Shown here: positions 1 through 64,000 of the stretch, one piece after another | How the letters are laid out: each line of letters starts with the position of its first letter | Position numbering within the stretch: position 1 is the first letter of the stretch | Assembly (NCBI GenBank): GCA_965262725.1 | Contig: OZ253555.1 | Location: 1,984,001 to 2,048,000 of the forward strand | DNA length: 64,000 nt | From: Dehalococcoidia bacterium | GTDB lineage: Bacteria > Chloroflexota > Dehalococcoidia > UBA2979 | Direction of reading: 5' to 3' | Notes under the pieces: model-generated | The model's database searches: none | What the model was told of the DNA's origin: nothing | Seen by the model: the letters and a program-made list of their open reading frames with translations, nothing else | Position numbers and translations under genes: made by a program

Positions 1-120
1 CCGGGCCGGCTATCGCTGCCCTCGCGCGTCCCCTCCCGCAGAGATTGGGACGGGGTTCCGTACTCTCGGCTATGACTCCTCTCCCGACCACGGCGTGGCC
101 TTGCCAAACCAGTCACTGCC

Positions 121-300
121 CTAGCAGGCGACGGAGCCGTCCCGCTTCACCGCGCAGGTGCGGTCATCCCCGGCGCTGACGGAGGCGAACTGCCCCTCCG
201 GCGGCGTGGCTTGGCCACTCCCATCATCGCCCCAGCAGGCGACGGAGCCGGCGGTCCTCACCCCGCAGGTGCGAACCACCTCGGTGCTGACCAAGGCGAA
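121..300 (-). pseudogene. Detached RCC1-repeat fragment
   Basis: Encodes TCGVRTAGSVACWG..GQATPPEGQFASVSAG..TCAVKRDGSVAC, the same repeat as the adjacent gene, lying beyond that gene's stop codon. Confidence 0.6.
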
Positions 301-301
301 C

Positions 302-2164
302 TCACCGACCAGCAGGAGGCATGAACGCCCCATATCGGCCCCAGCAGGCCACGGAGCCGTCCACCTGCACCCCGCAGGTGCGGTCATCCCCGGCGCTGAC
401 GGAGGCGAACTGCCCGTCCGGCGGCGTGGCCTCGCCATTCTCGTCACCGCCCCAGCAGGCCACGGAGCCGTCGGTCTTCACCCCGCAGGTGTGCTCCACC
501 CCGGCGCTGACCGAGGCGAACTCCCCCTCCGGCGGCGTCGCCTGGCCAAAGCGATTCTTGCCCCAGCAGGCGACGGTGCCGTCGGTCTTCACCCCGCAGG
601 TGTGAGACGACCCGGCGCTGACCGAGGCGAACTGCCCGTCCGGCGGCGTGGCTCGGCCACTCCCATCATGGCCCCAGCAGGCCACGAAGCCGTCCCGCTT
701 CACCCCGCAGGTGTACAAGGACCCGGCGCTGACCGAGGCGAACTCCCCCTCCGGCGGCGTGGCCTCGCCCAATTCACTCCCGCCCCAGCAGGCCACGGAG
801 TGGTCGGTCCTCACCCCGCAGGTGTGCTCATACCCGGCGCTGGCGGAGGTGAATTCCCCTTCCGGATGAGACTTGGCTCTTGACGATCCCCTTGAAGAAT
901 CTCCCCAGCAGGCCAACGTCCCGTCCCGCCGAACTCCGCAGGTGTGGTTATACCCGGCAGAGCGCGTGCCGGTGCTGACCGCAGTGAACTCCCCCTCCGG
1001 AGGCACTCCACAGGATATGCAATCATCTGAACGCAATCCCCAGCAGGCCACCTCGCCGTCTACCCGCACTCCGCAGGTGTAAGCATCCCCTTTGGCGCTG
1101 ACCGCGATGAACTTTTTGCCCGGCGGCGTCGCCTGGCCAACGCGATTATCGCCCCAGCAGGCGACGGTGCCGTCGGTCTTCACCCCGCAGGTGTGCAAGT
1201 ACCCGGCGCTGACGGAGGCGAACTGCCCCTCCGGCGGCGTGGACTGGCCATTCTCGCCCCAGCAGGCGACGGTGCCGTCGGTCTTCACCCCGCAGGTGTG
1301 CAAGTACCCGGCGCTGACGGAGGCGAACTGCCCCTCCGGCGGCGTGGACTGGCCATTCTCGCCCCAGCAGGCGACGGTGCCGTCCCGCTTCACCCCGCAG
1401 GTGTACTTGTACCCGACGCTGACCGAGGCGAACTCCCCCTCCGGCGGCGTCGCCTGGCCAACGCCACTCGCGCCCCAGCAGGCGACGGTGCCGTCGGTCT
1501 TCACCCCGCAGGTGTGCCCATACCCGACGCTGACGGAGGCGAACTGCCCCTCCGGCGGCGTCGCCTGGCCAACGCCACTCGCGCCCCAGCAGGCGACGGT
1601 GCCGTCGGTCTTCACCCCGCAGGTGTGCCCATACGCGACGCTGACGGAGGCGAACTGCCCCTCCGTCGTCGCCGCCTGGCCAACGCCACTCGCGCCCCAG
1701 CAGGCGACGGTGCCGTCGGTCTTCACCGCGCAGGTGCGGTCATCCCCGGCGCTGACGGAGGCGAACTGCCCCTCCGGCGGCGTGGCCTCGCCATTCTCGT
1801 CACCGCCCCAGCAGGCCACGGAGCCGTCCCGCTTCACCCCGCAGGTGTGCAAGTACCCGGCGCTGACGGAGGCGAACTGCCCCTCCGGCGGCGTGGCCTC
1901 GCCGCCTGCCATGATGGGCCGGTCTTGGTCTGCCTCCCCGGTGGATCCTGGGATGTCCAGGCCGAAGGGGGTCTGCGATTGCGATCCCGAGGATCCGGCC
2001 TCCTGCGTCGCTTCCCGCTCATCCGCCCGCTCGAGCAGCGAGCCGGAGTCGCCTGCGTCCTCGCCTTCGGTGCAGGCCGCGAGGGCCGCCGCCAGCACCA
2101 GCGCAAGGACAACGCCCAACAGGGTCCCGCATCTTGGCGCTCGCCTACCGGTCATTTTCTTCAC
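302..2164 (-). CDS. RCC1-like repeat (beta-propeller) lipoprotein
   Basis: Signal peptide with lipobox LAAC; about 14 repeats of ~37 aa (ATPPEGxFxSVSAGxxHTCGVxxDGxVACWG); GGGAGG RBS. Confidence 0.85.
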   Translation of the reverse strand: MKKMTGRRAPRCGTLLGVVLALVLAAALAACTEGEDAGDSGSLLERADEREATQEAGSSGSQSQTPFGLDIPGSTGEADQDRPIMAGGEATPPEGQFASVSAGYLHTCGVKRDGSVACWGGDENGEATPPEGQFASVSAGDDRTCAVKTDGTVACWGASGVGQAATTEGQFASVSVAYGHTCGVKTDGTVACWGASGVGQATPPEGQFASVSVGYGHTCGVKTDGTVACWGASGVGQATPPEGEFASVSVGYKYTCGVKRDGTVACWGENGQSTPPEGQFASVSAGYLHTCGVKTDGTVACWGENGQSTPPEGQFASVSAGYLHTCGVKTDGTVACWGDNRVGQATPPGKKFIAVSAKGDAYTCGVRVDGEVACWGLRSDDCISCGVPPEGEFTAVSTGTRSAGYNHTCGVRRDGTLACWGDSSRGSSRAKSHPEGEFTSASAGYEHTCGVRTDHSVACWGGSELGEATPPEGEFASVSAGSLYTCGVKRDGFVACWGHDGSGRATPPDGQFASVSAGSSHTCGVKTDGTVACWGKNRFGQATPPEGEFASVSAGVEHTCGVKTDGSVACWGGDENGEATPPDGQFASVSAGDDRTCGVQVDGSVACWGRYGAFMPPAGR

Positions 2165-2389
2165 CTCCCCATAGCATCGATTAATACCGGGTTGTTCAGG
2201 CCATCCCTAGTGTCCTGAATTGGAAATGCGATTGAGATATCCGGTGAGGTTGTCAAGGATCTGGTCCGCGAACTTGTGCCAGATGAAGCGCCTCCGGTGC
2301 TCGTTTCCAGTTGCGACCCAAGCCTCCACTGAGCGGACCAGGCCTGCGAGGCTCGGTGCGATTGTTTTCAGCATTTGCAACTCGGGACA

Positions 2390-3120
2390 CTAGAACGCGT
2401 CGCTGTAGTTGCTGAACGAGTCAAACTGGTCCAGGTCACAGACCGCTTCAGCCCTGACCCTGCGGCCGTCCTGCCTGACGTTGATGTCGTGGCAGTCGCC
2501 GTCGTCCACCACCTCTTCGAGGTCGTCTTCGGCTCGTTCGGCGTCCCTCGCGGAATCGAATTCAGCCAACAGCACGATCTTGGCTTCCCGTGAGTTCTCT
2601 TTCTCCACCGACAATCCGTAGACCTCGCAGCCGTCCCAGCCGCATTCGTCGCCTGTGACTATCCGCACATACCCGGAAGGGAGGTCTCCCCATACATCAC
2701 CCAGCTCGTCATCGAGCGACGACCCGCCCCGGTCGCGCCGCCGGAGCATGTCCTCCATATCCTCCTCGTAATAGGCGATGAGGACAGCGCCCCGGGCAGG
2801 AAGGCAAACGCTTCCCATGTGCTCGATGAGTCTATCCATACTTCCACACTGGCGCTCTCGTCGTCGTCGTAGTCCCGATCGTCCAGTTCGTCCTGCAGGT
2901 CACGGTCGTCCACTTCGCCCAGGAGGTAGACGTCGCCCCCGCCGTCTTCTTCGGAGAACGCCATGAAGTCCAGGTCCCGGAGGTCCGCGTCGTAGGCGTC
3001 AAAAGCCCAGTTGGATTCCACGCTCCTTCGGAAGTCCCTGAGGTCGTCATCGCCGTCAATCGCGGCGACATCGAAGAAAGAACCCCGGCGGCATCGTCGG
3101 AGAGCATCTGCATGAGGTCC
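2390..3120 (-). pseudogene. Acidic hypothetical protein, frameshifted and 5'-truncated
   Basis: Asp/Glu-rich coding blocks continue across different frames (..FFDVAAIDGDDDLRDF.. then ..GAVLIAYYEEDMEDM..SDAF). Confidence 0.5.
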
Positions 3121-3134
3121 TCCGTCGTCTGGCG

Positions 3135-3310
3135 TGTCAAACGGCCACGGGAAGGGGAAGGTCTCGAACGTCGTTGTCGGCGTGTAGCGCGGGCGATCCT
3201 CTAGGCTCGTGCCCATCCGCAGCGACCACAGCTCGTGCGCGCGCGAGTGCAGCACCCCAAACGCGTAGTCGTCGGCGCGTCCAATCACAATAAGTTGGTG
3301 ATCGTCGTGC
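3135..3310 (-). pseudogene. C-terminal fragment of an MmeI-like (type IIL/IIG) RM enzyme
   Basis: [52 protein letters not shown] is characteristic of the MmeI-like target-recognition region. Confidence 0.75.
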
Positions 3311-3319
3311 TCGAGCTCA

Positions 3320-3601
3320 GCAAGAGCTGCACGCAGTGAATGCGCAGCATCACTGCCAACGGGTAGGGCCGCCGTCCCCGCCCCGCCTTCGGGTAGACGG
3401 GCCGGATGCGCCCTTCGAGGGCCTCCCAGGGGAGAAGGCCGTCCATCCGTTCGAGGAAGCGCTCCCGGCGCGTCTTCCGCCTCTTGTTCTCGAACTCCAC
3501 GCTCGCGAACGTCGGCTGGTGCATTGGGGCGCGCTCCTCCCTCTCCCCCGCCCCCCAATCCTACCGAGGCGCCAACCTCGCGACCTGTTCAGAGAGTTCC
3601 T
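3320..3601 (-). mobile_element. Truncated IS5-family element (left end plus transposase N-terminus)
   Basis: [47 protein letters not shown]; terminal GGAACTCTCTGAACA near 3601. Confidence 0.8.
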
Positions 3602-3845
3602 GGAGGCTTCGCAGAGGCAATTCGACTGACATTCGACGCGAGAAGCCCCCATTCGACTGAATCGACCGCGATCTTCGACTGACGCTCGGTGGCCCCAATG
3701 CAGGCTATGCCCACATCGCTGCCGCATTGGCCGCGGTGCTTCGGAAGGGTCGACGCGTGAGAACACCGTTCGCCTCATCGGCCGCCACCGTCCCCCGCGC
3801 GGGAGTCGCCGGGAGTCCGCTCGCCGAGTCGGCCGCCAGCGCAGC

Positions 3846-5816
3846 GTGGGCAGTCACGTGAGCAAGATCGCTGCAACCGGGGCACTCGCCTCGCGGGCCC
3901 TGGCCTGGCTGGTCCAGCTGCCCCTCCTCGGTGATGAGGAACTGGCGCAGTTGCTCGGCGTCCATGAGATCGATGCCGCGAGGACGCGCCGCGAACTGGA
4001 GGGCCTCGGCTGGGTGGAGCGGGTCGCAACCGGCTCGCACGAACTCCGCCCCGGGTGGCTCTCGTTCGTGCGCGAGGAGGCGACGCCCGCGCTCGCGGAT
4101 CTGCTCGGGATCTCCCGCGAGGAGTTGGGGCGGTGCCTCGCGCTGCGGACGCGTGACGTGCTGCGGCGGATAGCCGCGATGGAGATCGCCGCCGGCATCA
4201 ACCAGCTCTTCGCCGGGTTGGCCGCGGACCCTGGCTTGCGAGGGCTCGAGCTGACGGTCGCTCGCGTTCTTCCGGCTGTCGGGCGCGCAGCGAATCGGTG
4301 GTGGCCAGCCGGCGTCGACGCCTACGGTTGCCTGCGTGCCGGGGGACTCCACGCGCCGTTCTTCGTCGCGTGGGACCGGGCGCGGGCTCCGGTTGTTCAT
4401 CGTCGCGCGCGCCTGGCTACCTGGCAGGCCTTCGCGAAATCGACGGGGGCCTGGGGATCGGCCGGGGCACCGCCGGTCGTGGTCGTCTGCGCGGACGAGC
4501 GCGCAACCGGCTGGTGGGAGAGCAGCGTCAGGCAGCACGTCGAGCGGCACGGTGGCCAGCCGCTCGACCTGATCCTCGGCACCGCCGGCGCGCTCGCGGC
4601 CGACGGTGCCGGCACCGAGATCTGGCGCCTGCCGGAACCGCGGCGCCGGGCCCTCCTCGCCGAGCGGCTGGGGTGGGGTCCGGCGCCGCCCGCCGAGGTC
4701 GCGGCACCATCCCTGGGGGAACTGCCCGAGTCCCTCCCGGAGGTGCCCCGGCGCACGCCTCCGCTGCGCCGAGCGGCCGCGGCGACGGCCGCACCGGACT
4801 CTCGTTCCGGCGCCCGCGAGCGACTCGCGGCCCTGACGCTTGCCACGGACGCCGACGAGAAGCTGCTGCTGGAGTGGGTGGGGCTGCACCCGCTGCTCGA
4901 TATGGCCCAGCTCGCGGTGTTGCTCGACCGGCCCGTCGCCGCCGTGGCGCGGCGCATCGCGCGCCTGCTTCGCTTCGGTGCGGTGGAGGAGATGACGCGC
5001 CTGCCGGACGGGGCAGCCCGCTCCGCGACCGGATTCGTGCTCGGCGGTCCGGGCCTGAGGTGGCTCGCCGCCCGCGACGGTGTGCCCCCTCGCCTCTACG
5101 CCAGGCACGGTGCAGTCGCCGCCGCCACGGACGGCGGCAGCACTGCCGGCACGCGCCTCGACGGCTTCGTCCGGCACGTCGAGCACTCACTGGGCGTGAA
5201 CCGCACCATGGTGCGGCTTGCCGCGGACGCGCGTCGCGCTGGCCACCGGCTCGAGGAGTGGCGTAGCGAGGCGGAGTCGCACAGGCGGTTCCGGGACGAC
5301 TCCTCCAGCTACTGGATACGCCCGGACGCGTCGGGCTCGCTCTCGTGCGCCGGAGGCCGCCACGCCTTCCTGCTTGAGTACGACCGGGGCACGCTCGATG
5401 CCGCGGACCACCGGGCGAAGCTCACCGGCTACCACCGCTACTACCGCAACCGGGAGTTCGCGGGCGACTTCGGTGGGCCGCCCGGGCTGCTCGCTGTCGC
5501 CACGGATGACCGGGCCGAGGAGCGCTTCGCGCGGGCCGCGAGGCGAGCCTCGCGCGAGTGGGCGTCGCAGCTTCCGCTGCTCCTGACCACCGAGTGGCGG
5601 TTTGCCCGCGATCCTTCCAATACCCGGGGTCTGCTCGGGCCGATCTGGAGGGCGGCCGATGAACCCGCGACGCGCTGGCCGTGGCTGGGAGAAGGCCGCC
5701 GGCCGATTCCGTGCGCGGGAGGGGCCCTCCCGGACACCGATCCGGCAGGCAGAAGGCAAGGGACGGTCCCGGCCGAGAGCCGTTACGCTCAGGCCGACCG
5801 TCAGGGTGTGCGATGA
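3846..5816 (+). CDS. Replication-relaxation (Replic_Relax) family protein, apparently two tandem domains
   Basis: C-terminal HSLGVN..IRPDASG..FLLEYDRGT motifs; N-terminal degenerate copy VDAYG..FFVAWDR. Confidence 0.7.
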   Translation: MGSHVSKIAATGALASRALAWLVQLPLLGDEELAQLLGVHEIDAARTRRELEGLGWVERVATGSHELRPGWLSFVREEATPALADLLGISREELGRCLALRTRDVLRRIAAMEIAAGINQLFAGLAADPGLRGLELTVARVLPAVGRAANRWWPAGVDAYGCLRAGGLHAPFFVAWDRARAPVVHRRARLATWQAFAKSTGAWGSAGAPPVVVVCADERATGWWESSVRQHVERHGGQPLDLILGTAGALAADGAGTEIWRLPEPRRRALLAERLGWGPAPPAEVAAPSLGELPESLPEVPRRTPPLRRAAAATAAPDSRSGARERLAALTLATDADEKLLLEWVGLHPLLDMAQLAVLLDRPVAAVARRIARLLRFGAVEEMTRLPDGAARSATGFVLGGPGLRWLAARDGVPPRLYARHGAVAAATDGGSTAGTRLDGFVRHVEHSLGVNRTMVRLAADARRAGHRLEEWRSEAESHRRFRDDSSSYWIRPDASGSLSCAGGRHAFLLEYDRGTLDAADHRAKLTGYHRYYRNREFAGDFGGPPGLLAVATDDRAEERFARAARRASREWASQLPLLLTTEWRFARDPSNTRGLLGPIWRAADEPATRWPWLGEGRRPIPCAGGALPDTDPAGRRQGTVPAESRYAQADRQGVR

Positions 5817-6014
5817 ACGTCCAACACGACATAATCACTGCAAGGTCAGGGATCGCACGGGGGAGCTGCGCGCCCACCTGGGGGGAAGGGAAGTGCGCCG
5901 GGATCGACGAGGGCGACTCCGGACCCTCCGCGTCGGCGGTGGAGTATCTTTGCCGTGAGTGGGCGGCCGTCGGCAGGGCGATCCTGACCCGGCGTGCGCG
6001 GGCAGGGGCGTGTG

Positions 6015-7577
6015 ATGGCGGCAAGCAGTAGGGCGGCCGGGTATATCCGGGTCTCCGACGAGAGCCAGATCGATACGAACTCGCTCGAGGCTCAGCGCCG
6101 CGAGATCGCCCGCTACTGCGAGCGGCAGGGCTACCGACTGGTCCGCTTCTACGCCGACGAGGGCGTGAGCGCCCACACCGAGCAGATCGAGCGGCGTCCC
6201 CAACTCCTCGCGTTGCTCGACGCCGCCTCGCGCGGTGAGTTCGACGTGGCGATCGTCCACACGCTGGACCGGTGGTCGCGCAACGTCGGCGTCCAGCGCC
6301 AGGCGCTGCAGCGCCTCGGCGATGCCCATGTGGGCTTCGCGAGCGTCACCGAGAGCATCGATTTCGCGACTCCCGCCGGCAGGCTCATGCTCACGATGAT
6401 CGGCGGCGTGTCGGAGTTCTTCTCGGACCAGCTCGGGGTCCACGTCAGCAAGTCGAAGAAGGTCCGCGCCGAGGGCGGGCTCCCGGCCGGCAACGTGCCC
6501 TTCGGGTACCGGGCCAACCCGGAGTCGGGCGTAGCGGAGCAGGTCCCCGGGGAGGCCTCTGCGGTTGCGGGCGCGTTCGAGCGCCGGGCCGCCGGTGACA
6601 CCAACGGGGCGATCGCGGACTGGATCAACGCGCAGGGGTTCACGACGCGCACCGGCCGGCTGTTCACGGCGCATGCCATCAAGGACATGCTGAACACGCG
6701 CTTCTACGCGGGGGTCGTCGGTTACAGGGGGAACGAGTACCCCGGACGGCACGTGGGCATCGTCGACGAGGACCTCTACGAGCGCGTGCAGCAGCGCCGG
6801 CGACGTGATCGGCGGCCGCGCCGGCAGCGGGTCGGTCCGCCGAGCGTCCTCCACGGGATGCTCCACTGCGGCAACTGCGGTAGCGCGCTGCATTCCGATC
6901 GCACCCACGCGGGATATCCGCTCTACCGCGAGCGCCACGGCAGACCGTGCGGGACGAACGGGCGGGCGATCGTGGCGCACCGCGTGGACGAGCAGATCGG
7001 CGAGATCGTCAGCTCGGTGGAGCTTCGGCCCGACTGGCGGAAGCGCATGGCCGAGTACGCGGTGTCGGACGAGGGCCCGAGCCTCACGGTCCTCCGCAGC
7101 CAGCGGCTGCGGCTGGGCCGGGTGTACGCGGACGGCACGCTCCCGGAGGCGGAGTACCGGGGCCGGCTCGCCGAGATCGACGCTCGCATTCGCGCGAGGA
7201 CGGCGCCGTCTGAGCCGACGCTCGGGGATGCGGCGGAGTTGTTCGGCGACATACCGGCGCTCTGGGAAGAGGCGGGGCCCGAGGAGCGCCGCCGTCTCGT
7301 GGCGCCCTTGATCGAACGTGTCTACGTGGACATCGAGAGCAAGCGCGTCGGCGCCTTCACGCCGTCGCCCGCGTTCCGGTCGCTGCTTGCGGCGGCAACG
7401 CAACGGAGGTCTCAATCGAGGGCGGTGATCCTGTCTCCAGATGAGACCAGGTCCCCCGAAATAATGGCGTGGTGGAGACGGGGGAGGCTCTGGCTCCAAG
7501 ATCTCCAACCACCCGCGCTCATTCATGCCGGGCCAGCTCAGTGGTCGGCCTACGGCCTTGTCTGGCAGCTCAGGTGA
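6015..7577 (+). CDS. Large serine recombinase (integrase)
   Basis: YIRVS catalytic motif, LDRWSRN, PFGY recombinase domain, CGNCG zinc ribbon, coiled coil. Confidence 0.92.
   Translation: MAASSRAAGYIRVSDESQIDTNSLEAQRREIARYCERQGYRLVRFYADEGVSAHTEQIERRPQLLALLDAASRGEFDVAIVHTLDRWSRNVGVQRQALQRLGDAHVGFASVTESIDFATPAGRLMLTMIGGVSEFFSDQLGVHVSKSKKVRAEGGLPAGNVPFGYRANPESGVAEQVPGEASAVAGAFERRAAGDTNGAIADWINAQGFTTRTGRLFTAHAIKDMLNTRFYAGVVGYRGNEYPGRHVGIVDEDLYERVQQRRRRDRRPRRQRVGPPSVLHGMLHCGNCGSALHSDRTHAGYPLYRERHGRPCGTNGRAIVAHRVDEQIGEIVSSVELRPDWRKRMAEYAVSDEGPSLTVLRSQRLRLGRVYADGTLPEAEYRGRLAEIDARIRARTAPSEPTLGDAAELFGDIPALWEEAGPEERRRLVAPLIERVYVDIESKRVGAFTPSPAFRSLLAAATQRRSQSRAVILSPDETRSPEIMAWWRRGRLWLQDLQPPALIHAGPAQWSAYGLVWQLR
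7470..7486 (-). other. Putative att core resembling a tmRNA/tRNA 3' end, inside the recombinase 3' end
   Basis: Minus strand reads CTCCCCCGTCTCCACCA (acceptor-like, ends ACCA); it encodes WWRRGR in the integrase. Confidence 0.55.
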
Positions 7578-7914
7578 ATCGGCCGCGGCAGCAGCATCGA
7601 CGACGACTGGTGGTTCGCGCCATCTTCTTGACTTCCCGGAAGCTGGCGGTAGTCATGTGAGCGGACGTTGGGGGCCCCGCACTGGTACTCCACACTGCCA
7701 GATTGCCAAGTTCCGTCCCGCCCCGTCCCGTTCCGTACCTATATTCTGCGAAGGCACGTCGCAGCCTGTACCCGCTCGTCACACCCAATCCCACCGAACA
7801 TGGGCACAACTTGGCCACAAGATCGTCGCACGCGCAGTCGTCACGGGGTGGTCGGCCGAGGGCACGCCGCGGACCAGACCGGGGCGTGACCCCGGGCGAG
7901 TGGCGCGTCCTCAG

Positions 7915-8165
7915 GATCTCAGGGAGACCCAGCGGAGCCTGGCGTCCGATGTCCGGGAGGAGACCGGCCACCCGCTCGTCTTCATCATCGACGAGCTCGA
8001 CCGGTGCCAGCCGACCATCGCGATCGCGCTGCTGGAGCGGGTCAAGCACATCTGCGACGTGCCCGACGTCGTGTTCGTGTTCGGGGTCAACCGCCTGGAG
8101 CTCACGCGCTCAGTGCAGTCGGTCTACGGCGCAATCGACGCGGGGACGTACCTCCGGCGCCCTTA
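7915..8165 (+). pseudogene. KAP-family P-loop NTPase internal fragment
   Basis: PLVFIIDELDRCQPTIAIALLERVKHI..VYGAIDAGTYLRR, closely matching the intact gene at 52421-53884. Confidence 0.85.
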
Positions 8166-8305
8166 TCCATTTCGACGGGTGGGAATGATGCTCTGAATTG
8201 GCCCCACCTGGAGCCGTTTTGATCCTTTGAATTGGCCCCACCCCCGACCCATCCAGGACCTACGCTCGGGTGACTGCATGACTCCCGGAGCGAGGGAAGA
8301 GGAGT

Positions 8306-9940
8306 GTGTCGAGAGTGGAGCTGTTCGAGTCTATCCGACGGATGGCGAGGGAGGAGGAGCTGTCGATCCATGAGCTGGGACGCCGGCATGGCGTGCACCG
8401 GCGCACGGTGCGGCAGGCTCTTGGGTCGGCGATACCCCCGGAACGCAAGCAGGCGACCCGCGTGGCCCCGAAGCTCGGGCCGTACGTCTCGGTCATCCGG
8501 GGCTGGCTCGTGGACGACCTCAGCGCGCCGCGCAAGCAGCGGCACACGGCCCGGCGCATCTGGGAGCGCCTCGTCGACGAACACGGGGCGACGGTGGCCG
8601 AGCCCACGGTCCGCGCCTGCGTCGCGCGCCTGCGTCGCGAGATCCAGGGCGGGCGCGCGGTTGTGACGATCCCGCAGGTCCATCCTCCCGGCGAGGAGGC
8701 GGAGGTCGACTTCGGCACGGTGACGGTGTGGCTGGAGGGCGTCGAGACCCGGCTGGCGATGTTCGTGATGCGGCTCTCGCATTCGGGGCGGGCGGCGCAC
8801 GTCTGCTTCGTCGGCGAGGGCCAGGAGTCTCTGCTCGAGGGGCACGTGGTCGCCTTCGAGCGGCTCGGCGGAGTGCCGCGGCGCATCCGCTACGACAATC
8901 TGACGGCGGCCGTCACCACCGTGCTGCAGGGACGCGAGCGCCTGCAGACCGAGCGCTTCATCGCGCTCCGCTCGCATTACGGCTTCGACAGCTTCTTCTG
9001 TGAGCCCGGCATCGAGGGCGCGCACGAGAAGGGCGGTGTGGAGGGCGAGGTCGGCCGCTTCCGCCGGCGGCACTTCGTGCCGGTCCCGAAGGTGGCGACC
9101 CTCGGCGAGCTGAACGAACGAGTGCGGGAGGCGGACCGCACCGACGACGCCCGGCACATCGAGAGCCGCCTCGCCACCGTCGGCGAGATGGGAGAGAACG
9201 AGAAGGCCTCGCTGCGTCCGCTTCCGGCGGAGCGCTTCGACCCGTCAATCCCGCTGCGCGCGAAGGTCGACCGCAAGGCGCGCATCGCCGTGCGTAGCTC
9301 CCGCTACTCGGTCCCGGCGGCCTATGCAGGCCGGAAGCTGGACGTGCGGCTGTCCGGGAACAGCCTGACCGTGTGGGCCGAGGGGCGTGAAGTCGCCCAC
9401 CACGAGCGCAGCGCCCGCACCGGAGCAGAGGTCCTGCTGCTCGACCACTATCTGGAGGTGCTCGCGCGCAAGCCCGGGGCGGTCCCGGGCTCGGTGGCGC
9501 TCCAGCAGGCGCGTGCGAAGGGACACGTCACAGCCGAGCATCAGCGCTTCTGGGACCGCGCCCGCCGCAAGCTCGGCGACCGCGCGGGCACGCAGGCGTA
9601 CATCGAGGTCCTGCTCCTGCATCGCCATCTTCCCTTCACGGCGGTGCACGCCGCGCTCGGGACGGTCAACAGGATCCAGTCGGTGAACCCCGAACTGGTC
9701 GCCATCGAGGCGCGCCGTCTCGCCGACCGCAGGCCACCAGACGCCGCCGTCGAGAGACCGCACCTGGAGCGCTACGACCGACCTGCCCCGCTCCTCGATG
9801 GCTACGATGCGCTGCTCTCGGGTGATTCCCGATGGCCCGGCACGTCGCCGGGCGGGCGCTCCCGCGCTCCGCGGTCTGCCGAGAACGCGTCGCACACCAC
9901 CACAACCGCCGTCACCGCTGCGGTGTCGACGGCACGCTGA
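8306..9940 (+). CDS. istA: IS21 transposase
   Basis: HTH N-terminus, EVDFG, RYDNL and EKGGVE DDE motifs. Confidence 0.93.
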   Translation: MSRVELFESIRRMAREEELSIHELGRRHGVHRRTVRQALGSAIPPERKQATRVAPKLGPYVSVIRGWLVDDLSAPRKQRHTARRIWERLVDEHGATVAEPTVRACVARLRREIQGGRAVVTIPQVHPPGEEAEVDFGTVTVWLEGVETRLAMFVMRLSHSGRAAHVCFVGEGQESLLEGHVVAFERLGGVPRRIRYDNLTAAVTTVLQGRERLQTERFIALRSHYGFDSFFCEPGIEGAHEKGGVEGEVGRFRRRHFVPVPKVATLGELNERVREADRTDDARHIESRLATVGEMGENEKASLRPLPAERFDPSIPLRAKVDRKARIAVRSSRYSVPAAYAGRKLDVRLSGNSLTVWAEGREVAHHERSARTGAEVLLLDHYLEVLARKPGAVPGSVALQQARAKGHVTAEHQRFWDRARRKLGDRAGTQAYIEVLLLHRHLPFTAVHAALGTVNRIQSVNPELVAIEARRLADRRPPDAAVERPHLERYDRPAPLLDGYDALLSGDSRWPGTSPGGRSRAPRSAENASHTTTTAVTAAVSTAR

Positions 9941-9956
9941 CCACAGGAGGCACCCG

Positions 9957-10739
9957 ATGACAGCACCCCTCACCGACCAGGCCGCGGAGCTGACAATCGA
10001 GGCGATCTGCCGCGAGCTCCGTCTCCCCACCGTCAGGAAGCAGGCGCTCCCGCTCGCCGAAGCCGCGGTCCGAGACCGGATCACCCATCTGGGCTATCTC
10101 GCCGAAGTGCTGGGAGCCGAACGCGATGACCGTGAGGAGCGGCGCCGTCAGCGCCGTATCGTCGAGGCGCGGTTCCCGCGTTTCAAGTACCTCGCCGACT
10201 TCGACCTCGAGGCGGCGCCGACAGTCGACGCGCCGGCGCTCGCCACGCTGGAGCGCTGCGACTGGGTCGAAAGGGGCGAGCCCGTCGTCCTGCTCGGTGA
10301 CAGCGGCACCGGGAAGTCACACCTGCTCATCGGCCTCGGCATGGCCGCCTGCCACCTGGGGCTGCGCGTGCGGTACATGACCACGGCCGCCCTGGTGAAT
10401 GAACTGGCCGAAGCGTCGGATGATCGCGCGCTCTCACGCCTCGTCGCCCGCTACGGCCGCCTCGACCTGCTCTGCCTGGATGAGTTCGGGTACGTCCACC
10501 TCGACCCGCGCGGTGCCGAAATGCTGTTCCAGATCCTGACCGAGCGCGAGGAACGGGCATCGGTCGCCGTCGCCTCCAACTCCCCGTTCTCCGAGTGGGG
10601 CCGCATCTTCACCGACCCTCGTCTCGCCGCGGCCGTCGTTGACCGCCTCACCTACCGTGCCCATATCATCGAGACCGGCACCGAGTCCTACCGGCTCCGG
10701 GCCTCGACCTCCCCGAGAGGAGGTGCCCCAACGACCTGA
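9957..10739 (+). CDS. istB: IS21 helper ATPase
   Basis: GDSGTGKSH Walker A, LCLDEFG Walker B, AVVDRL; AGGAGG RBS. Confidence 0.93.
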   Translation: MTAPLTDQAAELTIEAICRELRLPTVRKQALPLAEAAVRDRITHLGYLAEVLGAERDDREERRRQRRIVEARFPRFKYLADFDLEAAPTVDAPALATLERCDWVERGEPVVLLGDSGTGKSHLLIGLGMAACHLGLRVRYMTTAALVNELAEASDDRALSRLVARYGRLDLLCLDEFGYVHLDPRGAEMLFQILTEREERASVAVASNSPFSEWGRIFTDPRLAAAVVDRLTYRAHIIETGTESYRLRASTSPRGGAPTT

Positions 10740-10838
10740 TCCCGGTCCCCGGGGGTGGGGCCAGATCAGAGGATCAAAGTGGGGCCAGATGTAAGCATCA
10801 TTCCCACCGACGGGGGCCGCTTCCTTGGCCCGTACTCC

Positions 10839-12521
10839 TCATGAAGGTACGAAAGTGGCGTGGCTGTGCTCGCGGGACCGGCGAAGCGGGCTGGCGGCAA
10901 AGTGCACAGGCGCGGTTTGGGCGTACGCTCGTGGCGCGGGAGATCGCCCGCCGCGTTTACCTGCGTAAGGGCTCCCTAGAACCGTGCGGCCCAGGGCAGC
11001 GTGTTCCCATCCATAGGTGAGAACGACCGAGCGCTCAGCCTCGCCCGTCCACAGAGCACCTCTGCGCGCTTGTGGTGGGAGCCCCGGAAGGATCTCAACA
11101 GCTGCACGCCGCATCCAAGGAAGCCTCTGTGACCACGGCGCAACGCGTACCGACAATGACTCGGTTCCGAGATCTTCAACCAATCCGTGCCGAGCCGCCT
11201 CGCTCCCTACCCTCACAACGACTTCGTCAAGGGCAACTCCGTCACGGCGCAGTCGATCCAGGGCAACATGCAGTGCGTCGGCCTTGGGATTCGCATCAGA
11301 AATCAGGGCGTGCAGCTGTAGCCCGCTTTCACGAAGTGCTGGCCAGGTGGTCTCCCGGAAGGTGTGCCACGGCCCCGCAAAGAGTGAGTGGCTGTTCGCC
11401 TCGAGCGTGTTGCGCAGGCTACGCAAGGACCTCGTACGGTGATCGAGCGCAGCTGATCGGTCGTATGCCTCAACAGAACCAACGAGCTGGGCCAGGATGC
11501 TGACCATCCGCCGAGCAGCTACAAACGGGTAGGGAGCAGGAGCGAGTACATCATTACCTGCTCGGAGTAGCACAAACGCCCGCCGGAAGAGTTGCTCGAG
11601 ATCCGGTGCCGAGATTCTCACGACGGAGGGCTGCGCATCGGATCGTGTGAGTAAGGCGTTCGTCGACAAGACCGAGGCGCTGCTCTCTACGCCTACGACT
11701 CTCATGAGATCGGCGATGACCTCGGACGTTGCGCAGAATTGTCTGAAGTGTGCAGACCGGGACTGAACAAGCGACACTGTGTCCTCATCGCCGAGGTCAG
11801 AGATGACAATGACTCTTTCGACGCGGTGCGCTCGGACCCAGTCCAGTGCACGGGCGAGGAGCTCAGAGCCTCCAAGCGTGGTCCGGTCGACAATTGCCAC
11901 CCCACCTGACTCGCCTCTCAACGAGGGCCAACCGACTCGTGTATTGAGGTAGAGCAGGCTACCTCGGCGAAAATCCACAATCCGCCCGTCAGGACTCACA
12001 ATTCTCCCGTCGCTGCGCACTCGGCGGACGCCCAGTCCCTCCGCGAGGTTGACTCCCTCCACCGTCATGCTGGAGAGCCTCCGCTGCATAGCAGTGTCCA
12101 TTGCTATGACGACGGTGGAACCTTGAGAGGCGGCCGGTGTACCAGTCTCAAAGGCGCGGCTGTAGAGCCGAGCGAGATGTGCTACTAGTCCCATCGCGAT
12201 CGCGAATTCACTTCGCCCGCGGGGGAGTTGAATGACAAGCGCCTGTAGGCCCGCGGGGCTCGCAGTGTGGCGAAGCAGACGAAGAATGAGCGCTACGAGC
12301 GCCTGGTCGAGTGCCCCTAGTTGAAACCTGGCACGACCATCTCGCAGATGTAGTTCCTCGATCGCATCAAAGAGACGATCGTCGCCTTTCCCGAAGGGTA
12401 TTAGCCGGTCGACCCAGTCATCACTGCGGTTCTCCATGACGGTAGGAGGCGCAGTGGAGCATCTCTGGGGCACCGAGTCTGACGGGTTGCTCACTCCCGA
12501 GGCTCCAGGCTGTGCATCCAC
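10839..12521 (-). CDS. Hypothetical protein, possibly a degenerate SF2-helicase-like fold; probably 3'-truncated
   Basis: 560-aa ORF with lower GC; NPKADAL..VVVRVGS resembles a RecA2 lobe; no Walker A seen; the tail after ~10975 looks foreign. Confidence 0.45.
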   Translation of the reverse strand: MDAQPGASGVSNPSDSVPQRCSTAPPTVMENRSDDWVDRLIPFGKGDDRLFDAIEELHLRDGRARFQLGALDQALVALILRLLRHTASPAGLQALVIQLPRGRSEFAIAMGLVAHLARLYSRAFETGTPAASQGSTVVIAMDTAMQRRLSSMTVEGVNLAEGLGVRRVRSDGRIVSPDGRIVDFRRGSLLYLNTRVGWPSLRGESGGVAIVDRTTLGGSELLARALDWVRAHRVERVIVISDLGDEDTVSLVQSRSAHFRQFCATSEVIADLMRVVGVESSASVLSTNALLTRSDAQPSVVRISAPDLEQLFRRAFVLLRAGNDVLAPAPYPFVAARRMVSILAQLVGSVEAYDRSAALDHRTRSLRSLRNTLEANSHSLFAGPWHTFRETTWPALRESGLQLHALISDANPKADALHVALDRLRRDGVALDEVVVRVGSEAARHGLVEDLGTESLSVRVAPWSQRLPWMRRAAVEILPGLPPQARRGALWTGEAERSVVLTYGWEHAALGRTVLGSPYAGKRGGRSPAPRAYAQTAPVHFAASPLRRSREHSHATFVPS

Positions 12522-12899
12522 CGGAAGAACGCACCGTACCTGCGGGTCCGAGCTGACGTGAGAGTACTCACATGCCCGCGCTCCGCGTTGCGTGAGCCGC
12601 GACCCACCCCCTGCAGAGACTCGCGGTACCGTCTCCGTTGGAGAAGCCAGCTCGCAACCATCTTGCGCTGCTTACTACCCAGCACGCTGATCTCAGGCTC
12701 TTCGCCGGGTCTCACATGTGACGAGAGAGCCCATGACGATCCGTCAATTGGGAGATCCGCCTCTTTCGGTTGGTTCTTCTCAAGCAGACGCAATATACAG
12801 CTCGACCCTGAGGCTCACCCGTCAGCGGGGGCTGCTGCTGGCTCTCGGCAAGCGGAGTGTTGTGCTGGTGGCGACCCCTATTGGCACCTGTCGGCCGGT

Positions 12900-13304
12900 G
12901 GTGGGTACGGCGTGCCGATCACGATCGTGAACTTCGAGGTGTTCGATCCGGTGGACGGCTCCCAGTTGCTGATGTGCGAGGTCACCGAGGACGAGGCCCG
13001 GCCGCCGCGCCGGGAGGGGACGCGCCACAGCGTCGAGGCGATCCGGCACCGCGCCCGGGAGGAAGGCGTCGGCGTGCCGTTCGACCGCTTCCTCGACATG
13101 GCGAAGGAGGCCGGGCTCGTGGTTCGGCCGTACTCGCGAGCCGTCATGATCGCGCCTCCCGCGAATCGCAGCCGCTTCCTGATGTACGCGCGACCCGATT
13201 CCGGCCGCATCGTCCTGAGCGCGGGGCCGGCTCAGGAAGCGACCGCCGCGATTGGTCCGTATGAGCGCGGAGGCGCTCCGCATTTGGCCGGTGCCGAGCT
13301 GTAG
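12900..13304 (+). pseudogene. C-terminal remnant of a NucS-like nuclease-domain protein
   Basis: YGVPITIVNFEVFDPVDGSQLLMCEV resembles MGVPVNVATVQHFEDGAGTELVAQV of 28967-30010; the catalytic N-terminus is missing. Confidence 0.5.
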
Positions 13305-14204
13305 GCGCGCCTCGACCAGCTCGAGGCATTCCTGCGGTCGTTGCCCCGAGCGGAGGACGAGGCCGGGTAGCGGGGCCCGCTCGCCGTCGGCTGGCGGCGG
13401 GTGCGGTCTTCCAGGAGGCGACCTTGACCGTCGCCAGGCGGATGTGCCTTTCGTCGCTCGCCCTGGGCCGGGAACGGGAGCGGACGGCTCGGCGGGCGCT
13501 CCCCTGCAGCCGGTCGACGACTCTGGCGGGTAGCCCTGTCGCATGCCGAGTTGAGTCAGGCCTTGGTTCTCGCTACCGGACGCGTGCCCTCGAGATGGCT
13601 CTGAGGAACGAGGGAAACGACGCCTTGCTCGGCGTGGAGCGTGAATCGAGGTCCGTGGCTCCCTACATCCATCTACGTTTGCACGGGAACGGCGGTTGGT
13701 AGTAGGATCCCCTGCACAAACGGTCGCGCCGCTGGGGCACTACGTCCGTGTACGCGACCGTCCTGCGCGGGGCTGGTCGCACACGATCGGGAGCCCTCAC
13801 ACCACGAGGTCATCGAAGACGCTCCGCTCACTCGAGATAGGAAGCGATCCGGCAGCCCCCGCCCGATACGAGCCCCTAGGACCATCGTCCTTGGGTGGGG
13901 ATTCCCCGCGCTCCGCGATCCACTCCCAACGCATTGAGAGGATCCGTGCGGCGGTGCTCGATGCGTGGTTGTCGCCGGGGAACTCACGCCGAAGTGCTTC
14001 GGCGAATTGCTCGAGCGGGTCGCTGAAGTACTCCGGATCCTCATTGCCGTCGTAGTGGCTCAGGAATCCGTTCACCGCGCCGGACGGATCCGCCATGACC
14101 TCCGATCGCAGGCGGTCCCGCAGGATGGCCTCATCTCCTTCGCTGAGCAGGGAGCGGAGACCGTCCGACCAAAGCACCGCTGCGTCGGTGCCGTCTAGGC
14201 AATA

Positions 14205-15532
14205 GGGCACCTCGAAGAACTCGCGATTGTTGATGAAGGTATCGGTGAGGGCACGAGGGGGCAGAGGGCGTAGCTGAGGAGACCCCAGGGGGTGTGGGTG
14301 AGTCCGCGAGAGCATAGGTGAAGCGGGATAATTGACAGTTAAACGGGACTGTCAAAGCACCGAACTAGAGGCTGGTGTGAGGTCTGTGGACGGGTGGCGG
14401 CAAGCTAGGCCGCGGCAGCCGTACGGCGGTGTTCGAGGTGCGCCAGACGGCGAATATTGTACGCCAGGTTCTTGAAGCCGATCTGCGTCACTGCCCGCCG
14501 CACGCCGATCGTACGGATGTGCGTGCCGCCCATCTCGTTCGTCTGCGAGCCGAAGATGTGCTCAACCCGGGCCCGTACTTGCGACCATCCCCGGTTGACC
14601 GCCTCCTCAGCCGCCGTCAACGGCCGGTTGGCAGCGGCCTTCCGATGGATGCGGCTCGTCAGACCTTTCTCCGTGAGCATTGCCTCAATCGCCCGCGACC
14701 GATAGGCACGGTCTGCCCACACATCGGGTGACGTGTTCGGAGAGTCGAGCAGCTGGTCGATCACCTGGCTGTCATGGACCGCGGCATCGGTGACGGCGTA
14801 GGAACGCACCAGCTTGTGGCGCCGATCGATGGTGATGTGGTTCTTGTAGCCGTAGTGACTCTTCCCGTGCTTCTTCGTCCAGCGGGCGTCGAGGTCTTTC
14901 TGGGCCAGCTTCGCCGGATTGAAGACCCACTCCGAGGGAATGAGGTCCTGCTTGAGCGACTCGTTCTCCCGGCGGCTGTTGCGCTGGATCGGCACCGAGA
15001 CGATCGAGGCGTCGACGATCTGTCCGCCACTGGCGCGGTAGCCCTGGCTGGCGAGATAGTGGTCGAAGGCCTGGAACAACTCGGCGATGGCGCCCGCCCT
15101 GGTCAACTGCTCGCGGTAGAGCCAGAAGGTGGTGGCGTCGGGCACCCGGCCTTCGATGCCTGTGCCGCAGAAGCGGGAGAAGGAGAGACGGTCGCGGATC
15201 TGATACTCAATCTGTTCATCGGAGAGGTTGTAGAGTACGCCGAGTATCAATCCCTTGAAGATGACGATTGCGTCCCATGGCTTGCGTCCGGCCGGTGATT
15301 TACGCTCTTCTTCGGGCGTGGCCCAGACGGCTTCTAACTGAGGTCTGAACTGCTCCCACGGGATGATTTGGTCGAGCTTGGCGAGTGGGTCGCCCTTGGC
15401 GTCGAGAGCGTCGTAGCGGTCGTCCACATTGAAGAATCCAAGTTGGCCCATATCATCCCCCGTAACCATGACACTGATGGCTACAGTATATCATTCACCA
15501 TGCCGACGATATAGTCATTCTTCGAAGTGCCC
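14205..15532 (-). mobile_element. IS5-family element (complete)
   Basis: 15-bp IR GGGCAC(C/T)TCGAAGAA; 4-bp TSD AATA (14201-14204, 15533-15536). Confidence 0.93.
14405..15469 (-). CDS. IS5 transposase
   Basis: IVDAS, DLDARWTKK..YGYKNH, ADRAY, RARVEHIF motifs. Confidence 0.95.
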   Translation of the reverse strand: MVTGDDMGQLGFFNVDDRYDALDAKGDPLAKLDQIIPWEQFRPQLEAVWATPEEERKSPAGRKPWDAIVIFKGLILGVLYNLSDEQIEYQIRDRLSFSRFCGTGIEGRVPDATTFWLYREQLTRAGAIAELFQAFDHYLASQGYRASGGQIVDASIVSVPIQRNSRRENESLKQDLIPSEWVFNPAKLAQKDLDARWTKKHGKSHYGYKNHITIDRRHKLVRSYAVTDAAVHDSQVIDQLLDSPNTSPDVWADRAYRSRAIEAMLTEKGLTSRIHRKAAANRPLTAAEEAVNRGWSQVRARVEHIFGSQTNEMGGTHIRTIGVRRAVTQIGFKNLAYNIRRLAHLEHRRTAAAA

Positions 15533-17487
15533 AATAGTCAATCAGATGCCGGGCGAACTCTGCTCGCACTACCTCCGGCAGTACTCCATTGCGCCGGAGA
15601 GTGACCACGAGGTTGTTCGCGGTATCGCCCTCCAACATAAGACCGGGCTCCGCAAGCGAGCGAAGAATGTCTGGGAATCGGTCGAAATACGCGATCTGGA
15701 AGCCCGGGACGCAGTGTCGGGCGATGTAGCTCTCCGTTCTCTCGAGATGCCGCCAAGCACTGCCGACGCTGTAGGGCTCGTTCAGGCGGTCCATGACCGT
15801 TGGCCACAGGTGTGGCGGGATCACAAGCGCATTCTCGATACCTACGTCGCCGCACGTCGTCTGATCGAGGAGCGTATCGATGCCGAGCCCGCCGAGCAGC
15901 AGGTGCAGCAACTCGGGATTGCGCAGGAGCTTGGCGTACGCATCTATCATCGTTGGATGCGCGAACGCCCACCCTAGACGCGAGTCGCGCGTGACCTCCG
16001 ACACGAGCGAACCGCTCATGGCTGCCAACGCTTGGGTCACGCCCCCAATAGAGGATCCGAGCCGCTCTATCAGTTCCGTTCCCGCATCGTCTGGCTCGAC
16101 CGGGCTCGGAATCCAGCCCCGACCGAGGAAAATGAGGCCGAGTGCCGCTCTGTTGTGTGCATCGAGGCCCTCGAAGATCGATTCGAGCATCTCCCGCGGT
16201 TCGTCGAGGAACCGTTGCAGCGCGGTCGGCGTGGGCTGGCGCAGGTGCTTTGTGAACATGGGCTCGGCTAGCCTGCGCGCCAGCTCCGGGGTGAAGCCCT
16301 GGTGCGATGCGAGAGCATCAAGGTGCGGGCGCAGCCGGAGCAGATACTCGCGGCTCTGTCGTCCATGCTTCAAGTGGTTGTAGAGAATCTGTTGGCGTTC
16401 CTGCACGTTCAGGTCGGCCACGTCGACGATCACCTGCGCTCCCTCGAGCAGGGGAAACGATCCGGGCTTCAGGTGTGGCCATGCCGACCTCAGCACGTAG
16501 TCGCGCGTGGTGAGCACGAACTTGCTGCCGCGATTGATCGCTGCGGTCACGCGTGGCGTCGCCCGCTGCCACGAGGAGGCGAGGTACGAGTTCAACTGCG
16601 TGGCGCCAAACGCGTCATCCAACCAGAAGAACTGGCGCTCGTCCGGATTCCAGCGATCCGCAAGCTCGGAGGCATCGTCGAGCGCCACGACGGTCGTGTC
16701 GAATCGATCGGCGGCAGCGAGCGCCAACTCGGCCGCGATCGTCGTCTTCCCGGTCATCGGTGCTCCGGATAGAAGAACAAACCCATGATGATCCAGGGCG
16801 TTGGCGGCGCGCTCGTAGGTCTCCGTTCGAACAAGCTTCGCCAGATCCATCCTCATGGTGTCCAGCACAGCCGCCGCTTGGCGGTAGGCCCGCTCGTCGA
16901 GAATCTGGGTGAGATCGCCGATCCCGTACAACCGGGGAACCAGCATGCGCAGCCGGCTGCTCTCCCTGATGGTGTGATTGAACCACGAGGCTCCTAGAAC
17001 CATCGTCTGCTGGACGCCGCGCGAGGCCAGCGCTTCCCGTATGGTCGATTCCGACCGTCCGGTCACCCGCGCGTTGGTCATCAGCACGTAGACATCGCAG
17101 CGGCCCTCGGCCACGAGGCGCTGCACCTTATGGAGCTCGTCCGCGATCAGTGACGGAGTGAGCGATTTCCCTGGCAGGGATGTGTGCTTGGCCTGGATGA
17201 CAAAGTTGCCTTGATACGACTCCTGCCCTCGGGGAGTCCAGGATCCGTAGAATGCGCCGTCGCGCCCAGCGTCGTCGGTCTCGACGAAGCCGACGACAGT
17301 CTGTCCGAGAAGCTCGCGTGCAACGGTATGGCAGAGGTTCTGGAAGTCATGCCAGCCGAGCAGGTGGAGGTCGAAGCTCGCCATCATGGATGGCACTCTC
17401 AGTTGAATCCGACGAGACTACGGTCGACCGATCGCGGCGCGGCCAGCTCCCACGTCAGCAACTCGTGAACTCCGTCGGCAATCGCTG

Positions 17488-18087
17488 TCAGAATTGGCGC
17501 CGCACCCGGCCCCAGAATTCGTGATCGATCTCGCGGCGGTCATCGGCGGCCTGCCAGAGTTCGCGGGAGTATGTGCTCATCTGATTGTCAGCCGCGACCG
17601 CGGGGCCATGAAAGAGCCACACCGACACGCCTTCCCGTTTCGCCAGTTCGACGGCGGGAACGAGGTCTCCATCCCCCGCGACCAATGCCGCGTGGGTGAT
17701 TTGTTGTTTGCCGCTCAGGAGCGCAATGTCCAATCCGAGGAGCAGGTCTACCTGCTTCTGACCGAAGATCGGACTCCCGTCGGATCGGGTTCCCTGGTGC
17801 TGCAGTCTTCCGAGTCGAACCTCGAAACGTGGAATGCTCGTAAGGGCGTTCTGGAAGCGTCGAAAACCCGAGTAGCGCTCGCGCTCGTCGTCTGTCGGCG
17901 GACTCGATTGATATGGCGGTGCCGAGTAGTAGAAGGCGCGTAGCAAGTCAACCGGCTCCGCGGTTGCTTCATCCACGGCCAAGGTGACCTGCCCTGCCAT
18001 CCTCCCGTAGTCCGCTCCGCCCTCGAACAGACGACGGGCCAGCGCGTCGACGTAACCGCCATCAATGAAGACCGCGAGCCTGGCCAA
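17488..18087 (-). CDS. NYN-domain (LabA/DUF88, PIN-like) ribonuclease
   Basis: VFIDGGY, QKQVDLLLGLDI, LVAGDGDLVPAV motifs; TTG start with GAGG RBS. Confidence 0.9.
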   Translation of the reverse strand: MARLAVFIDGGYVDALARRLFEGGADYGRMAGQVTLAVDEATAEPVDLLRAFYYSAPPYQSSPPTDDERERYSGFRRFQNALTSIPRFEVRLGRLQHQGTRSDGSPIFGQKQVDLLLGLDIALLSGKQQITHAALVAGDGDLVPAVELAKREGVSVWLFHGPAVAADNQMSTYSRELWQAADDRREIDHEFWGRVRRQF

Positions 18088-18210
18088 GACCGTGACCTCA
18101 GAGGGTGCCGAACACCCTTAGGGAGAGAGGGATACTGACCTGGCGTGCGGTCACCCGAACGCCAGGGGCGATACTGCCGATAGTGTCGACCGCTCTAGGG
18201 AGGGTGTCAA
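18088..18210 (-). promoter_or_regulatory. Sigma70-like promoter and structured 5' leader of the NYN gene
   Basis: TTGACA (18205-18210), 17 bp, then a weak GACACT; hairpins at 18139-18166 and 18102-18118; CAGTATC occurs twice. Confidence 0.55.
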
Positions 18211-18224
18211 GTACTCAGAAGGAG

Positions 18225-20276
18225 CCCAAACTTCCCATCTGTGGCTGGCGAGGCGCTCGAGAGGCGGTCACGGAACGCTGATCGGCGTCGTGTCGCGGAT
18301 TGGCGGGGTCGCGAGGCCGCTCCGAGCGCCTCCCGAGCACCGGAAGCTGCGGCGCAGGGACTCCGACTCGCCGGCGCGGGCCCCATTTGACACCACCCGG
18401 GCATGCAGCGGCCGGGTCATACAACGAGAATCGCACTGAGCAGCGGCTATATCGGGGGCGGAGCGCGCAGCGCCAGCAGTCGCCGCTGCGCCCGGAAGAG
18501 ATGCGTCGTGCCCGGGTGGCCCTCCGGCAGGCGAAGCGTCAGCTTCCGCGCGTGCCGCACCAGGCGCCCCGGGATCTGCAGCAGGGCGAAACGCACGGCC
18601 TTCATCCGCTTGCTCACCCACCCCGTGTCCAGCAGCAACTGCTTGATCACCGACATCACGTTGAACGCCAGCATCGTCAGCGCCCACCACACCGCGTTCG
18701 CTCCGAACAGCCCCGACGGGAGCCTGCCGCCCGCCAGGTCCGTCTTCATCACGCCGTGGACCTCTTCGCCCTTCCCCGCCCGCGCCCGGTACCAGGCGAT
18801 GACCTCATCGCCCGCTGGCTCGTGGCGGTTCGTCACCACTCCCGAGAACCGGTAGACACGTCCCGCTCGGCCCCGCAGCAGCGGCATGCCCAGATTCAGT
18901 TGCTCCTCCATCCCCGGGAGCACCTGCTGCCGCAGCGGCTCCCGCGTCGCCACGAACCGGTAGTCCGGGGCGTTCGCGCTGTAGCCGGCCCAGTTCGGCA
19001 CGTAGACGACCTCGGCGTACTCCTCGATGACCGTCCCGTCGGAAGTGCGGGAAAGCGGCTTCCACTCGCTCTCCGGCATCGCCTCTACGGCCCGACGGAA
19101 CTCGGTCGTGCGGTCCACGCCCACTACGAACTCGATGACGCCGAATCGGGAGCGGCCCTCCGCCATATAGCGGAGCAGCTCCCGCTGGTACCCCGCCGTG
19201 TCCGAGCGCATCGACACTCGCTCCACGCCAGAAGGGAGCAGCTCCAGCGATTCCTCGAGCACGCGCAGCTGCTGGTGACCGGCGGGGACGTTGCCGTCGC
19301 GGTACTCGGAGAGCACGACCGTGTCCTGCTCCGCCCAGTACACGGTGTGCGGCTGGTACGCCTTCTCCTTCGTGTAGGCGTAGAGCGCTTCGCGCTTCTG
19401 GGTCACAATCAGCGTCGCGTCCATGTCGAGCGTCGCGGAGGACTGCGGCCGGTGCGTGTTCAGGAATGCGAGCAGGTCGGCGTTGACGCGCTCCAGACCG
19501 CGCACGGTCGGGGACGGCTCCGGGATGAAGGCGGGCGGTCCCGTGGTGCGCAGGCGCTCCTGCTCCTCGTCGTGCTGGCGGCGGATCCAGCGGGAGAGCG
19601 CCGAGCCCGAGGGCACGCTCCGTGTGCGCCGGCAGCGCCAGCGCTTCCGCACCGCCGTCCGGGCGAACAAGCGCCGCATGCGCCGATTCAGGCCCCGCCC
19701 CGAGACCTCGTCGATGGCGCGCGCGAGCCCGGGGTCGCCCTGCAGGTGGTCGATATCGGAGAGCGACTCTCCGCCGGCGATGTTGAGCAGGAGCACGGCC
19801 TCCACCATCTCCGACGCGGTCCAGCCCTGGGTGGAGTCATCGGGGACGAATCGTTCGACGGCGTCGAGAAGGCCGGCACGCTGAATGAACTGGAGCGGGA
19901 GCACGAGGCCGGAGCTGGCGGTAAGGGCGGTGGAGTTGGTGTCGGCGCCGAACTCGATCGGGAGCCGCTGACGTGTCATGCTGTCTGCACCTCGCTGGTG
20001 AGTTTTCTTTTCGTACAGACACTCTCCAGCCTTGAGCGATCAAGGCGCCAGCGAGGTACCTCTCTCTTCACCGCGCTCGCTGCGGCCTCACCGGGACTGT
20101 GAGACGCTCGGAAACGCCGATCTGGGGGCGTGATCGGCGTCAGAAATGCGGCTCTGGCGGCCGGATCGGCGCGGCCGACGGTACATCTGCGTCCCGGGTG
20201 GCCTCCACCGGGCCGCTCAGGCCCGACGCAGTACCGTCAGCTTCCCGGGCCTACGAATCTTGATGGGATATCTGGG
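18225..20276 (-). mobile_element. IS1380-family element
   Basis: Imperfect IR CCCAAACTTCCCATC / CCCAGATATCCCATC; flanks AGGAG/CGGAG (imperfect TSD). Confidence 0.7.
18447..19979 (-). CDS. IS1380-family DDE transposase
   Basis: LTASSGL, TLDMDAT, MRSDTAGY, YRARAGKGE..K, LPSGLFGANAVW motifs. Confidence 0.9.
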   Translation of the reverse strand: MTRQRLPIEFGADTNSTALTASSGLVLPLQFIQRAGLLDAVERFVPDDSTQGWTASEMVEAVLLLNIAGGESLSDIDHLQGDPGLARAIDEVSGRGLNRRMRRLFARTAVRKRWRCRRTRSVPSGSALSRWIRRQHDEEQERLRTTGPPAFIPEPSPTVRGLERVNADLLAFLNTHRPQSSATLDMDATLIVTQKREALYAYTKEKAYQPHTVYWAEQDTVVLSEYRDGNVPAGHQQLRVLEESLELLPSGVERVSMRSDTAGYQRELLRYMAEGRSRFGVIEFVVGVDRTTEFRRAVEAMPESEWKPLSRTSDGTVIEEYAEVVYVPNWAGYSANAPDYRFVATREPLRQQVLPGMEEQLNLGMPLLRGRAGRVYRFSGVVTNRHEPAGDEVIAWYRARAGKGEEVHGVMKTDLAGGRLPSGLFGANAVWWALTMLAFNVMSVIKQLLLDTGWVSKRMKAVRFALLQIPGRLVRHARKLTLRLPEGHPGTTHLFRAQRRLLALRAPPPI

Positions 20277-20319
20277 CGGAGCTGAGCAACTCGCGAGTAG
20301 AGTGTGAGCGATGCGATCG

Positions 20320-20610
20320 GGGGGGTTCCCTATCTTCTCTGTCAAGGTCCACGGGGGTCGGGATTCGAGATCGGGGCAAGCCATCAGGCGGCCGCGACTT
20401 GGTGGCGGGTAGGTCTGGACCGGCTGTTGCAGGCGGAGCATGGTCAGGATCACGTCGCAGCGCCTGCGGGCAAGGCAGATGACCGCGGCGTTTTGCTTCT
20501 TCCCCTCGGCCCGCTTCCGGTCGTAGTAGGCTCTCGAGGCGGGCTCGCGAAGCGAGGCGAAGGCCGCGAGGAACATCGCGTTCTTGAGGCGGTGGTTGCC
20601 GCGCCGGCTG
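20320..20610 (-). pseudogene. IS110-family remnant (transposase C-terminus and right end)
   Basis: GNHRLKNAMFLAAFASLR..YYDRKRAEGK..ICLARRR; followed by TTGACA..ATAGGGA, typical of IS110 right ends. Confidence 0.8.
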
Positions 20611-20639
20611 CGCCCTTCGCCTCGGTCGCCTCGCCGCTC

Positions 20640-20915
20640 GCGTGCTGCCTGCTGCTACGCCGCCTCCGCCGCGTGCGCGTGGCGCAACGGCTCGTAGACC
20701 TCGCCGCTCTTCCAGAGCGCCAGCATCAGCACCGCCAGCCGCCTCGAGCCCACGACGACAGCGCGCTTCTGCGCACGGAAGGGGTACTGTCCTGCGCGTC
20801 ACCCGCCGTGGGACTCGTCAGCCTCCACTTTGGCTGCGATCACAACACACGGCAACGCGGCGTCCTCTCCGCTGTGCGTAGTGACGCGCGATCACAGCCT
20901 CGATGCTCTCCCATG
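20640..20915 (-). pseudogene. Second IS110/IS1111-family remnant, internally deleted
   Basis: KRAVVVGSRRLAVLMLALWKSGEVYEPLRH C-terminal motif joined to a non-coding end beginning ATGGGAGAGC. Confidence 0.5.
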
Positions 20916-21022
20916 GCGCGCGAGGTCACGGGAAGGTGGCGTGGCCAGGACCGGACACCCTCACGCCAGCGGCTCGGTGTCCGACCGGAGGCTACGGCGC
21001 GCTGGAGGGTGTGCGGTCGGAG

Positions 21023-21053
21023 GTGGCCGGACAGGTTCTGCCTGTCCGGCCAC
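21023..21053. terminator. Perfect 13-bp hairpin downstream of the ardC operon
   Basis: GTGGCCGGACAGG-TTCTG-CCTGTCCGGCCAC; no U-tract. Confidence 0.5.
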
Positions 21054-21070
21054 TGTCGCGAGCGACCCGC

Positions 21071-21388
21071 TCAGAGCCGCCACGCGAGCGGCTCGCCGTC
21101 GTTGAAGGCGACGAGCGCGTCGCGCACGGGCTCCGGGAGGCTCTCCCAGGGCGGCAGCTCGTAGCCGTCGAATCCGGCAACGGGCACCCACTCCCCCGGG
21201 GCGACCTCCTTCTCGATGATCTCGATCCCATAGTTGTGGAGCCCCCAGATCTGGGTGCGGCAGCGGTAGGGACCGGCCGCCTCTATGACGGCAACAACCT
21301 CGTCGGTGAAGTTGGGCCCATCGCCGTCCTCGAAGCCGAACTTCGAGAACGCGTCGGTGATCTCCCAGCAGATGATCCGTCGTGGCAT
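21071..21388 (-). CDS. Hypothetical protein (105 aa)
   Basis: AAGGAG RBS and protein-like composition (DAFSKFGFEDGDG..GLHNYGI). Confidence 0.7.
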   Translation of the reverse strand: MPRRIICWEITDAFSKFGFEDGDGPNFTDEVVAVIEAAGPYRCRTQIWGLHNYGIEIIEKEVAPGEWVPVAGFDGYELPPWESLPEPVRDALVAFNDGEPLAWRL

Positions 21389-21547
21389 CAGGTTCTCCTT
21401 CTCTCGGTGCTGTCATGGGTGGTTGGCCGGACCGGGTGCCCGGACCGGCGTGTTCTCAGCGCAACGCGGTGGGGTGGGGCATCGCCCGACGATCTCGATC
21501 GCGTCGAGCGCCGCCCCACCCCACCACGTGTGATCGGTTTCGGGCGG

Positions 21548-22468
21548 TCAGACCGCCGCTCTCGGCGGCTCCTCCGGTGCCTCGGGACTTCGCCCGAGGA
21601 TGTGATCGGCGGCGCGCTGCCCCTGCGCGGCGGCGACCACGACCAGGCGCCGGTCGTCGTCGAGCACGCGCAGCCAGGAGGCGATGTAGGCCGCGGACTG
21701 ATCGACCCGCGAGGGGTCGATCCCGGCCTCGCTTCCGAGGAAGGCGGCTGCGAACTCCGCCACCAGCTCCTCCTGCGAGTAGCGCTCGGAGCCGAAGCGG
21801 GCGGCGGTCCGGTATCCCTCGCGCGCGAGGCGGCTCGGGTGCCCGGTGGAGTGGGCGAGCTCGTGGAAGAGCGTCGCGTAGTAGCCGTGCGCGTCGGTGA
21901 ACGCTGCGCGCGGCGGCACGTGCACCTCGTCCCGCTCCGGGACGTAGTAGGCGCTCTCCGAGTCCCGGCACAGGCTCGGGCCGTCCCGGTAGCCTGCGAT
22001 CACCGCCTCCGCCCGCTCCAGCGGATCCGGGCAGCCGGACTCCGCCCGTGCGGGGAGCCTCACGCCATCGCACTGGTCGACGTTGAAGACGGCGTAGAGG
22101 CGGATGAGCGGGAAACGCTCCACCCGCTCGGGGTCCTCCGGGTCCCTCCGCTCGATCCACTTCCAGAGCACGACGCGGGTGCCGTGCTCGCCGCGGCGGA
22201 CGTTCCCGCCCGAGGCCTCGGCCTGGCGGTAGGTGAGCCAGCGCGGGTCGCTCCAGCCGCGCTCGAGCGCGGTCATCTGGAGGACCAGCGTGTTGATGCC
22301 GCGGTAGGGGCGGCCCGAGCGGGCGTTGCGGTGCCCGCGTGCGCGCCACGGCGTGCGCCACGGCACGGTGCCGCGCTCAAGCGCGGTGATGATGCGGCCG
22401 GTGATCTCCTGGTAGGGGTCGGTCCGGCCGCCGGGCTGCCTACGCCGCACCGGGATCACCCCCGCCAT
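21548..22468 (-). CDS. ardC: ArdC-like antirestriction ssDNA-binding protein (DUF1738 plus zincin)
   Basis: LERGTVPWRTPW, YRGIN, VFNVDQC, HELAHSTGH, EELVAE motifs. Confidence 0.9.
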   Translation of the reverse strand: MAGVIPVRRRQPGGRTDPYQEITGRIITALERGTVPWRTPWRARGHRNARSGRPYRGINTLVLQMTALERGWSDPRWLTYRQAEASGGNVRRGEHGTRVVLWKWIERRDPEDPERVERFPLIRLYAVFNVDQCDGVRLPARAESGCPDPLERAEAVIAGYRDGPSLCRDSESAYYVPERDEVHVPPRAAFTDAHGYYATLFHELAHSTGHPSRLAREGYRTAARFGSERYSQEELVAEFAAAFLGSEAGIDPSRVDQSAAYIASWLRVLDDDRRLVVVAAAQGQRAADHILGRSPEAPEEPPRAAV

Positions 22469-22649
22469 GGCATGGCTCGAGACGCTCGTAGAGCGTGAGA
22501 CGGATCGCTCGCGCCTGGGGGCGATCGGCATCGACGGCCTGGATGAGGCAGGCCCGGAAGCCCGGTATCGGGCACTCGGGCAGCGGGATCCGGGCGACGT
22601 CGTAGCGTCCGTGGCGCGTCTCGATGACGCGGCTGGGGCGGTAGGCCAT
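22440..22649 (-). CDS. Small hypothetical protein
   Basis: 69-aa ORF in operon position between the Rad52-like gene and ardC. Confidence 0.45.
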   Translation of the reverse strand: MAYRPSRVIETRHGRYDVARIPLPECPIPGFRACLIQAVDADRPQARAIRLTLYERLEPCHGGGDPGAA

Positions 22650-22654
22650 CTGCG

Positions 22655-23332
22655 TCAGGCCGCCCGTGCGCCGTTACGGCGGTGGAGTCCGCGCGTGAGG
22701 GCGTCGACGCAGGCGAGCAGCGACCCCCCGCCGAGCTCCGCGAGCGGGCGCCCGTAGCGCTGCTCGACCCAGCTCCGGGTGCGCGCCTCGTCCGAGCCCG
22801 CGCTCGCCGCGATCTCGAGCACGCGGCGCCGGAGCTCATCGGGCCGCGCACCGGCCGCGAGCGCAGCCGCCCCGGCCGGCTCGGCTCCGAGCCCGTTCCC
22901 GAAGCGCGCCCCGAAGTGCCGGAGCGCGCGCTTGAGCGCGTCGGTGGCGGCGGCCTTGACGGCCACCGCGTGCGCCTCGGCCGTGTGATCCGAGGCGAGG
23001 GCGGTGCCGACGTCGCTGTGCGGCAGGCAGCCCCAGGCGGTGACCCGGACGGTCGCCGTGTAGATGACGGCGGATGCGCCGCCCGCTCCTGGCGATCCCG
23101 GGCCCGGCCGGGAGGTGATTTCCCCGACGAGTTCGGCGCCCCAGCGGTCGGGCCCGAACGTCGCGTTCGCCTCCTCTATCGCCCGCCACCCCTCCAGATA
23201 GCGGACGACCTCGCCGTCCTCGGTCGTGCGCTCGGAGACGAGCTCCGGCGGAAGCGGCTCCCCGAGCCGCCGTCTCGCGGCCGGCGTCAGGCGGCGCGGC
23301 CTGGCCGCTCGTGTTCCGTTGATGTCGGACAT
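22655..23332 (-). CDS. Rad52/Rad22 (Sak-like) single-strand annealing protein
   Basis: YLEGWRAIEEANATFG..W, DVG, KAAATDALKRALRHFG..FGNGL signature. Confidence 0.88.
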   Translation of the reverse strand: MSDINGTRAARPRRLTPAARRRLGEPLPPELVSERTTEDGEVVRYLEGWRAIEEANATFGPDRWGAELVGEITSRPGPGSPGAGGASAVIYTATVRVTAWGCLPHSDVGTALASDHTAEAHAVAVKAAATDALKRALRHFGARFGNGLGAEPAGAAALAAGARPDELRRRVLEIAASAGSDEARTRSWVEQRYGRPLAELGGGSLLACVDALTRGLHRRNGARAA

Positions 23333-24375
23333 GATTCCTGCTCTCGTGCGTGTGCCTGCTGGAGCGAACGGAGAAACGTCGCCCGTCCGGACGGGCGCGT
23401 TCCGAGTTCGCTGAGGTCGTGCGCGTCCCCTGGGAGCGGCACGACGGTGGCCCGAGCTCCGAGCTCGGAGCGGATGCGGGCCGAGGCGCGGCGGCCGGGG
23501 CCGTCGGCGTCGAGCGCGACGTAGATGCGCCGTAAGGAGCGGAGCGCGACGAGCGCGTCCCGCGAGAGGTGCGTGCCTGCGAGCGCGACCGCATGCAGTC
23601 CCCACTCGCAGGCGGTGAGCCAGTCGAAGGGGCCCTCGGTCAGCACGACCGAGCGAGCTCCCGCCGCGCGCGCCTGCCCGAGGCCGAGCAGCGGCGACGG
23701 GAGGCGGAGGTTGAGGTAGCGCAGCTCCCGGTCGTCGAGCGCCCGCGCGGTGAGCCAGGTGGCCCGGCCCTCCGTGTCCAGGTCGGGGATGACGATCCGG
23801 CCCGAGAGCGTGTCGCGGTCTCCGCTCAGGAGGCCCAGCTCTCGAGCGGGATCGCGCCGAAACCGCCGTCGCTCCAGGTGCTTGGCGAGGCCGCCTGAGC
23901 CGAAGCCGATGCGAAGCCGCGCCGCCGTCTTCTCGCCGATCCCGCGGCTGCGAATGTAGGAACGCGCCCGGCGGCTCCGCCTGTACTGGTGCGCGTAGAG
24001 TGAGGTCGCGGCCTCGATGACCGCCGACTCCTCATCGTCCGGCGTTCGGGTCGCCTCCGGCGGCGCGCGCCGTCGGCTGGCCGGAGGGAGCGGGCGGGGC
24101 CCGCCGGCCGGTCCGACGAGGAACTCCGCGGTCTCCCGGAAGCCGGTCCCGCGCATCCGGCCGACGAAGTCGATGACGTCCCCGCCGGTGTCGCAGGCGA
24201 AGCAAAACCAGCTCTGCGTCCCCGGGTAGACGAGGAGGCTCGGCCTCCGGTCCTCGTGGAACGGGCAGAGCCCGACGAGGCGGTGTCCCGAGCGCCGTAG
24301 GCTTACCCCGGAGCCCTCGACGGCGCCTTCGATCGGGTGCGCCGTGCGGATCGCGTCGGTGTCGAACACGCTCAC
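23287..24375 (-). CDS. DnaG-type primase (CHC2 zinc finger plus Toprim)
   Basis: GLCPFHEDRRPS..CFAC..GDVIDF, TEGPFD, LDADGPG motifs. Confidence 0.9.
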   Translation of the reverse strand: MSVFDTDAIRTAHPIEGAVEGSGVSLRRSGHRLVGLCPFHEDRRPSLLVYPGTQSWFCFACDTGGDVIDFVGRMRGTGFRETAEFLVGPAGGPRPLPPASRRRAPPEATRTPDDEESAVIEAATSLYAHQYRRSRRARSYIRSRGIGEKTAARLRIGFGSGGLAKHLERRRFRRDPARELGLLSGDRDTLSGRIVIPDLDTEGRATWLTARALDDRELRYLNLRLPSPLLGLGQARAAGARSVVLTEGPFDWLTACEWGLHAVALAGTHLSRDALVALRSLRRIYVALDADGPGRRASARIRSELGARATVVPLPGDAHDLSELGTRPSGRATFLRSLQQAHAREQESCPTSTEHERPGRAA

Positions 24376-24660
24376 GCGCGCCCGCCCGGAGCGGGCCGGC
24401 CCCGCCCGTACCGGCCGATCGCCGCCTTCGTGTACGTGGCCGCCGTGCTCCCACACGTGGCGCGGTCCCGGCTGTGCCGGGTTCCGCCGCGGGCGGAGCC
24501 GCGCGTCGACTCGTGGTGATTCCCGGATTCCATGTCGCTTGTCCTTTCGTTGGTGATCGCGCGCGCGGATCGCCCCGCGCGGCGACGAGTTGAGGAGGCA
24601 CGGACGAAGAAGAGACCGCCCGGCGGCGGTCCCCTCTCGTCGTGCTCCCGGTGGTTCGGG

Positions 24661-25647
24661 TCAGGCGAGCGCGCGTGCCCCCCGCAGCGCCCGCGGCGCG
24701 AAGCGGCGGCCGCGTTCCCAGCGGCTCAGCCCCAGGGCCGTGACGACCTCCCAGCGGCCGTCCAGGGCCGGCATCAGCACGGCCCCGCGGCAGGGACCGG
24801 CCCGGTAGTGGATCGCCGCGAGCAGGCCGAGACGGCGGCAGGCGGTGAGCCAGCAGCCGTAGAGGTGCCGAGCGAGCTCCTCCGGCACGCCGTCGAGCGG
24901 GGCCTTCTCGAGCACCTCGATCGCCCGCGCCGGCTCGCGCCGGTGCAGACGCCTGGCCTCTGCGAGCGCCGCCTCCGCGGCGCGGATCTTGACGGCGCGC
25001 TCGCGTCGCCGTAGCGTTTCGAACGCCTGTTTGAGGTCCGGTACGCTGCTGATGTTCTCCTCCAAGGAATCCAGCAGCCGCCGGGCCTCGTCGTATCTGC
25101 CGCCGTCCAGGTGCCTCCCTGCCAGCGCCAGTTCCCCCTCCATCCTCGTCTTCTCCTCCCTGTTTCGCTCCTCCTCGATCAGCCGCGCGATGTCCTCACG
25201 CTCGCCGAGCGCCCGGGCCTCGCGCTCCCGCACCGCGGCGTGTGCCTCGGCGCGGTTCGCGAGCCGGCCGGCCGCCGCGAAGCTGAACTCCGCCCGCCTT
25301 CGCGTCCCGGGCTCGAAGGCCGACCGTGCGAGTCCCTCGGCGCGGCGCGCCGCCTCGCGCATCTCGCCTGCGGTGCTTCGGAGCCGCGCGGCCTCCGCTG
25401 CGGCCGCCCGCACGCGGTCGAGACCGCGCTCCGCCTCCAGGCGGCGCTCGCGGTCGCCCGCGACCAGCCGATCGAGCTCCTCGATCGCCCGCCGCGCCTG
25501 CGCGGCCAGCGCCTCGCGTTCGGCGGGCCCGGTGCCGCGAATGACGGGCACGAGCGCCCGCTCCTCCGGGATAGGTCCTTTGTCCACGAAGAAGTCGCGG
25601 ACGGCCGCGAGCTCACCGAGGCTGGTGAGCACGACTCCCTGCGTCAT
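24661..25647 (-). CDS. Hypothetical coiled-coil protein
   Basis: GGAG RBS; ATGA overlap with the upstream ORF; Ala/Arg/Glu helical composition. Confidence 0.6.
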   Translation of the reverse strand: MTQGVVLTSLGELAAVRDFFVDKGPIPEERALVPVIRGTGPAEREALAAQARRAIEELDRLVAGDRERRLEAERGLDRVRAAAAEAARLRSTAGEMREAARRAEGLARSAFEPGTRRRAEFSFAAAGRLANRAEAHAAVREREARALGEREDIARLIEEERNREEKTRMEGELALAGRHLDGGRYDEARRLLDSLEENISSVPDLKQAFETLRRRERAVKIRAAEAALAEARRLHRREPARAIEVLEKAPLDGVPEELARHLYGCWLTACRRLGLLAAIHYRAGPCRGAVLMPALDGRWEVVTALGLSRWERGRRFAPRALRGARALA

Positions 25648-26252
25648 CGCTCCCCCCTCATCACGTCGGCCGGGAACGCGCCGTTGGGGCCCGCGCCGGC
25701 CCGCTCGGGCAGCGCCAGGTCGTCGAGCGGCGACGTACCGGGCTCCGGGACGGACTCGCCACGCTCGGCGGCGGGCTGGACGGTGGTCGCCTCCAGCGGA
25801 ACGACGCGCAGCGTGCCGAGCTCGGAGGCGACGACGTGCCGCAGCTGCTGCCGGAGCGTCGCCACGACCTCCTCGTCCGCGACCCGCCGGCCGCCTACCG
25901 AGAGCGCGACGTAGAGCACGTGCCGCGTGCGGCCCGCCGAGTCCTCGAACACCTGCAGCAGCGCCTGGAGCTGACGCTCCTCCATCGTCACCGTGCGCTG
26001 CACCACCACAAGCAGGTGCCCGGGCGGCGTGACGCCGAGCGCCCGCAGGTGGCTCCGTGCCGTGCCTGCGATCGCCCTGCGGAGCCGGCGCCCGCGCTTC
26101 CCGCCGACATCGGCCTCGACCGGCGGGCGCCACGGCCGCAGCCGTGAGGCGACCCCGCGCCGCCCGTCCGCGATCCTCCGCTCGCACCACCGCCGGACGC
26201 GGGCCGGAGGCGACGCTCCGCTCTGCGCGCGGCGTGTCTTCTTGCTTGCCAT
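25644..26252 (-). CDS. Hypothetical protein
   Basis: GAGGAG RBS; first gene of the leftward backbone operon. Confidence 0.6.
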   Translation of the reverse strand: MASKKTRRAQSGASPPARVRRWCERRIADGRRGVASRLRPWRPPVEADVGGKRGRRLRRAIAGTARSHLRALGVTPPGHLLVVVQRTVTMEERQLQALLQVFEDSAGRTRHVLYVALSVGGRRVADEEVVATLRQQLRHVVASELGTLRVVPLEATTVQPAAERGESVPEPGTSPLDDLALPERAGAGPNGAFPADVMRGER

Positions 26253-26823
26253 CTCGCACTCCTCTTCTGCTGCGCCGCCCCGTTCCGGCGGGACGGATGT
26301 ATCTCGCTCTCCCGTCGCTGTCGGAATCGGACCCGGCATCGGAGCCGCGTTCCGACCAGCTGCTTCCCGATCGCTCCTCCTTTCGGCGCTCCACCACGAG
26401 AGAAGCCCCGCGGCACCGGGCCTCACGGGGCGTCGTCGACGGCAGTCCCGCGCCCTCCGCGTGCGCCGCGAGTGCGCTGCGCGGGGTCGTGGCCCGCCTC
26501 GATGCGTTGCTCTGCTTGCCGGCTCGCGCCGGGTTCGATTGGTTCAGGTCGCCCCTCGGCTGCTCCTTCCCGGGCCGCTTCCGGCCTGCCGTCGCTCGCT
26601 CCGCGACTCGACGTCCGCCTGGTTCACCTCCTCGCCTTCATGCACTCGTCCGCCCTCGCTGCTCGCTTCGATGTCCGGCTGGAGAGCGCTGCTCGTTTCC
26701 CCCGATGGAGGGTGATCCGTACCGTCATCCCGGATGAGCAATCCGTGCCGGCTGTTCTGCTCCGTGGGGAGCCGGCGCCGCCGGCGACACGCACTACTTG
26801 TGGGGAGGAGGCTACGAGGGGGC

Positions 26824-26854
26824 GGTCACACGGCGGTCACACGGGGTCACACGG
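26824..26854 (+). repeat. Three tandem GGTCACACGG decamers
   Basis: Copies at 26824, 26835 and 26845; an inverted partial copy at 26972-26980. Confidence 0.75.
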
Positions 26855-27978
26855 GAGTCCCAGGCGCTCCCAATTCGCGATGAGTGGCTGTTTTTCCCCG
26901 AGTCGTACGAACCGGGGCCGGAGCAACCCTGTGGGGCGCGGCGTGTGTGCCGGCCGCTTCCGTGGGACTGCTGTGTGACCTGCGTGGGACCGAATTGGGA
27001 GCGGATGTTTAGATCCGTGACTGCCTGCGAACGTCCGTGTGATGCCTCACACGCGTGCGGCCGTCCGGGCTCACGTCGTCTTTCCGTCGTGCCCGCGCTC
27101 GCTCGGACTCTCGACTCGATGGCGCCCGGGTGGATCGCGACCACCATGCACGGTGTCGCTTCCCTGACACCGCGTCGCCGAGTCCCTTCTGCCGGCGGGG
27201 CTGCTGCTTCCGCCGCATCCGGTTCGGGGCGGCGGCGCGAGCTTCCCGGGTCGGGTGCCTCGCGCCGTCGCGTTGGGGCGCCGGGCCCGGTCTCGGGCCG
27301 CCGGGCCGCATGACCGGACGGGACCTCACCGCGCTCATCGGCCGGTGCGTGCCGCCTCTCGCTCCGCAGGGACGAGGAGCCGGTTCGCGTCGCCGGCGTA
27401 CGGCCCGAGGGTCTGCCTCGCCCACGCGACCGGCTCCTGATCGGAGGGGGTTCCGCACGGCACGTAGCAGCGCCTGAGTGCCCGCTTCACCGACCCCTCT
27501 ACGGGGAACGCATAGAGCCTATGGAGGGCGAAGAGCGCGCCGCAGTCGGCCCTGGGACCGATCCCCTCGCAGCCCATCGGCCGGAGCCGCACCTCGCGGT
27601 AGTGAACGCGGGGCCCGGCGAGCTCCTCACGGTTGAGCTGGCCGCCCGCCATCGCCCGCGCGACGGCGAGGGTCCTACGGTGCTTGCCGAGTCCCGGCCG
27701 CGGCCTCTCGAGTCCCCCCGCCTCGCGGCCGGGACTCCGCTCCGATCTTGCAGGGCGGGCGCGGTACGTACACTCTGCTCGGTGGCCAGGGCCGTCCGGC
27801 ACCGCTCATCCGGGGCTGGGCCCGGCTCGGTCGAGCGCGTGCGCGCGCCCGATGACTCGGGACCTGGTGCTTCCGGCGCGCCGCCGTGCGGGCCGCGCAT
27901 CGAATGAATGGTGTCTTGCGTGTCGGCCACGAGGAAGGTGGCGCTCGCCCGAGGCGACGAGGACGGGAAGGCAGGAGC

Positions 27979-28182
27979 ATGACCGGTGCCTTCTACGTCA
28001 ACGAAGACAGGCCGACGCGGTCGGCGACGGTTCACCAGGCGGGGGGACCCTGCCAGGTCCCCCCGCGAAAGCGGGCGCGCGATGGGCAATGGCACGGCCC
28101 GTTTCGACTCAAGGAGGGGGCGCTGAGAGTCGCCCGCGAGGTCGGCCGCGACGTCTACGAATGCCAGCGCTGCGAACCCTGA
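27979..28182 (+). CDS. Small putative zinc-binding protein (67 aa)
   Basis: AGGAG RBS; H..C..WHGPF..CQRC pattern. Confidence 0.6.
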   Translation: MTGAFYVNEDRPTRSATVHQAGGPCQVPPRKRARDGQWHGPFRLKEGALRVAREVGRDVYECQRCEP

Positions 28183-28966
28183 CGCCGGGCGGTACTGCCA
28201 CGGAGATCGGGATAGTGGAGTCGGTTGCCCTTCAGGGCCCGCGTGCCGCCAGCGGGCGCGGAGACCTGGGCGGGCCGGACGGGCTCGACAGCCCCGACGT
28301 GCTGGACCTGGGCGCGGCCGGAACTGAGCGGGCGGCTGCCCGGGCTCTGGCGCCGCCGGTCGTCGGCAGGGAGGAGAGTGTGCACAGGTAGGCGTACGCT
28401 GTCACGGTTGCCTCGGCCGACCTGTGACCGAGGCGTCTGAAACCAACCCGGCCGCAGCAAGCGCAGCTCCTGCCGGATCACCGGTAGCCGCCGAGCGGAG
28501 AAGCAGCGCGGCCGTCGCGCGGCGAGCCTGGCCGTCCTCGCGCACCACAGGGGATGGGGGCTGGCGGTTCTCGCCGCGAGGCCCGGCAGTGAGTTTCGGC
28601 ATCACCTCGCCGTCGAGGACGCCCGAGTCGCCGCCGCGATCGTGCCGCGCGCTGACAGGAAGGCCGGCCCGGACCTCGGCATCGAACATCCGCCTGATGG
28701 CCGTGCCCGACCGGATGTCCGGAGGCTGTGCCTCAGGCGCGGTGAGTGGCAGGCACCGGAACCCCACGCTCGCGCGCACCTGAGTCGACGCGTCCACGCC
28801 CATGGCCGCCAGCGACGGCGGCACGAGCTGGTGGTCACGACTAGGCTTGAACCACCGACGGGAACGCGCGCTCGGCCCTGCGCCGGGCTCGATCAGCGCC
28901 GGAGAGAGGCCGTGTGATCCGAACGGCCCTCGAGGGCCGTGATCACCGGGTCGCCAGGGAGGGACC

Positions 28967-30010
28967 ATGCAGCAGGTACGGATATGGAGAATCGGGACCG
29001 ACCGGAAGCTGTCGGAGATTCCGGCGAGGAACGCCAGCCTGGAGCAGTGGATCGAGGACTGGCTCGCCGACGACATATCGGTACTCGACCCCAACCTCCT
29101 GGTCATCGGGAGGCAGGTTCGTACGAGCTCTGGCGGCATGGTGGACCTGCTGTGCATCGACGGGGAGGGGAATCTGGTGGTCGTCGAGCTCAAGAGGGGC
29201 CAGACCCCCCGGGACGTCACCTCCCAGGCCATGGAGTACTCGTCCTGGGTCAAGGATCTCGAGTTCGATGAGATCGCCGAGATCGCCACGTCCTATCCCG
29301 GCATTGCAGGGACGCTGGCGGCAGCCTTCCGGGAGAGGTTCGGGACGGAGCTGCCCGAACAGCTCAACCAGGCTCATCGCTCTCTGATCGTCGCCGAGTC
29401 CGTGGACGCCCGTACCGACCGGATAGTTCGGTACCTGGCAGAGATGGGGGTGCCGGTCAACGTGGCGACGGTGCAGCACTTCGAGGATGGCGCGGGCACG
29501 GAGCTGGTGGCTCAGGTCTACCTGATCGAGCCCGAGTCGATTCAACCCAGAGCGCGCCGGACGTCGGCGAGGTCGGGCTACCGCACGGTGAACGAGCTTC
29601 AGGCTCTCGCCGACGAGAAGGGCATCGGCGAGACATACCTGCGGTTGAGGGACGGGCTCCGAGGGATCTTCTTCGCCCAGGCGTACCGGGAGACGGTGGC
29701 GTACGTCCGTCGCCTGGAGGGTGGCGGAGTGCGGACCATGATGTTGGTCGACGCGGTTCCGGGCGACGACGCCAGAGGCGTCAGGTTCGTCGCTCACGCC
29801 ACGCGGTTCGAGCGGTACATGGATGTGTCGCTGGACGACCTGCAATCCTGGTTGCCGTGCAACACGGCAGACTCCAACGTGAGGAGCTGGAGCGGCAGTT
29901 CTCCGGAGGAGAGAGGTTCGGCGCAGGGGCTGGAGGGCGTGTTCCGCAGCACGGAGGACGTGGACAGCTTCGTGGCGGGGCTCGCCGCTGCACTCAGGCG
30001 GTTGCCCTGA
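28967..30010 (+). CDS. NucS/EndoMS-like PD-(D/E)XK nuclease-domain protein
   Basis: LEQWIE..IGRQV..VDLLCIDGEGNLVVVELKRG..QAMEY. Confidence 0.85.
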   Translation: MQQVRIWRIGTDRKLSEIPARNASLEQWIEDWLADDISVLDPNLLVIGRQVRTSSGGMVDLLCIDGEGNLVVVELKRGQTPRDVTSQAMEYSSWVKDLEFDEIAEIATSYPGIAGTLAAAFRERFGTELPEQLNQAHRSLIVAESVDARTDRIVRYLAEMGVPVNVATVQHFEDGAGTELVAQVYLIEPESIQPRARRTSARSGYRTVNELQALADEKGIGETYLRLRDGLRGIFFAQAYRETVAYVRRLEGGGVRTMMLVDAVPGDDARGVRFVAHATRFERYMDVSLDDLQSWLPCNTADSNVRSWSGSSPEERGSAQGLEGVFRSTEDVDSFVAGLAAALRRLP

Positions 30011-30271
30011 CCAGATGGGGTGAGCGACGTGAGCCTCCGCAGCCGACTCGCGCCGAGGATCGGAAGCGGGTTCGTCGCCCTCTGTCGTATCGGCGGCTGA
30101 TACTGTGACGCCCGTCTTTCGCGGCGGGCGAGGATCGGCGCCGATCATCGGCAGTTGCTTCTGTCGGACTCGTCCCGGACGGCGATGCTGCCCGTCAGGG
30201 GCAGAGCGCCCCCCGGTGGGGGACACGCTGCGCGGAGTGGCCGAAGGGGTGCTGCTCCGGCGACACGCCCA

Positions 30272-30934
30272 CTAGCCTGCGGGGCGCATGCGGCGGAATT
30301 CGTCCCGGCGAGCAAAGAGATCGAACGACGCCCAGCACGCGGTCGCGAGATGCGATCCGGCGGGCGGGAATCCAGCCTGCACGGTCCTGAGTCCGCGCAG
30401 GTCCAGGAACTCGACCGCCGGAACGAAGTCGCTGTCGGACGACACCAGAACGGCGATGTCGTAGGCCTGCTCCCAGGCCAGCCGAATCATGTCAGTGACC
30501 ATCGCCGTGTCGACGCCCTTCTCCTGCGTCCGGGCAAGCGCTCCGCCGCAGTGGGGGCACTCGGCGACGGTCTCGTGGCACGCAGGACATGTCGGTGGTT
30601 CGCGTCGGCGTCGTTCGCGGAGACTGACCTGGACGCCGGGTTGTCGATCGAGCCAGTTCGTCATCCAGTCGCGCAGTCGCCGGTCCGGCTCCGATAGGGG
30701 ATTCCACGAGGCGTACACGTGGGCACCGCCATAGGACGCCGATGTGTGGCCGCAGGTCGCTGCTCCCACGGATGCCAACCATGTCGGCAAGCGCGACCAG
30801 TCGAAGCGAAACTCGTCGCCGGGCGATATCCGTGCGATCCGGGCGTTCATCGTGATCTGGAGGTTCCAGAAGTCGATGAAGACGCGAACGCGGTTGCCCG
30901 CGCCCGGCGATTCGACCGAGTTGTCCAACGCCAT
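30272..30934 (-). CDS. NYN-domain ribonuclease with zinc-ribbon insert
   Basis: VFIDFWN, CPACH..CPHC insert, EKGVDTAMVTD, LVSSDSDFVPAV. Confidence 0.9.
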   Translation of the reverse strand: MALDNSVESPGAGNRVRVFIDFWNLQITMNARIARISPGDEFRFDWSRLPTWLASVGAATCGHTSASYGGAHVYASWNPLSEPDRRLRDWMTNWLDRQPGVQVSLRERRRREPPTCPACHETVAECPHCGGALARTQEKGVDTAMVTDMIRLAWEQAYDIAVLVSSDSDFVPAVEFLDLRGLRTVQAGFPPAGSHLATACWASFDLFARRDEFRRMRPAG

Positions 30935-31095
30935 CCGCAACAGCTCCGGGGCCAGATACGATACAGGGGCCGCGGGAACGAATCCCCGGGCCCCTGGTAC
31001 TCGGATTGCCGACGGACTCATCCGGGCTGACCCCGAGCTTACCGCCAGCGGGCTCTGATGTCCGGATCTTCATGTAGCGGGTTGCCGTATGTCAA
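30935..31095 (-). promoter_or_regulatory. Promoter and structured leader of the second NYN gene
   Basis: TTGACA at 31090-31095; strong hairpin 30964-30996 (CAGGGGCC/GGCCCCTG) plus smaller stems. Confidence 0.5.
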
Positions 31096-31459
31096 GGAGA
31101 GACGAGCCAACACCCGTGCGCGAGACCCCGGCGTCGATCGAACGGTTCGGCCGGGAGGGGCTTGCCGCGCAGGCCTATGCTTTCTGAGGGTGCGTCTTGT
31201 CGGGGGCCGGCACGGTCGAGCTTGAGTTCTTGGCGCTCTCGCAAAAGAACATGGAGGACGCGCATCGCGTACATCCGCGAGCAGGCGGGGGCGCCGGAGG
31301 TCGGCGACATCGCGTTCCGCCCCGTGCGCCACGACGCCTCCGCCGTCAGCCACCAGCGGTACGACAGGGTCGACCGGCTCGGAGAACGTCAGCCGGGCAG
31401 TGCGGAGGACTCCGCCCCCGGAACGAAGGTGGGCCGGAAACCGTCACTCGCTGCGGCGA

Positions 31460-31596
31460 TGAGTACACTCCCTGACGAGCGATGGAAAGACGTACGTGAG
31501 GGCCTGACCGGCTTCGTCACGACCGCGCCCGAATCCTGGAACCCCACTTCACAGGGCGGGACCGCCGATGCGGCAGCACGCCGGGGGGCCCCCTGA
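31460..31596 (+). pseudogene. Remnant paralogous to the NucS-ATL gene
   Basis: DERWKDVREGLTGFVTTAPESWNP versus DEEWQHVREGLTGFVTTALESWNP at ~48518-48590. Confidence 0.75.
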
Positions 31597-32363
31597 GCGG
31601 GGCGCTCGAGCGGTCGATCCGCGACGCGTGGAGCGCCTTCTCGTCGGCCGGAGCCCTCCCCTCGCGCGTCGACCCGGCCGTGCCGATCCTCTTCTTCGGC
31701 GATCTCACCGCGTACGAGGAGTCTCCGCTGCGCGTGCTGACAGCCGGCCTCAACCCCTCGCTCCGCGAGTTCCCCGAGTCCGCGCCCTTCAAGCGCTTCC
31801 CGCTCGCCGCAGGCGCGGGGCCGGCCGACGTCGACCGCTACACGGCCGCGCTGTCGGCCTACTTCCGGACCGACCCCTACCGCCGCTGGTTCGGGGCGTT
31901 CGCGCCGGTGCTGGGGGGCCTCGGGGCGAGCTACTACCCCGGGCATCCCTCGATCGCGCTCCACACGGACATCTGCTCGCCGGTCGCGACCGACCCCACC
32001 TGGACCGGGCTCGACGACCTCTCCCGGGCGGCGCTCGAGGCCCGGGGCGGTCCGCTCTGGCACTCCCTCCTCGAGGCACTGCGCCCGCACGTCGTGGCGC
32101 TCTCGGTCGCCCGGCACCACCTGGCGCGCATCGCGTTCGCGCCGCTGACCGGATGGGAGCCGCTCGTGGTCTTCGACAGGACGGCGTCCGGGGAGCCGAG
32201 GAGCCGCCCGGTCCGGGTTCTGGCCCGCTGGTACGACGTCGCCGGCGAGCCGTCGCTGTTCGTGTTCGGTCCGGCCGCGCAGACGCCGCTGGGACTGCTG
32301 GGCGCGGGCCAGCGGCGTGAAGTCGGTGCCCAGGCACTGGAGGTGTGGCGACGTGAGCAGTAA
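31593..32363 (+). CDS. Putative uracil-DNA-glycosylase-superfamily protein (start uncertain: 31593 or 31680)
   Basis: PILFFGD..RVLTAGLNPS..EF resembles UDG/MUG motif A. Confidence 0.55.
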   Translation: MSGALERSIRDAWSAFSSAGALPSRVDPAVPILFFGDLTAYEESPLRVLTAGLNPSLREFPESAPFKRFPLAAGAGPADVDRYTAALSAYFRTDPYRRWFGAFAPVLGGLGASYYPGHPSIALHTDICSPVATDPTWTGLDDLSRAALEARGGPLWHSLLEALRPHVVALSVARHHLARIAFAPLTGWEPLVVFDRTASGEPRSRPVRVLARWYDVAGEPSLFVFGPAAQTPLGLLGAGQRREVGAQALEVWRREQ

Positions 32364-33162
32364 CCGGTGTTTCGTCCAGTTTTCCCATCCGGGGGCCGAG
32401 CACGAGCCCGCTCCGGGCGGCGGCAAGGCGTGGAACACCCACGCGAGCCGGCACGCGCGGAAGTTCATGGAGTTCCCCGGCGAATGGATGGAGGAGGACG
32501 GGTCGGCGCGCACGGGGCGCCTGAGGGCGTGGGGCGAGTGGGAGGCCGAGTCACACCTCATCCGCGAGCTGAGGCGACCGGGCGGTGACCGGCTCTTCCC
32601 GCGCTTCCTCTGGGAGCCCTACTACGTGCCGAAGGAGGATCACCGCCGCCTGCACAACACCGACCCCTTCATCTTCGGGTCACGCTTCCTGTACTCGAAC
32701 TGCGGGCAGCCCTCCAGTCCGGGCCTGCGGGCGCTCGGACGCGGCTCGGTGATCGCCTTCGGAAGCCTGAAGAAGATCGCGGGAGAGCGGCGGTGGATGG
32801 TCGACACGGTGCTGGTCGTCGCCGGCTCGGTCGAGTACGATGCGCACGAGGCCCGCGAGGCGCTGGCCGGCCCGACAAGCGAGGCGTTCATCGAGGTCAC
32901 GGCCGGGCCGATCGCCACCACCGAGGAGGGGTCGTTCCGGCTCTACCGGGGGGCGACGCCCGACGATCCGGTCGACGGCATGTTCAGCTTCTTCCCCGCG
33001 GAGTACTTCAACCCGAGGCACCAGCAAGGCCCGAAGGGCCTCTGGCGCGAGCGGTCCGCGGACGAGCGGCGCGGCCTGTGGGATTCCCTGGTCGCGCAGG
33101 TCCGGCGGGCCGGACTTGTACTCGGTACGCACGCGATCCCGCCGGAGAGGCGCGAAGCGTGA
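32353..33162 (+). CDS. Hypothetical protein, possibly a nucleotide-modification-associated (Nmad-like) domain
   Basis: QFSHPGAEH, WGEWE, HNTDPFIFG..YSNCGQ..GSVIAFGS; overlaps the upstream gene. Confidence 0.55.
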   Translation: MSSNRCFVQFSHPGAEHEPAPGGGKAWNTHASRHARKFMEFPGEWMEEDGSARTGRLRAWGEWEAESHLIRELRRPGGDRLFPRFLWEPYYVPKEDHRRLHNTDPFIFGSRFLYSNCGQPSSPGLRALGRGSVIAFGSLKKIAGERRWMVDTVLVVAGSVEYDAHEAREALAGPTSEAFIEVTAGPIATTEEGSFRLYRGATPDDPVDGMFSFFPAEYFNPRHQQGPKGLWRERSADERRGLWDSLVAQVRRAGLVLGTHAIPPERREA

Positions 33163-33244
33163 CGCCGGCGGTGCGAGCACCGCGCGTCCCGCGCCGCAAC
33201 GCGGCGTCCCCGAAGCCGTGGTCCGGTACAGGGGCGGTGGGCCG

Positions 33245-34276
33245 ATGACACGGAGGCTGATGATCGCACAGCCGTTCGACCTCGCGCTGACGCTGGAGAT
33301 GGGACAGACGTTCCGCTGGCGGCGCGTCGGCGACGAGGACGTCTGGGCGCGGGACTGGGGCGACCCGCCGGAGCGATGGCGAACGGGCGGCGCCTGGTAC
33401 TCGGGGGTGCTGGGCCCGCACCTCGTCCACATCCTGCAGAGCGGCGACGGCGTCGAGTACCGCGTGGGCGGCGCGGACGGCGAGCGGCACGACGTCGACC
33501 TGAGCACGACGCTCCGTGACTACTTCCGGCTCGACGATGGCATCACGGACGTCTACGACGCACTGCGCCGCGATCCGGTCGTGGCCCGCGCGGTCGACCG
33601 CTACCCGGGGTTGAGGCTCCTCCGCCAGGAGCCGTGGGAGTGCCTGGTGTCCTTTGTCTGCTCCCGCACGCGGACGATCCGTGCCACCAGGGGGAGTGCG
33701 GAGACCATCGCCAAACTCAGCGCGCACACGGTGAGACTGGACGGTGACTGTCGCCCCGTCTTCCCCGGCGCCGAGATCCTGGCCGGCCGGGCGAGTGCCG
33801 ACCTGAGCGCGCTGGAACTCGGTCTGGACAAGCCCCGCGTCATTCTCCGGCTGGCCCGGTGGCTCGCCGCCGACCCGCAGGGCCTGAGCCGTCTCGCGGG
33901 AACCTCGGTGTCCACCGAGGACGCGGTGCGACGGCTCGACGGCTTCCCGGGCATCGGTCCCAAGATCGCGAGCTGCGTCGCGCTGATGTCGCTGGACAAG
34001 CTCGATGCGTTCCCGGTGGACAGGTGGGTGCAGCGGGCCCTCGCCTCGTGCGACCTGTCGTCGCTGCCCACGGCCCTTGCTGAGAGGGTCCGGGGTCCCC
34101 GCACCCTCACCGGGCCCCAGCAGTACCGCGTCGCCGAGTGGGCGCGGACGCACTTCGGCCGCTACGCCGGCCACGCCGGCCAGTACCTCTTCCACTCGGC
34201 GGAGCCCCGCAAGGAGCGCGCGCGCCGGGGGCGAGGGGCTGCGCGGACGCGTGCCGTCGTGGAGCATGCCGGATGA
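33245..34276 (+). CDS. 8-oxoguanine DNA glycosylase-like (OGG N-terminal plus HhH-GPD)
   Basis: TLEMGQTFRW, GLRLLRQEPWECLVSF, FPGIGPKIASC, FPVDRWV motifs. Confidence 0.88.
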   Translation: MTRRLMIAQPFDLALTLEMGQTFRWRRVGDEDVWARDWGDPPERWRTGGAWYSGVLGPHLVHILQSGDGVEYRVGGADGERHDVDLSTTLRDYFRLDDGITDVYDALRRDPVVARAVDRYPGLRLLRQEPWECLVSFVCSRTRTIRATRGSAETIAKLSAHTVRLDGDCRPVFPGAEILAGRASADLSALELGLDKPRVILRLARWLAADPQGLSRLAGTSVSTEDAVRRLDGFPGIGPKIASCVALMSLDKLDAFPVDRWVQRALASCDLSSLPTALAERVRGPRTLTGPQQYRVAEWARTHFGRYAGHAGQYLFHSAEPRKERARRGRGAARTRAVVEHAG

Positions 34277-35207
34277 GCCGGGGAGGATCCGTGCGTTGAC
34301 GCGTAGCGGGTTCGCGCGTGCACGCGGACGCCACCGCCTCACGCGCCTCAGGCTGACCAACCGCAGCCCCTACTCGCCAGGCACCGGAGCCCACGCTCGC
34401 GCGCACCTGAGGCGACGCGCGGCTTGACAGGGTGGAGCCCGTTCGGCGGGCGCCACCACTCGCCGCTGTCACCCACTCGCCAGGTCGCGCCGTCCCTCCT
34501 TCCTGAGCACCCGGCGGTAGTGCGTGTCGCATCTCTCCGGGCTCATCGCCGGCTTCCCCCAGTCGTCCATGCACGCCTGCTCTTCCTCGGCGGCAGCAGG
34601 TGCAGGCGCCGGTACCCGCGCTGCCGCTGGTAGTGCTTGAAGCACGGGCCCCTCGCCTACACCTCGCCGGTGCAGTCCGGGAGCGTGCACGTCACCACCA
34701 TCCGCCTCCGATCCCGAAATCCTTGAGCGCGCCTCCGTTGATGGCGATGGCGGCGAGCATGAACAGCACGACGTACCCCGCCGCCCGCACCGCCAGCAGG
34801 TGCCATCGCCCCCAGTCCCAGCGCGGGAAGCGGGCCCGCAGGATGAGCACGGCGACGCCGACGGCCAACAGCGGGATCACCCACTCAGTCACCTCTCCAT
34901 GCCGCACCTTGGCGACCGCGACGATGGCGAGCAGGCCGGAGACGTACGTGAGCACCAGCCACGCCCCGAACAGGCAGTCCCTTATCTCGAATCCACCGAT
35001 CGAAGCTTGACGAGGCGGGGTGCCGGGCTGCCGGAGAGTTCGGCGGGCGTGCCGGCGTTCGCCGGGCGGCGCCGGGGGCGGGCCGGAGCCAGGAGCCGTC
35101 GCTGAGCGCAGCTCGGGGGCGCTGAGGGTGCGGGCGCGAGGGTGCGCGAGGCGTGCGCGGGCATGCTGGCGCGAGCCTCGGACCCGGGTCGGCGCTGTGA
35201 GCGGGCG

Positions 35208-36533
35208 TCAGGCCGGGAGCGGTATCGCCCGTAGTCGCGCGAGCGCGGCTGCCAGCTGCTCTGCCCAGGGCCAGCGCTTCGGGAGGTGCAGAGTCCACCG
35301 CCGGGCAGAGCGGGTGAGCCGTCCGGCGAGAGAGAAGTAGCGTCGCCTGAGCGTCCTGGTCGTCACGATCCCCTCGCCGAGCCCGAGGCGTGCCGTCCAG
35401 CGGGCGAGGTTGTGCGCGATCACCTGCACCGCGAGCCACGCCGCGTTCGCGGCGAAGCGGCCCGAGGGGAGATGGTTCAACCCGACGCCGTACTTGAGGT
35501 CGCGGATCGCGTTCTCGATCTCGGCGTGACGGCGATGGTCGGCCTCCAGCTCCATCATCTCCCCCGCGCGGTTGGTGATGAAGGCGTGGTAACTGTAGTC
35601 CACGAAGAGCGCGAGCTGTGAGCCGGGCGTCGGCGTGACGCGCCGCACGATGAGCCGCACCGCAGTGGCGTCTCCCGTGTGCTGGAACGGCGTGTAGGTC
35701 GTCTCGGCGACAGCGGCGCCGCCCGGCAGCCAGTACGGGATCGGCGTCCAGTCCTCTTCCGGTATCGCCTCGATCAGCCGGCGTACGTTCGGCTGCTGCC
35801 GAATAGTGATTGAGAAGCGGACATCCTGCTTGCGACAGACGGCGACGACAGCGTGGTTGTAGAAGCCGCTGTCGGCGCGCACCGTGAGCTGCCCGCTCGC
35901 CCCGGCGTCGCGCACCCGCGCCACCGTCTCACGCAGGAAGTGTGCGGCCCCCCGAGCGGTGTTGGCACGGCCCCCGCGCAGCCGGGCCATCAGCACCTCA
36001 CCCGTCCCGGCCGCCACCGCGAGCAGCGGGTGATAGCCGCGCACGCCCGTGTAGCCGTGGTGCCGGGCGCCCTCCTTGGCGAGGCCGTAGGTCTCGCAGA
36101 GCGTCGAGTCGAGGTCGATGGTGAACGGCGCCGCGCCGGGTCCCGCCCCGGCCGCCCAGCTGCGGGCGAGCAACTCGCGGCTGACGCGGTCGAGCTGACG
36201 GACGTGGCCCCAACGGAAGCTGCGCAGAAACGTCCCGAGGGTGGACGGCGCCTTCACGGTGCAGCCGAGCACGCGCCCGGCGCCGCCTGAGCGCATGGCA
36301 TCGGCGTCATCGATGCAGTCGCCGCCCGCGAGCGCCGAGGCGATGAGAGTCATCAGCTTGTCGCCGACGTTCGCCCGCCCCGCTGCGTCACCGAGGTCGA
36401 GGTGGGCGTCTGCCAGTTCACGGAGGCCGAGCCGGCCAGCGAGCGTGGCCGGGAGCAGCAGGCCCGCGTGGTCCACGAGGCGGTCGTCGTCGAAGGCGAT
36501 GTGTATCCGGTCGGGGCTGCTCGTTGGTAGCAT
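35208..36533 (-). CDS. IS1380 transposase
   Basis: TIDLDST, GYHPLL, RADSGFY, EIENAIRDLK, LPSGRFAANAAW motifs. Confidence 0.93.
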   Translation of the reverse strand: MLPTSSPDRIHIAFDDDRLVDHAGLLLPATLAGRLGLRELADAHLDLGDAAGRANVGDKLMTLIASALAGGDCIDDADAMRSGGAGRVLGCTVKAPSTLGTFLRSFRWGHVRQLDRVSRELLARSWAAGAGPGAAPFTIDLDSTLCETYGLAKEGARHHGYTGVRGYHPLLAVAAGTGEVLMARLRGGRANTARGAAHFLRETVARVRDAGASGQLTVRADSGFYNHAVVAVCRKQDVRFSITIRQQPNVRRLIEAIPEEDWTPIPYWLPGGAAVAETTYTPFQHTGDATAVRLIVRRVTPTPGSQLALFVDYSYHAFITNRAGEMMELEADHRRHAEIENAIRDLKYGVGLNHLPSGRFAANAAWLAVQVIAHNLARWTARLGLGEGIVTTRTLRRRYFSLAGRLTRSARRWTLHLPKRWPWAEQLAAALARLRAIPLPA

Positions 36534-37152
36534 CGAATGGGGTGCGCCAGGCTAACTGGTGCTTGGGCAGGAGGTGCAAGTCCTCTACGGCGAAGGAGCA
36601 AGCCACTCCACGCGGTTCCGCGAGCCGTGCGCGACTCGTCGCGAGGCGAGCCGTGAAGCGTCGGCAGCGGGGTAGGCGGGCGGAGCTATTGAGCATCGAA
36701 AGATGCATAATCCGGAGTGCCGAGGCTTTCCCATTGGTCGAAGGCAACACCGGCGACGGCGCTTCTGGCGAGCCGTCGTCGGGCTCTGCGGTGTCAAAGA
36801 ACTCACGCACGTCTGCACGTCCAGCACCGGGACCTCATATGGATGCCTCGGTTGTCAAGCCCCGTCCAGCGGTACTTGAACGTCCGGTCTGCGGCGGCGG
36901 CGGTCGCGCGAGGATGACGACTCCGGGGTGGCGAAGGAGGGATGAGCGGGAATTGTTCGACGTTTTGTCATTCTCAGAGGTATAGCCAGAAGTTGTGGAT
37001 GAGCCAGGAGAGAGAGGCGGCGTACCCTCCCTGAGTCAACAGGAGTGGCCGGGAAGTGTCGATCGCCAGGGTCATTGAGCCACGCGTCGCCACGGTCATT
37101 GGACCACCCGGGACGCCGGTAGGCGGCTTGATATCAGTGAGCGTCTAGCGCG

Positions 37153-37926
37153 TCAATCACCTCCCGTCTGCGCCTCGAGCAGGGCGCGGTGCGGCGAGAG
37201 CCGCTGGCGGTAGCTATCGCCCTCGATCACGATCTGGTAGCTGGCGTTCGCGAGCCGGTCGAGGGCGCTGTTGCCGAGGATCGGGTCGTCGAAGAGACCC
37301 AGCCATTCCTCCACGGCGCGGTTCGAGGTGATCACGAAGCTCGAGCTGCGGTGGCGCCCGATGACCAGCTCGTAGAGGTCGATGGACTGCTGCGCGCTGA
37401 GGCGATGGAGCCCGAGGTCGTCGAGGATGAGCAGGTCGGGCGCGAGGAAGCTTCGGAAGACCTTCTCGGCCGAGTGGTCGACGCGGGCCTGCGCCATCTC
37501 GCGGAAGTAGTGGTCGGCCGGGGCGAAGCGCACGGTGCGTCCGGAGCGGACGGCTGAGTAGCCGAGCGCCTGGGCTAAGAAGCTCTTGCCGACGCCGACG
37601 GGGCCGACGAGCAGGACGTGCTCGCGGCGGTCGAGGAAGTGCAGCGAGAAGGCGGCGTCGAGCAGGCGGCGGTCGAGCCGGATGGCGGCCGCCCAGTCGA
37701 AGTCCTCGAGGCGGCAGAGCTGCTCGAAGCCGGCCTGGCGCAGGCGCAGCTCCAACCGCCCGTGGTCGCGGCGGCTCACCTCGTCGACGAGCAGGATCTG
37801 CAGGAAGTCCGCGTAGTCGAGGTGGTCGCGCCGCGCGAGGGCGATGCGCTCGGGCAACGTGTCGAGCATACGGCCGAGCTTGAGGCGCTTGAGCAGCGGA
37901 CGGAGGTCTGAGGTGGTGGCGGTCAT
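37153..37926 (-). CDS. istB: IS21 helper ATPase
   Basis: GPVGVGKS, LILDDLG, TSNR, ALDRL; ATGA overlap with istA. Confidence 0.93.
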   Translation of the reverse strand: MTATTSDLRPLLKRLKLGRMLDTLPERIALARRDHLDYADFLQILLVDEVSRRDHGRLELRLRQAGFEQLCRLEDFDWAAAIRLDRRLLDAAFSLHFLDRREHVLLVGPVGVGKSFLAQALGYSAVRSGRTVRFAPADHYFREMAQARVDHSAEKVFRSFLAPDLLILDDLGLHRLSAQQSIDLYELVIGRHRSSSFVITSNRAVEEWLGLFDDPILGNSALDRLANASYQIVIEGDSYRQRLSPHRALLEAQTGGD

Positions 37927-39503
37927 CGTGGTGCTCCTGTCGGGGTCTGCGTGCGGGACTGTGCGAAGACGGAGCCCGAGTGGGCGAAGCGCCCCGGAGG
38001 CGGCGGCAGCTCGGGCTGGTCTGGGGTGCTCTCCTGGTCGAGGGCCTCGACGAGGATGCGCTCGAGGCGGCGCACGTCGATGAGGTCGACCTCGAGCGCG
38101 CGGCGGCAGGCGGCGTCGAGGCGGTCCGGGGAGTAGCGCTCGGCGAGGCGCAGCAGCTTGTGGCCCTGCCGCAGCTTCGCCCAGGGCAGGGAGCCCTCGA
38201 AGAGACGCTCGGCGTAGGCGCCCACGGCCTCCCCCAGCTCGGCGGCGCGGCGCTGTATCCAGTCGGGCGCCCGCCTGGTGTAGGGGGTGAGCTCGGCCGG
38301 GTAGTCGTTCGGGTCGGTGGCGCGGCCGCCCCGGCGCTGGCGCGGGTGGACCTTGATGAGCTGACCGCGGTGGTAGATGCGCACCAGCTTCGAGCCGAGC
38401 TGCACCTCGACCTTCTGGCGGGGCGGGCAGGCCGTGGACGGCACCGAGTACAGCGCGTACTGGCAGGCGATGTGGTGGTCGGGATGGACCGTGGCGGTCC
38501 GCCAGTCGGGGACCTCGTAGGGCTCGCCGTCCCAGGGAGCGAGGAGAGGGAGCTCCTCCTCCCGGAAGACCTCGAGCGGCCGGCGGCGGGTCGTGCCGTG
38601 GATGCGCTGTCCCGCCACCTCCAGGCACCAGCTGCGGGCGGCGGAGCGCAGGTCGACGACGTCCCGGAAGTCGCCGCCCTTGAAGAGGCGCTCGCGCACG
38701 TAGGGGATGCTGCGCTCGACGCGCGGCTTGTCGCGGGGATGACGCACGCGCGCGGGGTCGGTGATGAAGCCGCGGTGGCGGGCGTACTCGAGGAAGCCCC
38801 GCGTGAAGCGCGGGTGCAGCGCGTCGGCCCCGGCGACGGCGGCCGGGAAGTTATCGATGACGAGGTAGCGGGGCACGCCCCCGAAGAAGGACCAGGCCTC
38901 CTCCAGGCCCTCGATCACAGCGTCCAGCTTCTGGCTGGTGGTGGGCCACACAAAGCAGTGGCGGGAGTAGCGCCAGACGACGACCAGCGCCCACACCGCG
39001 CGCCGGCGGCCGCTCTCGGGGTCCCGGATGAAGCCGAGGCGGCCGAAGTCCATCTCCGCCACCTCGCCCGGCGGCCCGTCGTCCATGCGCACGGTCGACG
39101 GCAGCCGGTGGCGCCAGCCGCGGCGCCGGATGAAACGCCGCAGCGTGGTGTAGGAGACCTCGCAGCCTCGTCCGGCGAGGAGCTCCTGGATGCGCGTCAG
39201 TTGCAGGCGGTCGGTCTCAAGCCAGCGCTCGATCTGCTCCGCCCAGGGCGAGAGCAGCTCTTCGCTCGGCGCCTCGACCTGCCGCGGGCCGGAGAGGCTC
39301 AGCGTCGCCAGCGCGGCGAGCTGCTCCTCACTCGGCTCGGGACCGTCAGGTGTGAGGCCGGCCGCTTCGGCCGCGTCGATGTAGCGGCGGACCGTCTGAC
39401 GCGACAACCCCATCCCGCTGGCGATGCGGCGCTGGCTGAGCCCCGCCTGCCAGCGACGAATGATCTCCTGAATCTCCACCCCGTGTACCTCCCGGTAGGC
39501 CAT
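37923..39503 (-). CDS. istA: IS21 transposase
   Basis: AEMDFG, LVIDN, PRDKPRVER, HGTT motifs. Confidence 0.93.
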   Translation of the reverse strand: MAYREVHGVEIQEIIRRWQAGLSQRRIASGMGLSRQTVRRYIDAAEAAGLTPDGPEPSEEQLAALATLSLSGPRQVEAPSEELLSPWAEQIERWLETDRLQLTRIQELLAGRGCEVSYTTLRRFIRRRGWRHRLPSTVRMDDGPPGEVAEMDFGRLGFIRDPESGRRRAVWALVVVWRYSRHCFVWPTTSQKLDAVIEGLEEAWSFFGGVPRYLVIDNFPAAVAGADALHPRFTRGFLEYARHRGFITDPARVRHPRDKPRVERSIPYVRERLFKGGDFRDVVDLRSAARSWCLEVAGQRIHGTTRRRPLEVFREEELPLLAPWDGEPYEVPDWRTATVHPDHHIACQYALYSVPSTACPPRQKVEVQLGSKLVRIYHRGQLIKVHPRQRRGGRATDPNDYPAELTPYTRRAPDWIQRRAAELGEAVGAYAERLFEGSLPWAKLRQGHKLLRLAERYSPDRLDAACRRALEVDLIDVRRLERILVEALDQESTPDQPELPPPPGRFAHSGSVFAQSRTQTPTGAPR

Positions 39504-39689
39504 CGCTGCTCCCTCCGCTGGGGATGCAGGCGATGGTGGCCGTACCGGCGGCCCGAGTGGTCAGACCCCCCGGAGGGGTGGCTCAATGACCTTGGCGAAG
39601 TGGCACATAGACCCTGGCGATCTCGCCGTTTGCTGGTCTATAGATCCTGGCGATTCACACGGGAAGCCGGCCGGGGAGGAGTACGCCGG

Positions 39690-40967
39690 ATGTTGAGGAT
39701 AGTCCATGAGGGAGGCGAGCGGGAAGCGGGGCCGGGGACGCAGGTCGGACTGGACGAGCTCTGCCGCATGGCCGCCCAGGAGATGCTCGGGGTGGCGCTG
39801 GAGGCCGAACGGCAGGCCTACCTCGAGCGCCACGCGGGCGCGGTCGATAGAGAGGGCCGCCGCGTGGTCGTCGGCAACGGCTACGCCCGCGCGAGAGAGA
39901 TCACGACCGCCGCGGGACGGGTCGCCGTACAGGCGCCGCGCGTCGACGACCGCCGTCCCGGCGAGCGCTACATCTCGGCGCTTCTGCCGCCCTACATGCG
40001 GCGCTCGCCCAAGGTGACCGAGGTGTTGCCGCTGCTCTACCTGCGCGGGCTCTCGACGGGCGACTTCCTGCCCGCCCTGTCGGCGTTCTTCGGCTCGGGG
40101 GCGGGGCTCTCCGCCTCGACCGTGGGGCGGCTCACGGAGGCGTGGCAGGCCGAGCACGAGCGCTGGCAGCGACGCAGCCTGGCCGAGGTCGACTACGTCT
40201 ACCTCTGGGCGGACGGCGTCCACTTCACCGTGCGTCTCGAGGAGGACCGGCTCTGCTGCCTGGTGCTGGTCGGGGTGCGCCCGGACGGCCGCAAGGAGCT
40301 GGTGGCCGTGCAGGACGGCTACCGTGAGGACACCCAGTCCTGGCTCGACCTGCTGCGGGACCTGCGCGAGCGGGGCATGCGCGACCCCGAGCTGGCCGTC
40401 GGCGACGGGGCGCTCGGGTTCTGGGCGGCGCTGCGGGAGGTCTTTCCCCGGACCCGCGAGCAGCGCTGCTGGGTGCACAAGACCGCGAACGTCCTGGCGG
40501 CGCTGCCCGAGCGCGTCCAGGGGGAAGCGGCGCGGGCGCTCCACACCGTCTCCGGAGCCGCGACGCGCGCCGGGGCGCTGGATGCGGCGCGCGCCTTCGC
40601 CGGGCAGTTCGCGCAGTGGCCGAAGGCGACAGCGAAGGTCGCCGACGACCTCGAACGGCTGCTCGCGTTCCACGACTTCCCGTCCGAGCACCACGTGCAC
40701 CTGCGCACAACGAACCCGATCGAGTCCACCTTCGCCACGGTCCGGCTGCGCCAGCGCGTCACGAAGGGCGCCGGCTCCCGGTCGGCGGGACTGGCGATGG
40801 CCTACAAGCTGCTCGACGCGGCGCAGCAGCGCTGGCGGCGGGTGAATGCCCCGCATCTCGTCGCCGTCGTCCGGGCGGGCGGCGTCTTCGTCGATGGCGT
40901 CCTACAGGAACGAGCCGTCAGCCCGGATGCGAGCGACGATGCACGCCACGGGAGGTACGCCGCCTAA
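39690..40967 (+). CDS. IS256 (Mutator-type) transposase
   Basis: YLRGLSTGDF, LWADG, GDGALGFW, QRCWVHK, RTTNPIES; GAGGAG RBS. Confidence 0.93.
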   Translation: MLRIVHEGGEREAGPGTQVGLDELCRMAAQEMLGVALEAERQAYLERHAGAVDREGRRVVVGNGYARAREITTAAGRVAVQAPRVDDRRPGERYISALLPPYMRRSPKVTEVLPLLYLRGLSTGDFLPALSAFFGSGAGLSASTVGRLTEAWQAEHERWQRRSLAEVDYVYLWADGVHFTVRLEEDRLCCLVLVGVRPDGRKELVAVQDGYREDTQSWLDLLRDLRERGMRDPELAVGDGALGFWAALREVFPRTREQRCWVHKTANVLAALPERVQGEAARALHTVSGAATRAGALDAARAFAGQFAQWPKATAKVADDLERLLAFHDFPSEHHVHLRTTNPIESTFATVRLRQRVTKGAGSRSAGLAMAYKLLDAAQQRWRRVNAPHLVAVVRAGGVFVDGVLQERAVSPDASDDARHGRYAA

Positions 40968-41202
40968 CTTGCCCTGGCCAGCGATCCACAACTCTTGACG
41001 ATATCTCTCATTCTCATATCCGCGGGTTGCCAGTGGCAGAGCCGCATGACCCTTCTTCGTCAGGAGCAGGCGCATTCTGATATCGCGGGTTGGCGACGCG
41101 AAGCGTCGTTGCCGCATGGTTCCGTCGCGCAGTCTCCGAAACGTAGTCCCGCTTATCCGTCCTTCACCGCCCCCGGAGTCGAGGTCCCCGCCCTCCGCGG
41201 CC

Positions 41203-41336
41203 ACCTCCGCTGCATGCTCCTCACTCGCGGCGATGCCTGAGAGCCCCTGCTCCGTCGGGCGGATGTGCTCATCCGTCATCTCGACCCTCTGCAGGTAGCT
41301 GCCGAAGGCCGCCTGGGCGCCCTTCTCCTCGAAGGA
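41203..41336 (-). pseudogene. Diverged internal fragment of the IS1111 recombinase between the two RNA units
   Basis: SFEEKGAQAAFGSYLQRVEMTDEHIR..EEHAAE versus SFEEVGDQAAFDGYLQRVEMADEHIR..EEYAPE (~42086-42220). Confidence 0.85.
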
Positions 41337-41586
41337 GATGACGACTCCGGGGTGGCGAAGGAGGGATGAGCGGGAATCACTCGACGTTGTGTCACTCTCA
41401 TAGTCGCGGGTTGCCAGTGGCAGAGCCGCATGACCTTTCTTCGTCGGGAGGGGGCGCCGTCTGGGAACGCGGGTTGGCGACGCTTCGCGTCGTTGCCGCA
41501 TGGTCCCGTCGCGCGATCTCCAGAATGTGGTCCCGTTCATCCGTCCTTCACCGCCCCCGGAGTCGACGTCTCCGCCCTCCGCGGCC
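41337..41586 (-). ncRNA. Bridge/seek RNA unit A
   Basis: Long closing stem (41343.. / ..41564) and two GCGG..CCGC hairpins flanked by guides; target guides CTGGGA (41461-41466) and GGTCCCG (41502-41508) match the occupied site. Confidence 0.8.
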
Positions 41587-41631
41587 GGTCTGTCCTCCTC
41601 TCCGTCCGCTCCCTGTTCGTGGCCAGCCGGC

Positions 41632-42744
41632 TCAGGCGGCCTGCCGCCGCTGGTCAGCGTGGGTGCGCAGCACCGCCCAGATGGCGGCGAGCAGCTCCCG
41701 CGCCACGGCCACGACGGCGACCTGCGACGGCTTGCCTCGCTCCTTGAGATGCCGGTAGCGCCGGGACATCCGGGAACCGGTCTTGTCGGCCATCGCGACC
41801 GCCCAGCCCGGCTGGCCCTCCCGCCGTCTGCGCAGCGGCGCCCCGACCCGGTACGGGCGGATGCTGTGCCACCCCGCCTCGACCAGCACGCGCCGGACGT
41901 GGGTGTTCCCCGTCTTCGTGATGCCGCCGCGCCGCGTCCGCGGGCCTGAGCTGTGCTCGCTCGCCACCAACCCCACGTACGCTGCCAGCTGGTCGGGGCT
42001 TCCGAATCGCGTGATGTCGCCGAGCTCGCCCAGGATCGTCATGGCGGTGACCGTGTCGATGCCGCGGAAGCAGCGGAGGAGTCCCGCCTCCGGCGCATAC
42101 TCCTCACTCGCGACGATGTCTGAGAGCCTCTCTTCCATCAGGCGGATGTGTTCATCCGCCATCTCCACGCGCTGCAGGTAGCCGTCGAATGCCGCCTGGT
42201 CGCCCACTTCCTCGAAGGAGAGCGAGCGCAGCCAGCACCGGTGCTCTCGGGTCCACGTAGACTTACCATAATGGTGGCCCGAGCGCAGCAGGAACCCCGA
42301 CAGTTGCACCTGGGCCGTCTTGCGGGCCGCAACGGCGTCCTCGCGCCCACGGGTGAGGTTGCGCACAGATTCCTGCCGCTCAGTCGGCTGGTGCACCTCG
42401 GTGAGCAGTCCCGCGCGCAAGAGATGCGCCAGGTTCCGCGCGTCGCGGCGGTCCGTCTTGACGCGGTCTCCCGGCTTTGTGGGGATCAGCGCCGGCGCGA
42501 TGACGCGGCAGTCGATCCCCTTCGCATCGAGAGTGCGCTTCAGCCCGAACCCGGTCGGGCCCGCCTCGTAGCAACAGACCACGGAATCCCCGGCCTCGCG
42601 GCGCAGTCGCCGCGCCAGCGCCGCCACGGACGTCGGCTCGTTGGCGAGCTGCCACTCTTCGGGCTTCTTCTCCCCGTGCAGAACGGAGACGTTGATCGTC
42701 CGCGCGTGCACGTCGAGGCCCACGTATAGCTTCGTCTGGTCCAT
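41632..42744 (-). CDS. IS110-family DEDD recombinase/transposase
   Basis: VGLDVHA, CYEAGPTG, KTDRRDA (DEDD) and SEHSSG catalytic-serine region. Confidence 0.95.
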   Translation of the reverse strand: MDQTKLYVGLDVHARTINVSVLHGEKKPEEWQLANEPTSVAALARRLRREAGDSVVCCYEAGPTGFGLKRTLDAKGIDCRVIAPALIPTKPGDRVKTDRRDARNLAHLLRAGLLTEVHQPTERQESVRNLTRGREDAVAARKTAQVQLSGFLLRSGHHYGKSTWTREHRCWLRSLSFEEVGDQAAFDGYLQRVEMADEHIRLMEERLSDIVASEEYAPEAGLLRCFRGIDTVTAMTILGELGDITRFGSPDQLAAYVGLVASEHSSGPRTRRGGITKTGNTHVRRVLVEAGWHSIRPYRVGAPLRRRREGQPGWAVAMADKTGSRMSRRYRHLKERGKPSQVAVVAVARELLAAIWAVLRTHADQRRQAA

Positions 42745-43305
42745 CTGGTCTGCCCCCTACCCCTTCCATGTTCCGGTCCGGTTCCGCTCCGATGTTGCAC
42801 TCGGAACAGAAACCGACACCGGTTCTCAAGGTGTCGAGGCATCCATAGGGTCTGGGAGGGCTCGGCCTTGTCCCTGCGTGTTGCCACGCCGGGACCGCAA
42901 CGGAAAGGGCGATTCCGTAATCCGTTGACGCACGAGGTCGAGCAATCAGATCCGGCCATAGTAGTGATGAGGGCGGCGAACAAAGAGGAGTAGACACCCT
43001 CGGCGGAGTCGACGGAGCGAAGGGCCGGACCGGAGGGGAAGCTGGCGAAGCCCGGCACTGGCGGGACACTGCGCCCGCGTTTGGTGTCACTCGGGCCACC
43101 CGGCTACGGCACCTCTTGGGTGCCGTCTGACCTGACGGAGGAGCCGTATGCGTTAACGCGCACGTACGGATCTGTCCGGGGGGCGGCCGGCAACGGCCGT
43201 CCCTACCGGAATTGCTCCCTGTGGCTGTGACGTGATTCGTTCAAAAACCATTGTCCCAGCTACAGCGGAGCACCCAACCGCAGACGCTCGCGCACTCTTC
43301 TTCGG

Positions 43306-45222
43306 TTCGCGGTAGGGATGCCGGTTGCCCGGCACCCCCCGCACAGATCCGGACGTGCCCTCTCGGGCATCCGGCTCCTACCTCAAGTGCGTGACGGCAA
43401 ATCGCTCCGCAGGCCACGGGTGAAGGATGGAGATTCGGGGCCAGTGTTTCTGGCACAGGGCAAGGATGCGCTCCCACGTGAAACGGTCGCGCTGCGACCG
43501 CCGTCGGAGAACGCGCAGCCAGAGCCGCTTCACGAAACGAACAAACTGCGTGAGCGCCGGCGAGCTGGTCGGCACCGCGTAGTAGCCAAGCCACCCACGC
43601 AGTACCCGCCCCAGCCACTGCCCCGTCGTCACGGGGTTGTCGTGCATGCGCCGCCACAACTCGGCCTTGATGGCCTTCAGCGTCCGGCGCATCCGCTTCG
43701 CAACGGGCTTGCGCCCCAGCCCGAATCTCCCGTCGCGTCGGGTCCGGCAGTAGTGCGTCATGCCGAGAAAGTCGAACGTCTCCGGTCGGCCCTCCCCGCG
43801 CTTCCGCCTGTTCGCCAGCGCGAACCTGCCGAACTCAAGTAGACGGGTCTTCTCCGGGTGCAGCTCCAGCCCGTAGGCCGCGAACCGCTCCCGGAGTGCC
43901 TCCATGAACCGCACCGCATCGCTGCGGTGCTGGAACCCCAGGACGAAGTCATCGGCATACCGCACGATGTACGCCTCGCCCCGGACCTCCCGCGGTCGCC
44001 ACTCGCGCGCAAACCAGTCGTCGAGCACGTTGTGCAGGTACACGTTCGCAAGCAGCGGCGATATCGGCGCCCCCTGCGGCATCCCCCGCACGAAATCGAC
44101 TTCCGGCTCCGCGTCCATGACGCCGACGCTCAGCCACTTTCGTATCAGGCGCAACACCCGCTGGTCCCCGATGCGCATCTCCAGAAACGACATCAGCCGC
44201 CCCCGGTCGATGCTGCCGAAGAACTCCCGGATGTCCACCTCGACAATCCAGCTGACCTTGCGCCGTTCGACCGCGTAGGCCAGTGCGTCCAGCGCGTCAT
44301 GCGCCGAACGCCCCGGCCTGAAGCCATGCGAGAAGCCGTAGTAGCCCGACTCGTAAATCGGGTTCAAAAGATTGTCCACCACCGCCCGCTGAACGATCTT
44401 GTCCTCCAGCGAGACGATACCGAGCGGCCGTATTCCCCCGTCCGGCTTGGGTATCTCTACCCGCCTGACGGGCTTCGCCCGGTACGCTCCACGGTGTACG
44501 CGGCCATGCAGGTCGAGCAATCGCTCGTCCAGCCCGTCCCCGTATTCTCGCCACCTCACCCCGTCCACGCCCGGAGCCGCATCCCGCTTCAACGCGAGAT
44601 ACGCCTCCCGCAGCGCCTCCGGCGTGATGTGGTGCAAGAGCGCGGTGAGTTTCTCTCCCGGCTTCCGTTCCACGAACTGCCGTATCCTCTCCGCTCCGGG
44701 TGACACCGCACCCCGACTCTGCGTCCGGACCGTGCCGGTGCTTTGAGGATTCCTCTCGGTTGGGGCCCTTTGCTCCAGCGACTCCGCCGGGGCTCGCGCC
44801 CCCTTGTTCGCCGCCTTCATCGCTCGTACGGCCCCATCAGACTGCTGCGCATCGTTCATCATCGGCTACGGTTTACGTCCCTTCCCGACGCGGTCCCGGC
44901 GTACGACTCGTCGGGACAACGCGCAGCTCTCCCAAGTCCCGGCGATAGACGTGTGTGCGTGCATGGGGTCTTCGACACCGTGGGGCCCGACCACGACTCG
45001 CCAGTAGCGCCGTCGCCGGTATTGCCTTCGACCAATCCAAGAGCCTCGGCACCCCAAATGGCCCTTTCGATGCTCATTAGCCCCGCCCGCACACCCCGCT
45101 GCCGACGCTTCACAAGCCGCCTCGCGACGACCCGCGCACGGCTCGCGGAATGACATGAGTGGCTAGCTCTTTGCCATAGAGGACTTCCACCTCCTGCCTA
45201 CTCGCCAGTTAGCCTGGCGCTC
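43306..45222 (-). mobile_element. Group II intron with RT (bacterial class E-like)
   Basis: 5' GAGCG, domains V/VI at 43306-43380; EBS1 TGGATT (45034-45039) pairs with exon GATCCA; the exons rejoin to CCCTGATCCA|CCGAAGAAG as in IS1380 copy 2. Confidence 0.88.
43378..44862 (-). CDS. ltrA: Group II intron reverse transcriptase/maturase (no En domain)
   Basis: APGVDG, IPKPDG..RPLGI, GFRPGRS, PQGAPISPLLAN, YADD, FDFLG, domain X. Confidence 0.95.
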   Translation of the reverse strand: MMNDAQQSDGAVRAMKAANKGARAPAESLEQRAPTERNPQSTGTVRTQSRGAVSPGAERIRQFVERKPGEKLTALLHHITPEALREAYLALKRDAAPGVDGVRWREYGDGLDERLLDLHGRVHRGAYRAKPVRRVEIPKPDGGIRPLGIVSLEDKIVQRAVVDNLLNPIYESGYYGFSHGFRPGRSAHDALDALAYAVERRKVSWIVEVDIREFFGSIDRGRLMSFLEMRIGDQRVLRLIRKWLSVGVMDAEPEVDFVRGMPQGAPISPLLANVYLHNVLDDWFAREWRPREVRGEAYIVRYADDFVLGFQHRSDAVRFMEALRERFAAYGLELHPEKTRLLEFGRFALANRRKRGEGRPETFDFLGMTHYCRTRRDGRFGLGRKPVAKRMRRTLKAIKAELWRRMHDNPVTTGQWLGRVLRGWLGYYAVPTSSPALTQFVRFVKRLWLRVLRRRSQRDRFTWERILALCQKHWPRISILHPWPAERFAVTHLR

Positions 45223-45237
45223 TGGATCAGGGCTTAT

Positions 45238-46896
45238 CCCTGATCCACCGAAGAAGAGTGCGCGAGCGGCTGGGGTTGGGTGCTCCGCTGTAGCTGGGAC
45301 AATGGTTTTTGACCGAATCACGTCACAGCCACAGGGAGCACCCATTCGATGCTAGCAACGAGCAGCCCCGACCGGATACACATCGCCTTCGACGACGACC
45401 GCCTCGTGGACCACGCGGGCCTGCTGCTCCCGGCCACGCTCGCTGGCCGGCTCGGCCTCCGTGAACTGGCAGACGCCCAGCTCGACCTCGGTGACGCAGC
45501 GGGGCGGGCGAACGTCGGCGACAAGCTGATGACTCTCATCGCCTCGGCGCTCGCGGGCGGCGACTGCATCGATGACGCCGATGCCATGCGCTCAGGCGGC
45601 GCCGGGCGCGTGCTCGGCTGCACCGTGAAGGCGCCGTCCACCCTCGGGACCTTCCTGCGCAGCTTCCGGTGGGGCCACGTCCGCCAGCTCGACCGCGTCA
45701 GCCGCGAGTTGCTGGCCCGCAGCTGGGCGGCCGGGGCGGGACCCGGCGCGGCGCCGTTCACGATCGACCTCGACTCGACGCTCTGCGAGACCTACGGCCT
45801 CGCCAAGGAGGGCGCCCGGCACCACGGCTACACGGGCGTGCGCGGCTATCACCCGCTGCTCGCGGTGGCGGCCGGGACGGGTGAGGTGCTGATGGCGCGG
45901 CTGCGCGGGGGCCGTGCCAACACCGCTCGGGGGGCCGCACACTTCCTGCGTGAGACGGTGGCGCGGGTGCGCGACGCCGGGGCCTCGGGGCAGCTCACGC
46001 TGCGCGCCGACAGCGGCTTCTACAGCCACGCTGTCGTCGCCGCCTGCCGCAAGCAGGATGTCCGCTTCTCCATCACCATTCGCCAGCAGCCGAACGTACG
46101 CCGGCTGATCGAGGCGATACCGGAAGAGGACTGGACGCCGATCCCGTACTGGCTGGCGGGCGGCGCCGCTGTCGCCGAGACGACCTACACGCCGTTCCAG
46201 CACACGGGGGACGCCACCGCGGTGCGGCTCATCGTGCGGCGCGTCACGCCGACGCCCGGCTCACAGCTCGCGCTCTTCGTGGACTACAGTTACCACGCCT
46301 TCATCACCAACCGCGCGGGGGAGATGATGGAGCTGGAGGCCGACCATCGCCGTCACGCCGAGATCGAGAACGCGATCCGCGACCTCAAGTACGGCGTCGG
46401 GTTGAACCATCTCCCCTCGGGCCGCTTCGCCGCGAACGCGGCGTGGCTCGCGGTGCAGGTGATCGCGCACAACCTCGCCCGCTGGACGGCGCGCCTCGGG
46501 CTCGGCGAGGGAATCATGACGACCAGGACGCTCAGGCGGCGCTACTTCTCTCTCGCCGGACGGCTCACCCGCTCTGCCCGGCGGTGGACTCTGCACCTCC
46601 CGAAGCGCTGGCCCTGGGCAGAGCAGCTGGCAGCCGCGCTCGCGCGACTACGGGCGATACCGCTCCCGGCCTGACGCTCGCTCACAGCGCCGACCCGGGT
46701 CCGAGGCTCGCGCCAGCATGCCCGCGCACGCCTCGCGCACCCTCGCGCCCGCACCCTCAGCGCCCACGAGCGGTGCTGAGCGACGGCTTCTGGCTCCGGC
46801 CCGCCCCCGGCGCCGCCCGGCGAACGCCGGCACGCCCGCCGAACTCTCCGGCAGCCCGGCACCCCGCCTCGTCAAGCTTCGATCGGTGGATTCGAG
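45238..46896 (+). mobile_element. IS1380-family copy 2 (intact)
   Basis: Same ends as copy 1; TSD CTTAT at 45233-45237 and 46897-46901. Confidence 0.93.
45349..46674 (+). CDS. IS1380 transposase
   Basis: Nearly identical to 35208-36533. Confidence 0.93.
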   Translation: MLATSSPDRIHIAFDDDRLVDHAGLLLPATLAGRLGLRELADAQLDLGDAAGRANVGDKLMTLIASALAGGDCIDDADAMRSGGAGRVLGCTVKAPSTLGTFLRSFRWGHVRQLDRVSRELLARSWAAGAGPGAAPFTIDLDSTLCETYGLAKEGARHHGYTGVRGYHPLLAVAAGTGEVLMARLRGGRANTARGAAHFLRETVARVRDAGASGQLTLRADSGFYSHAVVAACRKQDVRFSITIRQQPNVRRLIEAIPEEDWTPIPYWLAGGAAVAETTYTPFQHTGDATAVRLIVRRVTPTPGSQLALFVDYSYHAFITNRAGEMMELEADHRRHAEIENAIRDLKYGVGLNHLPSGRFAANAAWLAVQVIAHNLARWTARLGLGEGIMTTRTLRRRYFSLAGRLTRSARRWTLHLPKRWPWAEQLAAALARLRAIPLPA

Positions 46897-47149
46897 CTTA
46901 TGCGGCACCCCGCTTCCGTCGGGTGTTCGCCCACTCAATGATGCTCGTCACCTTGAGACGCTCGACCAGCCCGCACTTGCTCTCCGCCTTGATGCCGCAT
47001 TCTGCGGGTTCGACGGTAGGCGGCGACCTTCGGCGCCTTCGTCACCGGCCACGAGACCGACTAGGTGAGCGTGGCGGCGGGCGCTACGCCGGACCACGAG
47101 ACGAAGAGCTCGTGCGCCGGCCGGGTGCATTGGGCGGTGCACGGGGACC

Positions 47150-47480
47150 CCGCGCTGCCACCGTCACCATCAAAGTGACCGATGTCGGGGCTGCCAGGCA
47201 CGACGCGTCGACGCTCGCCCGCGCCCCGGTCAGCGAGCCGACCGCTCCGGCCCTCGACGTGGCCTGGACCGCCGCCGCCAACGGCGGCGCGACCATCACC
47301 GGCTACAACGCCCAGTGCCGCAAGAAGGCCGCCCAGGTGAGGACCCTGCAGCGTGGATGGCCTATGCCCGCACCGACTCCAACGACCAGCCAGCCAGTTG
47401 CCCGCGACGAGCATTAGCATCACCCTCGCCACCCGAGCGTCCGGCGCCACCTGCGAGGTGCAGGTGCGCGGGGTCAGAAG
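47150..47480 (+). pseudogene. Fibronectin type III / surface-protein remnant
   Basis: ATVTIKVTDV..LDVAWTAAANGGATITGYNAQCRKK followed by frameshifts. Confidence 0.6.
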
Positions 47481-47575
47481 CGAAGAGGGTGATGGGCCGC
47501 CAGCTCCGAACGGCCTATAGAGACGGCGGCCCGGCGGCCGTTTTCATCAAAGGCTGAAGGCACGGGAGTAAGCGC

Positions 47576-48901
47576 ATGGTGGGGGAGCTCAAGATCTGGG
47601 CCCTGGGCGATGGCGCCGGGGTGGAAGTCGTCGAGAGCGTGACCGTGGGGCTGGAGGATCGTCTTGAGGAGACGCTGGTGCGGCGTCCCGAGATGCTCGA
47701 GCCCGGGCTTCACCTCGTCGGACGCCAGACACCGACCGAGGGCGGCCCGCTGGACCTGCTGGGCGTCGATGAGGACGGCCGGCTGGTCGTCTTCGAACTG
47801 AAGCGGGAGAAGCTGACCCGCGAGGCGGTGACGCAGTGCATCGACTACGCCTCGGCACTGAATGTCAGGGCGCCCGACCAGCTCGCGGACCTCATCTCGG
47901 AGCACTCGGGTAGCGGAGGCGTCGAAAAGATCGATAATTTCGAGGAGTGGTACCTGGAGCGTTTCGCGGAGAAAGAACTCAGCGATCTGTTGCCGCCGCG
48001 GCTCGTGCTCGTGGGACTCGGCGTGGATGCACGGGCGGAGCGGATGGCGCGGTTCCTCTCGGAGGGCGGCATCGGCATCTCCATGCTGACGTTCTTCGGC
48101 TTTGAGCACTCGGGAGAGACGCTGCTCGCGCGGCAGGTCGAGGTTGAGCGGGAGGAGGCCGTTCCATCCGGGCCGCGACCCCGCCGGAGTGCGGCCGAGC
48201 GCCGCGTGGCACTCGAGGACAGGCTGGACGAGAGGGATTTGACCGACCTATTCGCAGAGATCGCCGACGTGCTCCGTCGCGCACTCCCCGAGTCCTCCCA
48301 GCGAATCGGCGCGTGGGGAATGAGCTTCCGACTGCCTTCCGGGGAAGGCCGGAGCCGCTTCTGCCACCTCTGGGTACAGGAGGGAGGCGGGGCAAGAATT
48401 CAGTGGTTTGCGAACTCGCAGCACTACGACGCCGATGCACTCAACGCCCTTGGGCAGGAGGCCGAACGGCTCGGCTGGCTGCCCGAGCGGAGCGGCTTTG
48501 CCCTCGACATCGCCGGCGATGAGGAGTGGCAGCACGTGCGCGAGGGCCTTACCGGCTTCGTCACGACCGCCCTGGAATCCTGGAATCCCGCGCCAGAGAG
48601 GGGGACCGGAACCTTCCAGGAGCGGGTGCGGTCCTATGTCCGAGAGGTTCCGACTGGCAAGGTGGTGACGTACGGACAGGTGGCGCAGGAAGCGGGTTCT
48701 CCCGGTGCGGCGCAGTCGGCGGGGAACATCATGCGCGCCCTTCCCGATGAGACCGACATCCCGTGGCATCGCATCGTCGACGCAGCGGGGCGGCTCGCCG
48801 CGGATGAGGTGCAGGAGCAGCGCAGGAGGCTCGGTGACGAGGGCGTCGGCGTCGGAGAGGATGGATCCGTCGACCTCGAAGCGCACCGGTGGCGCGGGTA
48901 A
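47576..48901 (+). CDS. NucS-like nuclease fused to a C-terminal alkyltransferase-like (ATL) domain
   Basis: LDLLGVDEDGRLVVFELKR at the N-terminus; VPTGKVVTYGQVA..IPWHRIV..EQRRRLGDEGV at the C-terminus. Confidence 0.88.
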   Translation: MVGELKIWALGDGAGVEVVESVTVGLEDRLEETLVRRPEMLEPGLHLVGRQTPTEGGPLDLLGVDEDGRLVVFELKREKLTREAVTQCIDYASALNVRAPDQLADLISEHSGSGGVEKIDNFEEWYLERFAEKELSDLLPPRLVLVGLGVDARAERMARFLSEGGIGISMLTFFGFEHSGETLLARQVEVEREEAVPSGPRPRRSAAERRVALEDRLDERDLTDLFAEIADVLRRALPESSQRIGAWGMSFRLPSGEGRSRFCHLWVQEGGGARIQWFANSQHYDADALNALGQEAERLGWLPERSGFALDIAGDEEWQHVREGLTGFVTTALESWNPAPERGTGTFQERVRSYVREVPTGKVVTYGQVAQEAGSPGAAQSAGNIMRALPDETDIPWHRIVDAAGRLAADEVQEQRRRLGDEGVGVGEDGSVDLEAHRWRG

Positions 48902-49179
48902 CATTCCGGCCGGACGGCTCCCGGCGACGACCGCGGGGTCGGGGGATCGGCCGCCGGCGATCGCCGGTCGTGCTTGCGGCGCGGGCCGGTGGATACGGTG
49001 ACGGGGCGGCGGACGCGGCGAGGCATCCGCGACGGAAGGGAGATTGCCTGCATGGCTGACGTGGAGGTCTTGGGGATCGACGGCGACACCACGAGGCGCG
49101 CGAGTCGCTCGGGACGGCTCACGAGAAGGGAAGTGGTGGATGCAGGGCGTGAAGACCAGCCTCGGGCGTCTGGACTGAA

Positions 49180-49443
49180 GTGACGCGCGCCGACGGGAGC
49201 GCCGACCAGGACGCCACAGCCCTGCTTGCCGACGCGGTCGCTGCCGGCCTGTTTGTCCTGAGCCCATGGGACCGTCAGCGGTTCCTGGTGGCGTTCGATC
49301 AGAGCGTGGCAGCAGTCCTGCGGCAGTCTCGGGCAACCGGCGGCGGTATTCCTCCGGAGCTTGAGGCGTCGGTGACACAGCTCACCGGTTCGATCCACTT
49401 CCATCTGGCTCGTCTTGAGTCCGAGATTGGCCAGATCCGATGA
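49180..49443 (+). CDS. Small hypothetical protein
   Basis: 87-aa helical ORF; it may belong to a frameshifted gene starting near 49052. Confidence 0.35.
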   Translation: MTRADGSADQDATALLADAVAAGLFVLSPWDRQRFLVAFDQSVAAVLRQSRATGGGIPPELEASVTQLTGSIHFHLARLESEIGQIR

Positions 49444-49703
49444 CGACTACGGCGAGGACCCTCTCCAGCAGTCGACCGCCGGCGTAGCGCTCGTCGTCGC
49501 CCGGGTGATGCTGTTCGCCAGCGAGTCCGGACTTAACATGGGCGCCCCTGATCATGGGGCACAGTGCGACGAAGACTCGCGACAGTGCGGATTGGTACTT
49601 CCGAGCCCGGCCCTTGCTGCTGAGTGCTTGTGCGGATGCGACTCGCGCGAGCCAGCTGGACGAGAGCATCCTGGTCTGTCGCGAGGGTTGAGGCGAGGAA
49701 CGC

Positions 49704-51812
49704 ATGAACACCCGCACACACACGGAGCTCGCGAGCTTCATCTGGAGCATCTGCAACCTGCTGCGGGGTCCCTACAAGCGCAACGAGTACCGCAAGGTCA
49801 TCCTCCCCCTCACCGTGCTCCGGCGCTTCGACTGCGTGCTCGACGGGACGAGGGAGGCCGTGCTCGCCGCCGACGAGGGCTACACCGGCGACAGCGCGAA
49901 CGTGCGCCGTCAGCTGCTCGAGGAGGCCTCGGGGCGGCCGTTCTACAACACGTCGAGGCTCGCCTTCGAGCGGCTGCTCGACGACCCGAACCAGATCGCG
50001 CAGAACCTCGGCCGCTACATCCGCGACTTCTCGGACAACGTCTTCGAGATCCTGCAGCGCTTCGGGTTCGAGGAGCACATCGCACGGATGGACGAGCGCA
50101 ACCTGCTCTACCAGGTCGTCCAGCGCTTCGCGAAGGTCGACCTCTCGCCGGAGCGCGTCGACAACGTCCAGATGGGCTACGTGTTCGAGGAGCTCATCCG
50201 CATCGGCGCCGAGCAGGCGAACGAGGAGGCCGGCGAGCACTTCACCCCGCGCGAGGTGATCCGGTTGATGGTCAGCCTCCTGCTCTCGCCCGAGCCCGAC
50301 CTCGGCAGGAGCCACGTCGTGAAGACGATCTACGACCCGGCCTGCGGGACCGGGGGCATGCTCTCGGTCTCCGAGGACTACCTGCGCGAGCACAACAGCG
50401 AGGCGCGCCCGTACCTGTACGGGCAGGACTTGAACGACGACGCCTGGGCCGTCTGCCGGTCGGACATGCTGATCAAGGGCGAGAACGCCGACAACATCAT
50501 CCTGGGCGACACCTTCTCGCGGGACGGGTACGCGCGTGGAGGCGGTGGCGGCCGCCCCTCGACCTTCGACTACATGCTCGCCAACCCGCCGTTCGGCGTG
50601 GAGTGGAAGCAGCAGGAGCAGGAGATCAAGCGGGAGCGCGACACGCTCGGCTACCAGGGGCGCTTCGGCGCGGGGCTCCCGAGGATCAACGACGGATCGC
50701 TGCTCTTCCTCCAGCACATGCTGTCGAAGATGCGGCCCGTCGACGAGGGCGGGAGCCGCATCGCCATCGTCTTCAACGGATCGCCGCTCTTCACCGGCGA
50801 CGCCGGCGGCGGCGAGAGCAGCATCCGCCGGTGGATCATCGAGAACGACTGGCTCGAGGCGATCGTGGCGCTGCCCGACCAGCTCTTCTACAACACGGGC
50901 ATCTCGACCTACATCTGGGTGCTGACCAACCGCAAGGAGCCGCGCCGGTTGGGCAGGGTGCAGCTCATCGACGGGCGCCGGTTCTTCGTGAAGATGCGCA
51001 GGAGCCTCGGCAACAAGCGCAACGAGCTGTCGGACGGGCAGATAGAGGATCTCACCCGCGTCCACGGCAACTTCGAGGACGGCGAGACGCGCGACCTCAT
51101 GGACGAGGACCCCGTCACGCACGAGCCGCGCACGCGGCCCCGCGTGGTGAGCAGGGTCTTCGCGAACGAGGACTTCGGCTACCGCAAGGTCACCGTCGAG
51201 CGGCCTCTGCGACTCAACTTCGCCGCCACCGAGGAGCGCATCGCGCTCATCGAGGACGAGAGGGCCTTCCAGAACCTTGCGAAGAGCAAGAAGCGCGCCG
51301 GCCCGGCGCACGACGCCGAGGTCGCCGGGGGTCAGGCCCGCCAGGAGGCGATCCGCGGACTGCTGCGCTCGCTCGCCAGCGAACCTGGCAACGAGGTGGT
51401 GGGCGACCGCGAGGCGTTCGTCGAACTGCTGCGCGGCGCCGAGGCGGGCGCTGGATTGAAGCTAGCGGTGCCGGAGCGCAAGGTCGTGCTGTCGGCGCTC
51501 GGCGAGCGCGACCCGGAGGCCGAGGTCTGCCGCGACCGCCGCGGCAACCCCGAGCCCGACACCGAGCTGCGCGACACCGAAACGGTACCGCTGCGCGAGG
51601 ATGTCGACACCTACATCGCGCGCGAGGTGCTGCCGCACGTACCGGACGCGTGGGTGGACGAGAGCAAGACCAAGGTCGGCTACGAGATCCCGCTCAACCG
51701 CCACTTCTACGTGTACGAACCGCCGCGCCCACTCGAGGAGATCGAGGCGGACCTGCAGGCCCTGGAGCGGGAGATCGCGGGCCTCCTGTCGGATGTCGTG
51801 CGGAACCCATAG
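49704..51812 (+). CDS. hsdM: Type I RM methyltransferase subunit
   Basis: GEHFTPREVI, YDPACGTGGML, NPPF motifs. Confidence 0.96.
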   Translation: MNTRTHTELASFIWSICNLLRGPYKRNEYRKVILPLTVLRRFDCVLDGTREAVLAADEGYTGDSANVRRQLLEEASGRPFYNTSRLAFERLLDDPNQIAQNLGRYIRDFSDNVFEILQRFGFEEHIARMDERNLLYQVVQRFAKVDLSPERVDNVQMGYVFEELIRIGAEQANEEAGEHFTPREVIRLMVSLLLSPEPDLGRSHVVKTIYDPACGTGGMLSVSEDYLREHNSEARPYLYGQDLNDDAWAVCRSDMLIKGENADNIILGDTFSRDGYARGGGGGRPSTFDYMLANPPFGVEWKQQEQEIKRERDTLGYQGRFGAGLPRINDGSLLFLQHMLSKMRPVDEGGSRIAIVFNGSPLFTGDAGGGESSIRRWIIENDWLEAIVALPDQLFYNTGISTYIWVLTNRKEPRRLGRVQLIDGRRFFVKMRRSLGNKRNELSDGQIEDLTRVHGNFEDGETRDLMDEDPVTHEPRTRPRVVSRVFANEDFGYRKVTVERPLRLNFAATEERIALIEDERAFQNLAKSKKRAGPAHDAEVAGGQARQEAIRGLLRSLASEPGNEVVGDREAFVELLRGAEAGAGLKLAVPERKVVLSALGERDPEAEVCRDRRGNPEPDTELRDTETVPLREDVDTYIAREVLPHVPDAWVDESKTKVGYEIPLNRHFYVYEPPRPLEEIEADLQALEREIAGLLSDVVRNP

Positions 51813-51858
51813 CGTGACCAGGAGGCATCGAGCCGGCATGAATCGGGCTGCCTGAGCG

Positions 51859-52059
51859 ATGCCGAGGGTGCGGGACGCGATCCGGATAGTGGAGCGCGAC
51901 GGCTGGTACCATGTCACCACGCGCGGGAGCCACCGCCAGTTCCGCCACGCCGTGAAGCCGGGCAAGGTCACGATTCCCGGGAGACTGAGCGAAGACGTGG
52001 GGCCGAAGCTCTGGGCCAGTTTGATGAATCAGGCCGGCCTCAGGAGAGAACGTCGATGA
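51859..52059 (+). CDS. hicA: HicA toxin
   Basis: DGWY..RGSHRQFRH..PGKVTIP. Confidence 0.92.
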   Translation: MPRVRDAIRIVERDGWYHVTTRGSHRQFRHAVKPGKVTIPGRLSEDVGPKLWASLMNQAGLRRERR

Positions 52060-52397
52060 AGCTGACGTATGCCGTCGTCTTCGAGCAGACGCCCAACAAC
52101 TACGGCGCCTACGTGCCGGACGTGCCGGGCTGCGTCAGCACCGGCAAGACCTGGGACGAGATGCTGGCGATGATTCGCGAGGCGCTCGTCTTCCATCTTG
52201 AGGCGATGCTGGAGGACGGCGAACCGCTCCCCGCGCCGAAGATGTCCATCGACGACGCCATCGCTCACCACAGCGAGCCTATCCCCGAGGACGTGCTCAG
52301 CTCGTACCGCGAGTTCGGCGAGCCGTCACCCACGATCTCGACCCGGTTCGAGTTGGTCGAGATCGTGGTTCCCGCCCTGCAGCCCGAGGCTGTGTAG
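52056..52397 (+). CDS. hicB: HicB antitoxin
   Basis: YGAYVPDVPGCVSTGKT..EALVFHLE; ATGA overlap with hicA. Confidence 0.92.
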   Translation: MKLTYAVVFEQTPNNYGAYVPDVPGCVSTGKTWDEMLAMIREALVFHLEAMLEDGEPLPAPKMSIDDAIAHHSEPIPEDVLSSYREFGEPSPTISTRFELVEIVVPALQPEAV

Positions 52398-52420
52398 GCC
52401 CCGCCCGCCTCGCCGACGGC

Positions 52421-53884
52421 ATGACTCAGCAGCCCGACTCCGAAGGCGCTCCCTCCGTCCTACCGGCCTTGAAGATCGCCGAGCCCGAGGTCGACGCCGA
52501 GAACCCGTGGGGCGACGACGTGCTCGGACGTAAGGAGATCGCGGACCGCCTGACGACCATTGTCCGAGGGCAGGAAGCGCCGTTCGTCATCAGCGTCGAC
52601 GGGCAGTGGGGGACCGGAAAGACGTTCCTCCTCAAGCGCTGGCAGCAGGATCTCGAGAACCAGGGCTGGCAAGCGATCTACTACAACGCGTGGGAGGACG
52701 ACTTCGCTGGCGACCCGCTGCTCTCGGTTACGGGGCAGCTCGCCGAGCACTTCACGAAGGCGTCTCTTCGGGCGAAGGCACGGAACCTGGGTCGGCTGGT
52801 CGCGCCCTTTGTGCAGCCCGTCGCTTCGACGGCTTCGATCGCCACGATCGGGGTCCCCGTCCCTAACGTCCGCCGCCCCCAGCAGACACCGCCCAATCAC
52901 TTGGCGGACTATCGGGAGAAGCGAGCAGCCAAGGATGACCTGAAGAAGCACCTCGCCGAGCTCGCAGCCGACGTGCGCGCGGCAACGAGCCAGCCACTGG
53001 TCTTCATCATCGACGAGCTCGACCGCTGCCGACCGACGTTTGCCATCCAACTGCTGGAGCGGGTCAAGCACATCTTCGATGTAACGAACATCGTGTTCGT
53101 CTTTGGCATCAACCGCGGCGAGCTCGTGAAGTCGCTCGAGTCGGTCTACGGAAAAATCGACGCCGGAACCTACCTTCGGCGATTCTTCGACATGGAGTTC
53201 GTCTTGACTGCTCCTGAACCAGCAGAGTTCTGTCGGAATCTGGTCAAGAGATATCAACTCGATGCCTTCTTCTCCGATCTGGCCAAGACTGAGAACGACG
53301 ATTCCCACTTCAGAGACTTCCGGGGCGTCTTCGAGACGTTTCCGTTCGTTCTCGGCACGATGGGATTGTCGCTCCGCGACATGGACTACTGCGTGCGTTT
53401 GCTGTCGTTGGCAACGCGCGACATGCGACCAGGCCAGTTCCGCTACGCGGAGCTCTTAACGGTGCTTATTGCAGTGAAGGTTACGAATCAGGACCTGTAC
53501 AGGCGCTTCGTCGATGGAACAGCCCGTGGAGCGGATGTCATCGACTACATGAACACGCGCAGGGGATCGCGGGATGTCGGTGCTCCGTATCGATCACAGA
53601 TCGCGACAGCCGAGATCGACCGTGTCGAGGCAATCTTGTACTGCGCCGACGGCGGGGGCGTAGTAAGTAACCAGATCGATGCGCTGATGAACGGTTGGCC
53701 CTTGGACCACCCCCACTACCTCGCGGCTCACCACCTCCGTCTGAACCAGGGGCGCGACATCGAAAAACAACAACTGCTGCAGCTGAGAGCCAACGTACAG
53801 GGATGCGCGGATCGCAACTATCCGGCCGTCCTCGCAGCGCTAGCCCAGGGCGTAGATATCCACGACGGCTTTGTGAGGCCTTAG
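52421..53884 (+). CDS. KAP-family P-loop NTPase
   Basis: DVLGR, GQWGTGKT, NAWEDD, IIDELDRC, YLRRFFD motifs. Confidence 0.92.
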   Translation: MTQQPDSEGAPSVLPALKIAEPEVDAENPWGDDVLGRKEIADRLTTIVRGQEAPFVISVDGQWGTGKTFLLKRWQQDLENQGWQAIYYNAWEDDFAGDPLLSVTGQLAEHFTKASLRAKARNLGRLVAPFVQPVASTASIATIGVPVPNVRRPQQTPPNHLADYREKRAAKDDLKKHLAELAADVRAATSQPLVFIIDELDRCRPTFAIQLLERVKHIFDVTNIVFVFGINRGELVKSLESVYGKIDAGTYLRRFFDMEFVLTAPEPAEFCRNLVKRYQLDAFFSDLAKTENDDSHFRDFRGVFETFPFVLGTMGLSLRDMDYCVRLLSLATRDMRPGQFRYAELLTVLIAVKVTNQDLYRRFVDGTARGADVIDYMNTRRGSRDVGAPYRSQIATAEIDRVEAILYCADGGGVVSNQIDALMNGWPLDHPHYLAAHHLRLNQGRDIEKQQLLQLRANVQGCADRNYPAVLAALAQGVDIHDGFVRP

Positions 53885-53887
53885 TCC

Positions 53888-55273
53888 GTGCGCGCCTACT
53901 CCCGCTACCGCAACTCCGGCGTCGGGTGGCTCGGCGAGGTACCAGAGCACTGGGAGACGAAGCGACTCAAGCTCGTGGCGTCGACGAACGACGAGACGCT
54001 CTCTGAGAGCGAAGACCCGCTGCGCCCAATCGCATACGTCGACATCGGCTCGATCGATTCGACCATCGGGATCACCGAGATGGAGGAGATGGTCTTCGAG
54101 GACGCTCCGTCGCGGGCCCGCCGGTTGGTACGCGATGGAGACACGATCGTCTCCACCGTCAGGACTTATCTGCGCGCGATCGCACCAGTGTCGGCGCCAC
54201 CGCCGGAAATGGTGGTTTCGACCGGCTTCGCGGTGATCCGGCCGCGAGTGCTGGCCCCGGGCTTCGCTTCCTGGGCCTTGCGAGAGCAGGGGATCGTCGA
54301 GGAGATCGTCGCGCGCTCCACTGGCGTGAGCTATCCGGCGATCAATGCTTCGGAGATCGGCGATCTTCCTATCACGCTCCCACCCCTCGACGAACAGCGC
54401 GCCATCGCCGCGTACCTCGACCGGGAGACGGAGCGCATCGACGCGCTGGTGGCCAAGAAGCGGGTGCTCATCGAGCGGCTCGAGGAGTACCGCACGGCGC
54501 TGATCAGGCGCACAGTGACGCGCGGCCTCCCGCGCGAGGCCGCCCGCGCCGCCGGTCTCGACCCCTCGCCACGCTTCAAGCCCTCGGGCGTCGAGTGGCT
54601 CGGCGACGTGCCGGAACACTGGGAGGTTCAGCGGTTACGCGATTGCAGTCTCATACAGACCGGACCATTCGGCAGCCAGCTTCACGCTGACGAGTACATC
54701 TCCGGCGGAACACCGATCATCAATCCCGCCAATGTCGTTGAGGGTCGTCTAGCTCCCGACGATGAGGTGACCATTCCCTCTACCAGGGCGGGCGATCTGG
54801 CCCGTCATGCCTTCAAGGCCGGCGACATCGCTTTCGGGCGTCGTGGCGAAATGGCGCGCGTTGCAGTCGTGCAGCCATGTGATTTGCCTGCCCTATGCGG
54901 GACGGGGTGTCTCCGAATAGATCCCCACCGGCAGCGTGTCGAGCCATCGTTCCTGTTGCGCGCACTCGGCTTGGGCGCGTTGCGCGATTGGCTCGAGTTG
55001 GTTGCAGTCGGGTCGACACTAGCGAACCTGAACGAACGAATCGTCGGAAGAATACCTATCGCCCTGCCGCCATTTCGTGAGCAACGGGCTATCGCCACCT
55101 ACCTCGACCAAGAAGCGAGCATGCTCGCCGAACTGGTCAACCGCGCTGAGGCAGCCATTGAGCGGTTGCAGGAGTATCGGACCGCACTAATCACGGCGGC
55201 GGTCACCGGGAAGATCGACGTGCGAGAATCCAAGACGCACCCGAAGCGTGCCGCAGGAATCAGATCCCCATGA
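53888..55273 (+). CDS. hsdS: Type I RM specificity subunit
   Basis: Two TRDs with repeated SGVxWLGxVPEHW and PPxxEQRAIA..EYRTALI regions. Confidence 0.95.
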   Translation: MRAYSRYRNSGVGWLGEVPEHWETKRLKLVASTNDETLSESEDPLRPIAYVDIGSIDSTIGITEMEEMVFEDAPSRARRLVRDGDTIVSTVRTYLRAIAPVSAPPPEMVVSTGFAVIRPRVLAPGFASWALREQGIVEEIVARSTGVSYPAINASEIGDLPITLPPLDEQRAIAAYLDRETERIDALVAKKRVLIERLEEYRTALIRRTVTRGLPREAARAAGLDPSPRFKPSGVEWLGDVPEHWEVQRLRDCSLIQTGPFGSQLHADEYISGGTPIINPANVVEGRLAPDDEVTIPSTRAGDLARHAFKAGDIAFGRRGEMARVAVVQPCDLPALCGTGCLRIDPHRQRVEPSFLLRALGLGALRDWLELVAVGSTLANLNERIVGRIPIALPPFREQRAIATYLDQEASMLAELVNRAEAAIERLQEYRTALITAAVTGKIDVRESKTHPKRAAGIRSP

Positions 55274-58200
55274 CCACACAAACCACCGAGCAGGCCTTCG
55301 AGACTACCGTCGAGTCGATGCTCCTCGGCAGCAGCTGGCGAGCGGGCGACCTCGCCGAGTGGGACGTGGACCGGGCGCTGTTCCCAGATCGCGTCGTCGC
55401 CTTCATCCGAGACACGCAGCCCGACGAGTGGGCGCGAGTGGCCAACCTGTACGGCGACGACCTTGAAGCGCGCATCGTCGAGATCCTCGCGCGGGAGCTG
55501 GACACCAAGGGCGTGCTCGACGTGCTGCGCCACGGCTTCCGCTTCTCCGGCCGGACGTTCCGACTCGCCTACTTCGCGCCGGCGTACGGCCTCAACCCGG
55601 ACGCCCTCGCCCGCTTCGAGCGCAACGAGCTGACCGTCACGCGGCAGACCCCATGCCACCCGGGCAAGGGCGACACGCTCGACCTCGTCTTCGCGCTCAA
55701 CGGCGTGCCGGTCGCGACCTGCGAGCTCAAGAACCCGATGACCGGCCAGAGCTGGCGCGACGCCGTCCGCCAGTACCAGCGCGACCGCGACCCCAACGCG
55801 CCGCTCTTCCGCTTCAGGCGCCGCGCCCTCGTCCACTTCGCCGCCGATCCCGACGAGGTCCACATGACGACGCGCCTCGCCGGCGACGCCACGCGTTTCC
55901 TGCCGTTCAATCGCGGCAGTAACCCCGGCGGCGTCCACTGCGGCGCCGGCAACCCGGCCAACGCCGACGGCTACCGCACGGACTACTTCTGGAGGGGCGT
56001 GCTCGAACGCGAGCGATTCCTCGACATCCTCGGCAACTACGTTTTCATCGAGACGCGCGAGGAGAAGGTCGCCGACGGCGCGGGCGCCCGCACGGTGAAG
56101 CGCGAGACGATGATCTTCCCGCGCTATCACCAGCTCGATGCCGTCAACGGGCTCGTTGAGGCGGCTCGTGCCGAGGGCTCGGGGCGGAACTACCTCGTCC
56201 AGCATTCGGCCGGCAGCGGCAAGACGAACAGCATCTCGTGGCTCTCGCACCGCCTCGCGAGCCTGCACACCGCCGCCGCCGAGAAGGTCTTCGACTGCGT
56301 CGTCGTCATCACGGACCGCCGCGTCCTCGACCGCCAGCTGCAGGACGCCATCTACCAGATCGAGCACGCCCAGGGCGTGGTGAAGGCCATCGACCAGGAC
56401 TCGCAGCAGCTCGCGCAAGCACTCATCGACGGAACCAAGATCGTCATCACGACGCTCCAGAAGTTCCCCTTCGTGATGACGGGCCTTCTCCGCGCCGCCA
56501 GCGCCGAGTCGGTCGCCGCGCCCTCTGAGACCGAGCGCGCTCAGGCCGCCGCGTGGCGCGAGACGATCGCCGGGCGCCGCTACGCGGTCATCGTCGATGA
56601 GGCGCACTCGAGCCAGACGGGGGAGAGCGCGCGAGAGATGAAGGCGGTGCTCGGGTCGCGTGCGCAGGGGTCTTCCGGCGACGCCGAGGACTGGGAGGAT
56701 GGCCTCAACGCCGTCGTCGAGTCACGCGGCCCGCAGCCAAATATCTCGTTCTTCGCGTTCACGGCGACCCCGAAGGGCAAGACGATCGAGCTCTTCGGCC
56801 GGCCGGGACCGACCGGGAAGCCGGAGCCCTTCCACGTCTACAGCATGCGCCAGGCGATCGAGGAGGGCTTCATCCTCGACGTGCTGCAGCACTACATCGA
56901 CTACGACACGTACTTCCAGATCGCGAAGAAGGCCGACGCCGACCCGGAGCTCCCGAAGCGCCGCACGGCCGTCGCGCTCGCCAAGTTCCTGAGCCTGCAC
57001 CCGGTCAACGTGGCGCAGCGCACCGAGGTCATCGTCGAGCACTTCCGCGAGCACGTTCGCCACCACATGGGCGGCCGCGCGAAGGCGATGGTGGTCACCT
57101 CGTCGAGGCTGAGCGCGGTGCGCTACATGCAGGCCTTCCAGCGCTACATCGCCGAGCGCGGCTACGACGACGTGCGCCCCCTCGTCGCGTTCAGCGGCAG
57201 CGTCCACGATCCGGACACGGGCGAGGAGTTCACAGAGCCCGGCATGAACGTCGACGTGGTGACGGGGAGGCCGATCGGCGAGTCGGCGCTCCCCGAGAGA
57301 TTCGCCTCGCCGGACTACCAGATCCTGCTCGTGGCCGAGAAGTACCAGACCGGCTTCGACCAGCCGCTGCTGCAGGCGATGTACGTCGACAAGCGCCTCG
57401 ATGGCGTGCAGGCGGTGCAGACGCTCTCCCGCCTCAACCGCATCGCGCCGGGGAAGGCGCCGCCCTTCGTCCTCGACTTCGTGAACGACGCCGAGGGGAT
57501 CCGCGCGGCCTTCGGGCCGTACTACGACCGCACGGAGCTCCGGGCCGCTTCGGACCCGTACCGGCTCCAGCAGCTGAAGCACGAGCTCGACGGCATGCAG
57601 GTCTACCACCATGTCGAGGTCGAGGCGTTCGCGAAGGTCTTCTACCTCCCGCGAGCGAAGCGCCGCCCAGGCGATCACGCGCGCATGGAGGCGCAGCTGC
57701 AGCCCTCCCGGGACCGCTTCCGCGCGCTCGGCGAGGATGGGCAGACGGCGTTCCGCGACCGCCTCGGCGCGTTCGCCGGCCTCTACGCCTTCCTGAGCCA
57801 GATCATTCCCTACGGCGACGGCGACCTCGAGCGCCTCGCCTCGTTCGGCCGGGCGCTCCTCCCGCACCTCCGGACGGATCGCGCCGACGGCGCGGTGCAC
57901 ATCGGCGACGACGTGGAGCTCGAGTACTACCGCCTCCAGCGCGTCTCGACCGGCGCGGTCGCCATCGGCGACGAGGGGGGCGTGTCTGTCACGAGCCCGA
58001 CCGAGGTCGGGACGGGCGATCCCGAGGAGACGCGCGCACCGCTCTCGGAGATCATCGATCGGCTCAACGACCGGTTCGGCACGGACTTCACCGATGAGGA
58101 TCGGCTCTTCTTCGCGCAGGTCAAGGAGCGCGCCGTGAGCGACGAGGAGGTGCGCAGCCTGGCCCGGGCAAACCCGTTCGACAAGTTCGCTCTCGGCGTC

Positions 58201-58347
58201 CGCGACAGGATCGGAGAGCTCATGATGGAGCGGATGCAGGGGAACGACGCCATCGTGACGCGCTTCCTCGACGACACGGAATTCCAGGAGATCGCCGCGG
58301 ACGTGCTGGCGCGCGAGATCTTCGCGGAAGTCGGAGCGGCCGGCTGA
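55270..58347 (+). CDS. hsdR: Type I RM restriction subunit
   Basis: DLV..ELK nuclease, HSAGSGKT, DEAH, FTATP, TGFDQP, QTLSRLNR motifs. Confidence 0.96.
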   Translation: MTTQTTEQAFETTVESMLLGSSWRAGDLAEWDVDRALFPDRVVAFIRDTQPDEWARVANLYGDDLEARIVEILARELDTKGVLDVLRHGFRFSGRTFRLAYFAPAYGLNPDALARFERNELTVTRQTPCHPGKGDTLDLVFALNGVPVATCELKNPMTGQSWRDAVRQYQRDRDPNAPLFRFRRRALVHFAADPDEVHMTTRLAGDATRFLPFNRGSNPGGVHCGAGNPANADGYRTDYFWRGVLERERFLDILGNYVFIETREEKVADGAGARTVKRETMIFPRYHQLDAVNGLVEAARAEGSGRNYLVQHSAGSGKTNSISWLSHRLASLHTAAAEKVFDCVVVITDRRVLDRQLQDAIYQIEHAQGVVKAIDQDSQQLAQALIDGTKIVITTLQKFPFVMTGLLRAASAESVAAPSETERAQAAAWRETIAGRRYAVIVDEAHSSQTGESAREMKAVLGSRAQGSSGDAEDWEDGLNAVVESRGPQPNISFFAFTATPKGKTIELFGRPGPTGKPEPFHVYSMRQAIEEGFILDVLQHYIDYDTYFQIAKKADADPELPKRRTAVALAKFLSLHPVNVAQRTEVIVEHFREHVRHHMGGRAKAMVVTSSRLSAVRYMQAFQRYIAERGYDDVRPLVAFSGSVHDPDTGEEFTEPGMNVDVVTGRPIGESALPERFASPDYQILLVAEKYQTGFDQPLLQAMYVDKRLDGVQAVQTLSRLNRIAPGKAPPFVLDFVNDAEGIRAAFGPYYDRTELRAASDPYRLQQLKHELDGMQVYHHVEVEAFAKVFYLPRAKRRPGDHARMEAQLQPSRDRFRALGEDGQTAFRDRLGAFAGLYAFLSQIIPYGDGDLERLASFGRALLPHLRTDRADGAVHIGDDVELEYYRLQRVSTGAVAIGDEGGVSVTSPTEVGTGDPEETRAPLSEIIDRLNDRFGTDFTDEDRLFFAQVKERAVSDEEVRSLARANPFDKFALGVRDRIGELMMERMQGNDAIVTRFLDDTEFQEIAADVLAREIFAEVGAAG

Positions 58348-58690
58348 GCCGGGACCTGAGCGTTCCCCGTGTCCCTCCAACGGGCCATCGGGGCGCGTCG
58401 CCCCCTGGCTCACGGGGCCGGGTGGGTAGCAGGACCGTCGCCGAAGCGGCGGAGCGCTGCCACTCAGCGTGTCCACAGCTGCTCGCGTGCCTGCCACTCG
58501 GCGCACATCACCGCGTCGAGCACCCCCTCGGCGCGCTCGCCCCGACCAGGATCGCGACCACGGCGATCGCCGCCCACCCGTGTCGCCTCCGGCGGACCAC
58601 GACCGTGACGGCTTCCACCGCGACCGACTCGGGCCGTCCGCAGTCGGCGGCGACCAGCAGCGCCTTGGCTTCGGCCGCAACCTGCGGCGC

Positions 58691-58900
58691 CTAGGCGAAG
58701 ACCGACTCGGACGAGCCCGCCCTCCTCGCCAGTACCAGCATCAAGTCGTCACCGTGGTCGTCGTAGGCGGCGAGGCCCTCCTCAGGGATCTCGCCTTCGA
58801 CGGCGAGGGATCTCCGCAGCTTCTTGAGCTTGAGGGCGTCGTCCTGGAGGGTGTTCTGATAGGCCATGAGTACGAACGCCACCGGGTGGGTCGGAACACC
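58691..58900 (-). pseudogene. C-terminal fragment of a helicase-like mobile-element protein
   Basis: MAYQNTLQDDALKL..SLAVEGEIPEEGLAAYDDHGDDLMLVLARR; recognised from memory only. Confidence 0.45.
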
Positions 58901-58975
58901 TGCGCCCGACCCGATCTTGAGCACTTCCGTGGGAACCAACTCTGGCGCGTGCCTGCCATCGTCGACGGGCAGTAG

Positions 58976-59974
58976 CTACGGCCTCAGGTTCAACTTGCCG
59001 AGGAGCGCCTCAACCGGCATGGTGTTCTTTGGTATGAACTTTCTCGCACCGCTGGCTGGGTCCTCACGTTTGATGAAGTAACGATCGAAGGCCCGGACAT
59101 CACTCGTCTTGCCTGTCCTGTATAGCTCGTACAACCATCGGATTAGAGCGCGAAACGCCTCTTCATCGTCTGAGTAGCTCAATAGTTCGGAGGACTGTGC
59201 CGACCATTTTGTTTCAGTCTTGGCTGGGCCATCATGAGTGACGGTCACACCAAATGTTCCCGTCTCGCTGTACTTTCTCTGTTCCGTGCGTTTCGTCGTG
59301 ATGTTGACCCATGTCAATAGTCCTCCAGTTAGGATCACGGCGACGTTCGGAGATAGTTCATCACCAATCTCATGGGTGAACTCCAAGAAAGCCTTCATGA
59401 GTGAATCAGTGTTCATCTGCACCGATCCGGCTATGATGAATCCGAGAATCTCCCTTGTCTCGTCAGGACCGTCCTGCTTCGTAATGTCAACTATGGACGG
59501 ATTCTGTAGATTGCCGTAGCTTCGCTCCAGCACTATCGGCTCTCCTGTTGTCGGGTGAGGCATGAAGTCATGCACAGGGTAGCGCTGTAGCCGTTTGACT
59601 GACGCAATCTTCTTGAACTCGTCCTTGAGCAGCGGCTTGGTAAGAACGCTCTTCACTTGACCAACGGCAATGACCCCCTCGCAAGGGTAGTACGTCGTGC
59701 CAGGTGTGTTGTTAATGGAGAGCACCGGGCAGATGTCCTTTTCATACAACACTACATCTGTCTGTGAGCTGGTGGCCCCATTGCTATCTATCACAAACCC
59801 CGATCCGACGCCGATTCCCCTCGGGAGAATCTGCTCCAACTGGTCCCTTACAGGAGATTCCATGGCGTCGCCCACAGCCGACGGCGAAGTGGCCGCACGA
59901 GCATTCTCGAACTGCTCGACAAGCCTCGTCCCGATACGGGCGATAAACCTGTCTACGTCGAATGTGTTGTCCAC
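58976..59974 (-). CDS. DUF6602-like putative PD-(D/E)XK nuclease
   Basis: GDAME..LP..VGSGFVID..SSQTDVVLY..PCEGVIAVGQVKS; distinctly lower GC. Confidence 0.7.
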   Translation of the reverse strand: MDNTFDVDRFIARIGTRLVEQFENARAATSPSAVGDAMESPVRDQLEQILPRGIGVGSGFVIDSNGATSSQTDVVLYEKDICPVLSINNTPGTTYYPCEGVIAVGQVKSVLTKPLLKDEFKKIASVKRLQRYPVHDFMPHPTTGEPIVLERSYGNLQNPSIVDITKQDGPDETREILGFIIAGSVQMNTDSLMKAFLEFTHEIGDELSPNVAVILTGGLLTWVNITTKRTEQRKYSETGTFGVTVTHDGPAKTETKWSAQSSELLSYSDDEEAFRALIRWLYELYRTGKTSDVRAFDRYFIKREDPASGARKFIPKNTMPVEALLGKLNLRP

Positions 59975-60269
59975 CGTCGTACTTCCATCGGCGCGCTAGC
60001 TCAACAACGGCGGCGAGTAGCACTCGCTCCCGAGCAGTCCAGAGCCTCATTCAGTGTAGGTCGGGGCGTGAACGCGGTGCAAGATCCGTACTGCACCACA
60101 ATCGTGGGCGTGCCACTGGTGACGCAGGTACTTCCTGAGCGTGTCCATCGACAGCACCATAGCGGCCTGCCGCGATCGGGGCGTTCCCGCTTGACCGGGT
60201 ATCCGGCCGCTGCGGGTCGTGCTCAATCGCCGGAATCGGACACGCGGAGATCTCTCTCGGGCACGCGCT

Positions 60270-61063
60270 GCACGCCCTTAGATCGATGCGGACGGAGCGC
60301 GCTCGCTGACCGGCGCGAGGATGGGCGGGATCACCATCCTCGACGGCGCCGGACAGCTCGCGGACTTCATCAGCACCGGCCTGACGCCGGAGGAGCCTCA
60401 GCGGTTCGTCGACCTGCCCGGCGGATCGGAGTTCTGCGACTACCTGAGCAAGATTCCCGAACCGCTGAGGCTGGCGGACTTCTCCAGCCACACCACGGCG
60501 CTCGGCCTGCCCGAAGTCGAGCCCCCAGCGGGGCCGGTGCAGACCTTCCTGAGTACGCCCATCCGCCGCCGTGGCGCGCACGTCGGCAACCTCTCTCTGT
60601 CGGACAAGGAAGGTGACCGCGAGTTCACGCAGGAGGACGAGCAGATCCTCACCCTGTTCGCCTCACAGACGACGATGGCCATCGCAAACGCCCGCGCCCA
60701 TCAGGAGGAGCAGCGGGCCGGGCCGATCTGGAGACGCTGATCAACACCTCGCCCGTGAGCGTCGTGGTCTTCGACGCGGGGACCGGAGCCGCACCGTCCA
60801 TCAATCGCGAGGCGCGCAGGATCGTCGACGGACTGCGCATGCCGAAGCCGTCGCCCGAGCAGTTGCTGGAGGTCATGACCATCCTGCGAGGCAGCGGGCG
60901 CGATGTCTCCCTGGAGGACTTCCCATCGCGCAGGCGCTGGGCACCAGTGAGACGGTACGGGCCGAAGAGATCGTCGTGCGGGTCCCCGACGGGCGCAGCG
61001 TCACTATCCTGGTCAATGCCGCGCCGTTCCGCTCGGAGCAAGGCGAGTTCGATTCCGTCGTCG
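60270..61063 (+). pseudogene. GAF-PAS sensor protein remnant with several frameshifts
   Basis: FLSTPI..VGNLSLSDKEG..FTQEDEQILTLFASQ (GAF); VVVFDA..INREA and PDGRSVTILVNAAP (PAS) lie in different frames. Confidence 0.75.
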
Positions 61064-62647
61064 TCAGCCAAAGCTGACTGTACTGCGAACTGCCTCGGGC
61101 AACTCGACCTCCGCGGCGTCTGCGCCGTCGATCGGGCTGTCCGGCGGCGTCGGGATCGTGTAGCGGATCGTCGCCGTGCCGGGCTTCACCGTGATCTCCT
61201 TCACGAAGGAGCGGATGAACGCCTTCGACTCGGTGAGCTCGCTGGTCTGCAGGAACTCGCTCATCTCTCGCGCGAACGCCGCGATCACCTCCGCGCTGTC
61301 CAGCACCGCGCGGCGCTCCGCCAGGCTCCTGCGCGTCTCGTCGGCCGCTGCGTCGAGGCGCTCCTGACTCTCCTGATGCTGCCTCAGGCGCGGGAGGATG
61401 TCGTTGACCTCCAGGTCCGAGGTCTCAACCGCGTGCCAGAGCCGGTCCATCTTGCGGCGCACCTCGGCCAGCTCCGCCTCGATAGTCTCCAGCTTCGCCC
61501 GCTCCTCGCGCGCCACGCCGTCCATCTCCTCGTCGACGAGCCGCACGAGGTCGCGGATGTTGGACTCGGTGAGTATGTGCTCCCTGATCTGCTCGATGAT
61601 CCGCCGCTCGAAGCGCTGCGCGTTGAGGCGAGGCGTCCCGCAGGCTCCGCTGCCCCGCTTCAAGAGGGACTGGCAGACGTAGTAAGTGTACTTGCCGCTC
61701 TTCGCCTCGGCGGCCGTGAGCGCCCGCCGACAGCGCTGGCACTTGACGAGCCCGCTCAGCAGGTAGGGGCTGCCGGCGCGACGCGGATGGACCTGCGCGG
61801 GAGCCTTCGATCGCAGCAATTCCGCCACCTGCCGGAACTCCTCCCGGGAGACGATGGCAGGGAAGGCGTCCTCGACGCGCACGGGCGGCAGCCCGTCCTT
61901 GGCCGTGACGCCCCAGAGCAGGGTGCCCGCGTACGTCTCATTGGAGAGCATCTGGTGGATGGTCGTCTTGTTCCAGCGCTTGCCCCCGGGACTGGGGATG
62001 CCCTCGGCGTTGAACGTCTTGCTGATGTCGAGCACGCTGCGGCCCGCGAGCGCCATCTCGAAGATACGCCGCACCAGGCCGTCGGCGGGCGGGTTCAGCT
62101 CCAGCTTCGGGCGCTCCCTCGGGCCGTCCTGGACCTGCACCTTGCGGTAACCGTACGGAGCGCGGGGGGTCACCCAGAACCCGCGCGAGGCCGACTCGCG
62201 GAGGCCGCGCATGACCTCTTGTGCGAGATTTTCGCTGTAGAAGTCGTCCACGCTCTCGATGATCGCCTCCATCAGCTTGCCGGTCGGGGAGTCGTCGGCG
62301 TGCTCGGTGATCGAGACGACGCGGATGCCGCGGCGGCGCAGCATCGACTTGAAGGCGACGGCGTGCTCGCGCTTGCGGGTGAAGCGCGAGAATTTCCACA
62401 CGAGAATCTCACGGAACGGCGCGTCGGGCTCGCGTGCGGCGTCGAGCATCTTCGTGAACTGCGGGCGGTCGGCGATGCGGCCGCTCTCCGCCTCGTCGAC
62501 ATACTCGCGGACGACGGCGTAGCCGTTCTTCGCGGCGTAATCGCGCAGCGCCCGCAACTGCGCGGAGACGGAGAGGTCGACGTCCTGGCGGTCGCTGGAG
62601 ACGCGTGCGTAGAGGGCTGCGGGGGTGGGTTCGGTTCGTTCTGGCAT
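61064..62647 (-). CDS. Large serine recombinase (integrase)
   Basis: YARVSS, SRFTR, PYGY, LSGLVKCQRC..YYVC zinc ribbon, coiled coil. Confidence 0.93.
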   Translation of the reverse strand: MPERTEPTPAALYARVSSDRQDVDLSVSAQLRALRDYAAKNGYAVVREYVDEAESGRIADRPQFTKMLDAAREPDAPFREILVWKFSRFTRKREHAVAFKSMLRRRGIRVVSITEHADDSPTGKLMEAIIESVDDFYSENLAQEVMRGLRESASRGFWVTPRAPYGYRKVQVQDGPRERPKLELNPPADGLVRRIFEMALAGRSVLDISKTFNAEGIPSPGGKRWNKTTIHQMLSNETYAGTLLWGVTAKDGLPPVRVEDAFPAIVSREEFRQVAELLRSKAPAQVHPRRAGSPYLLSGLVKCQRCRRALTAAEAKSGKYTYYVCQSLLKRGSGACGTPRLNAQRFERRIIEQIREHILTESNIRDLVRLVDEEMDGVAREERAKLETIEAELAEVRRKMDRLWHAVETSDLEVNDILPRLRQHQESQERLDAAADETRRSLAERRAVLDSAEVIAAFAREMSEFLQTSELTESKAFIRSFVKEITVKPGTATIRYTIPTPPDSPIDGADAAEVELPEAVRSTVSFG

Positions 62648-63083
62648 CGGTTCGTGCTCCTCGCTCGGGCCCAATGTACCGGGCGGCCCGGTCCGCTGCG
62701 GCTCCGCTGCAAACGTTTGTCACACTCCAGCTACATCGCAGCTACATCGGAGCAAGCAATTCCCGGAAATCGCCCCAAGAGTCCCATGCACGGGACTGCC
62801 GCGCCGCCGCGCAGGGGCTACGATGCGTACGTACGTTCCAGCACGAGCATACGACAGGCACGACGGGCTCGCCATCACCGGCGGGCTGCGCGCACGGGAG
62901 ACGGACGCGGGTACGCAGCGAGTGTCGAGACCATTTCACGCGTGTAGTCCCTTGCGCGGGATTGTCTGGCGGTCGTCGATCGCCGACGCTCGTCTGCGTG
63001 GAACAGCCGTTCTGTGAACGGCGTCGATTCGAAGGGTGCGGCCGACGCGCCCGCAGGAGACGAGTGTGGATACGCAGCCACAG

Positions 63084-63269
63084 ATGGACGACGAACGGGA
63101 GCGGATGCGCCTCGACGGCCTGCGCGCACTGGCGCGCATCATCGCGCGCCACGCCCTCACTCACCCCGACCGCTACACCGATCATCGGGGCGACCGCTCG
63201 GTCGCAGCGCCGGCGGCGGGCTGCGGCGGTGCCGCCGCGAAGCCGGCCCGGAAGGATGGCGCGGCATGA
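63084..63269 (+). CDS. Small hypothetical protein divergent from the integrase
   Basis: RERMRLDGLRALARIIARH; ATGA-coupled to the HTH gene. Confidence 0.55.
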   Translation: MDDERERMRLDGLRALARIIARHALTHPDRYTDHRGDRSVAAPAAGCGGAAAKPARKDGAA

Positions 63270-63556
63270 GGCGCAGCGCCTACCCGCCACGGCACCTGTT
63301 CGTCGACGCGACGCCCGTCGTGAACGACCTCCCGGCGCGCCTCGCTCGCCTCAAGCAGGCGATCGGCCTCCCCTGGGACGGGCTGGCGGCGTGCCTGGGC
63401 GTCGATCCGCGCCAGCTGCAGCGCTGGCGCAACGGCACGATGCCGAACGGCTTCGCGATGGCCGCGCTGTTCCTGCTGGCCGACCGGATCCCGGGCGGCG
63501 CAGGGATCCTGCGTGGCGACGGCTGCGTCTCGCCAGACGGATGCGAGGGGCAATGA
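63266..63556 (+). CDS. XRE-family HTH protein
   Basis: LARLKQAIGLPWDGLAACLGVDPRQLQRWRNGTMP. Confidence 0.75.
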   Translation: MRRSAYPPRHLFVDATPVVNDLPARLARLKQAIGLPWDGLAACLGVDPRQLQRWRNGTMPNGFAMAALFLLADRIPGGAGILRGDGCVSPDGCEGQ

Positions 63557-63557
63557 C

Positions 63558-64000
63558 ATGGTGTCCCGGATGCGGGCGCATCGGCCCGTCGTCTCCGATC
63601 TCCCGGACGACTTCGGGGAGCGGATCGAGGAGTTCCGTGTCGCGGGTGGGCTGACCGTGCGGTCGCTGGCGCGCCTGCTCGGCGTCAGCCCCCACCGGGT
63701 CCGCGAGTGGCGCGGGGGCGTCGCTCCAGCTTCGCGCCACCTCTACCTGCTATTGATGATCGCCGAGCGCATGGGGCTGCGCGACGTCCTGATGCGCCCC
63801 GACGACGACCTTCCGGCTGAGGTAGAGCGGCAGATCGCCGCCGGCAGAGGCGACTACCGCCCGCCACAAGGCTCACCTCGCCCGCTCCGGGTACGCGAGA
63901 GGGAGCACCATCCATGGGCGCGGCCGTGGCGACCGTCCCTCGCAGCGCCGATGAGGTGCCCTGGACCGGCGGCGCCTGCGGAGACCGAGGCAGTGCTACT
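63558..64000 (+). CDS. Second XRE-family HTH protein (open at the window end)
   Basis: FGERIEEFRVAGGLTVRSLARLLGVSPHRVREWRGGVAP; absent from the ORF track because it has no stop codon in the window. Confidence 0.7.
   Translation, partial: MVSRMRAHRPVVSDLPDDFGERIEEFRVAGGLTVRSLARLLGVSPHRVREWRGGVAPASRHLYLLLMIAERMGLRDVLMRPDDDLPAEVERQIAAGRGDYRPPQGSPRPLRVREREHHPWARPWRPSLAAPMRCPGPAAPAETEAVL

Follow-up and report, generated by a model that had tools for sequence, protein, structure and literature searches.

A mobile IS1111-group element with two diverged bridge-RNA units in a Dehalococcoidia bacterium

Organisation of the element and its nested insertions

The window analysed here, a stretch of 64,000 nucleotides from a Dehalococcoidia bacterium (contig OZ253555.1, positions 1,984,001 to 2,048,000), contains an IS1111-group element that sits in a group II intron and is itself interrupted by two further insertions, one inside the other. 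In window coordinates, the features are:

36577..43212, plus strand: host group II intron, apparently ORF-less, carrying the target CGGGAC-CT-GGGAG (Rfam RF02005, RF00029)
36836..42853, minus strand: whole IS1111-group element, with ends common to the four copies in the genome
42745..42853, minus strand: left end, AG-ACCC followed by the 13-nt subterminal inverted repeat TATGGATGCCTCG (~42835-42847), read from the sequence and the junctions
41632..42744, minus strand: DEDD (IS110-family) recombinase gene, 370 aa (Pfam PF01548, 2.2e-17; PF02371, 5.2e-21)
41337..41586, minus strand: bridge-RNA unit A, by its fold and a score of 162.0 bits with the family model R2
41203..41336, minus strand: decayed recombinase-gene fragment between the units (134 nt), 83-86% identical to recombinase-gene nt 633-770
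41017..41202, minus strand: bridge-RNA unit B, 5' part, with closing stem, target-type loop, donor-loop 5' guide and start of the donor 3' guide
36977..41007, plus strand: IS256-type insertion breaking unit B (Transposase_mut ORF 39690-40967, Pfam 1.4e-58)
37057..39659, minus strand: IS21-type element within the IS256 (istA 37923-39503, istB 37153-37926; Pfam rve / Mu-transpos_C_2, IstB_IS21)
36913..36976, minus strand: unit B, 3' part, with the remainder of the donor 3' guide (ATA|TGAG) and closing stem
36836..36912, minus strand: right-end tail with the subterminal repeat CGAGGCATCCATA, terminating ...CATATG ahead of the core AG, from copy comparison and junctions

The recombinase combines the DEDD/RuvC-like N-terminal and the IS116/IS110/IS902 C-terminal domain of the IS110 family (DEDD_Tnp_IS110 and Transposase_20). 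On the minus strand the element reads left end, recombinase gene, unit A, gene remnant, unit B, right end, and has the features of the IS1111 group: subterminal inverted repeats (TATGGATGCCTCG, set in from the core by 4 nt on the left and by 2 nt on the right), RNA units downstream of the recombinase (starting 45 nt and ~430 nt past its stop codon), and the core dinucleotide AG on both sides at all 13 junctions of the copies described below, with no target duplication beyond the core. Four identical junctions in the genome define the boundaries, contigs from other samples omit exactly 2095 nt (the long form) with a 2-nt overlap, and the first 9 nt of the left end are identical in 12/12 complete copies. 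A preliminary description, made from the DNA letters, had already recognised an IS1111-group element with a bridge/seek RNA downstream of its recombinase gene, had delimited it and named its empty site; domains, unit placement and junctions all agree, and its coordinates and sequences for element and interruption stand on re-examination.

The IS256-type insertion is flanked by a target duplication, TCATTCTCA, at 36968-36976 and 41008-41016, and its insertion point falls within the donor guide of unit B. Subtracting it with one copy of the duplication leaves an element of ~1978 nt, in which 615 + 141 = 756 nt follow the recombinase stop, the non-coding region that the preliminary description had restored by the same deletion. 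Since three uninterrupted copies elsewhere in the genome continue straight through this site, the reconstruction is a real sequence and not a deduced one. The IS21-type element nested within the IS256, with ends read from the sequence and flanked by the direct repeat CGGGAAG, is an addition to that earlier account.

Two units of common fold and the gene remnant between them

Units A and B are 250 nt each, 221/250 identical (88%, BLAST E 3e-88), and fold alike into a long closing stem with two arms, so that the two complete, differently sequenced units first proposed are indeed present; the guide segments listed for them are unchanged on re-reading. An Rfam scan of 36000-43500 at E <= 1 returned group II intron models and no bridge-RNA family, which is a sign of an uncurated subfamily rather than of unstructured RNA. 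Within the family, the secondary structure is conserved and has covariation support: 94.1% of cells are paired, 43 of 57 pairs have changed on both sides, none of 500 shuffles scores as high and slid controls reach 35-44%, in an alignment that was fitted to the model and is biased toward structure to that extent. A covariance model (R2) built from 53 metagenomic relatives only, excluding A and B, gives 164.6 bits to intact copies of B and 162.0 bits to A, which are family-typical scores. The 29 positions at which A and B differ fall in 3 of 114 paired and 26 of 122 unpaired columns (Fisher 6e-6), counted on a structure to which A and B had contributed; the family covariation and R2 are independent of both.

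The remnant of the recombinase gene between the two units had been overlooked in the preliminary description. In two long copies elsewhere in the genome it measures 251 nt and differs from the gene at 50 of 237 positions (21%), distributed as 17, 18 and 15 over the three codon positions (79 each). Because a piece of the recombinase gene lies between the units, the pair originated in an old partial tandem duplication. The duplicated segment began midway through the recombinase gene and extended slightly beyond the RNA gene, and later deletions shortened the copied gene piece. In line with this, the ~14 nt following unit A retain a likeness to the beginning of the right-end tail; beyond them, a short shared motif marks the point of change to recombinase-gene nt ~421. 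Both duplication boundaries carry only short shared motifs, with no ATATGAG/ATATCAG-like sequence and no donor match. The deletions within the fragment differ slightly (117 nt in the window copy, 123 nt in a second copy, ~120 nt in a second genome of the same genus, G003), and none reaches B.

As its divergence is even over codon positions, the fragment spent most of that time as a pseudogene beside B. Both folds look selected, because A and B differ so little in paired columns while the gene fragment decayed by ~21% without codon bias. Had A and B diverged in separate elements before being fused, conservation of the fold would be no proof of selection after fusion; the codon-position result, based on 237 nt, argues against such earlier divergence.

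Guides, element ends and insertion sites

All 13 copies found, four in this genome and nine in G003 (eight identical complete copies and one interrupted), consist of A, fragment and B, and those of G003 occupy nine different sites; the composite element is mobile as one unit. Among 80 loci of metagenomic relatives, 75 have one unit, likewise placed downstream of the recombinase gene, and none has two. The preliminary description had counted a single unit in all homologues as refuting its reading; the single unit of the homologues examined is a mark of how rare the two-unit architecture is and no sign of inactivity. No genome or locus examined has more than two units, and a search of this genome for a solo unit found none.

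The guides of unit A read CGGGACC / TCCCAG in the target loop and AAGGTC / CTATGAG in the donor loop; those of unit B read CGGAACC / ATATCAG in the target-type loop, and its donor-loop 5' guide is AGGGTC. A's target loop matches its DNA over 7 + 6 nt and B's donor loop over 6 + 7 nt. All 13 insertion sites fit A's target guides better than B's, the right half of each matching A at 5-6 of 6 positions, and none fits B's. Fourteen sites differing only by a T in the core (CGGGACTTGGGAG) are present, and none of the four copies in the genome lies inside one. At the donor side the guides that match are B's: they fit the element ends perfectly and are invariant in 13/13 copies, while those of A carry one or two mismatches in three variants (in this genome, one in each guide). 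The A donor 3' guide of G003 is mismatched at 2 of 7 positions, including the base adjoining the core, which only B matches. Single-unit relatives have an exact counterpart of the donor 3' guide downstream, at the right end, in 31 of 33 cases; the family-typical donor guide is ATATCAG, and here element end and B guide both read ATATGAG, a matched change.

The reading we favour, to which these sequence comparisons give about an even chance, is a division of labour between the two RNAs in which A recognises the target and B the donor ends. The pairing of A's target loop with B's better donor loop had been raised in the preliminary description and is favoured by the guide matches in 13/13 copies. 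Processing of a read-through transcript would probably release both RNAs for binding to the recombinase; A's target loop would select the insertion site ...CC-AG-GTCCCG, B's donor loop (AGGGTC / ATATGAG) would read the joined element ends, and in the synaptic complex an A molecule would contribute the target loop and a B molecule the donor loop. The IS621 structure permits such a division, since a single synaptic complex there draws its target loop and its donor loop from separate bridge RNA molecules (Hiraizumi et al., 2024, PMC11208158, as stated in the legend of its Fig. 1). The architecture, its duplication origin, the composite's mobility, selection acting on the two folds and the loop-to-DNA matches are shown by the sequences; transcription, processing, protein binding and the division of labour are what we infer from them. 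A donor-only role for B leaves its intact target arm unexplained, and the single mismatch that each arm of A's donor loop has in this genome is one that may well be tolerated, in which case A alone might be enough.

That arm could be live in a true multi-target array, with B's first loop directing the element to a second site, ATATC-AG-GTTCCG, besides A's, which we consider improbable. The preliminary description had predicted the 13-mer CGGAAC-CT-GATAT before any search, and the genome holds exactly one occurrence, at 2411043, against ~0.02 expected. It lies within a ~250-bp repeat family, repeats being the usual prey of IS1111-group elements, with five copies in this genome (the others read CTGAACCTGAYAT, the fifth being more diverged) and further ones in another genus; the target arm of B has kept its structure, and its guides do not vary among the 13 copies. 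Against this, none of the 13 insertions is at a B-type site, the exact site and its four relatives in this genome are all empty, and in G003, for all its nine copies, no B-type site exists even when one mismatch is allowed. Between the target guides of B and those of A there are 4 differences in 13 positions, near the 21% seen in unpaired columns and in the pseudogene fragment, and drift therefore suffices to account for them. B's 3' target guide, ATATCAG, is moreover identical to the family-typical donor guide, which suggests another origin, by drift or by copying from the donor arm. There are also just two units, produced by a partial duplication that took in part of the recombinase gene, and no repeat-spacer array. 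The notion of a multi-guide array addressing several targets has so far found no support in these results. Similarly unlikely, in our judgement, is a natural two-guide system in which B's first loop either is a working second address to the 250-bp repeat family or reads the family-typical right-end/flank junction ATATC-AG-GTTCCG, where it would promote excision or growth in tandem; in both versions one recombinase would use guide RNAs in mixed pairs.

There is likewise only a small chance that B rides along as a passenger, left over from the duplication and kept merely since the right end lies beyond it, with A doing everything. Every insertion site fits A, the duplication left an obviously useless gene fragment as well, relatives manage with one unit, and in the window copy B is broken by the IS256. 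Against this stand the near absence of paired-column differences beside a fragment decayed by 21%, a score for B slightly above that of A with a model built from neither, the agreement of the element ends with B's donor guides and, in G003, their disagreement with A's next to the core, and the fragment deletions, all of which end before B.

Least probable, and in our view very unlikely, are interchangeable complete bridge RNAs performing the same reaction, the second copy only raising RNA supply: both folds are intact and family-typical, guide mismatches are few and half-matching sites are reported to suffice for recombination (10.64898/2026.08.31.748434, in its available text), but at the discriminating positions no site in use agrees with B's target guides, and the guide differences are complementary, A being good for the target and B for the donor, rather than random.

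Relation to known systems and the intron host

Bridge/seek RNA recombinases are under development as programmable genome-writing tools. If the pair has been kept through ~21% neutral divergence and still multiplies, this would be the first natural duplication of a guide gene with division of labour that we could find for a bridge-RNA system, one unit having the best target loop and its partner the best donor loop, which fits the two-molecule finding for IS621. It would also suggest a route to retargeting, one guide copy maintaining mobility while the other drifts, and offer a model from nature for encoding the target guide and the donor guide in genes of their own. Should the two-guide reading be true, duplication would free one guide copy, and the target could change without loss of mobility; should unit B be inert, the locus is only an unusually well-preserved duplication scar.

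The element resembles ISEc11, ISPa11 and ISKpn4 of the IS1111 group, as far as these are covered in the available text of Siddiquee et al. (2024, PMC11187229), in its DEDD recombinase, subterminal inverted repeats, downstream guide RNA with the top-strand-complementary guide 5' of the bottom-strand one, and site-specific insertion into repeated sequences. Those elements have one RNA unit, whereas here there are two diverged ones with a recombinase remnant between, and the target is a group II intron. IS621, in the excerpts at hand (Durrant et al., 2024, PMC11208160; Hiraizumi et al., 2024, PMC11208158), likewise has a two-loop RNA, one loop for the target and one for the donor, each reading both strands around the core dinucleotide, but belongs to the IS110 group, with the RNA upstream and of one species; here, two distinct genes, each strong where the other is weak, could supply the two molecules.

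Partial tandem duplication beside an IS110-family recombinase gene is shared with the expanded IS110 loci of a recent survey, in which non-coding units are repeated in tandem or modules duplicated; by its available text, the survey set a minimum repeat identity of 95% and reported left-donor half-matches at repeat boundaries (bioRxiv 10.64898/2026.08.14.744561). The present locus falls outside that group, its units being 88% identical and its boundaries without donor match; its repeats are old, their guides differ, and the composite is still mobile as a whole. The terms 'bRNAs', 'two bRNA', 'second bRNA' and 'IS1111' are absent from the survey's main text. Neither is the locus a CRISPR- or TIGR-like repeat-spacer guide array, consisting as it does of just two 250-nt units made by duplication, with a gene remnant between. 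ISPpu9/MITEPpu9 (Pares-Guillen et al., 2025, PMC12288879, as far as its available text goes) is also an IS110-family element with an extra downstream small-RNA module, sometimes tandem-duplicated, but that module, Ssr9, has end-like boxes of its own on either side, can move by itself and is dispensable for transposition, whereas here no end-like sequence follows unit A and the genome has no solo unit.

The host site of the element, a further addition to the preliminary description, is identified as a group II intron by RF02005 at 36577-36803 (E 4e-49) and by RF00029 at 43139-43212, the latter at 39.3 bits, below the gathering score of 40. All four copies in this genome sit in copies of one intron family, and some may therefore have spread with the intron and not by transposition.

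Two guide units in a nested IS1111-group element

The host genome, a single contig of 3.67 Mb in which the window spans positions 1984001-2048000, carries an IS1111-group insertion sequence whose recombinase gene (370 aa, DEDD_Tnp_IS110 and Transposase_20 domains) is followed on its 3' side by two bridge/seek RNA units, A and B. The element has 13-nt subterminal inverted repeats and an AG dinucleotide at both junctions, sits in a group II intron and is interrupted by an IS256-type element, within which an IS21 (istA/istB) is nested in turn:

Features of the element and its surroundings in the window
36577-36803, 5' part of the host group II intron (Rfam RF02005, E 4e-49)
43139-43212, domain V/VI match of the host group II intron, with a score just below the gathering score
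42853 to 36836, minus strand, IS1111-group element (DEDD recombinase, inverted repeats, AG junctions)
36977-41007, IS256-type element interrupting the IS1111-group element (9-bp duplication TCATTCTCA, Transposase_mut ORF)
41337-41586, minus strand, unit A, 250 nt
41017-41202 + 36913-36976, minus strand, unit B, 250 nt, split by the IS256-type element

The preliminary description had pieced unit B together by removing the IS256-type element, and since three uninterrupted copies elsewhere in the genome read straight through the IS256 site, this reconstruction is correct. We also confirm that the two guide units differ, being identical at 221 of 250 positions, and that each is predicted to fold into a long closing stem with two arms, an arm being an internal loop capped by a GCGG...CCGC hairpin. 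The flanks of the first (target) loop of A, CGGGACC and TCCCAG, match both strands of the occupied site, and the flanks of the second (donor) loop match the joined element ends. The guide complementary to the top strand precedes the other, the order already recognized from the sequence and described by Siddiquee et al. for IS1111-type seekRNAs (PMC11187229). A search of Rfam returned no family matching the units, and scans for sigma-70 promoters and terminators inside the element, made with a consensus from which that of the phylum may differ, returned nothing; we assume that the units are co-transcribed with the recombinase gene.

IS1111 and IS110 elements with a single guide have been well characterized (PMC11187229, PMC11208160), and in ISPpu9 a separate small-RNA module is self-mobilising (PMC12288879). 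IS110 loci with duplicated modules and tandem non-coding repeats, the latter required to be at least 95% identical, are the subject of a 2026 preprint (10.64898/2026.08.14.744561), whose main text does not mention several bridge RNAs. Within the accessible text of the literature we found no description of two diverged tandem guide genes in one element, and the supplementary bridge RNA lists of PMC11208160 and 10.64898/2026.08.14.744561 might include multi-unit elements.

Four mobile elements are nested at 36577-43212 (group II intron > IS1111-type > IS256 > IS21), and the locus has further mobile neighbours. A second group II intron (43305-44862, minus strand), with a 494-aa reverse-transcriptase ORF (RVT_1) and a domain V match at 43305-43379, lies on the opposite strand to the first and adjoins its 3' end, and ~45 nt separate the 5' end of the host intron from the end of an IS4-like (DDE_Tnp_1_4) transposase gene (441 aa; 35208-36533, minus strand).

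Duplication of the guide gene and constraint on its copies

What separates the units is a remnant of a recombinase gene, which the preliminary description had not recognized. It measures 134 nt in the window and, in two further copies, 251 nt, and it shares 79-86% identity with nt ~524-770 of the recombinase gene. About 14 nt past unit A resemble the start of the right-end tail downstream of unit B; after these, a short shared motif forms the switch point to nt ~421 of the recombinase gene. The other edge of the remnant, at nt ~657, abuts the first bases of unit B, and a short motif is shared at this joint too. Most simply, the arrangement would have arisen by a single tandem duplication that began in the middle of the gene and ended shortly beyond the RNA gene, followed by an internal deletion and then by further deletions in the remnant. 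These later deletions differ slightly, removing 117 nt from the window copy, 123 nt from another and ~120 nt in G003, a genome of the same genus; the 117-nt form is present in contigs from other samples too. Of 237 bases aligned between the remnant and the live gene, 50 differ, spread evenly over the codon positions (17/18/15), which indicates that the remnant has been a decaying pseudogene during most of the period after the copies diverged. The same even spread, with no concentration at third codon positions, speaks against two independently functional elements having fused late, and we rejected this origin.

A covariance model of the unit, run downstream of homologous recombinases (40-63% aa identity), gave exactly one unit 3' of the gene for 75 of the 80 metagenomic relatives and two units for none of them. 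At least 33 of these relatives have at least 250 nt of sequence past the unit; the other five gave no unit match, at least one of them on a contig that ends soon after the gene. Three elements in G008, a genome from another genus of the same family, have one unit each, that at locus L020 without its 3' end. At the G008 locus L023 (G008:C1:2023967-2027038, ~1100-1700, minus strand), a related single-unit element, a right end (...CATACAAGAG) is fused directly to the interior of another unit, resulting in a partial tandem. The joint falls exactly after the target-loop 3' guide of that other unit and, because guide-encoding DNA resembles the target, appears to be an insertion into the element's own guide gene.

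Support for the family fold is good: in the family alignment, which was itself fitted to the covariance model, 94.1% of cells are paired and 43 of 57 pairs have changed on both sides. No shuffle out of 500 reached as high a value, and slid controls gave 35-44%. The 29 differences between A and B comprise 3 in 114 paired columns and 26 in 122 unpaired columns (Fisher 6e-6), so that divergence amounts to 2.6% in the former and to 21% in the latter, the same as in the pseudogene remnant. Under a model built from 53 metagenomic relatives alone, B scores 164.6 bits and A 162.0 bits, both exceeding the 149 and 141 bits of the single units of G008. Judged by its score and by the low divergence of its paired columns, B is as good a family member as A, and its stems appear to have been shielded from the decay seen in the neighbouring DNA.

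Mobility and the use of target and donor loops

The host genome holds four copies of the element, two of them identical over 2095 nt and lying in opposite orientation in diverged intron copies, and G003 holds eight identical 1975-nt copies and an interrupted one, at nine different sites that are mostly outside introns. A, the remnant and B are present in all 13 copies, and no solo unit was found in the host genome. The runs holding the element comprise 20 DNA runs from ten studies, with no RNA run among those listed. Contigs from three of the four DNA runs examined contain the precise empty site; among the matches listed for the contigs of four DNA runs there is neither a joint skipping a whole unit nor an end-to-end circle joint, and contigs cannot show the absence of either. 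At two G003 loci, L002 and L003, the flanks are swapped, the intron flank lying on the right only in one and on the left only in the other, as expected from recombination between two element copies.

All 13 insertion sites fit the guides of A: the right half, GTCCCG, is matched at 5-6 of 6 positions everywhere, and the site position that distinguishes A from B is of the A type throughout (13/13). Several G003 sites are matched at just 2 of 4 bases in their left half, which is reminiscent of IS621, for which insertions at half-matching sites have been reported (10.64898/2026.08.31.748434). The exact CT-core form of the target is found as two empty copies in the host genome; the form with T for C in the core, CGGGACTTGGGAG, is found at 14 sites (e.g., 734712, 1522197 and 1850062), and none of the four host copies occupies one.

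The donor guides of B (AGGGTC and ATATGAG) match the element ends over their full length and do not vary among the 13 copies. Those of A occur in three versions with one or two mismatches to the ends, the G003 version having two, one of them at the base that adjoins the core. The family-typical donor guide is ATATCAG, and the element's end and the guide of B both carry G at the same place, a matched change. Of the 33 single-unit relatives scored, 31 have the exact donor 3' guide at a distance of 22-182 nt past the unit, a count that leaves out 18 relatives with a mis-registered guide pattern (ATCAGAG or ATGAGAG readings), 10 with <100 nt downstream and 5 that were unparsed; the corresponding left-end search used a window so wide that one-mismatch matches are expected by chance.

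In the synaptic complex of IS621, target and donor loops come from two different bridge RNA molecules (PMC11208158), so a complex that combines the target loop of an A molecule with the donor loop of a B molecule would need nothing new from the protein. We favour a history in which duplication would have been followed by such a division of labour between the units. The preliminary description had proposed either this combination or an array addressing several targets: its observation is confirmed and extended, and its interpretation is partly supported, the combination being favoured and the multi-target array not shown.

Across the 13 copies, unit A shows three internal substitutions, all of them within the 13 bases of its donor guides, a clustering that exceeds the neutral expectation at 1-2% overall divergence:

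Location of the unit A donor guides
~41395-41405 and ~41433-41440 in the window, and the same places in other copies

The first loop of unit B and its predicted target

The first-loop guides of B (CGGAACC and ATATCAG) predict the site CGGAAC-CT-GATAT. We consider it unlikely that this loop is a working guide to a real second target, as a multi-target element would have. The predicted 13-mer does occur once in the host genome, against ~0.02 occurrences expected, and sits in a ~250-bp repeat family with five copies there and further copies in G008; however, no element copy lies at this or any other B-type site, and G003 has no B-type site within one mismatch. Moreover, the four guide differences between B and A are what drift would give, and ATATCAG is the usual donor guide of the family. 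The first loop of B may instead have drifted or been copied from a donor arm. A role as dedicated reader of the occupied right junction was rejected: 11 of 13 positions match, but the left junction is matched by no loop.

Host-genome copies of the ~250-bp repeat family
G000:C1:2410970-2411229
G000:C1:3384791-3385032
G000:C1:328868-329118
G000:C1:1509059-1509271
G000:C1:3187856-3187993

Rfam returned no match for this repeat family, ARAGORN no convincing tRNA (one odd 100-nt call in one of the five loci), and no bridge-RNA unit was found near the repeats. Two apparent traces of insertion were dismissed, as a truncated G008 copy that stops just before the B site is not an insertion, and a recombinase-gene remnant located ~750 nt away from one of the repeats has the wrong orientation for an element inserted there. 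Three further copies of the repeat carry a one- or two-base variant of the predicted target of B, the consensus of the family reading CTGAAC-CT-GAYAT at this place, and some copies adjoin tRNA-like T-arm sequence.

Related DEDD recombinase genes have left short, scattered remnants (57-83% aa identity over 24-60 residues) in the host genome, where a distant IS110-family gene (30% identity) is also dispersed in four copies:

DEDD remnants and distant IS110-family genes in the host genome
G000:C1:27390, 1075418, 329869, 1674142, 31134 and 23667

Follow-up and report, generated by a model that had tools for sequence, protein, structure and literature searches.

The locus described here, in a window of 64,000 nucleotides (the whole stretch of DNA analysed), raises the question of why an insertion sequence (IS) lies inside one group II intron while the homologous position of the neighbouring intron is empty, and whether the intron is what the element is directed to. 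Both introns are real group II introns, matching Rfam RF02005 (group-II-D1D4-6, cut-off 49 bits) at 36577-36803 on the plus strand with 166 bits (intron 1) and at 44966-45187 on the minus strand with 170 bits (intron 2). Intron 1 occupies 36542-43212 (+), from GTGCG to GGAAT, and public-run evidence, which consists of contigs, agrees with these ends, as contigs without the intron skip exactly this span. It measures 653 nt without the IS, and because no reverse transcriptase ORF was found inside, it is regarded as an ORF-less derivative relying on a protein supplied in trans. Its 5' segment (36542-36835, +; GTGCGCC..., defined by Rfam, by the sequence and by contigs skipping L002:586-3333) ends with the left half of the site, CGGGAC (36828-36833), and the core CT (36834-36835). 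The 3' segment (42852-43212, +) starts with CT (42852-42853) and the right half GGGAG (42854-42858), contains a domain V-like hairpin at about 43140-43175, recognized by eye, and ends in ...CCCTACCGGAAT. The element begins at 36836 (CATATGGATGCCTCG...) and its last base is 42851 (...CGAGGCATCCATAGGGT), with only the CT duplicated at the two junctions. Its position inside intron 1 at CGGGAC|CT|GGGAG, as claimed in an earlier note, is therefore borne out, with coordinates corrected from 36822-42865 to 36836-42851.

Intron 2 (43306-45222, minus strand, ends approximate, from Rfam) encodes a reverse transcriptase (44862-43378, -; Pfam RVT_1, 2e-36), and a pattern search confirmed that its homologous position, CGGGACTTGGGAG at 44929-44941 (-), is uninterrupted and has a TT core, as had also been proposed. 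The 13-mer alone is not unusual, since at least one match occurred by chance in 31 of 100 shuffles of the window; the weight of the match comes from the homology of the two introns, which align through the site. The insertion site, which the note put near the domain I/II junction, lies at a distance of 293 nt from the intron start, 25 nt beyond the end of the Rfam match, and a minimum-energy fold yielded no reliable domain map. In this intron family the GGGAC..GGGAG motif is conserved across two genera, and the core dinucleotide may be CT, TT, or CG. Unexpectedly, a second IS110-family element and a 90% relative in another genus were found to have guides directed at two further conserved sites in the family, namely GCGCCCC|CT|TGTTCG (antisense, at about nt 422) and GCCAGG|CT|AACTG (at about nt 10).

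The insert is very probably an IS1111-type element of the IS110 family whose movement relies on RNA-guided recombination via the CT core. It covers 6016 bp in the window (36836-42851, minus strand; four copies in genome G000 have the same ends), uninterrupted copies being 1970-2093 bp long, and bears 12-bp subterminal inverted repeats (ATGGATGCCTCG at 36839-36850 and its complement at 42835-42846), located 3 and 5 bases from the element ends. The intact DEDD transposase of 370 aa (41632-42744, -) contains the Pfam domains DEDD_Tnp_IS110 (PF01548, 2.2e-17) and Transposase_20 (PF02371, 5.2e-21), both above curated cut-offs. A DEDD RuvC-like N-terminal domain combined with a C-terminal PF02371 domain, and precise insertion around a shared short core, are hallmarks of the IS110 family, and subterminal inverted repeats with a long non-coding region downstream of the transposase are IS1111 traits. 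The C-terminal motif is GLVASEHSSG, the IS1111 motif being given as GL-P----S(t)G in proteins of 330-350 aa. On the minus strand of the window the order is left end, transposase, non-coding RNA (ncRNA) unit A, a fragment of a paralogous second transposase (41190-41340, -; 78-83% identical to the central part of the intact gene), unit B, and right end. The 3' end of the element (36836-36976, -), defined by alignment to uninterrupted copies, comprises the 3' strands of the unit B stems as well as the right end, including the subterminal repeat there. Nested in unit B is an IS256-family element (36977-41007, +; Pfam Transposase_mut, 9.3e-53) with the target duplication TCATTCTCA at 36968-36976 and 41008-16, which is itself split by an IS21-family element (about 37056-39660; IstA at 39503-37923, rve/Mu-transpos_C_2; an IstB_IS21 domain in the 3' half of ORF 38628-37153, by eye at about 37920-37153). 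With unit B interrupted by the IS256-family element, the window copy is probably nonfunctional in cis.

In each ncRNA an outer stem bears two arms, both formed by an internal loop around a conserved hairpin with one guide per side; no Rfam family matching the ncRNA was found, and we infer its expression from the sequence. Unit A (41343-41563, -) is strongly structured (fold z-score -5.55), with compensatory changes in 9 of 58 pairs of the consensus structure. The 5' guide of its target loop, CGGGACC (41508-41502), has the sense of the left half of the target plus the first core base and can pair with the bottom strand, and the 3' guide, UUCCCAG (41467-41461), is the reverse complement of CT+GGGA(A) and can pair with the top strand, an arrangement that corresponds to the published bridge/seek RNA geometry. 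As in IS1111, of the two guides the one complementary to the top strand (taken in the orientation of the element) lies on the 5' side. The proposal that the element is an RNA-guided IS thus gains a family, IS110/IS1111, and a target loop complementary to both halves of the site. Counting against the guide model, the CGGGA and UCCCG-like segments of unit A can pair mutually in free RNA.

Unit B, in which the IS256-family insertion separates the 5' part (41008-41179, -) from the 3' strands, has a target-type loop with CGGAACC (41124-41118) and AUAUCAG (41083-41077), and a donor loop with AGGGUC (41053-41048) and GAUAUGAG (41020-41013). In this second arm, AGGGUC and AUAUGAG fit the ends of the element (..TAGGGT|CT|CATAT..) with 0 mismatches. 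In unit A, the donor-type loop (AAGGUC, 41437-41432; ACUAUGAG, 41404-41397) has one mismatch to each end, and its 3' guide varies among copies (GAG, AAG, CAG), which can be read as decay. Most likely, the target loop would come from unit A and the donor loop from unit B, although unit A alone may work as a single RNA. The suggestion that the guide of unit B is also aimed at introns was not sustained, because its right half predicts GATAT and not GGGAG; the resulting target, CGGAAC|CT|GATAT, is no intron motif, and 99 genomes of the order contain a single occurrence of the full 13-mer, inside a non-intron repeat. The left half, CGGAAC, resembles the intron motif because the two units are paralogs.

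In G000, all four copies of the element are at this intron position. The window copy has 24-25 differences from the other copies in about 1970 bases, against 1 in 655 between host introns (p = 0.01), and the second and fourth copies are identical, yet lie in different introns; for these reasons at least three insertion events are indicated, and the copies may in part be duplicates carried along with the host intron or host IS. In three public runs, contigs lead directly from L002:877 to L002:2973, omitting 2095 bases (the 2093-bp element and one CT), so that a CT-core copy of the intron 1 type without the element exists in nature; one of these empty-site contigs, 536 bases long and from an RNA library, extends 219 bases to one side and 317 to the other, with 10 differing letters. 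As the full 12-13-bp match, CGGGAC|CT|GGGA(G), has almost no occurrence outside this intron family, the intron is considered the cognate site, that is, the best-matching target and not the only one, where insertion is probably harmless. Counting against this, two empty copies of the perfect 12-mer CGGGACCTGGGA are present in G000, one in an intron (the CT site G000:1682999) and one outside introns.

A genome of the same genus, G083, has eight identical 1973-bp copies and one cut copy, with the same guides as in G000, at sites of the form (C)GGGAC|CT|GG(G), and an intron was found at one of the nine, several others being in ordinary genes. The left halves read xGGGAC in 6 of 8 and the right halves GG in 9 of 9, with GGG in 4 of 9, and in five of the ten flank fragments tested ordinary gene domains or another transposase reach the element or come within 7 residues of it. 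The view that a conserved ribozyme motif is the recurrent landing site consequently stands for the four G000 copies and fails for G083, where the flanks of close homologs, which had been expected to be enriched in introns, lie mostly outside them. For distant relatives (56-65% aa identity), whose guides differ from those of the element, an intron was found within 1.5 kb at 0 of 9 loci. Insertion would strictly need about GGGAC|CT|GG, and when intron sites run out, as in G083, the element would enter genes.

It is a real, if somewhat doubtful, possibility that the short motif ~GGGAC|CT|GG is targeted wherever it occurs and that gene insertions are purged, the neutral intron insertions being copied with the intron and the host IS. 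Consistent with such survivorship, only 1 of 40 empty GGGACCTGG sites in G000 is in an intron, the intron-1-type copies share one position within copies of a 1.66-kb DDE_Tnp_1_4 IS, and the identity of the eight full G083 copies, several of them in genes, indicates a recent burst on which selection has not yet acted. However, the 3' guide matches GGGA(G) beyond GG, full-length matches being almost exclusively intronic, the separate intron hits in G000 number at least three, and other IS110-family elements have guides aimed at different positions in this intron family.

That the element is a group II intron specialist, with the ribozyme motif as a dedicated landing site and the C-to-T core of intron 2 as a protecting variant, is in our opinion unlikely. 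Besides the exclusively intronic G000 copies, this explanation has in its favor that occupied sites are 0 of 14 for TT introns and 4 of 5 for CT introns (Fisher p = 0.0013, for copies that are not independent), that TT introns differ from occupied sites within the guide footprint only at the first core base, and that IS621 is described as strongly preferring CT-core pairing, with non-CT cores less efficient (PMC11208160). Nevertheless, the non-intronic G083 sites and flank fragments oppose it, the intron-2-type copies are 99.5-100% alike, so their 14 empty sites amount to about one observation, the CT intron site at G000:1682999 is empty, and the 5' flank of the fourth copy is 98% identical to a TT-type intron. 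In the introns of genome G079, in which only fragments of a 62-63% relative were found, the bases between GGGAC and GGGAG vary as well (CG, CT), so core variation needs no selection by this IS. Protection by the TT core is still plausible, as it fits both the counts and the published IS621 data.

RNA guidance is supported by the joint change of the 5' guide and the flank in six related lineages: in all 7 lineages, 6-7 of the 7 positions of this guide agree with the cognate flank, compared with 2-6 for non-cognate pairs, whereas the 3' target guide discriminates poorly (cognate 4-6 of 7, non-cognate 2-6). The donor guides track the element ends in the same manner, AGGGUC going with TAGGGT and AUAUGAG with CATAT here, and ACGGUC with TACGGT and AUAUCAG with GATAT in relatives. 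Choice of the site by the protein, e.g., via the subterminal repeats, with coincidental guide-like matches, could appeal to the fact that ncRNA expression is deduced from sequence, but it is very improbable in view of the matching 5' guide in seven lineages with differing flanks, the donor guides that follow changes in the ends, and the same logic in four guide/flank sets of the unrelated IS#2 lineage.

A more far-reaching reading, somewhat less likely than not, is that RF02005-type introns in this Dehalococcoidia family constitute a repeatedly and independently acquired target class of IS110-family elements, involving at least three guide programmes, two unrelated IS lineages, two genera, and three intron positions, in which the retroelement would be a multi-copy safe harbour towards which guides evolve; with the same reserve, the composite may use two RNAs, one for the target loop and one for the donor loop. 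The locus is a natural case relating bridge/seek-RNA guides to actual landing sites, and a full 12-13-bp match in a multi-copy ribozyme may be such a harbour. The spread into genes, at matches of about 9 bp and after exhaustion of the intron sites, bears on the off-target behaviour of bridge recombinase tools, and the CT, TT, and CG cores in otherwise identical sites provide a natural test of the core requirement in the IS1111 branch, which is less studied than IS621. The parasitism is also layered, with an IS21-family element in an IS256-family element in an IS110-family element in a group II intron in another IS.

Judging by titles and the openings of abstracts, no earlier report of an IS110/IS1111 element landing inside a ribozyme was found in the literature. 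Transposon inverted repeats and integron attC sites are other multi-copy landing sites of these elements. IS110-family elements have also been described in multi-copy REP elements (PMC11208160), which share with our case a multi-copy and presumably harmless landing sequence, the difference being that here it lies inside a ribozyme. ISEc11, ISKpn4, and ISPa11 are IS1111-group elements with a seekRNA (Siddiquee et al. 2024, PMC11187229), for which a non-coding region downstream of the transposase, with the forward-strand-complementary guide first, is described. As in that account, the present element has a DEDD transposase, subterminal inverted repeats, a long non-coding stretch following the transposase gene, and an RNA with two short segments that match opposite target strands in the same order. 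Unlike those elements, it has a transposase of 370 aa instead of 330-350 aa, an A in place of P in the C-terminal motif (GLVASEHSSG), two tandem ncRNA units instead of one, and a group II intron motif as cognate target. In the bridge RNA of IS621, pairing is with the bottom strand for the left target guide and with the top strand for the right one, core included (Durrant et al. 2024, PMC11208160), and the element resembles that system, as described there, in the CT core, in having a target and a donor loop, and in a left guide in top-strand sense and a right guide as reverse complement, with the core in the pairings. By contrast, the RNA here is 3' of the transposase and has different hairpins, the CT-bearing strand is antisense to the transposase, and natural insertions tolerate just CT plus 2-4 matched right-side bases. 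Finally, a tandem partial second module, consisting of a transposase fragment and an ncRNA, is present in all copies, as in the elements of a 2026 preprint (10.64898/2026.08.14.744561), from which our case differs in two ways: in two genomes the composite moves as a single unit, and target and donor functions appear to be divided between its two RNAs.

The element, an IS1111-type member of the IS110 family on the minus strand, occupies positions 36836-42851 within group II intron 1, with CGGGAC-CT on its left and CT-GGGAG on its right, and nothing except the CT is duplicated at its junctions. Introns 1 and 2 match the same Rfam family (RF02005; 36577-36803 on the plus strand and 44966-45187 on the minus strand, respectively). 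The limits of intron 1 (plus strand), from 36542 (GTGCGCC) to 43212 (ending in CCCTACCGGAAT), are set by public-run contigs that skip that exact span; with the insert removed it measures 653 nt and lacks an ORF for a reverse transcriptase, and intron 2 carries an RVT_1 protein according to a domain match (44862..43378). Minimum-energy folding of the 653-nt intron gave no usable domain map, and the placement of the site near the domain I/II junction, proposed in the earlier note, is tentative. In a pattern search the homologous site of intron 2 (44929-44941) reads CGGGACTTGGGAG and is not interrupted. The target 13-mer is by itself not rare, as 31 of 100 shuffled versions of the window also contained a match, and the comparison of the CT and TT sites is valid because the two introns are homologous through the site. 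A closer empty-site control is given by contigs from three public runs, which join the intron halves with the 2093-bp element and one CT exactly absent, as in an example of 536 bases with 219 and 317 bases on either side. Intron-1-type sequence without the IS (positions 500-3400 of the extracted locus L002) was found in metatranscriptome-library contigs from three studies (RNA libraries X15, X17 and X18) and also in run X3, where depth was 152 for a contig across the empty site against about 9.5 for the IS-covering contigs. The insertion in intron 1 and its empty TT counterpart in intron 2, as described in the earlier note, are confirmed. Contigs joining L002:585 to L002:3334, which resemble ligated exons, were discarded as splicing evidence, since intron-less copies of the host IS explain them equally well.

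The surroundings are themselves rich in mobile elements. Two copies of a 1.66-kb DDE_Tnp_1_4 IS, in inverted orientation, enclose intron 2 with their facing ends (43213-43306 and 45238-45340). The 5' exon of this intron ends one base past a perfect hairpin at 45224-45246 (GGATCAGGG..CCCTGATCC), and the insertion point of intron 1 is about 94 nt into an IS of the same kind. The source genome (G000) has about 14 copies each of the introns and of this IS, which seem to travel together. DNA-repair genes flank the nest: a 441-aa ORF with a NucS C-terminal nuclease domain and an O6-methylguanine methyltransferase DNA-binding domain (47576-48901), and a 478-aa ORF with an OGG_N domain (32840-34276).

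The element encodes a transposase of 370 aa (42744..41632, minus strand) with DEDD_Tnp_IS110 and Transposase_20 domains, and its ends bear 12-bp subterminal inverted repeats, reading ..CATAGGGT-CT-CATATGG.. when joined. Downstream of the transposase are units A and B, two paralogous non-coding units that are 87% alike; part of a second transposase gene lies between them. Unit B of the window copy is interrupted by an IS256-family element (Transposase_mut), which is flanked by a 9-bp target duplication (TCATTCTCA) and has an IS21-family element (IstA, IstB) nested within it; unit B is broken here because the IS256-family insertion parts the donor guide from the 3' stem strands. Uninterrupted copies (1970-2093 bp) all have both units, and the composite is therefore the transposing unit. 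Relative to the 2093-bp form, different copies show three different deletions (117, 123 and 120 nt) at the junction of unit A and the transposase fragment (41330-41345; also in the G000 copies and at locus L024), where the same segment appears to have been lost recurrently. The IS256-family transposase is divided between two frames (39706-40967): a 103-aa ORF begins at 39706, and the frame with the Transposase_mut part ends at 40967; G000:261079-262426 is 100% identical across 39660-41007 and thus shares this split, which reflects either a frameshifted gene or programmed frameshifting.

An alignment of ten non-coding units from six genomes gave a consensus structure of an outer stem and two arms, with compensatory changes at 9 of its 58 pairs, and the fold of unit A by itself has a z-score of -5.55. 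In both arms an internal loop encloses a conserved hairpin (AUGCGG...CCCGCG), which the variable positions flank. In arm 1 of unit A, CGGGACC equals the left half of the target plus the first core base in the plus-strand sense of the window, and UUCCCAG is the reverse complement of CT+GGGAA, where the target reads CT+GGGAG. In arm 2 of unit B, AGGGUC and AUAUGAG match the element ends (..TAGGGT|CT|CATAT..) without mismatch; arm 2 of unit A mismatches each end once, and the 3' guide of that arm varies between copies. From the sequence, we infer that the target loop would be provided by unit A and the donor loop by unit B. Since the target is nearly a direct repeat (GGGAC..GGGAG), the target guides of unit A (41461-41508) are partly complementary to one another (GGGA/UCCC), and the target loop may be closed in the free RNA. 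No Rfam family matches the non-coding region, the single match (sR1, E = 0.33) being taken as chance. The interior of the element is uncovered in contigs of three RNA-library runs, which as contig data have no bearing on expression. The actinobacterial sRNA family Ms_AS-4 gave four matches above the cut-off at three IS110-family loci of these Dehalococcoidia genomes (L032, L060 and L075); the matched sequence may be part of another repeat.

Relatives from five other genomes (56-65% protein identity) carry one unit each, built on the same plan, and both guides and flanks differ. In all seven lineages the 5' guide and its flank agreed at 6-7 of 7 positions, compared with 2-6 for non-cognate pairs, among which a score of 6 was confined to two guides one base apart. 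Donor guides of the relatives track the element ends (ACGGUC with TACGGT, AUAUCAG with GATAT). The 3' target guide discriminates poorly (4-6 of 7 for cognate and 2-6 for non-cognate pairs), and natural sites are usually matched only at CT plus 2-4 bases on that side.

In G000 (3.67 Mb, one contig) all four copies of the element occupy the intron position CGGGAC-CT-GGGAG. Three are in intron-1-type introns, whose full-length representatives are all occupied (3/3; a 107-nt fragment of this type elsewhere is outside that count), and the fourth occupies another ORF-less intron, 98% like intron 2 in its 5' part and of a third type in its 3' part. Between the window IS and the other copies there are 24-25 differences in about 1970 bases, against a single difference in 655 for the host introns (p = 0.01), and copies two and four have identical sequences; this gives a count of at least three insertion events. 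Among 40 empty GGGACCTGG sites in this genome, one alone is in an intron, and the two empty perfect 12-mers are at 1682999 (intron) and 2140850 (outside introns). A genome of the same genus, G083, has eight identical 1973-bp copies and one cut copy with the same guides as the window element. Left halves there read xGGGAC in six of eight cases (CGAGAC and CAGGAC in the other two), right halves begin with GG in 9/9, GGG in 4/9 and GGGA in 2/9, and no perfect 12-mer remains. Rfam places an intron beside only one of these copies. Domains reach the element or end within 7 residues of it in five of the ten flank fragments tested (MoCoBD_2, KshA_C, GPP34, SBP_bac_5 and a DDE transposase); of the other five, one has its domains at a distance from the junction and four have no match. 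The single intron of the family in G083 is split, its halves flanking two IS copies on different contigs (L025 and L026), which could be due to recombination between IS copies, half-match recombination or misassembly. Three further genomes of the genus have four perfect 12-mers, none in an intron, and a search with the window transposase found no match in them.

From the distribution in G000 and G083, the intron is therefore the best-matching site for the element and probably its cognate site, with a working requirement of about GGGAC|CT|GG. The central proposal of the earlier note, a guide programmed against a conserved motif of the intron, holds. Introns as the exclusive landing site do not: the flanks of close homologues are all intronic in G000, but in G083 the insertions lie mostly outside introns.

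Of the intron sites with a TT core 0/14 are occupied, against 4/5 of those with a CT core (p = 0.0013), and within the guide footprint the first core base alone distinguishes the TT sites from occupied ones. The TT copies are 99.5-100% alike save one at 85%, and because they are almost identical these sites are close to a single observation. Published data show that IS621 strongly prefers a CT core (PMC11208160). It is reasonable to suppose that the TT core would protect the intron. That TT arose as an adaptation is another matter: introns of G079, a genome of another genus with only fragments of a relative at 62-63%, read GGGAC-CG-GGGAG and GGGAC-CT-GGGAG at this site, so that the two bases are simply variable between conserved blocks, which counts against it.

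A second IS110-family lineage unrelated to the window element, IS#2, uses other guides on the same intron family. It lies inside the host intron of the fourth copy (L070, G000:C1:1953667-1957710), with about 1.55 kb between junctions, a 348-aa transposase with both Pfam domains and the subterminal repeat ATGAGGGTCG. The four full copies in G000 (the others at 337667-339236, 3305822-3307391 and 3505950-3507519) are all at GGCGAACA|AG|GGGGCG, near nt 422 of the intron, and for three of them the host is an intron-2-type copy. Its RNA matches one flank with GAACAAG (7/7) and the other with CCCCCU (6/8). Relatives at 89-90% identity have other guides, each matching its own flanks, and their sites are outside introns at three loci in genome G077 and one in G083. 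The G079 guides of this type, GUCAGGC(U) and CAGUUAG, match GCCAGG|CT|AACTG, the 5' end that introns of this family conserve; a 90% relative is inserted about 10 nt into the intron at L080 (G079:C1:1962899-1966942), and at L071 an intact intron 5' end adjoins an IS#2-type left end. At L080 (about 1340-1360 and 2990-3100) the IS-bearing intron is apparently inside another intron copy, possibly a twintron. Taken with the window element, these make three guide programmes from two IS lineages at three positions of one intron family. Among the full-text search results, judged by titles and abstract openings, none described group II introns as targets of IS110-family elements, although the supplementary target tables of the two 2024 papers (PMC11187229 and PMC11208160) might list some.

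The suggestion in the earlier note that unit B may also be aimed at introns is not supported. Its CGGAACC is one base from the unit A guide, as expected of paralogs, and its 3' guide AUAUCAG predicts CT+GATAT. The predicted 13-mer (CGGAACCTGATAT) occurs once, in G000, among 99 genomes of the order, at C1:2411043-2411055 (L069), within a 250-bp non-intron repeat, and by a rough estimate about 0.1 exact matches would be expected by chance; as a target of unit B this occurrence is unproven. The repeat has four diverged copies (the others near 328868, 1509059 and 3384791), only one of them exact for the 13-mer. It was considered as the end of another IS1111-type element and rejected, as no matching inverted end was found.

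The element is a new addition to the IS1111 branch of RNA-guided elements of the IS110 family. Cases in which partial IS110 modules, and their non-coding units, are duplicated in tandem have been described before (preprint 10.64898/2026.08.14.744561). For IS1111 elements the same guide order, subterminal repeats and downstream non-coding region have been described (PMC11187229). The guide geometry of unit A arm 1 is identical to that reported for IS621, in which the bottom strand is paired by the left target guide and the top strand by the right one, core included (PMC11208160).
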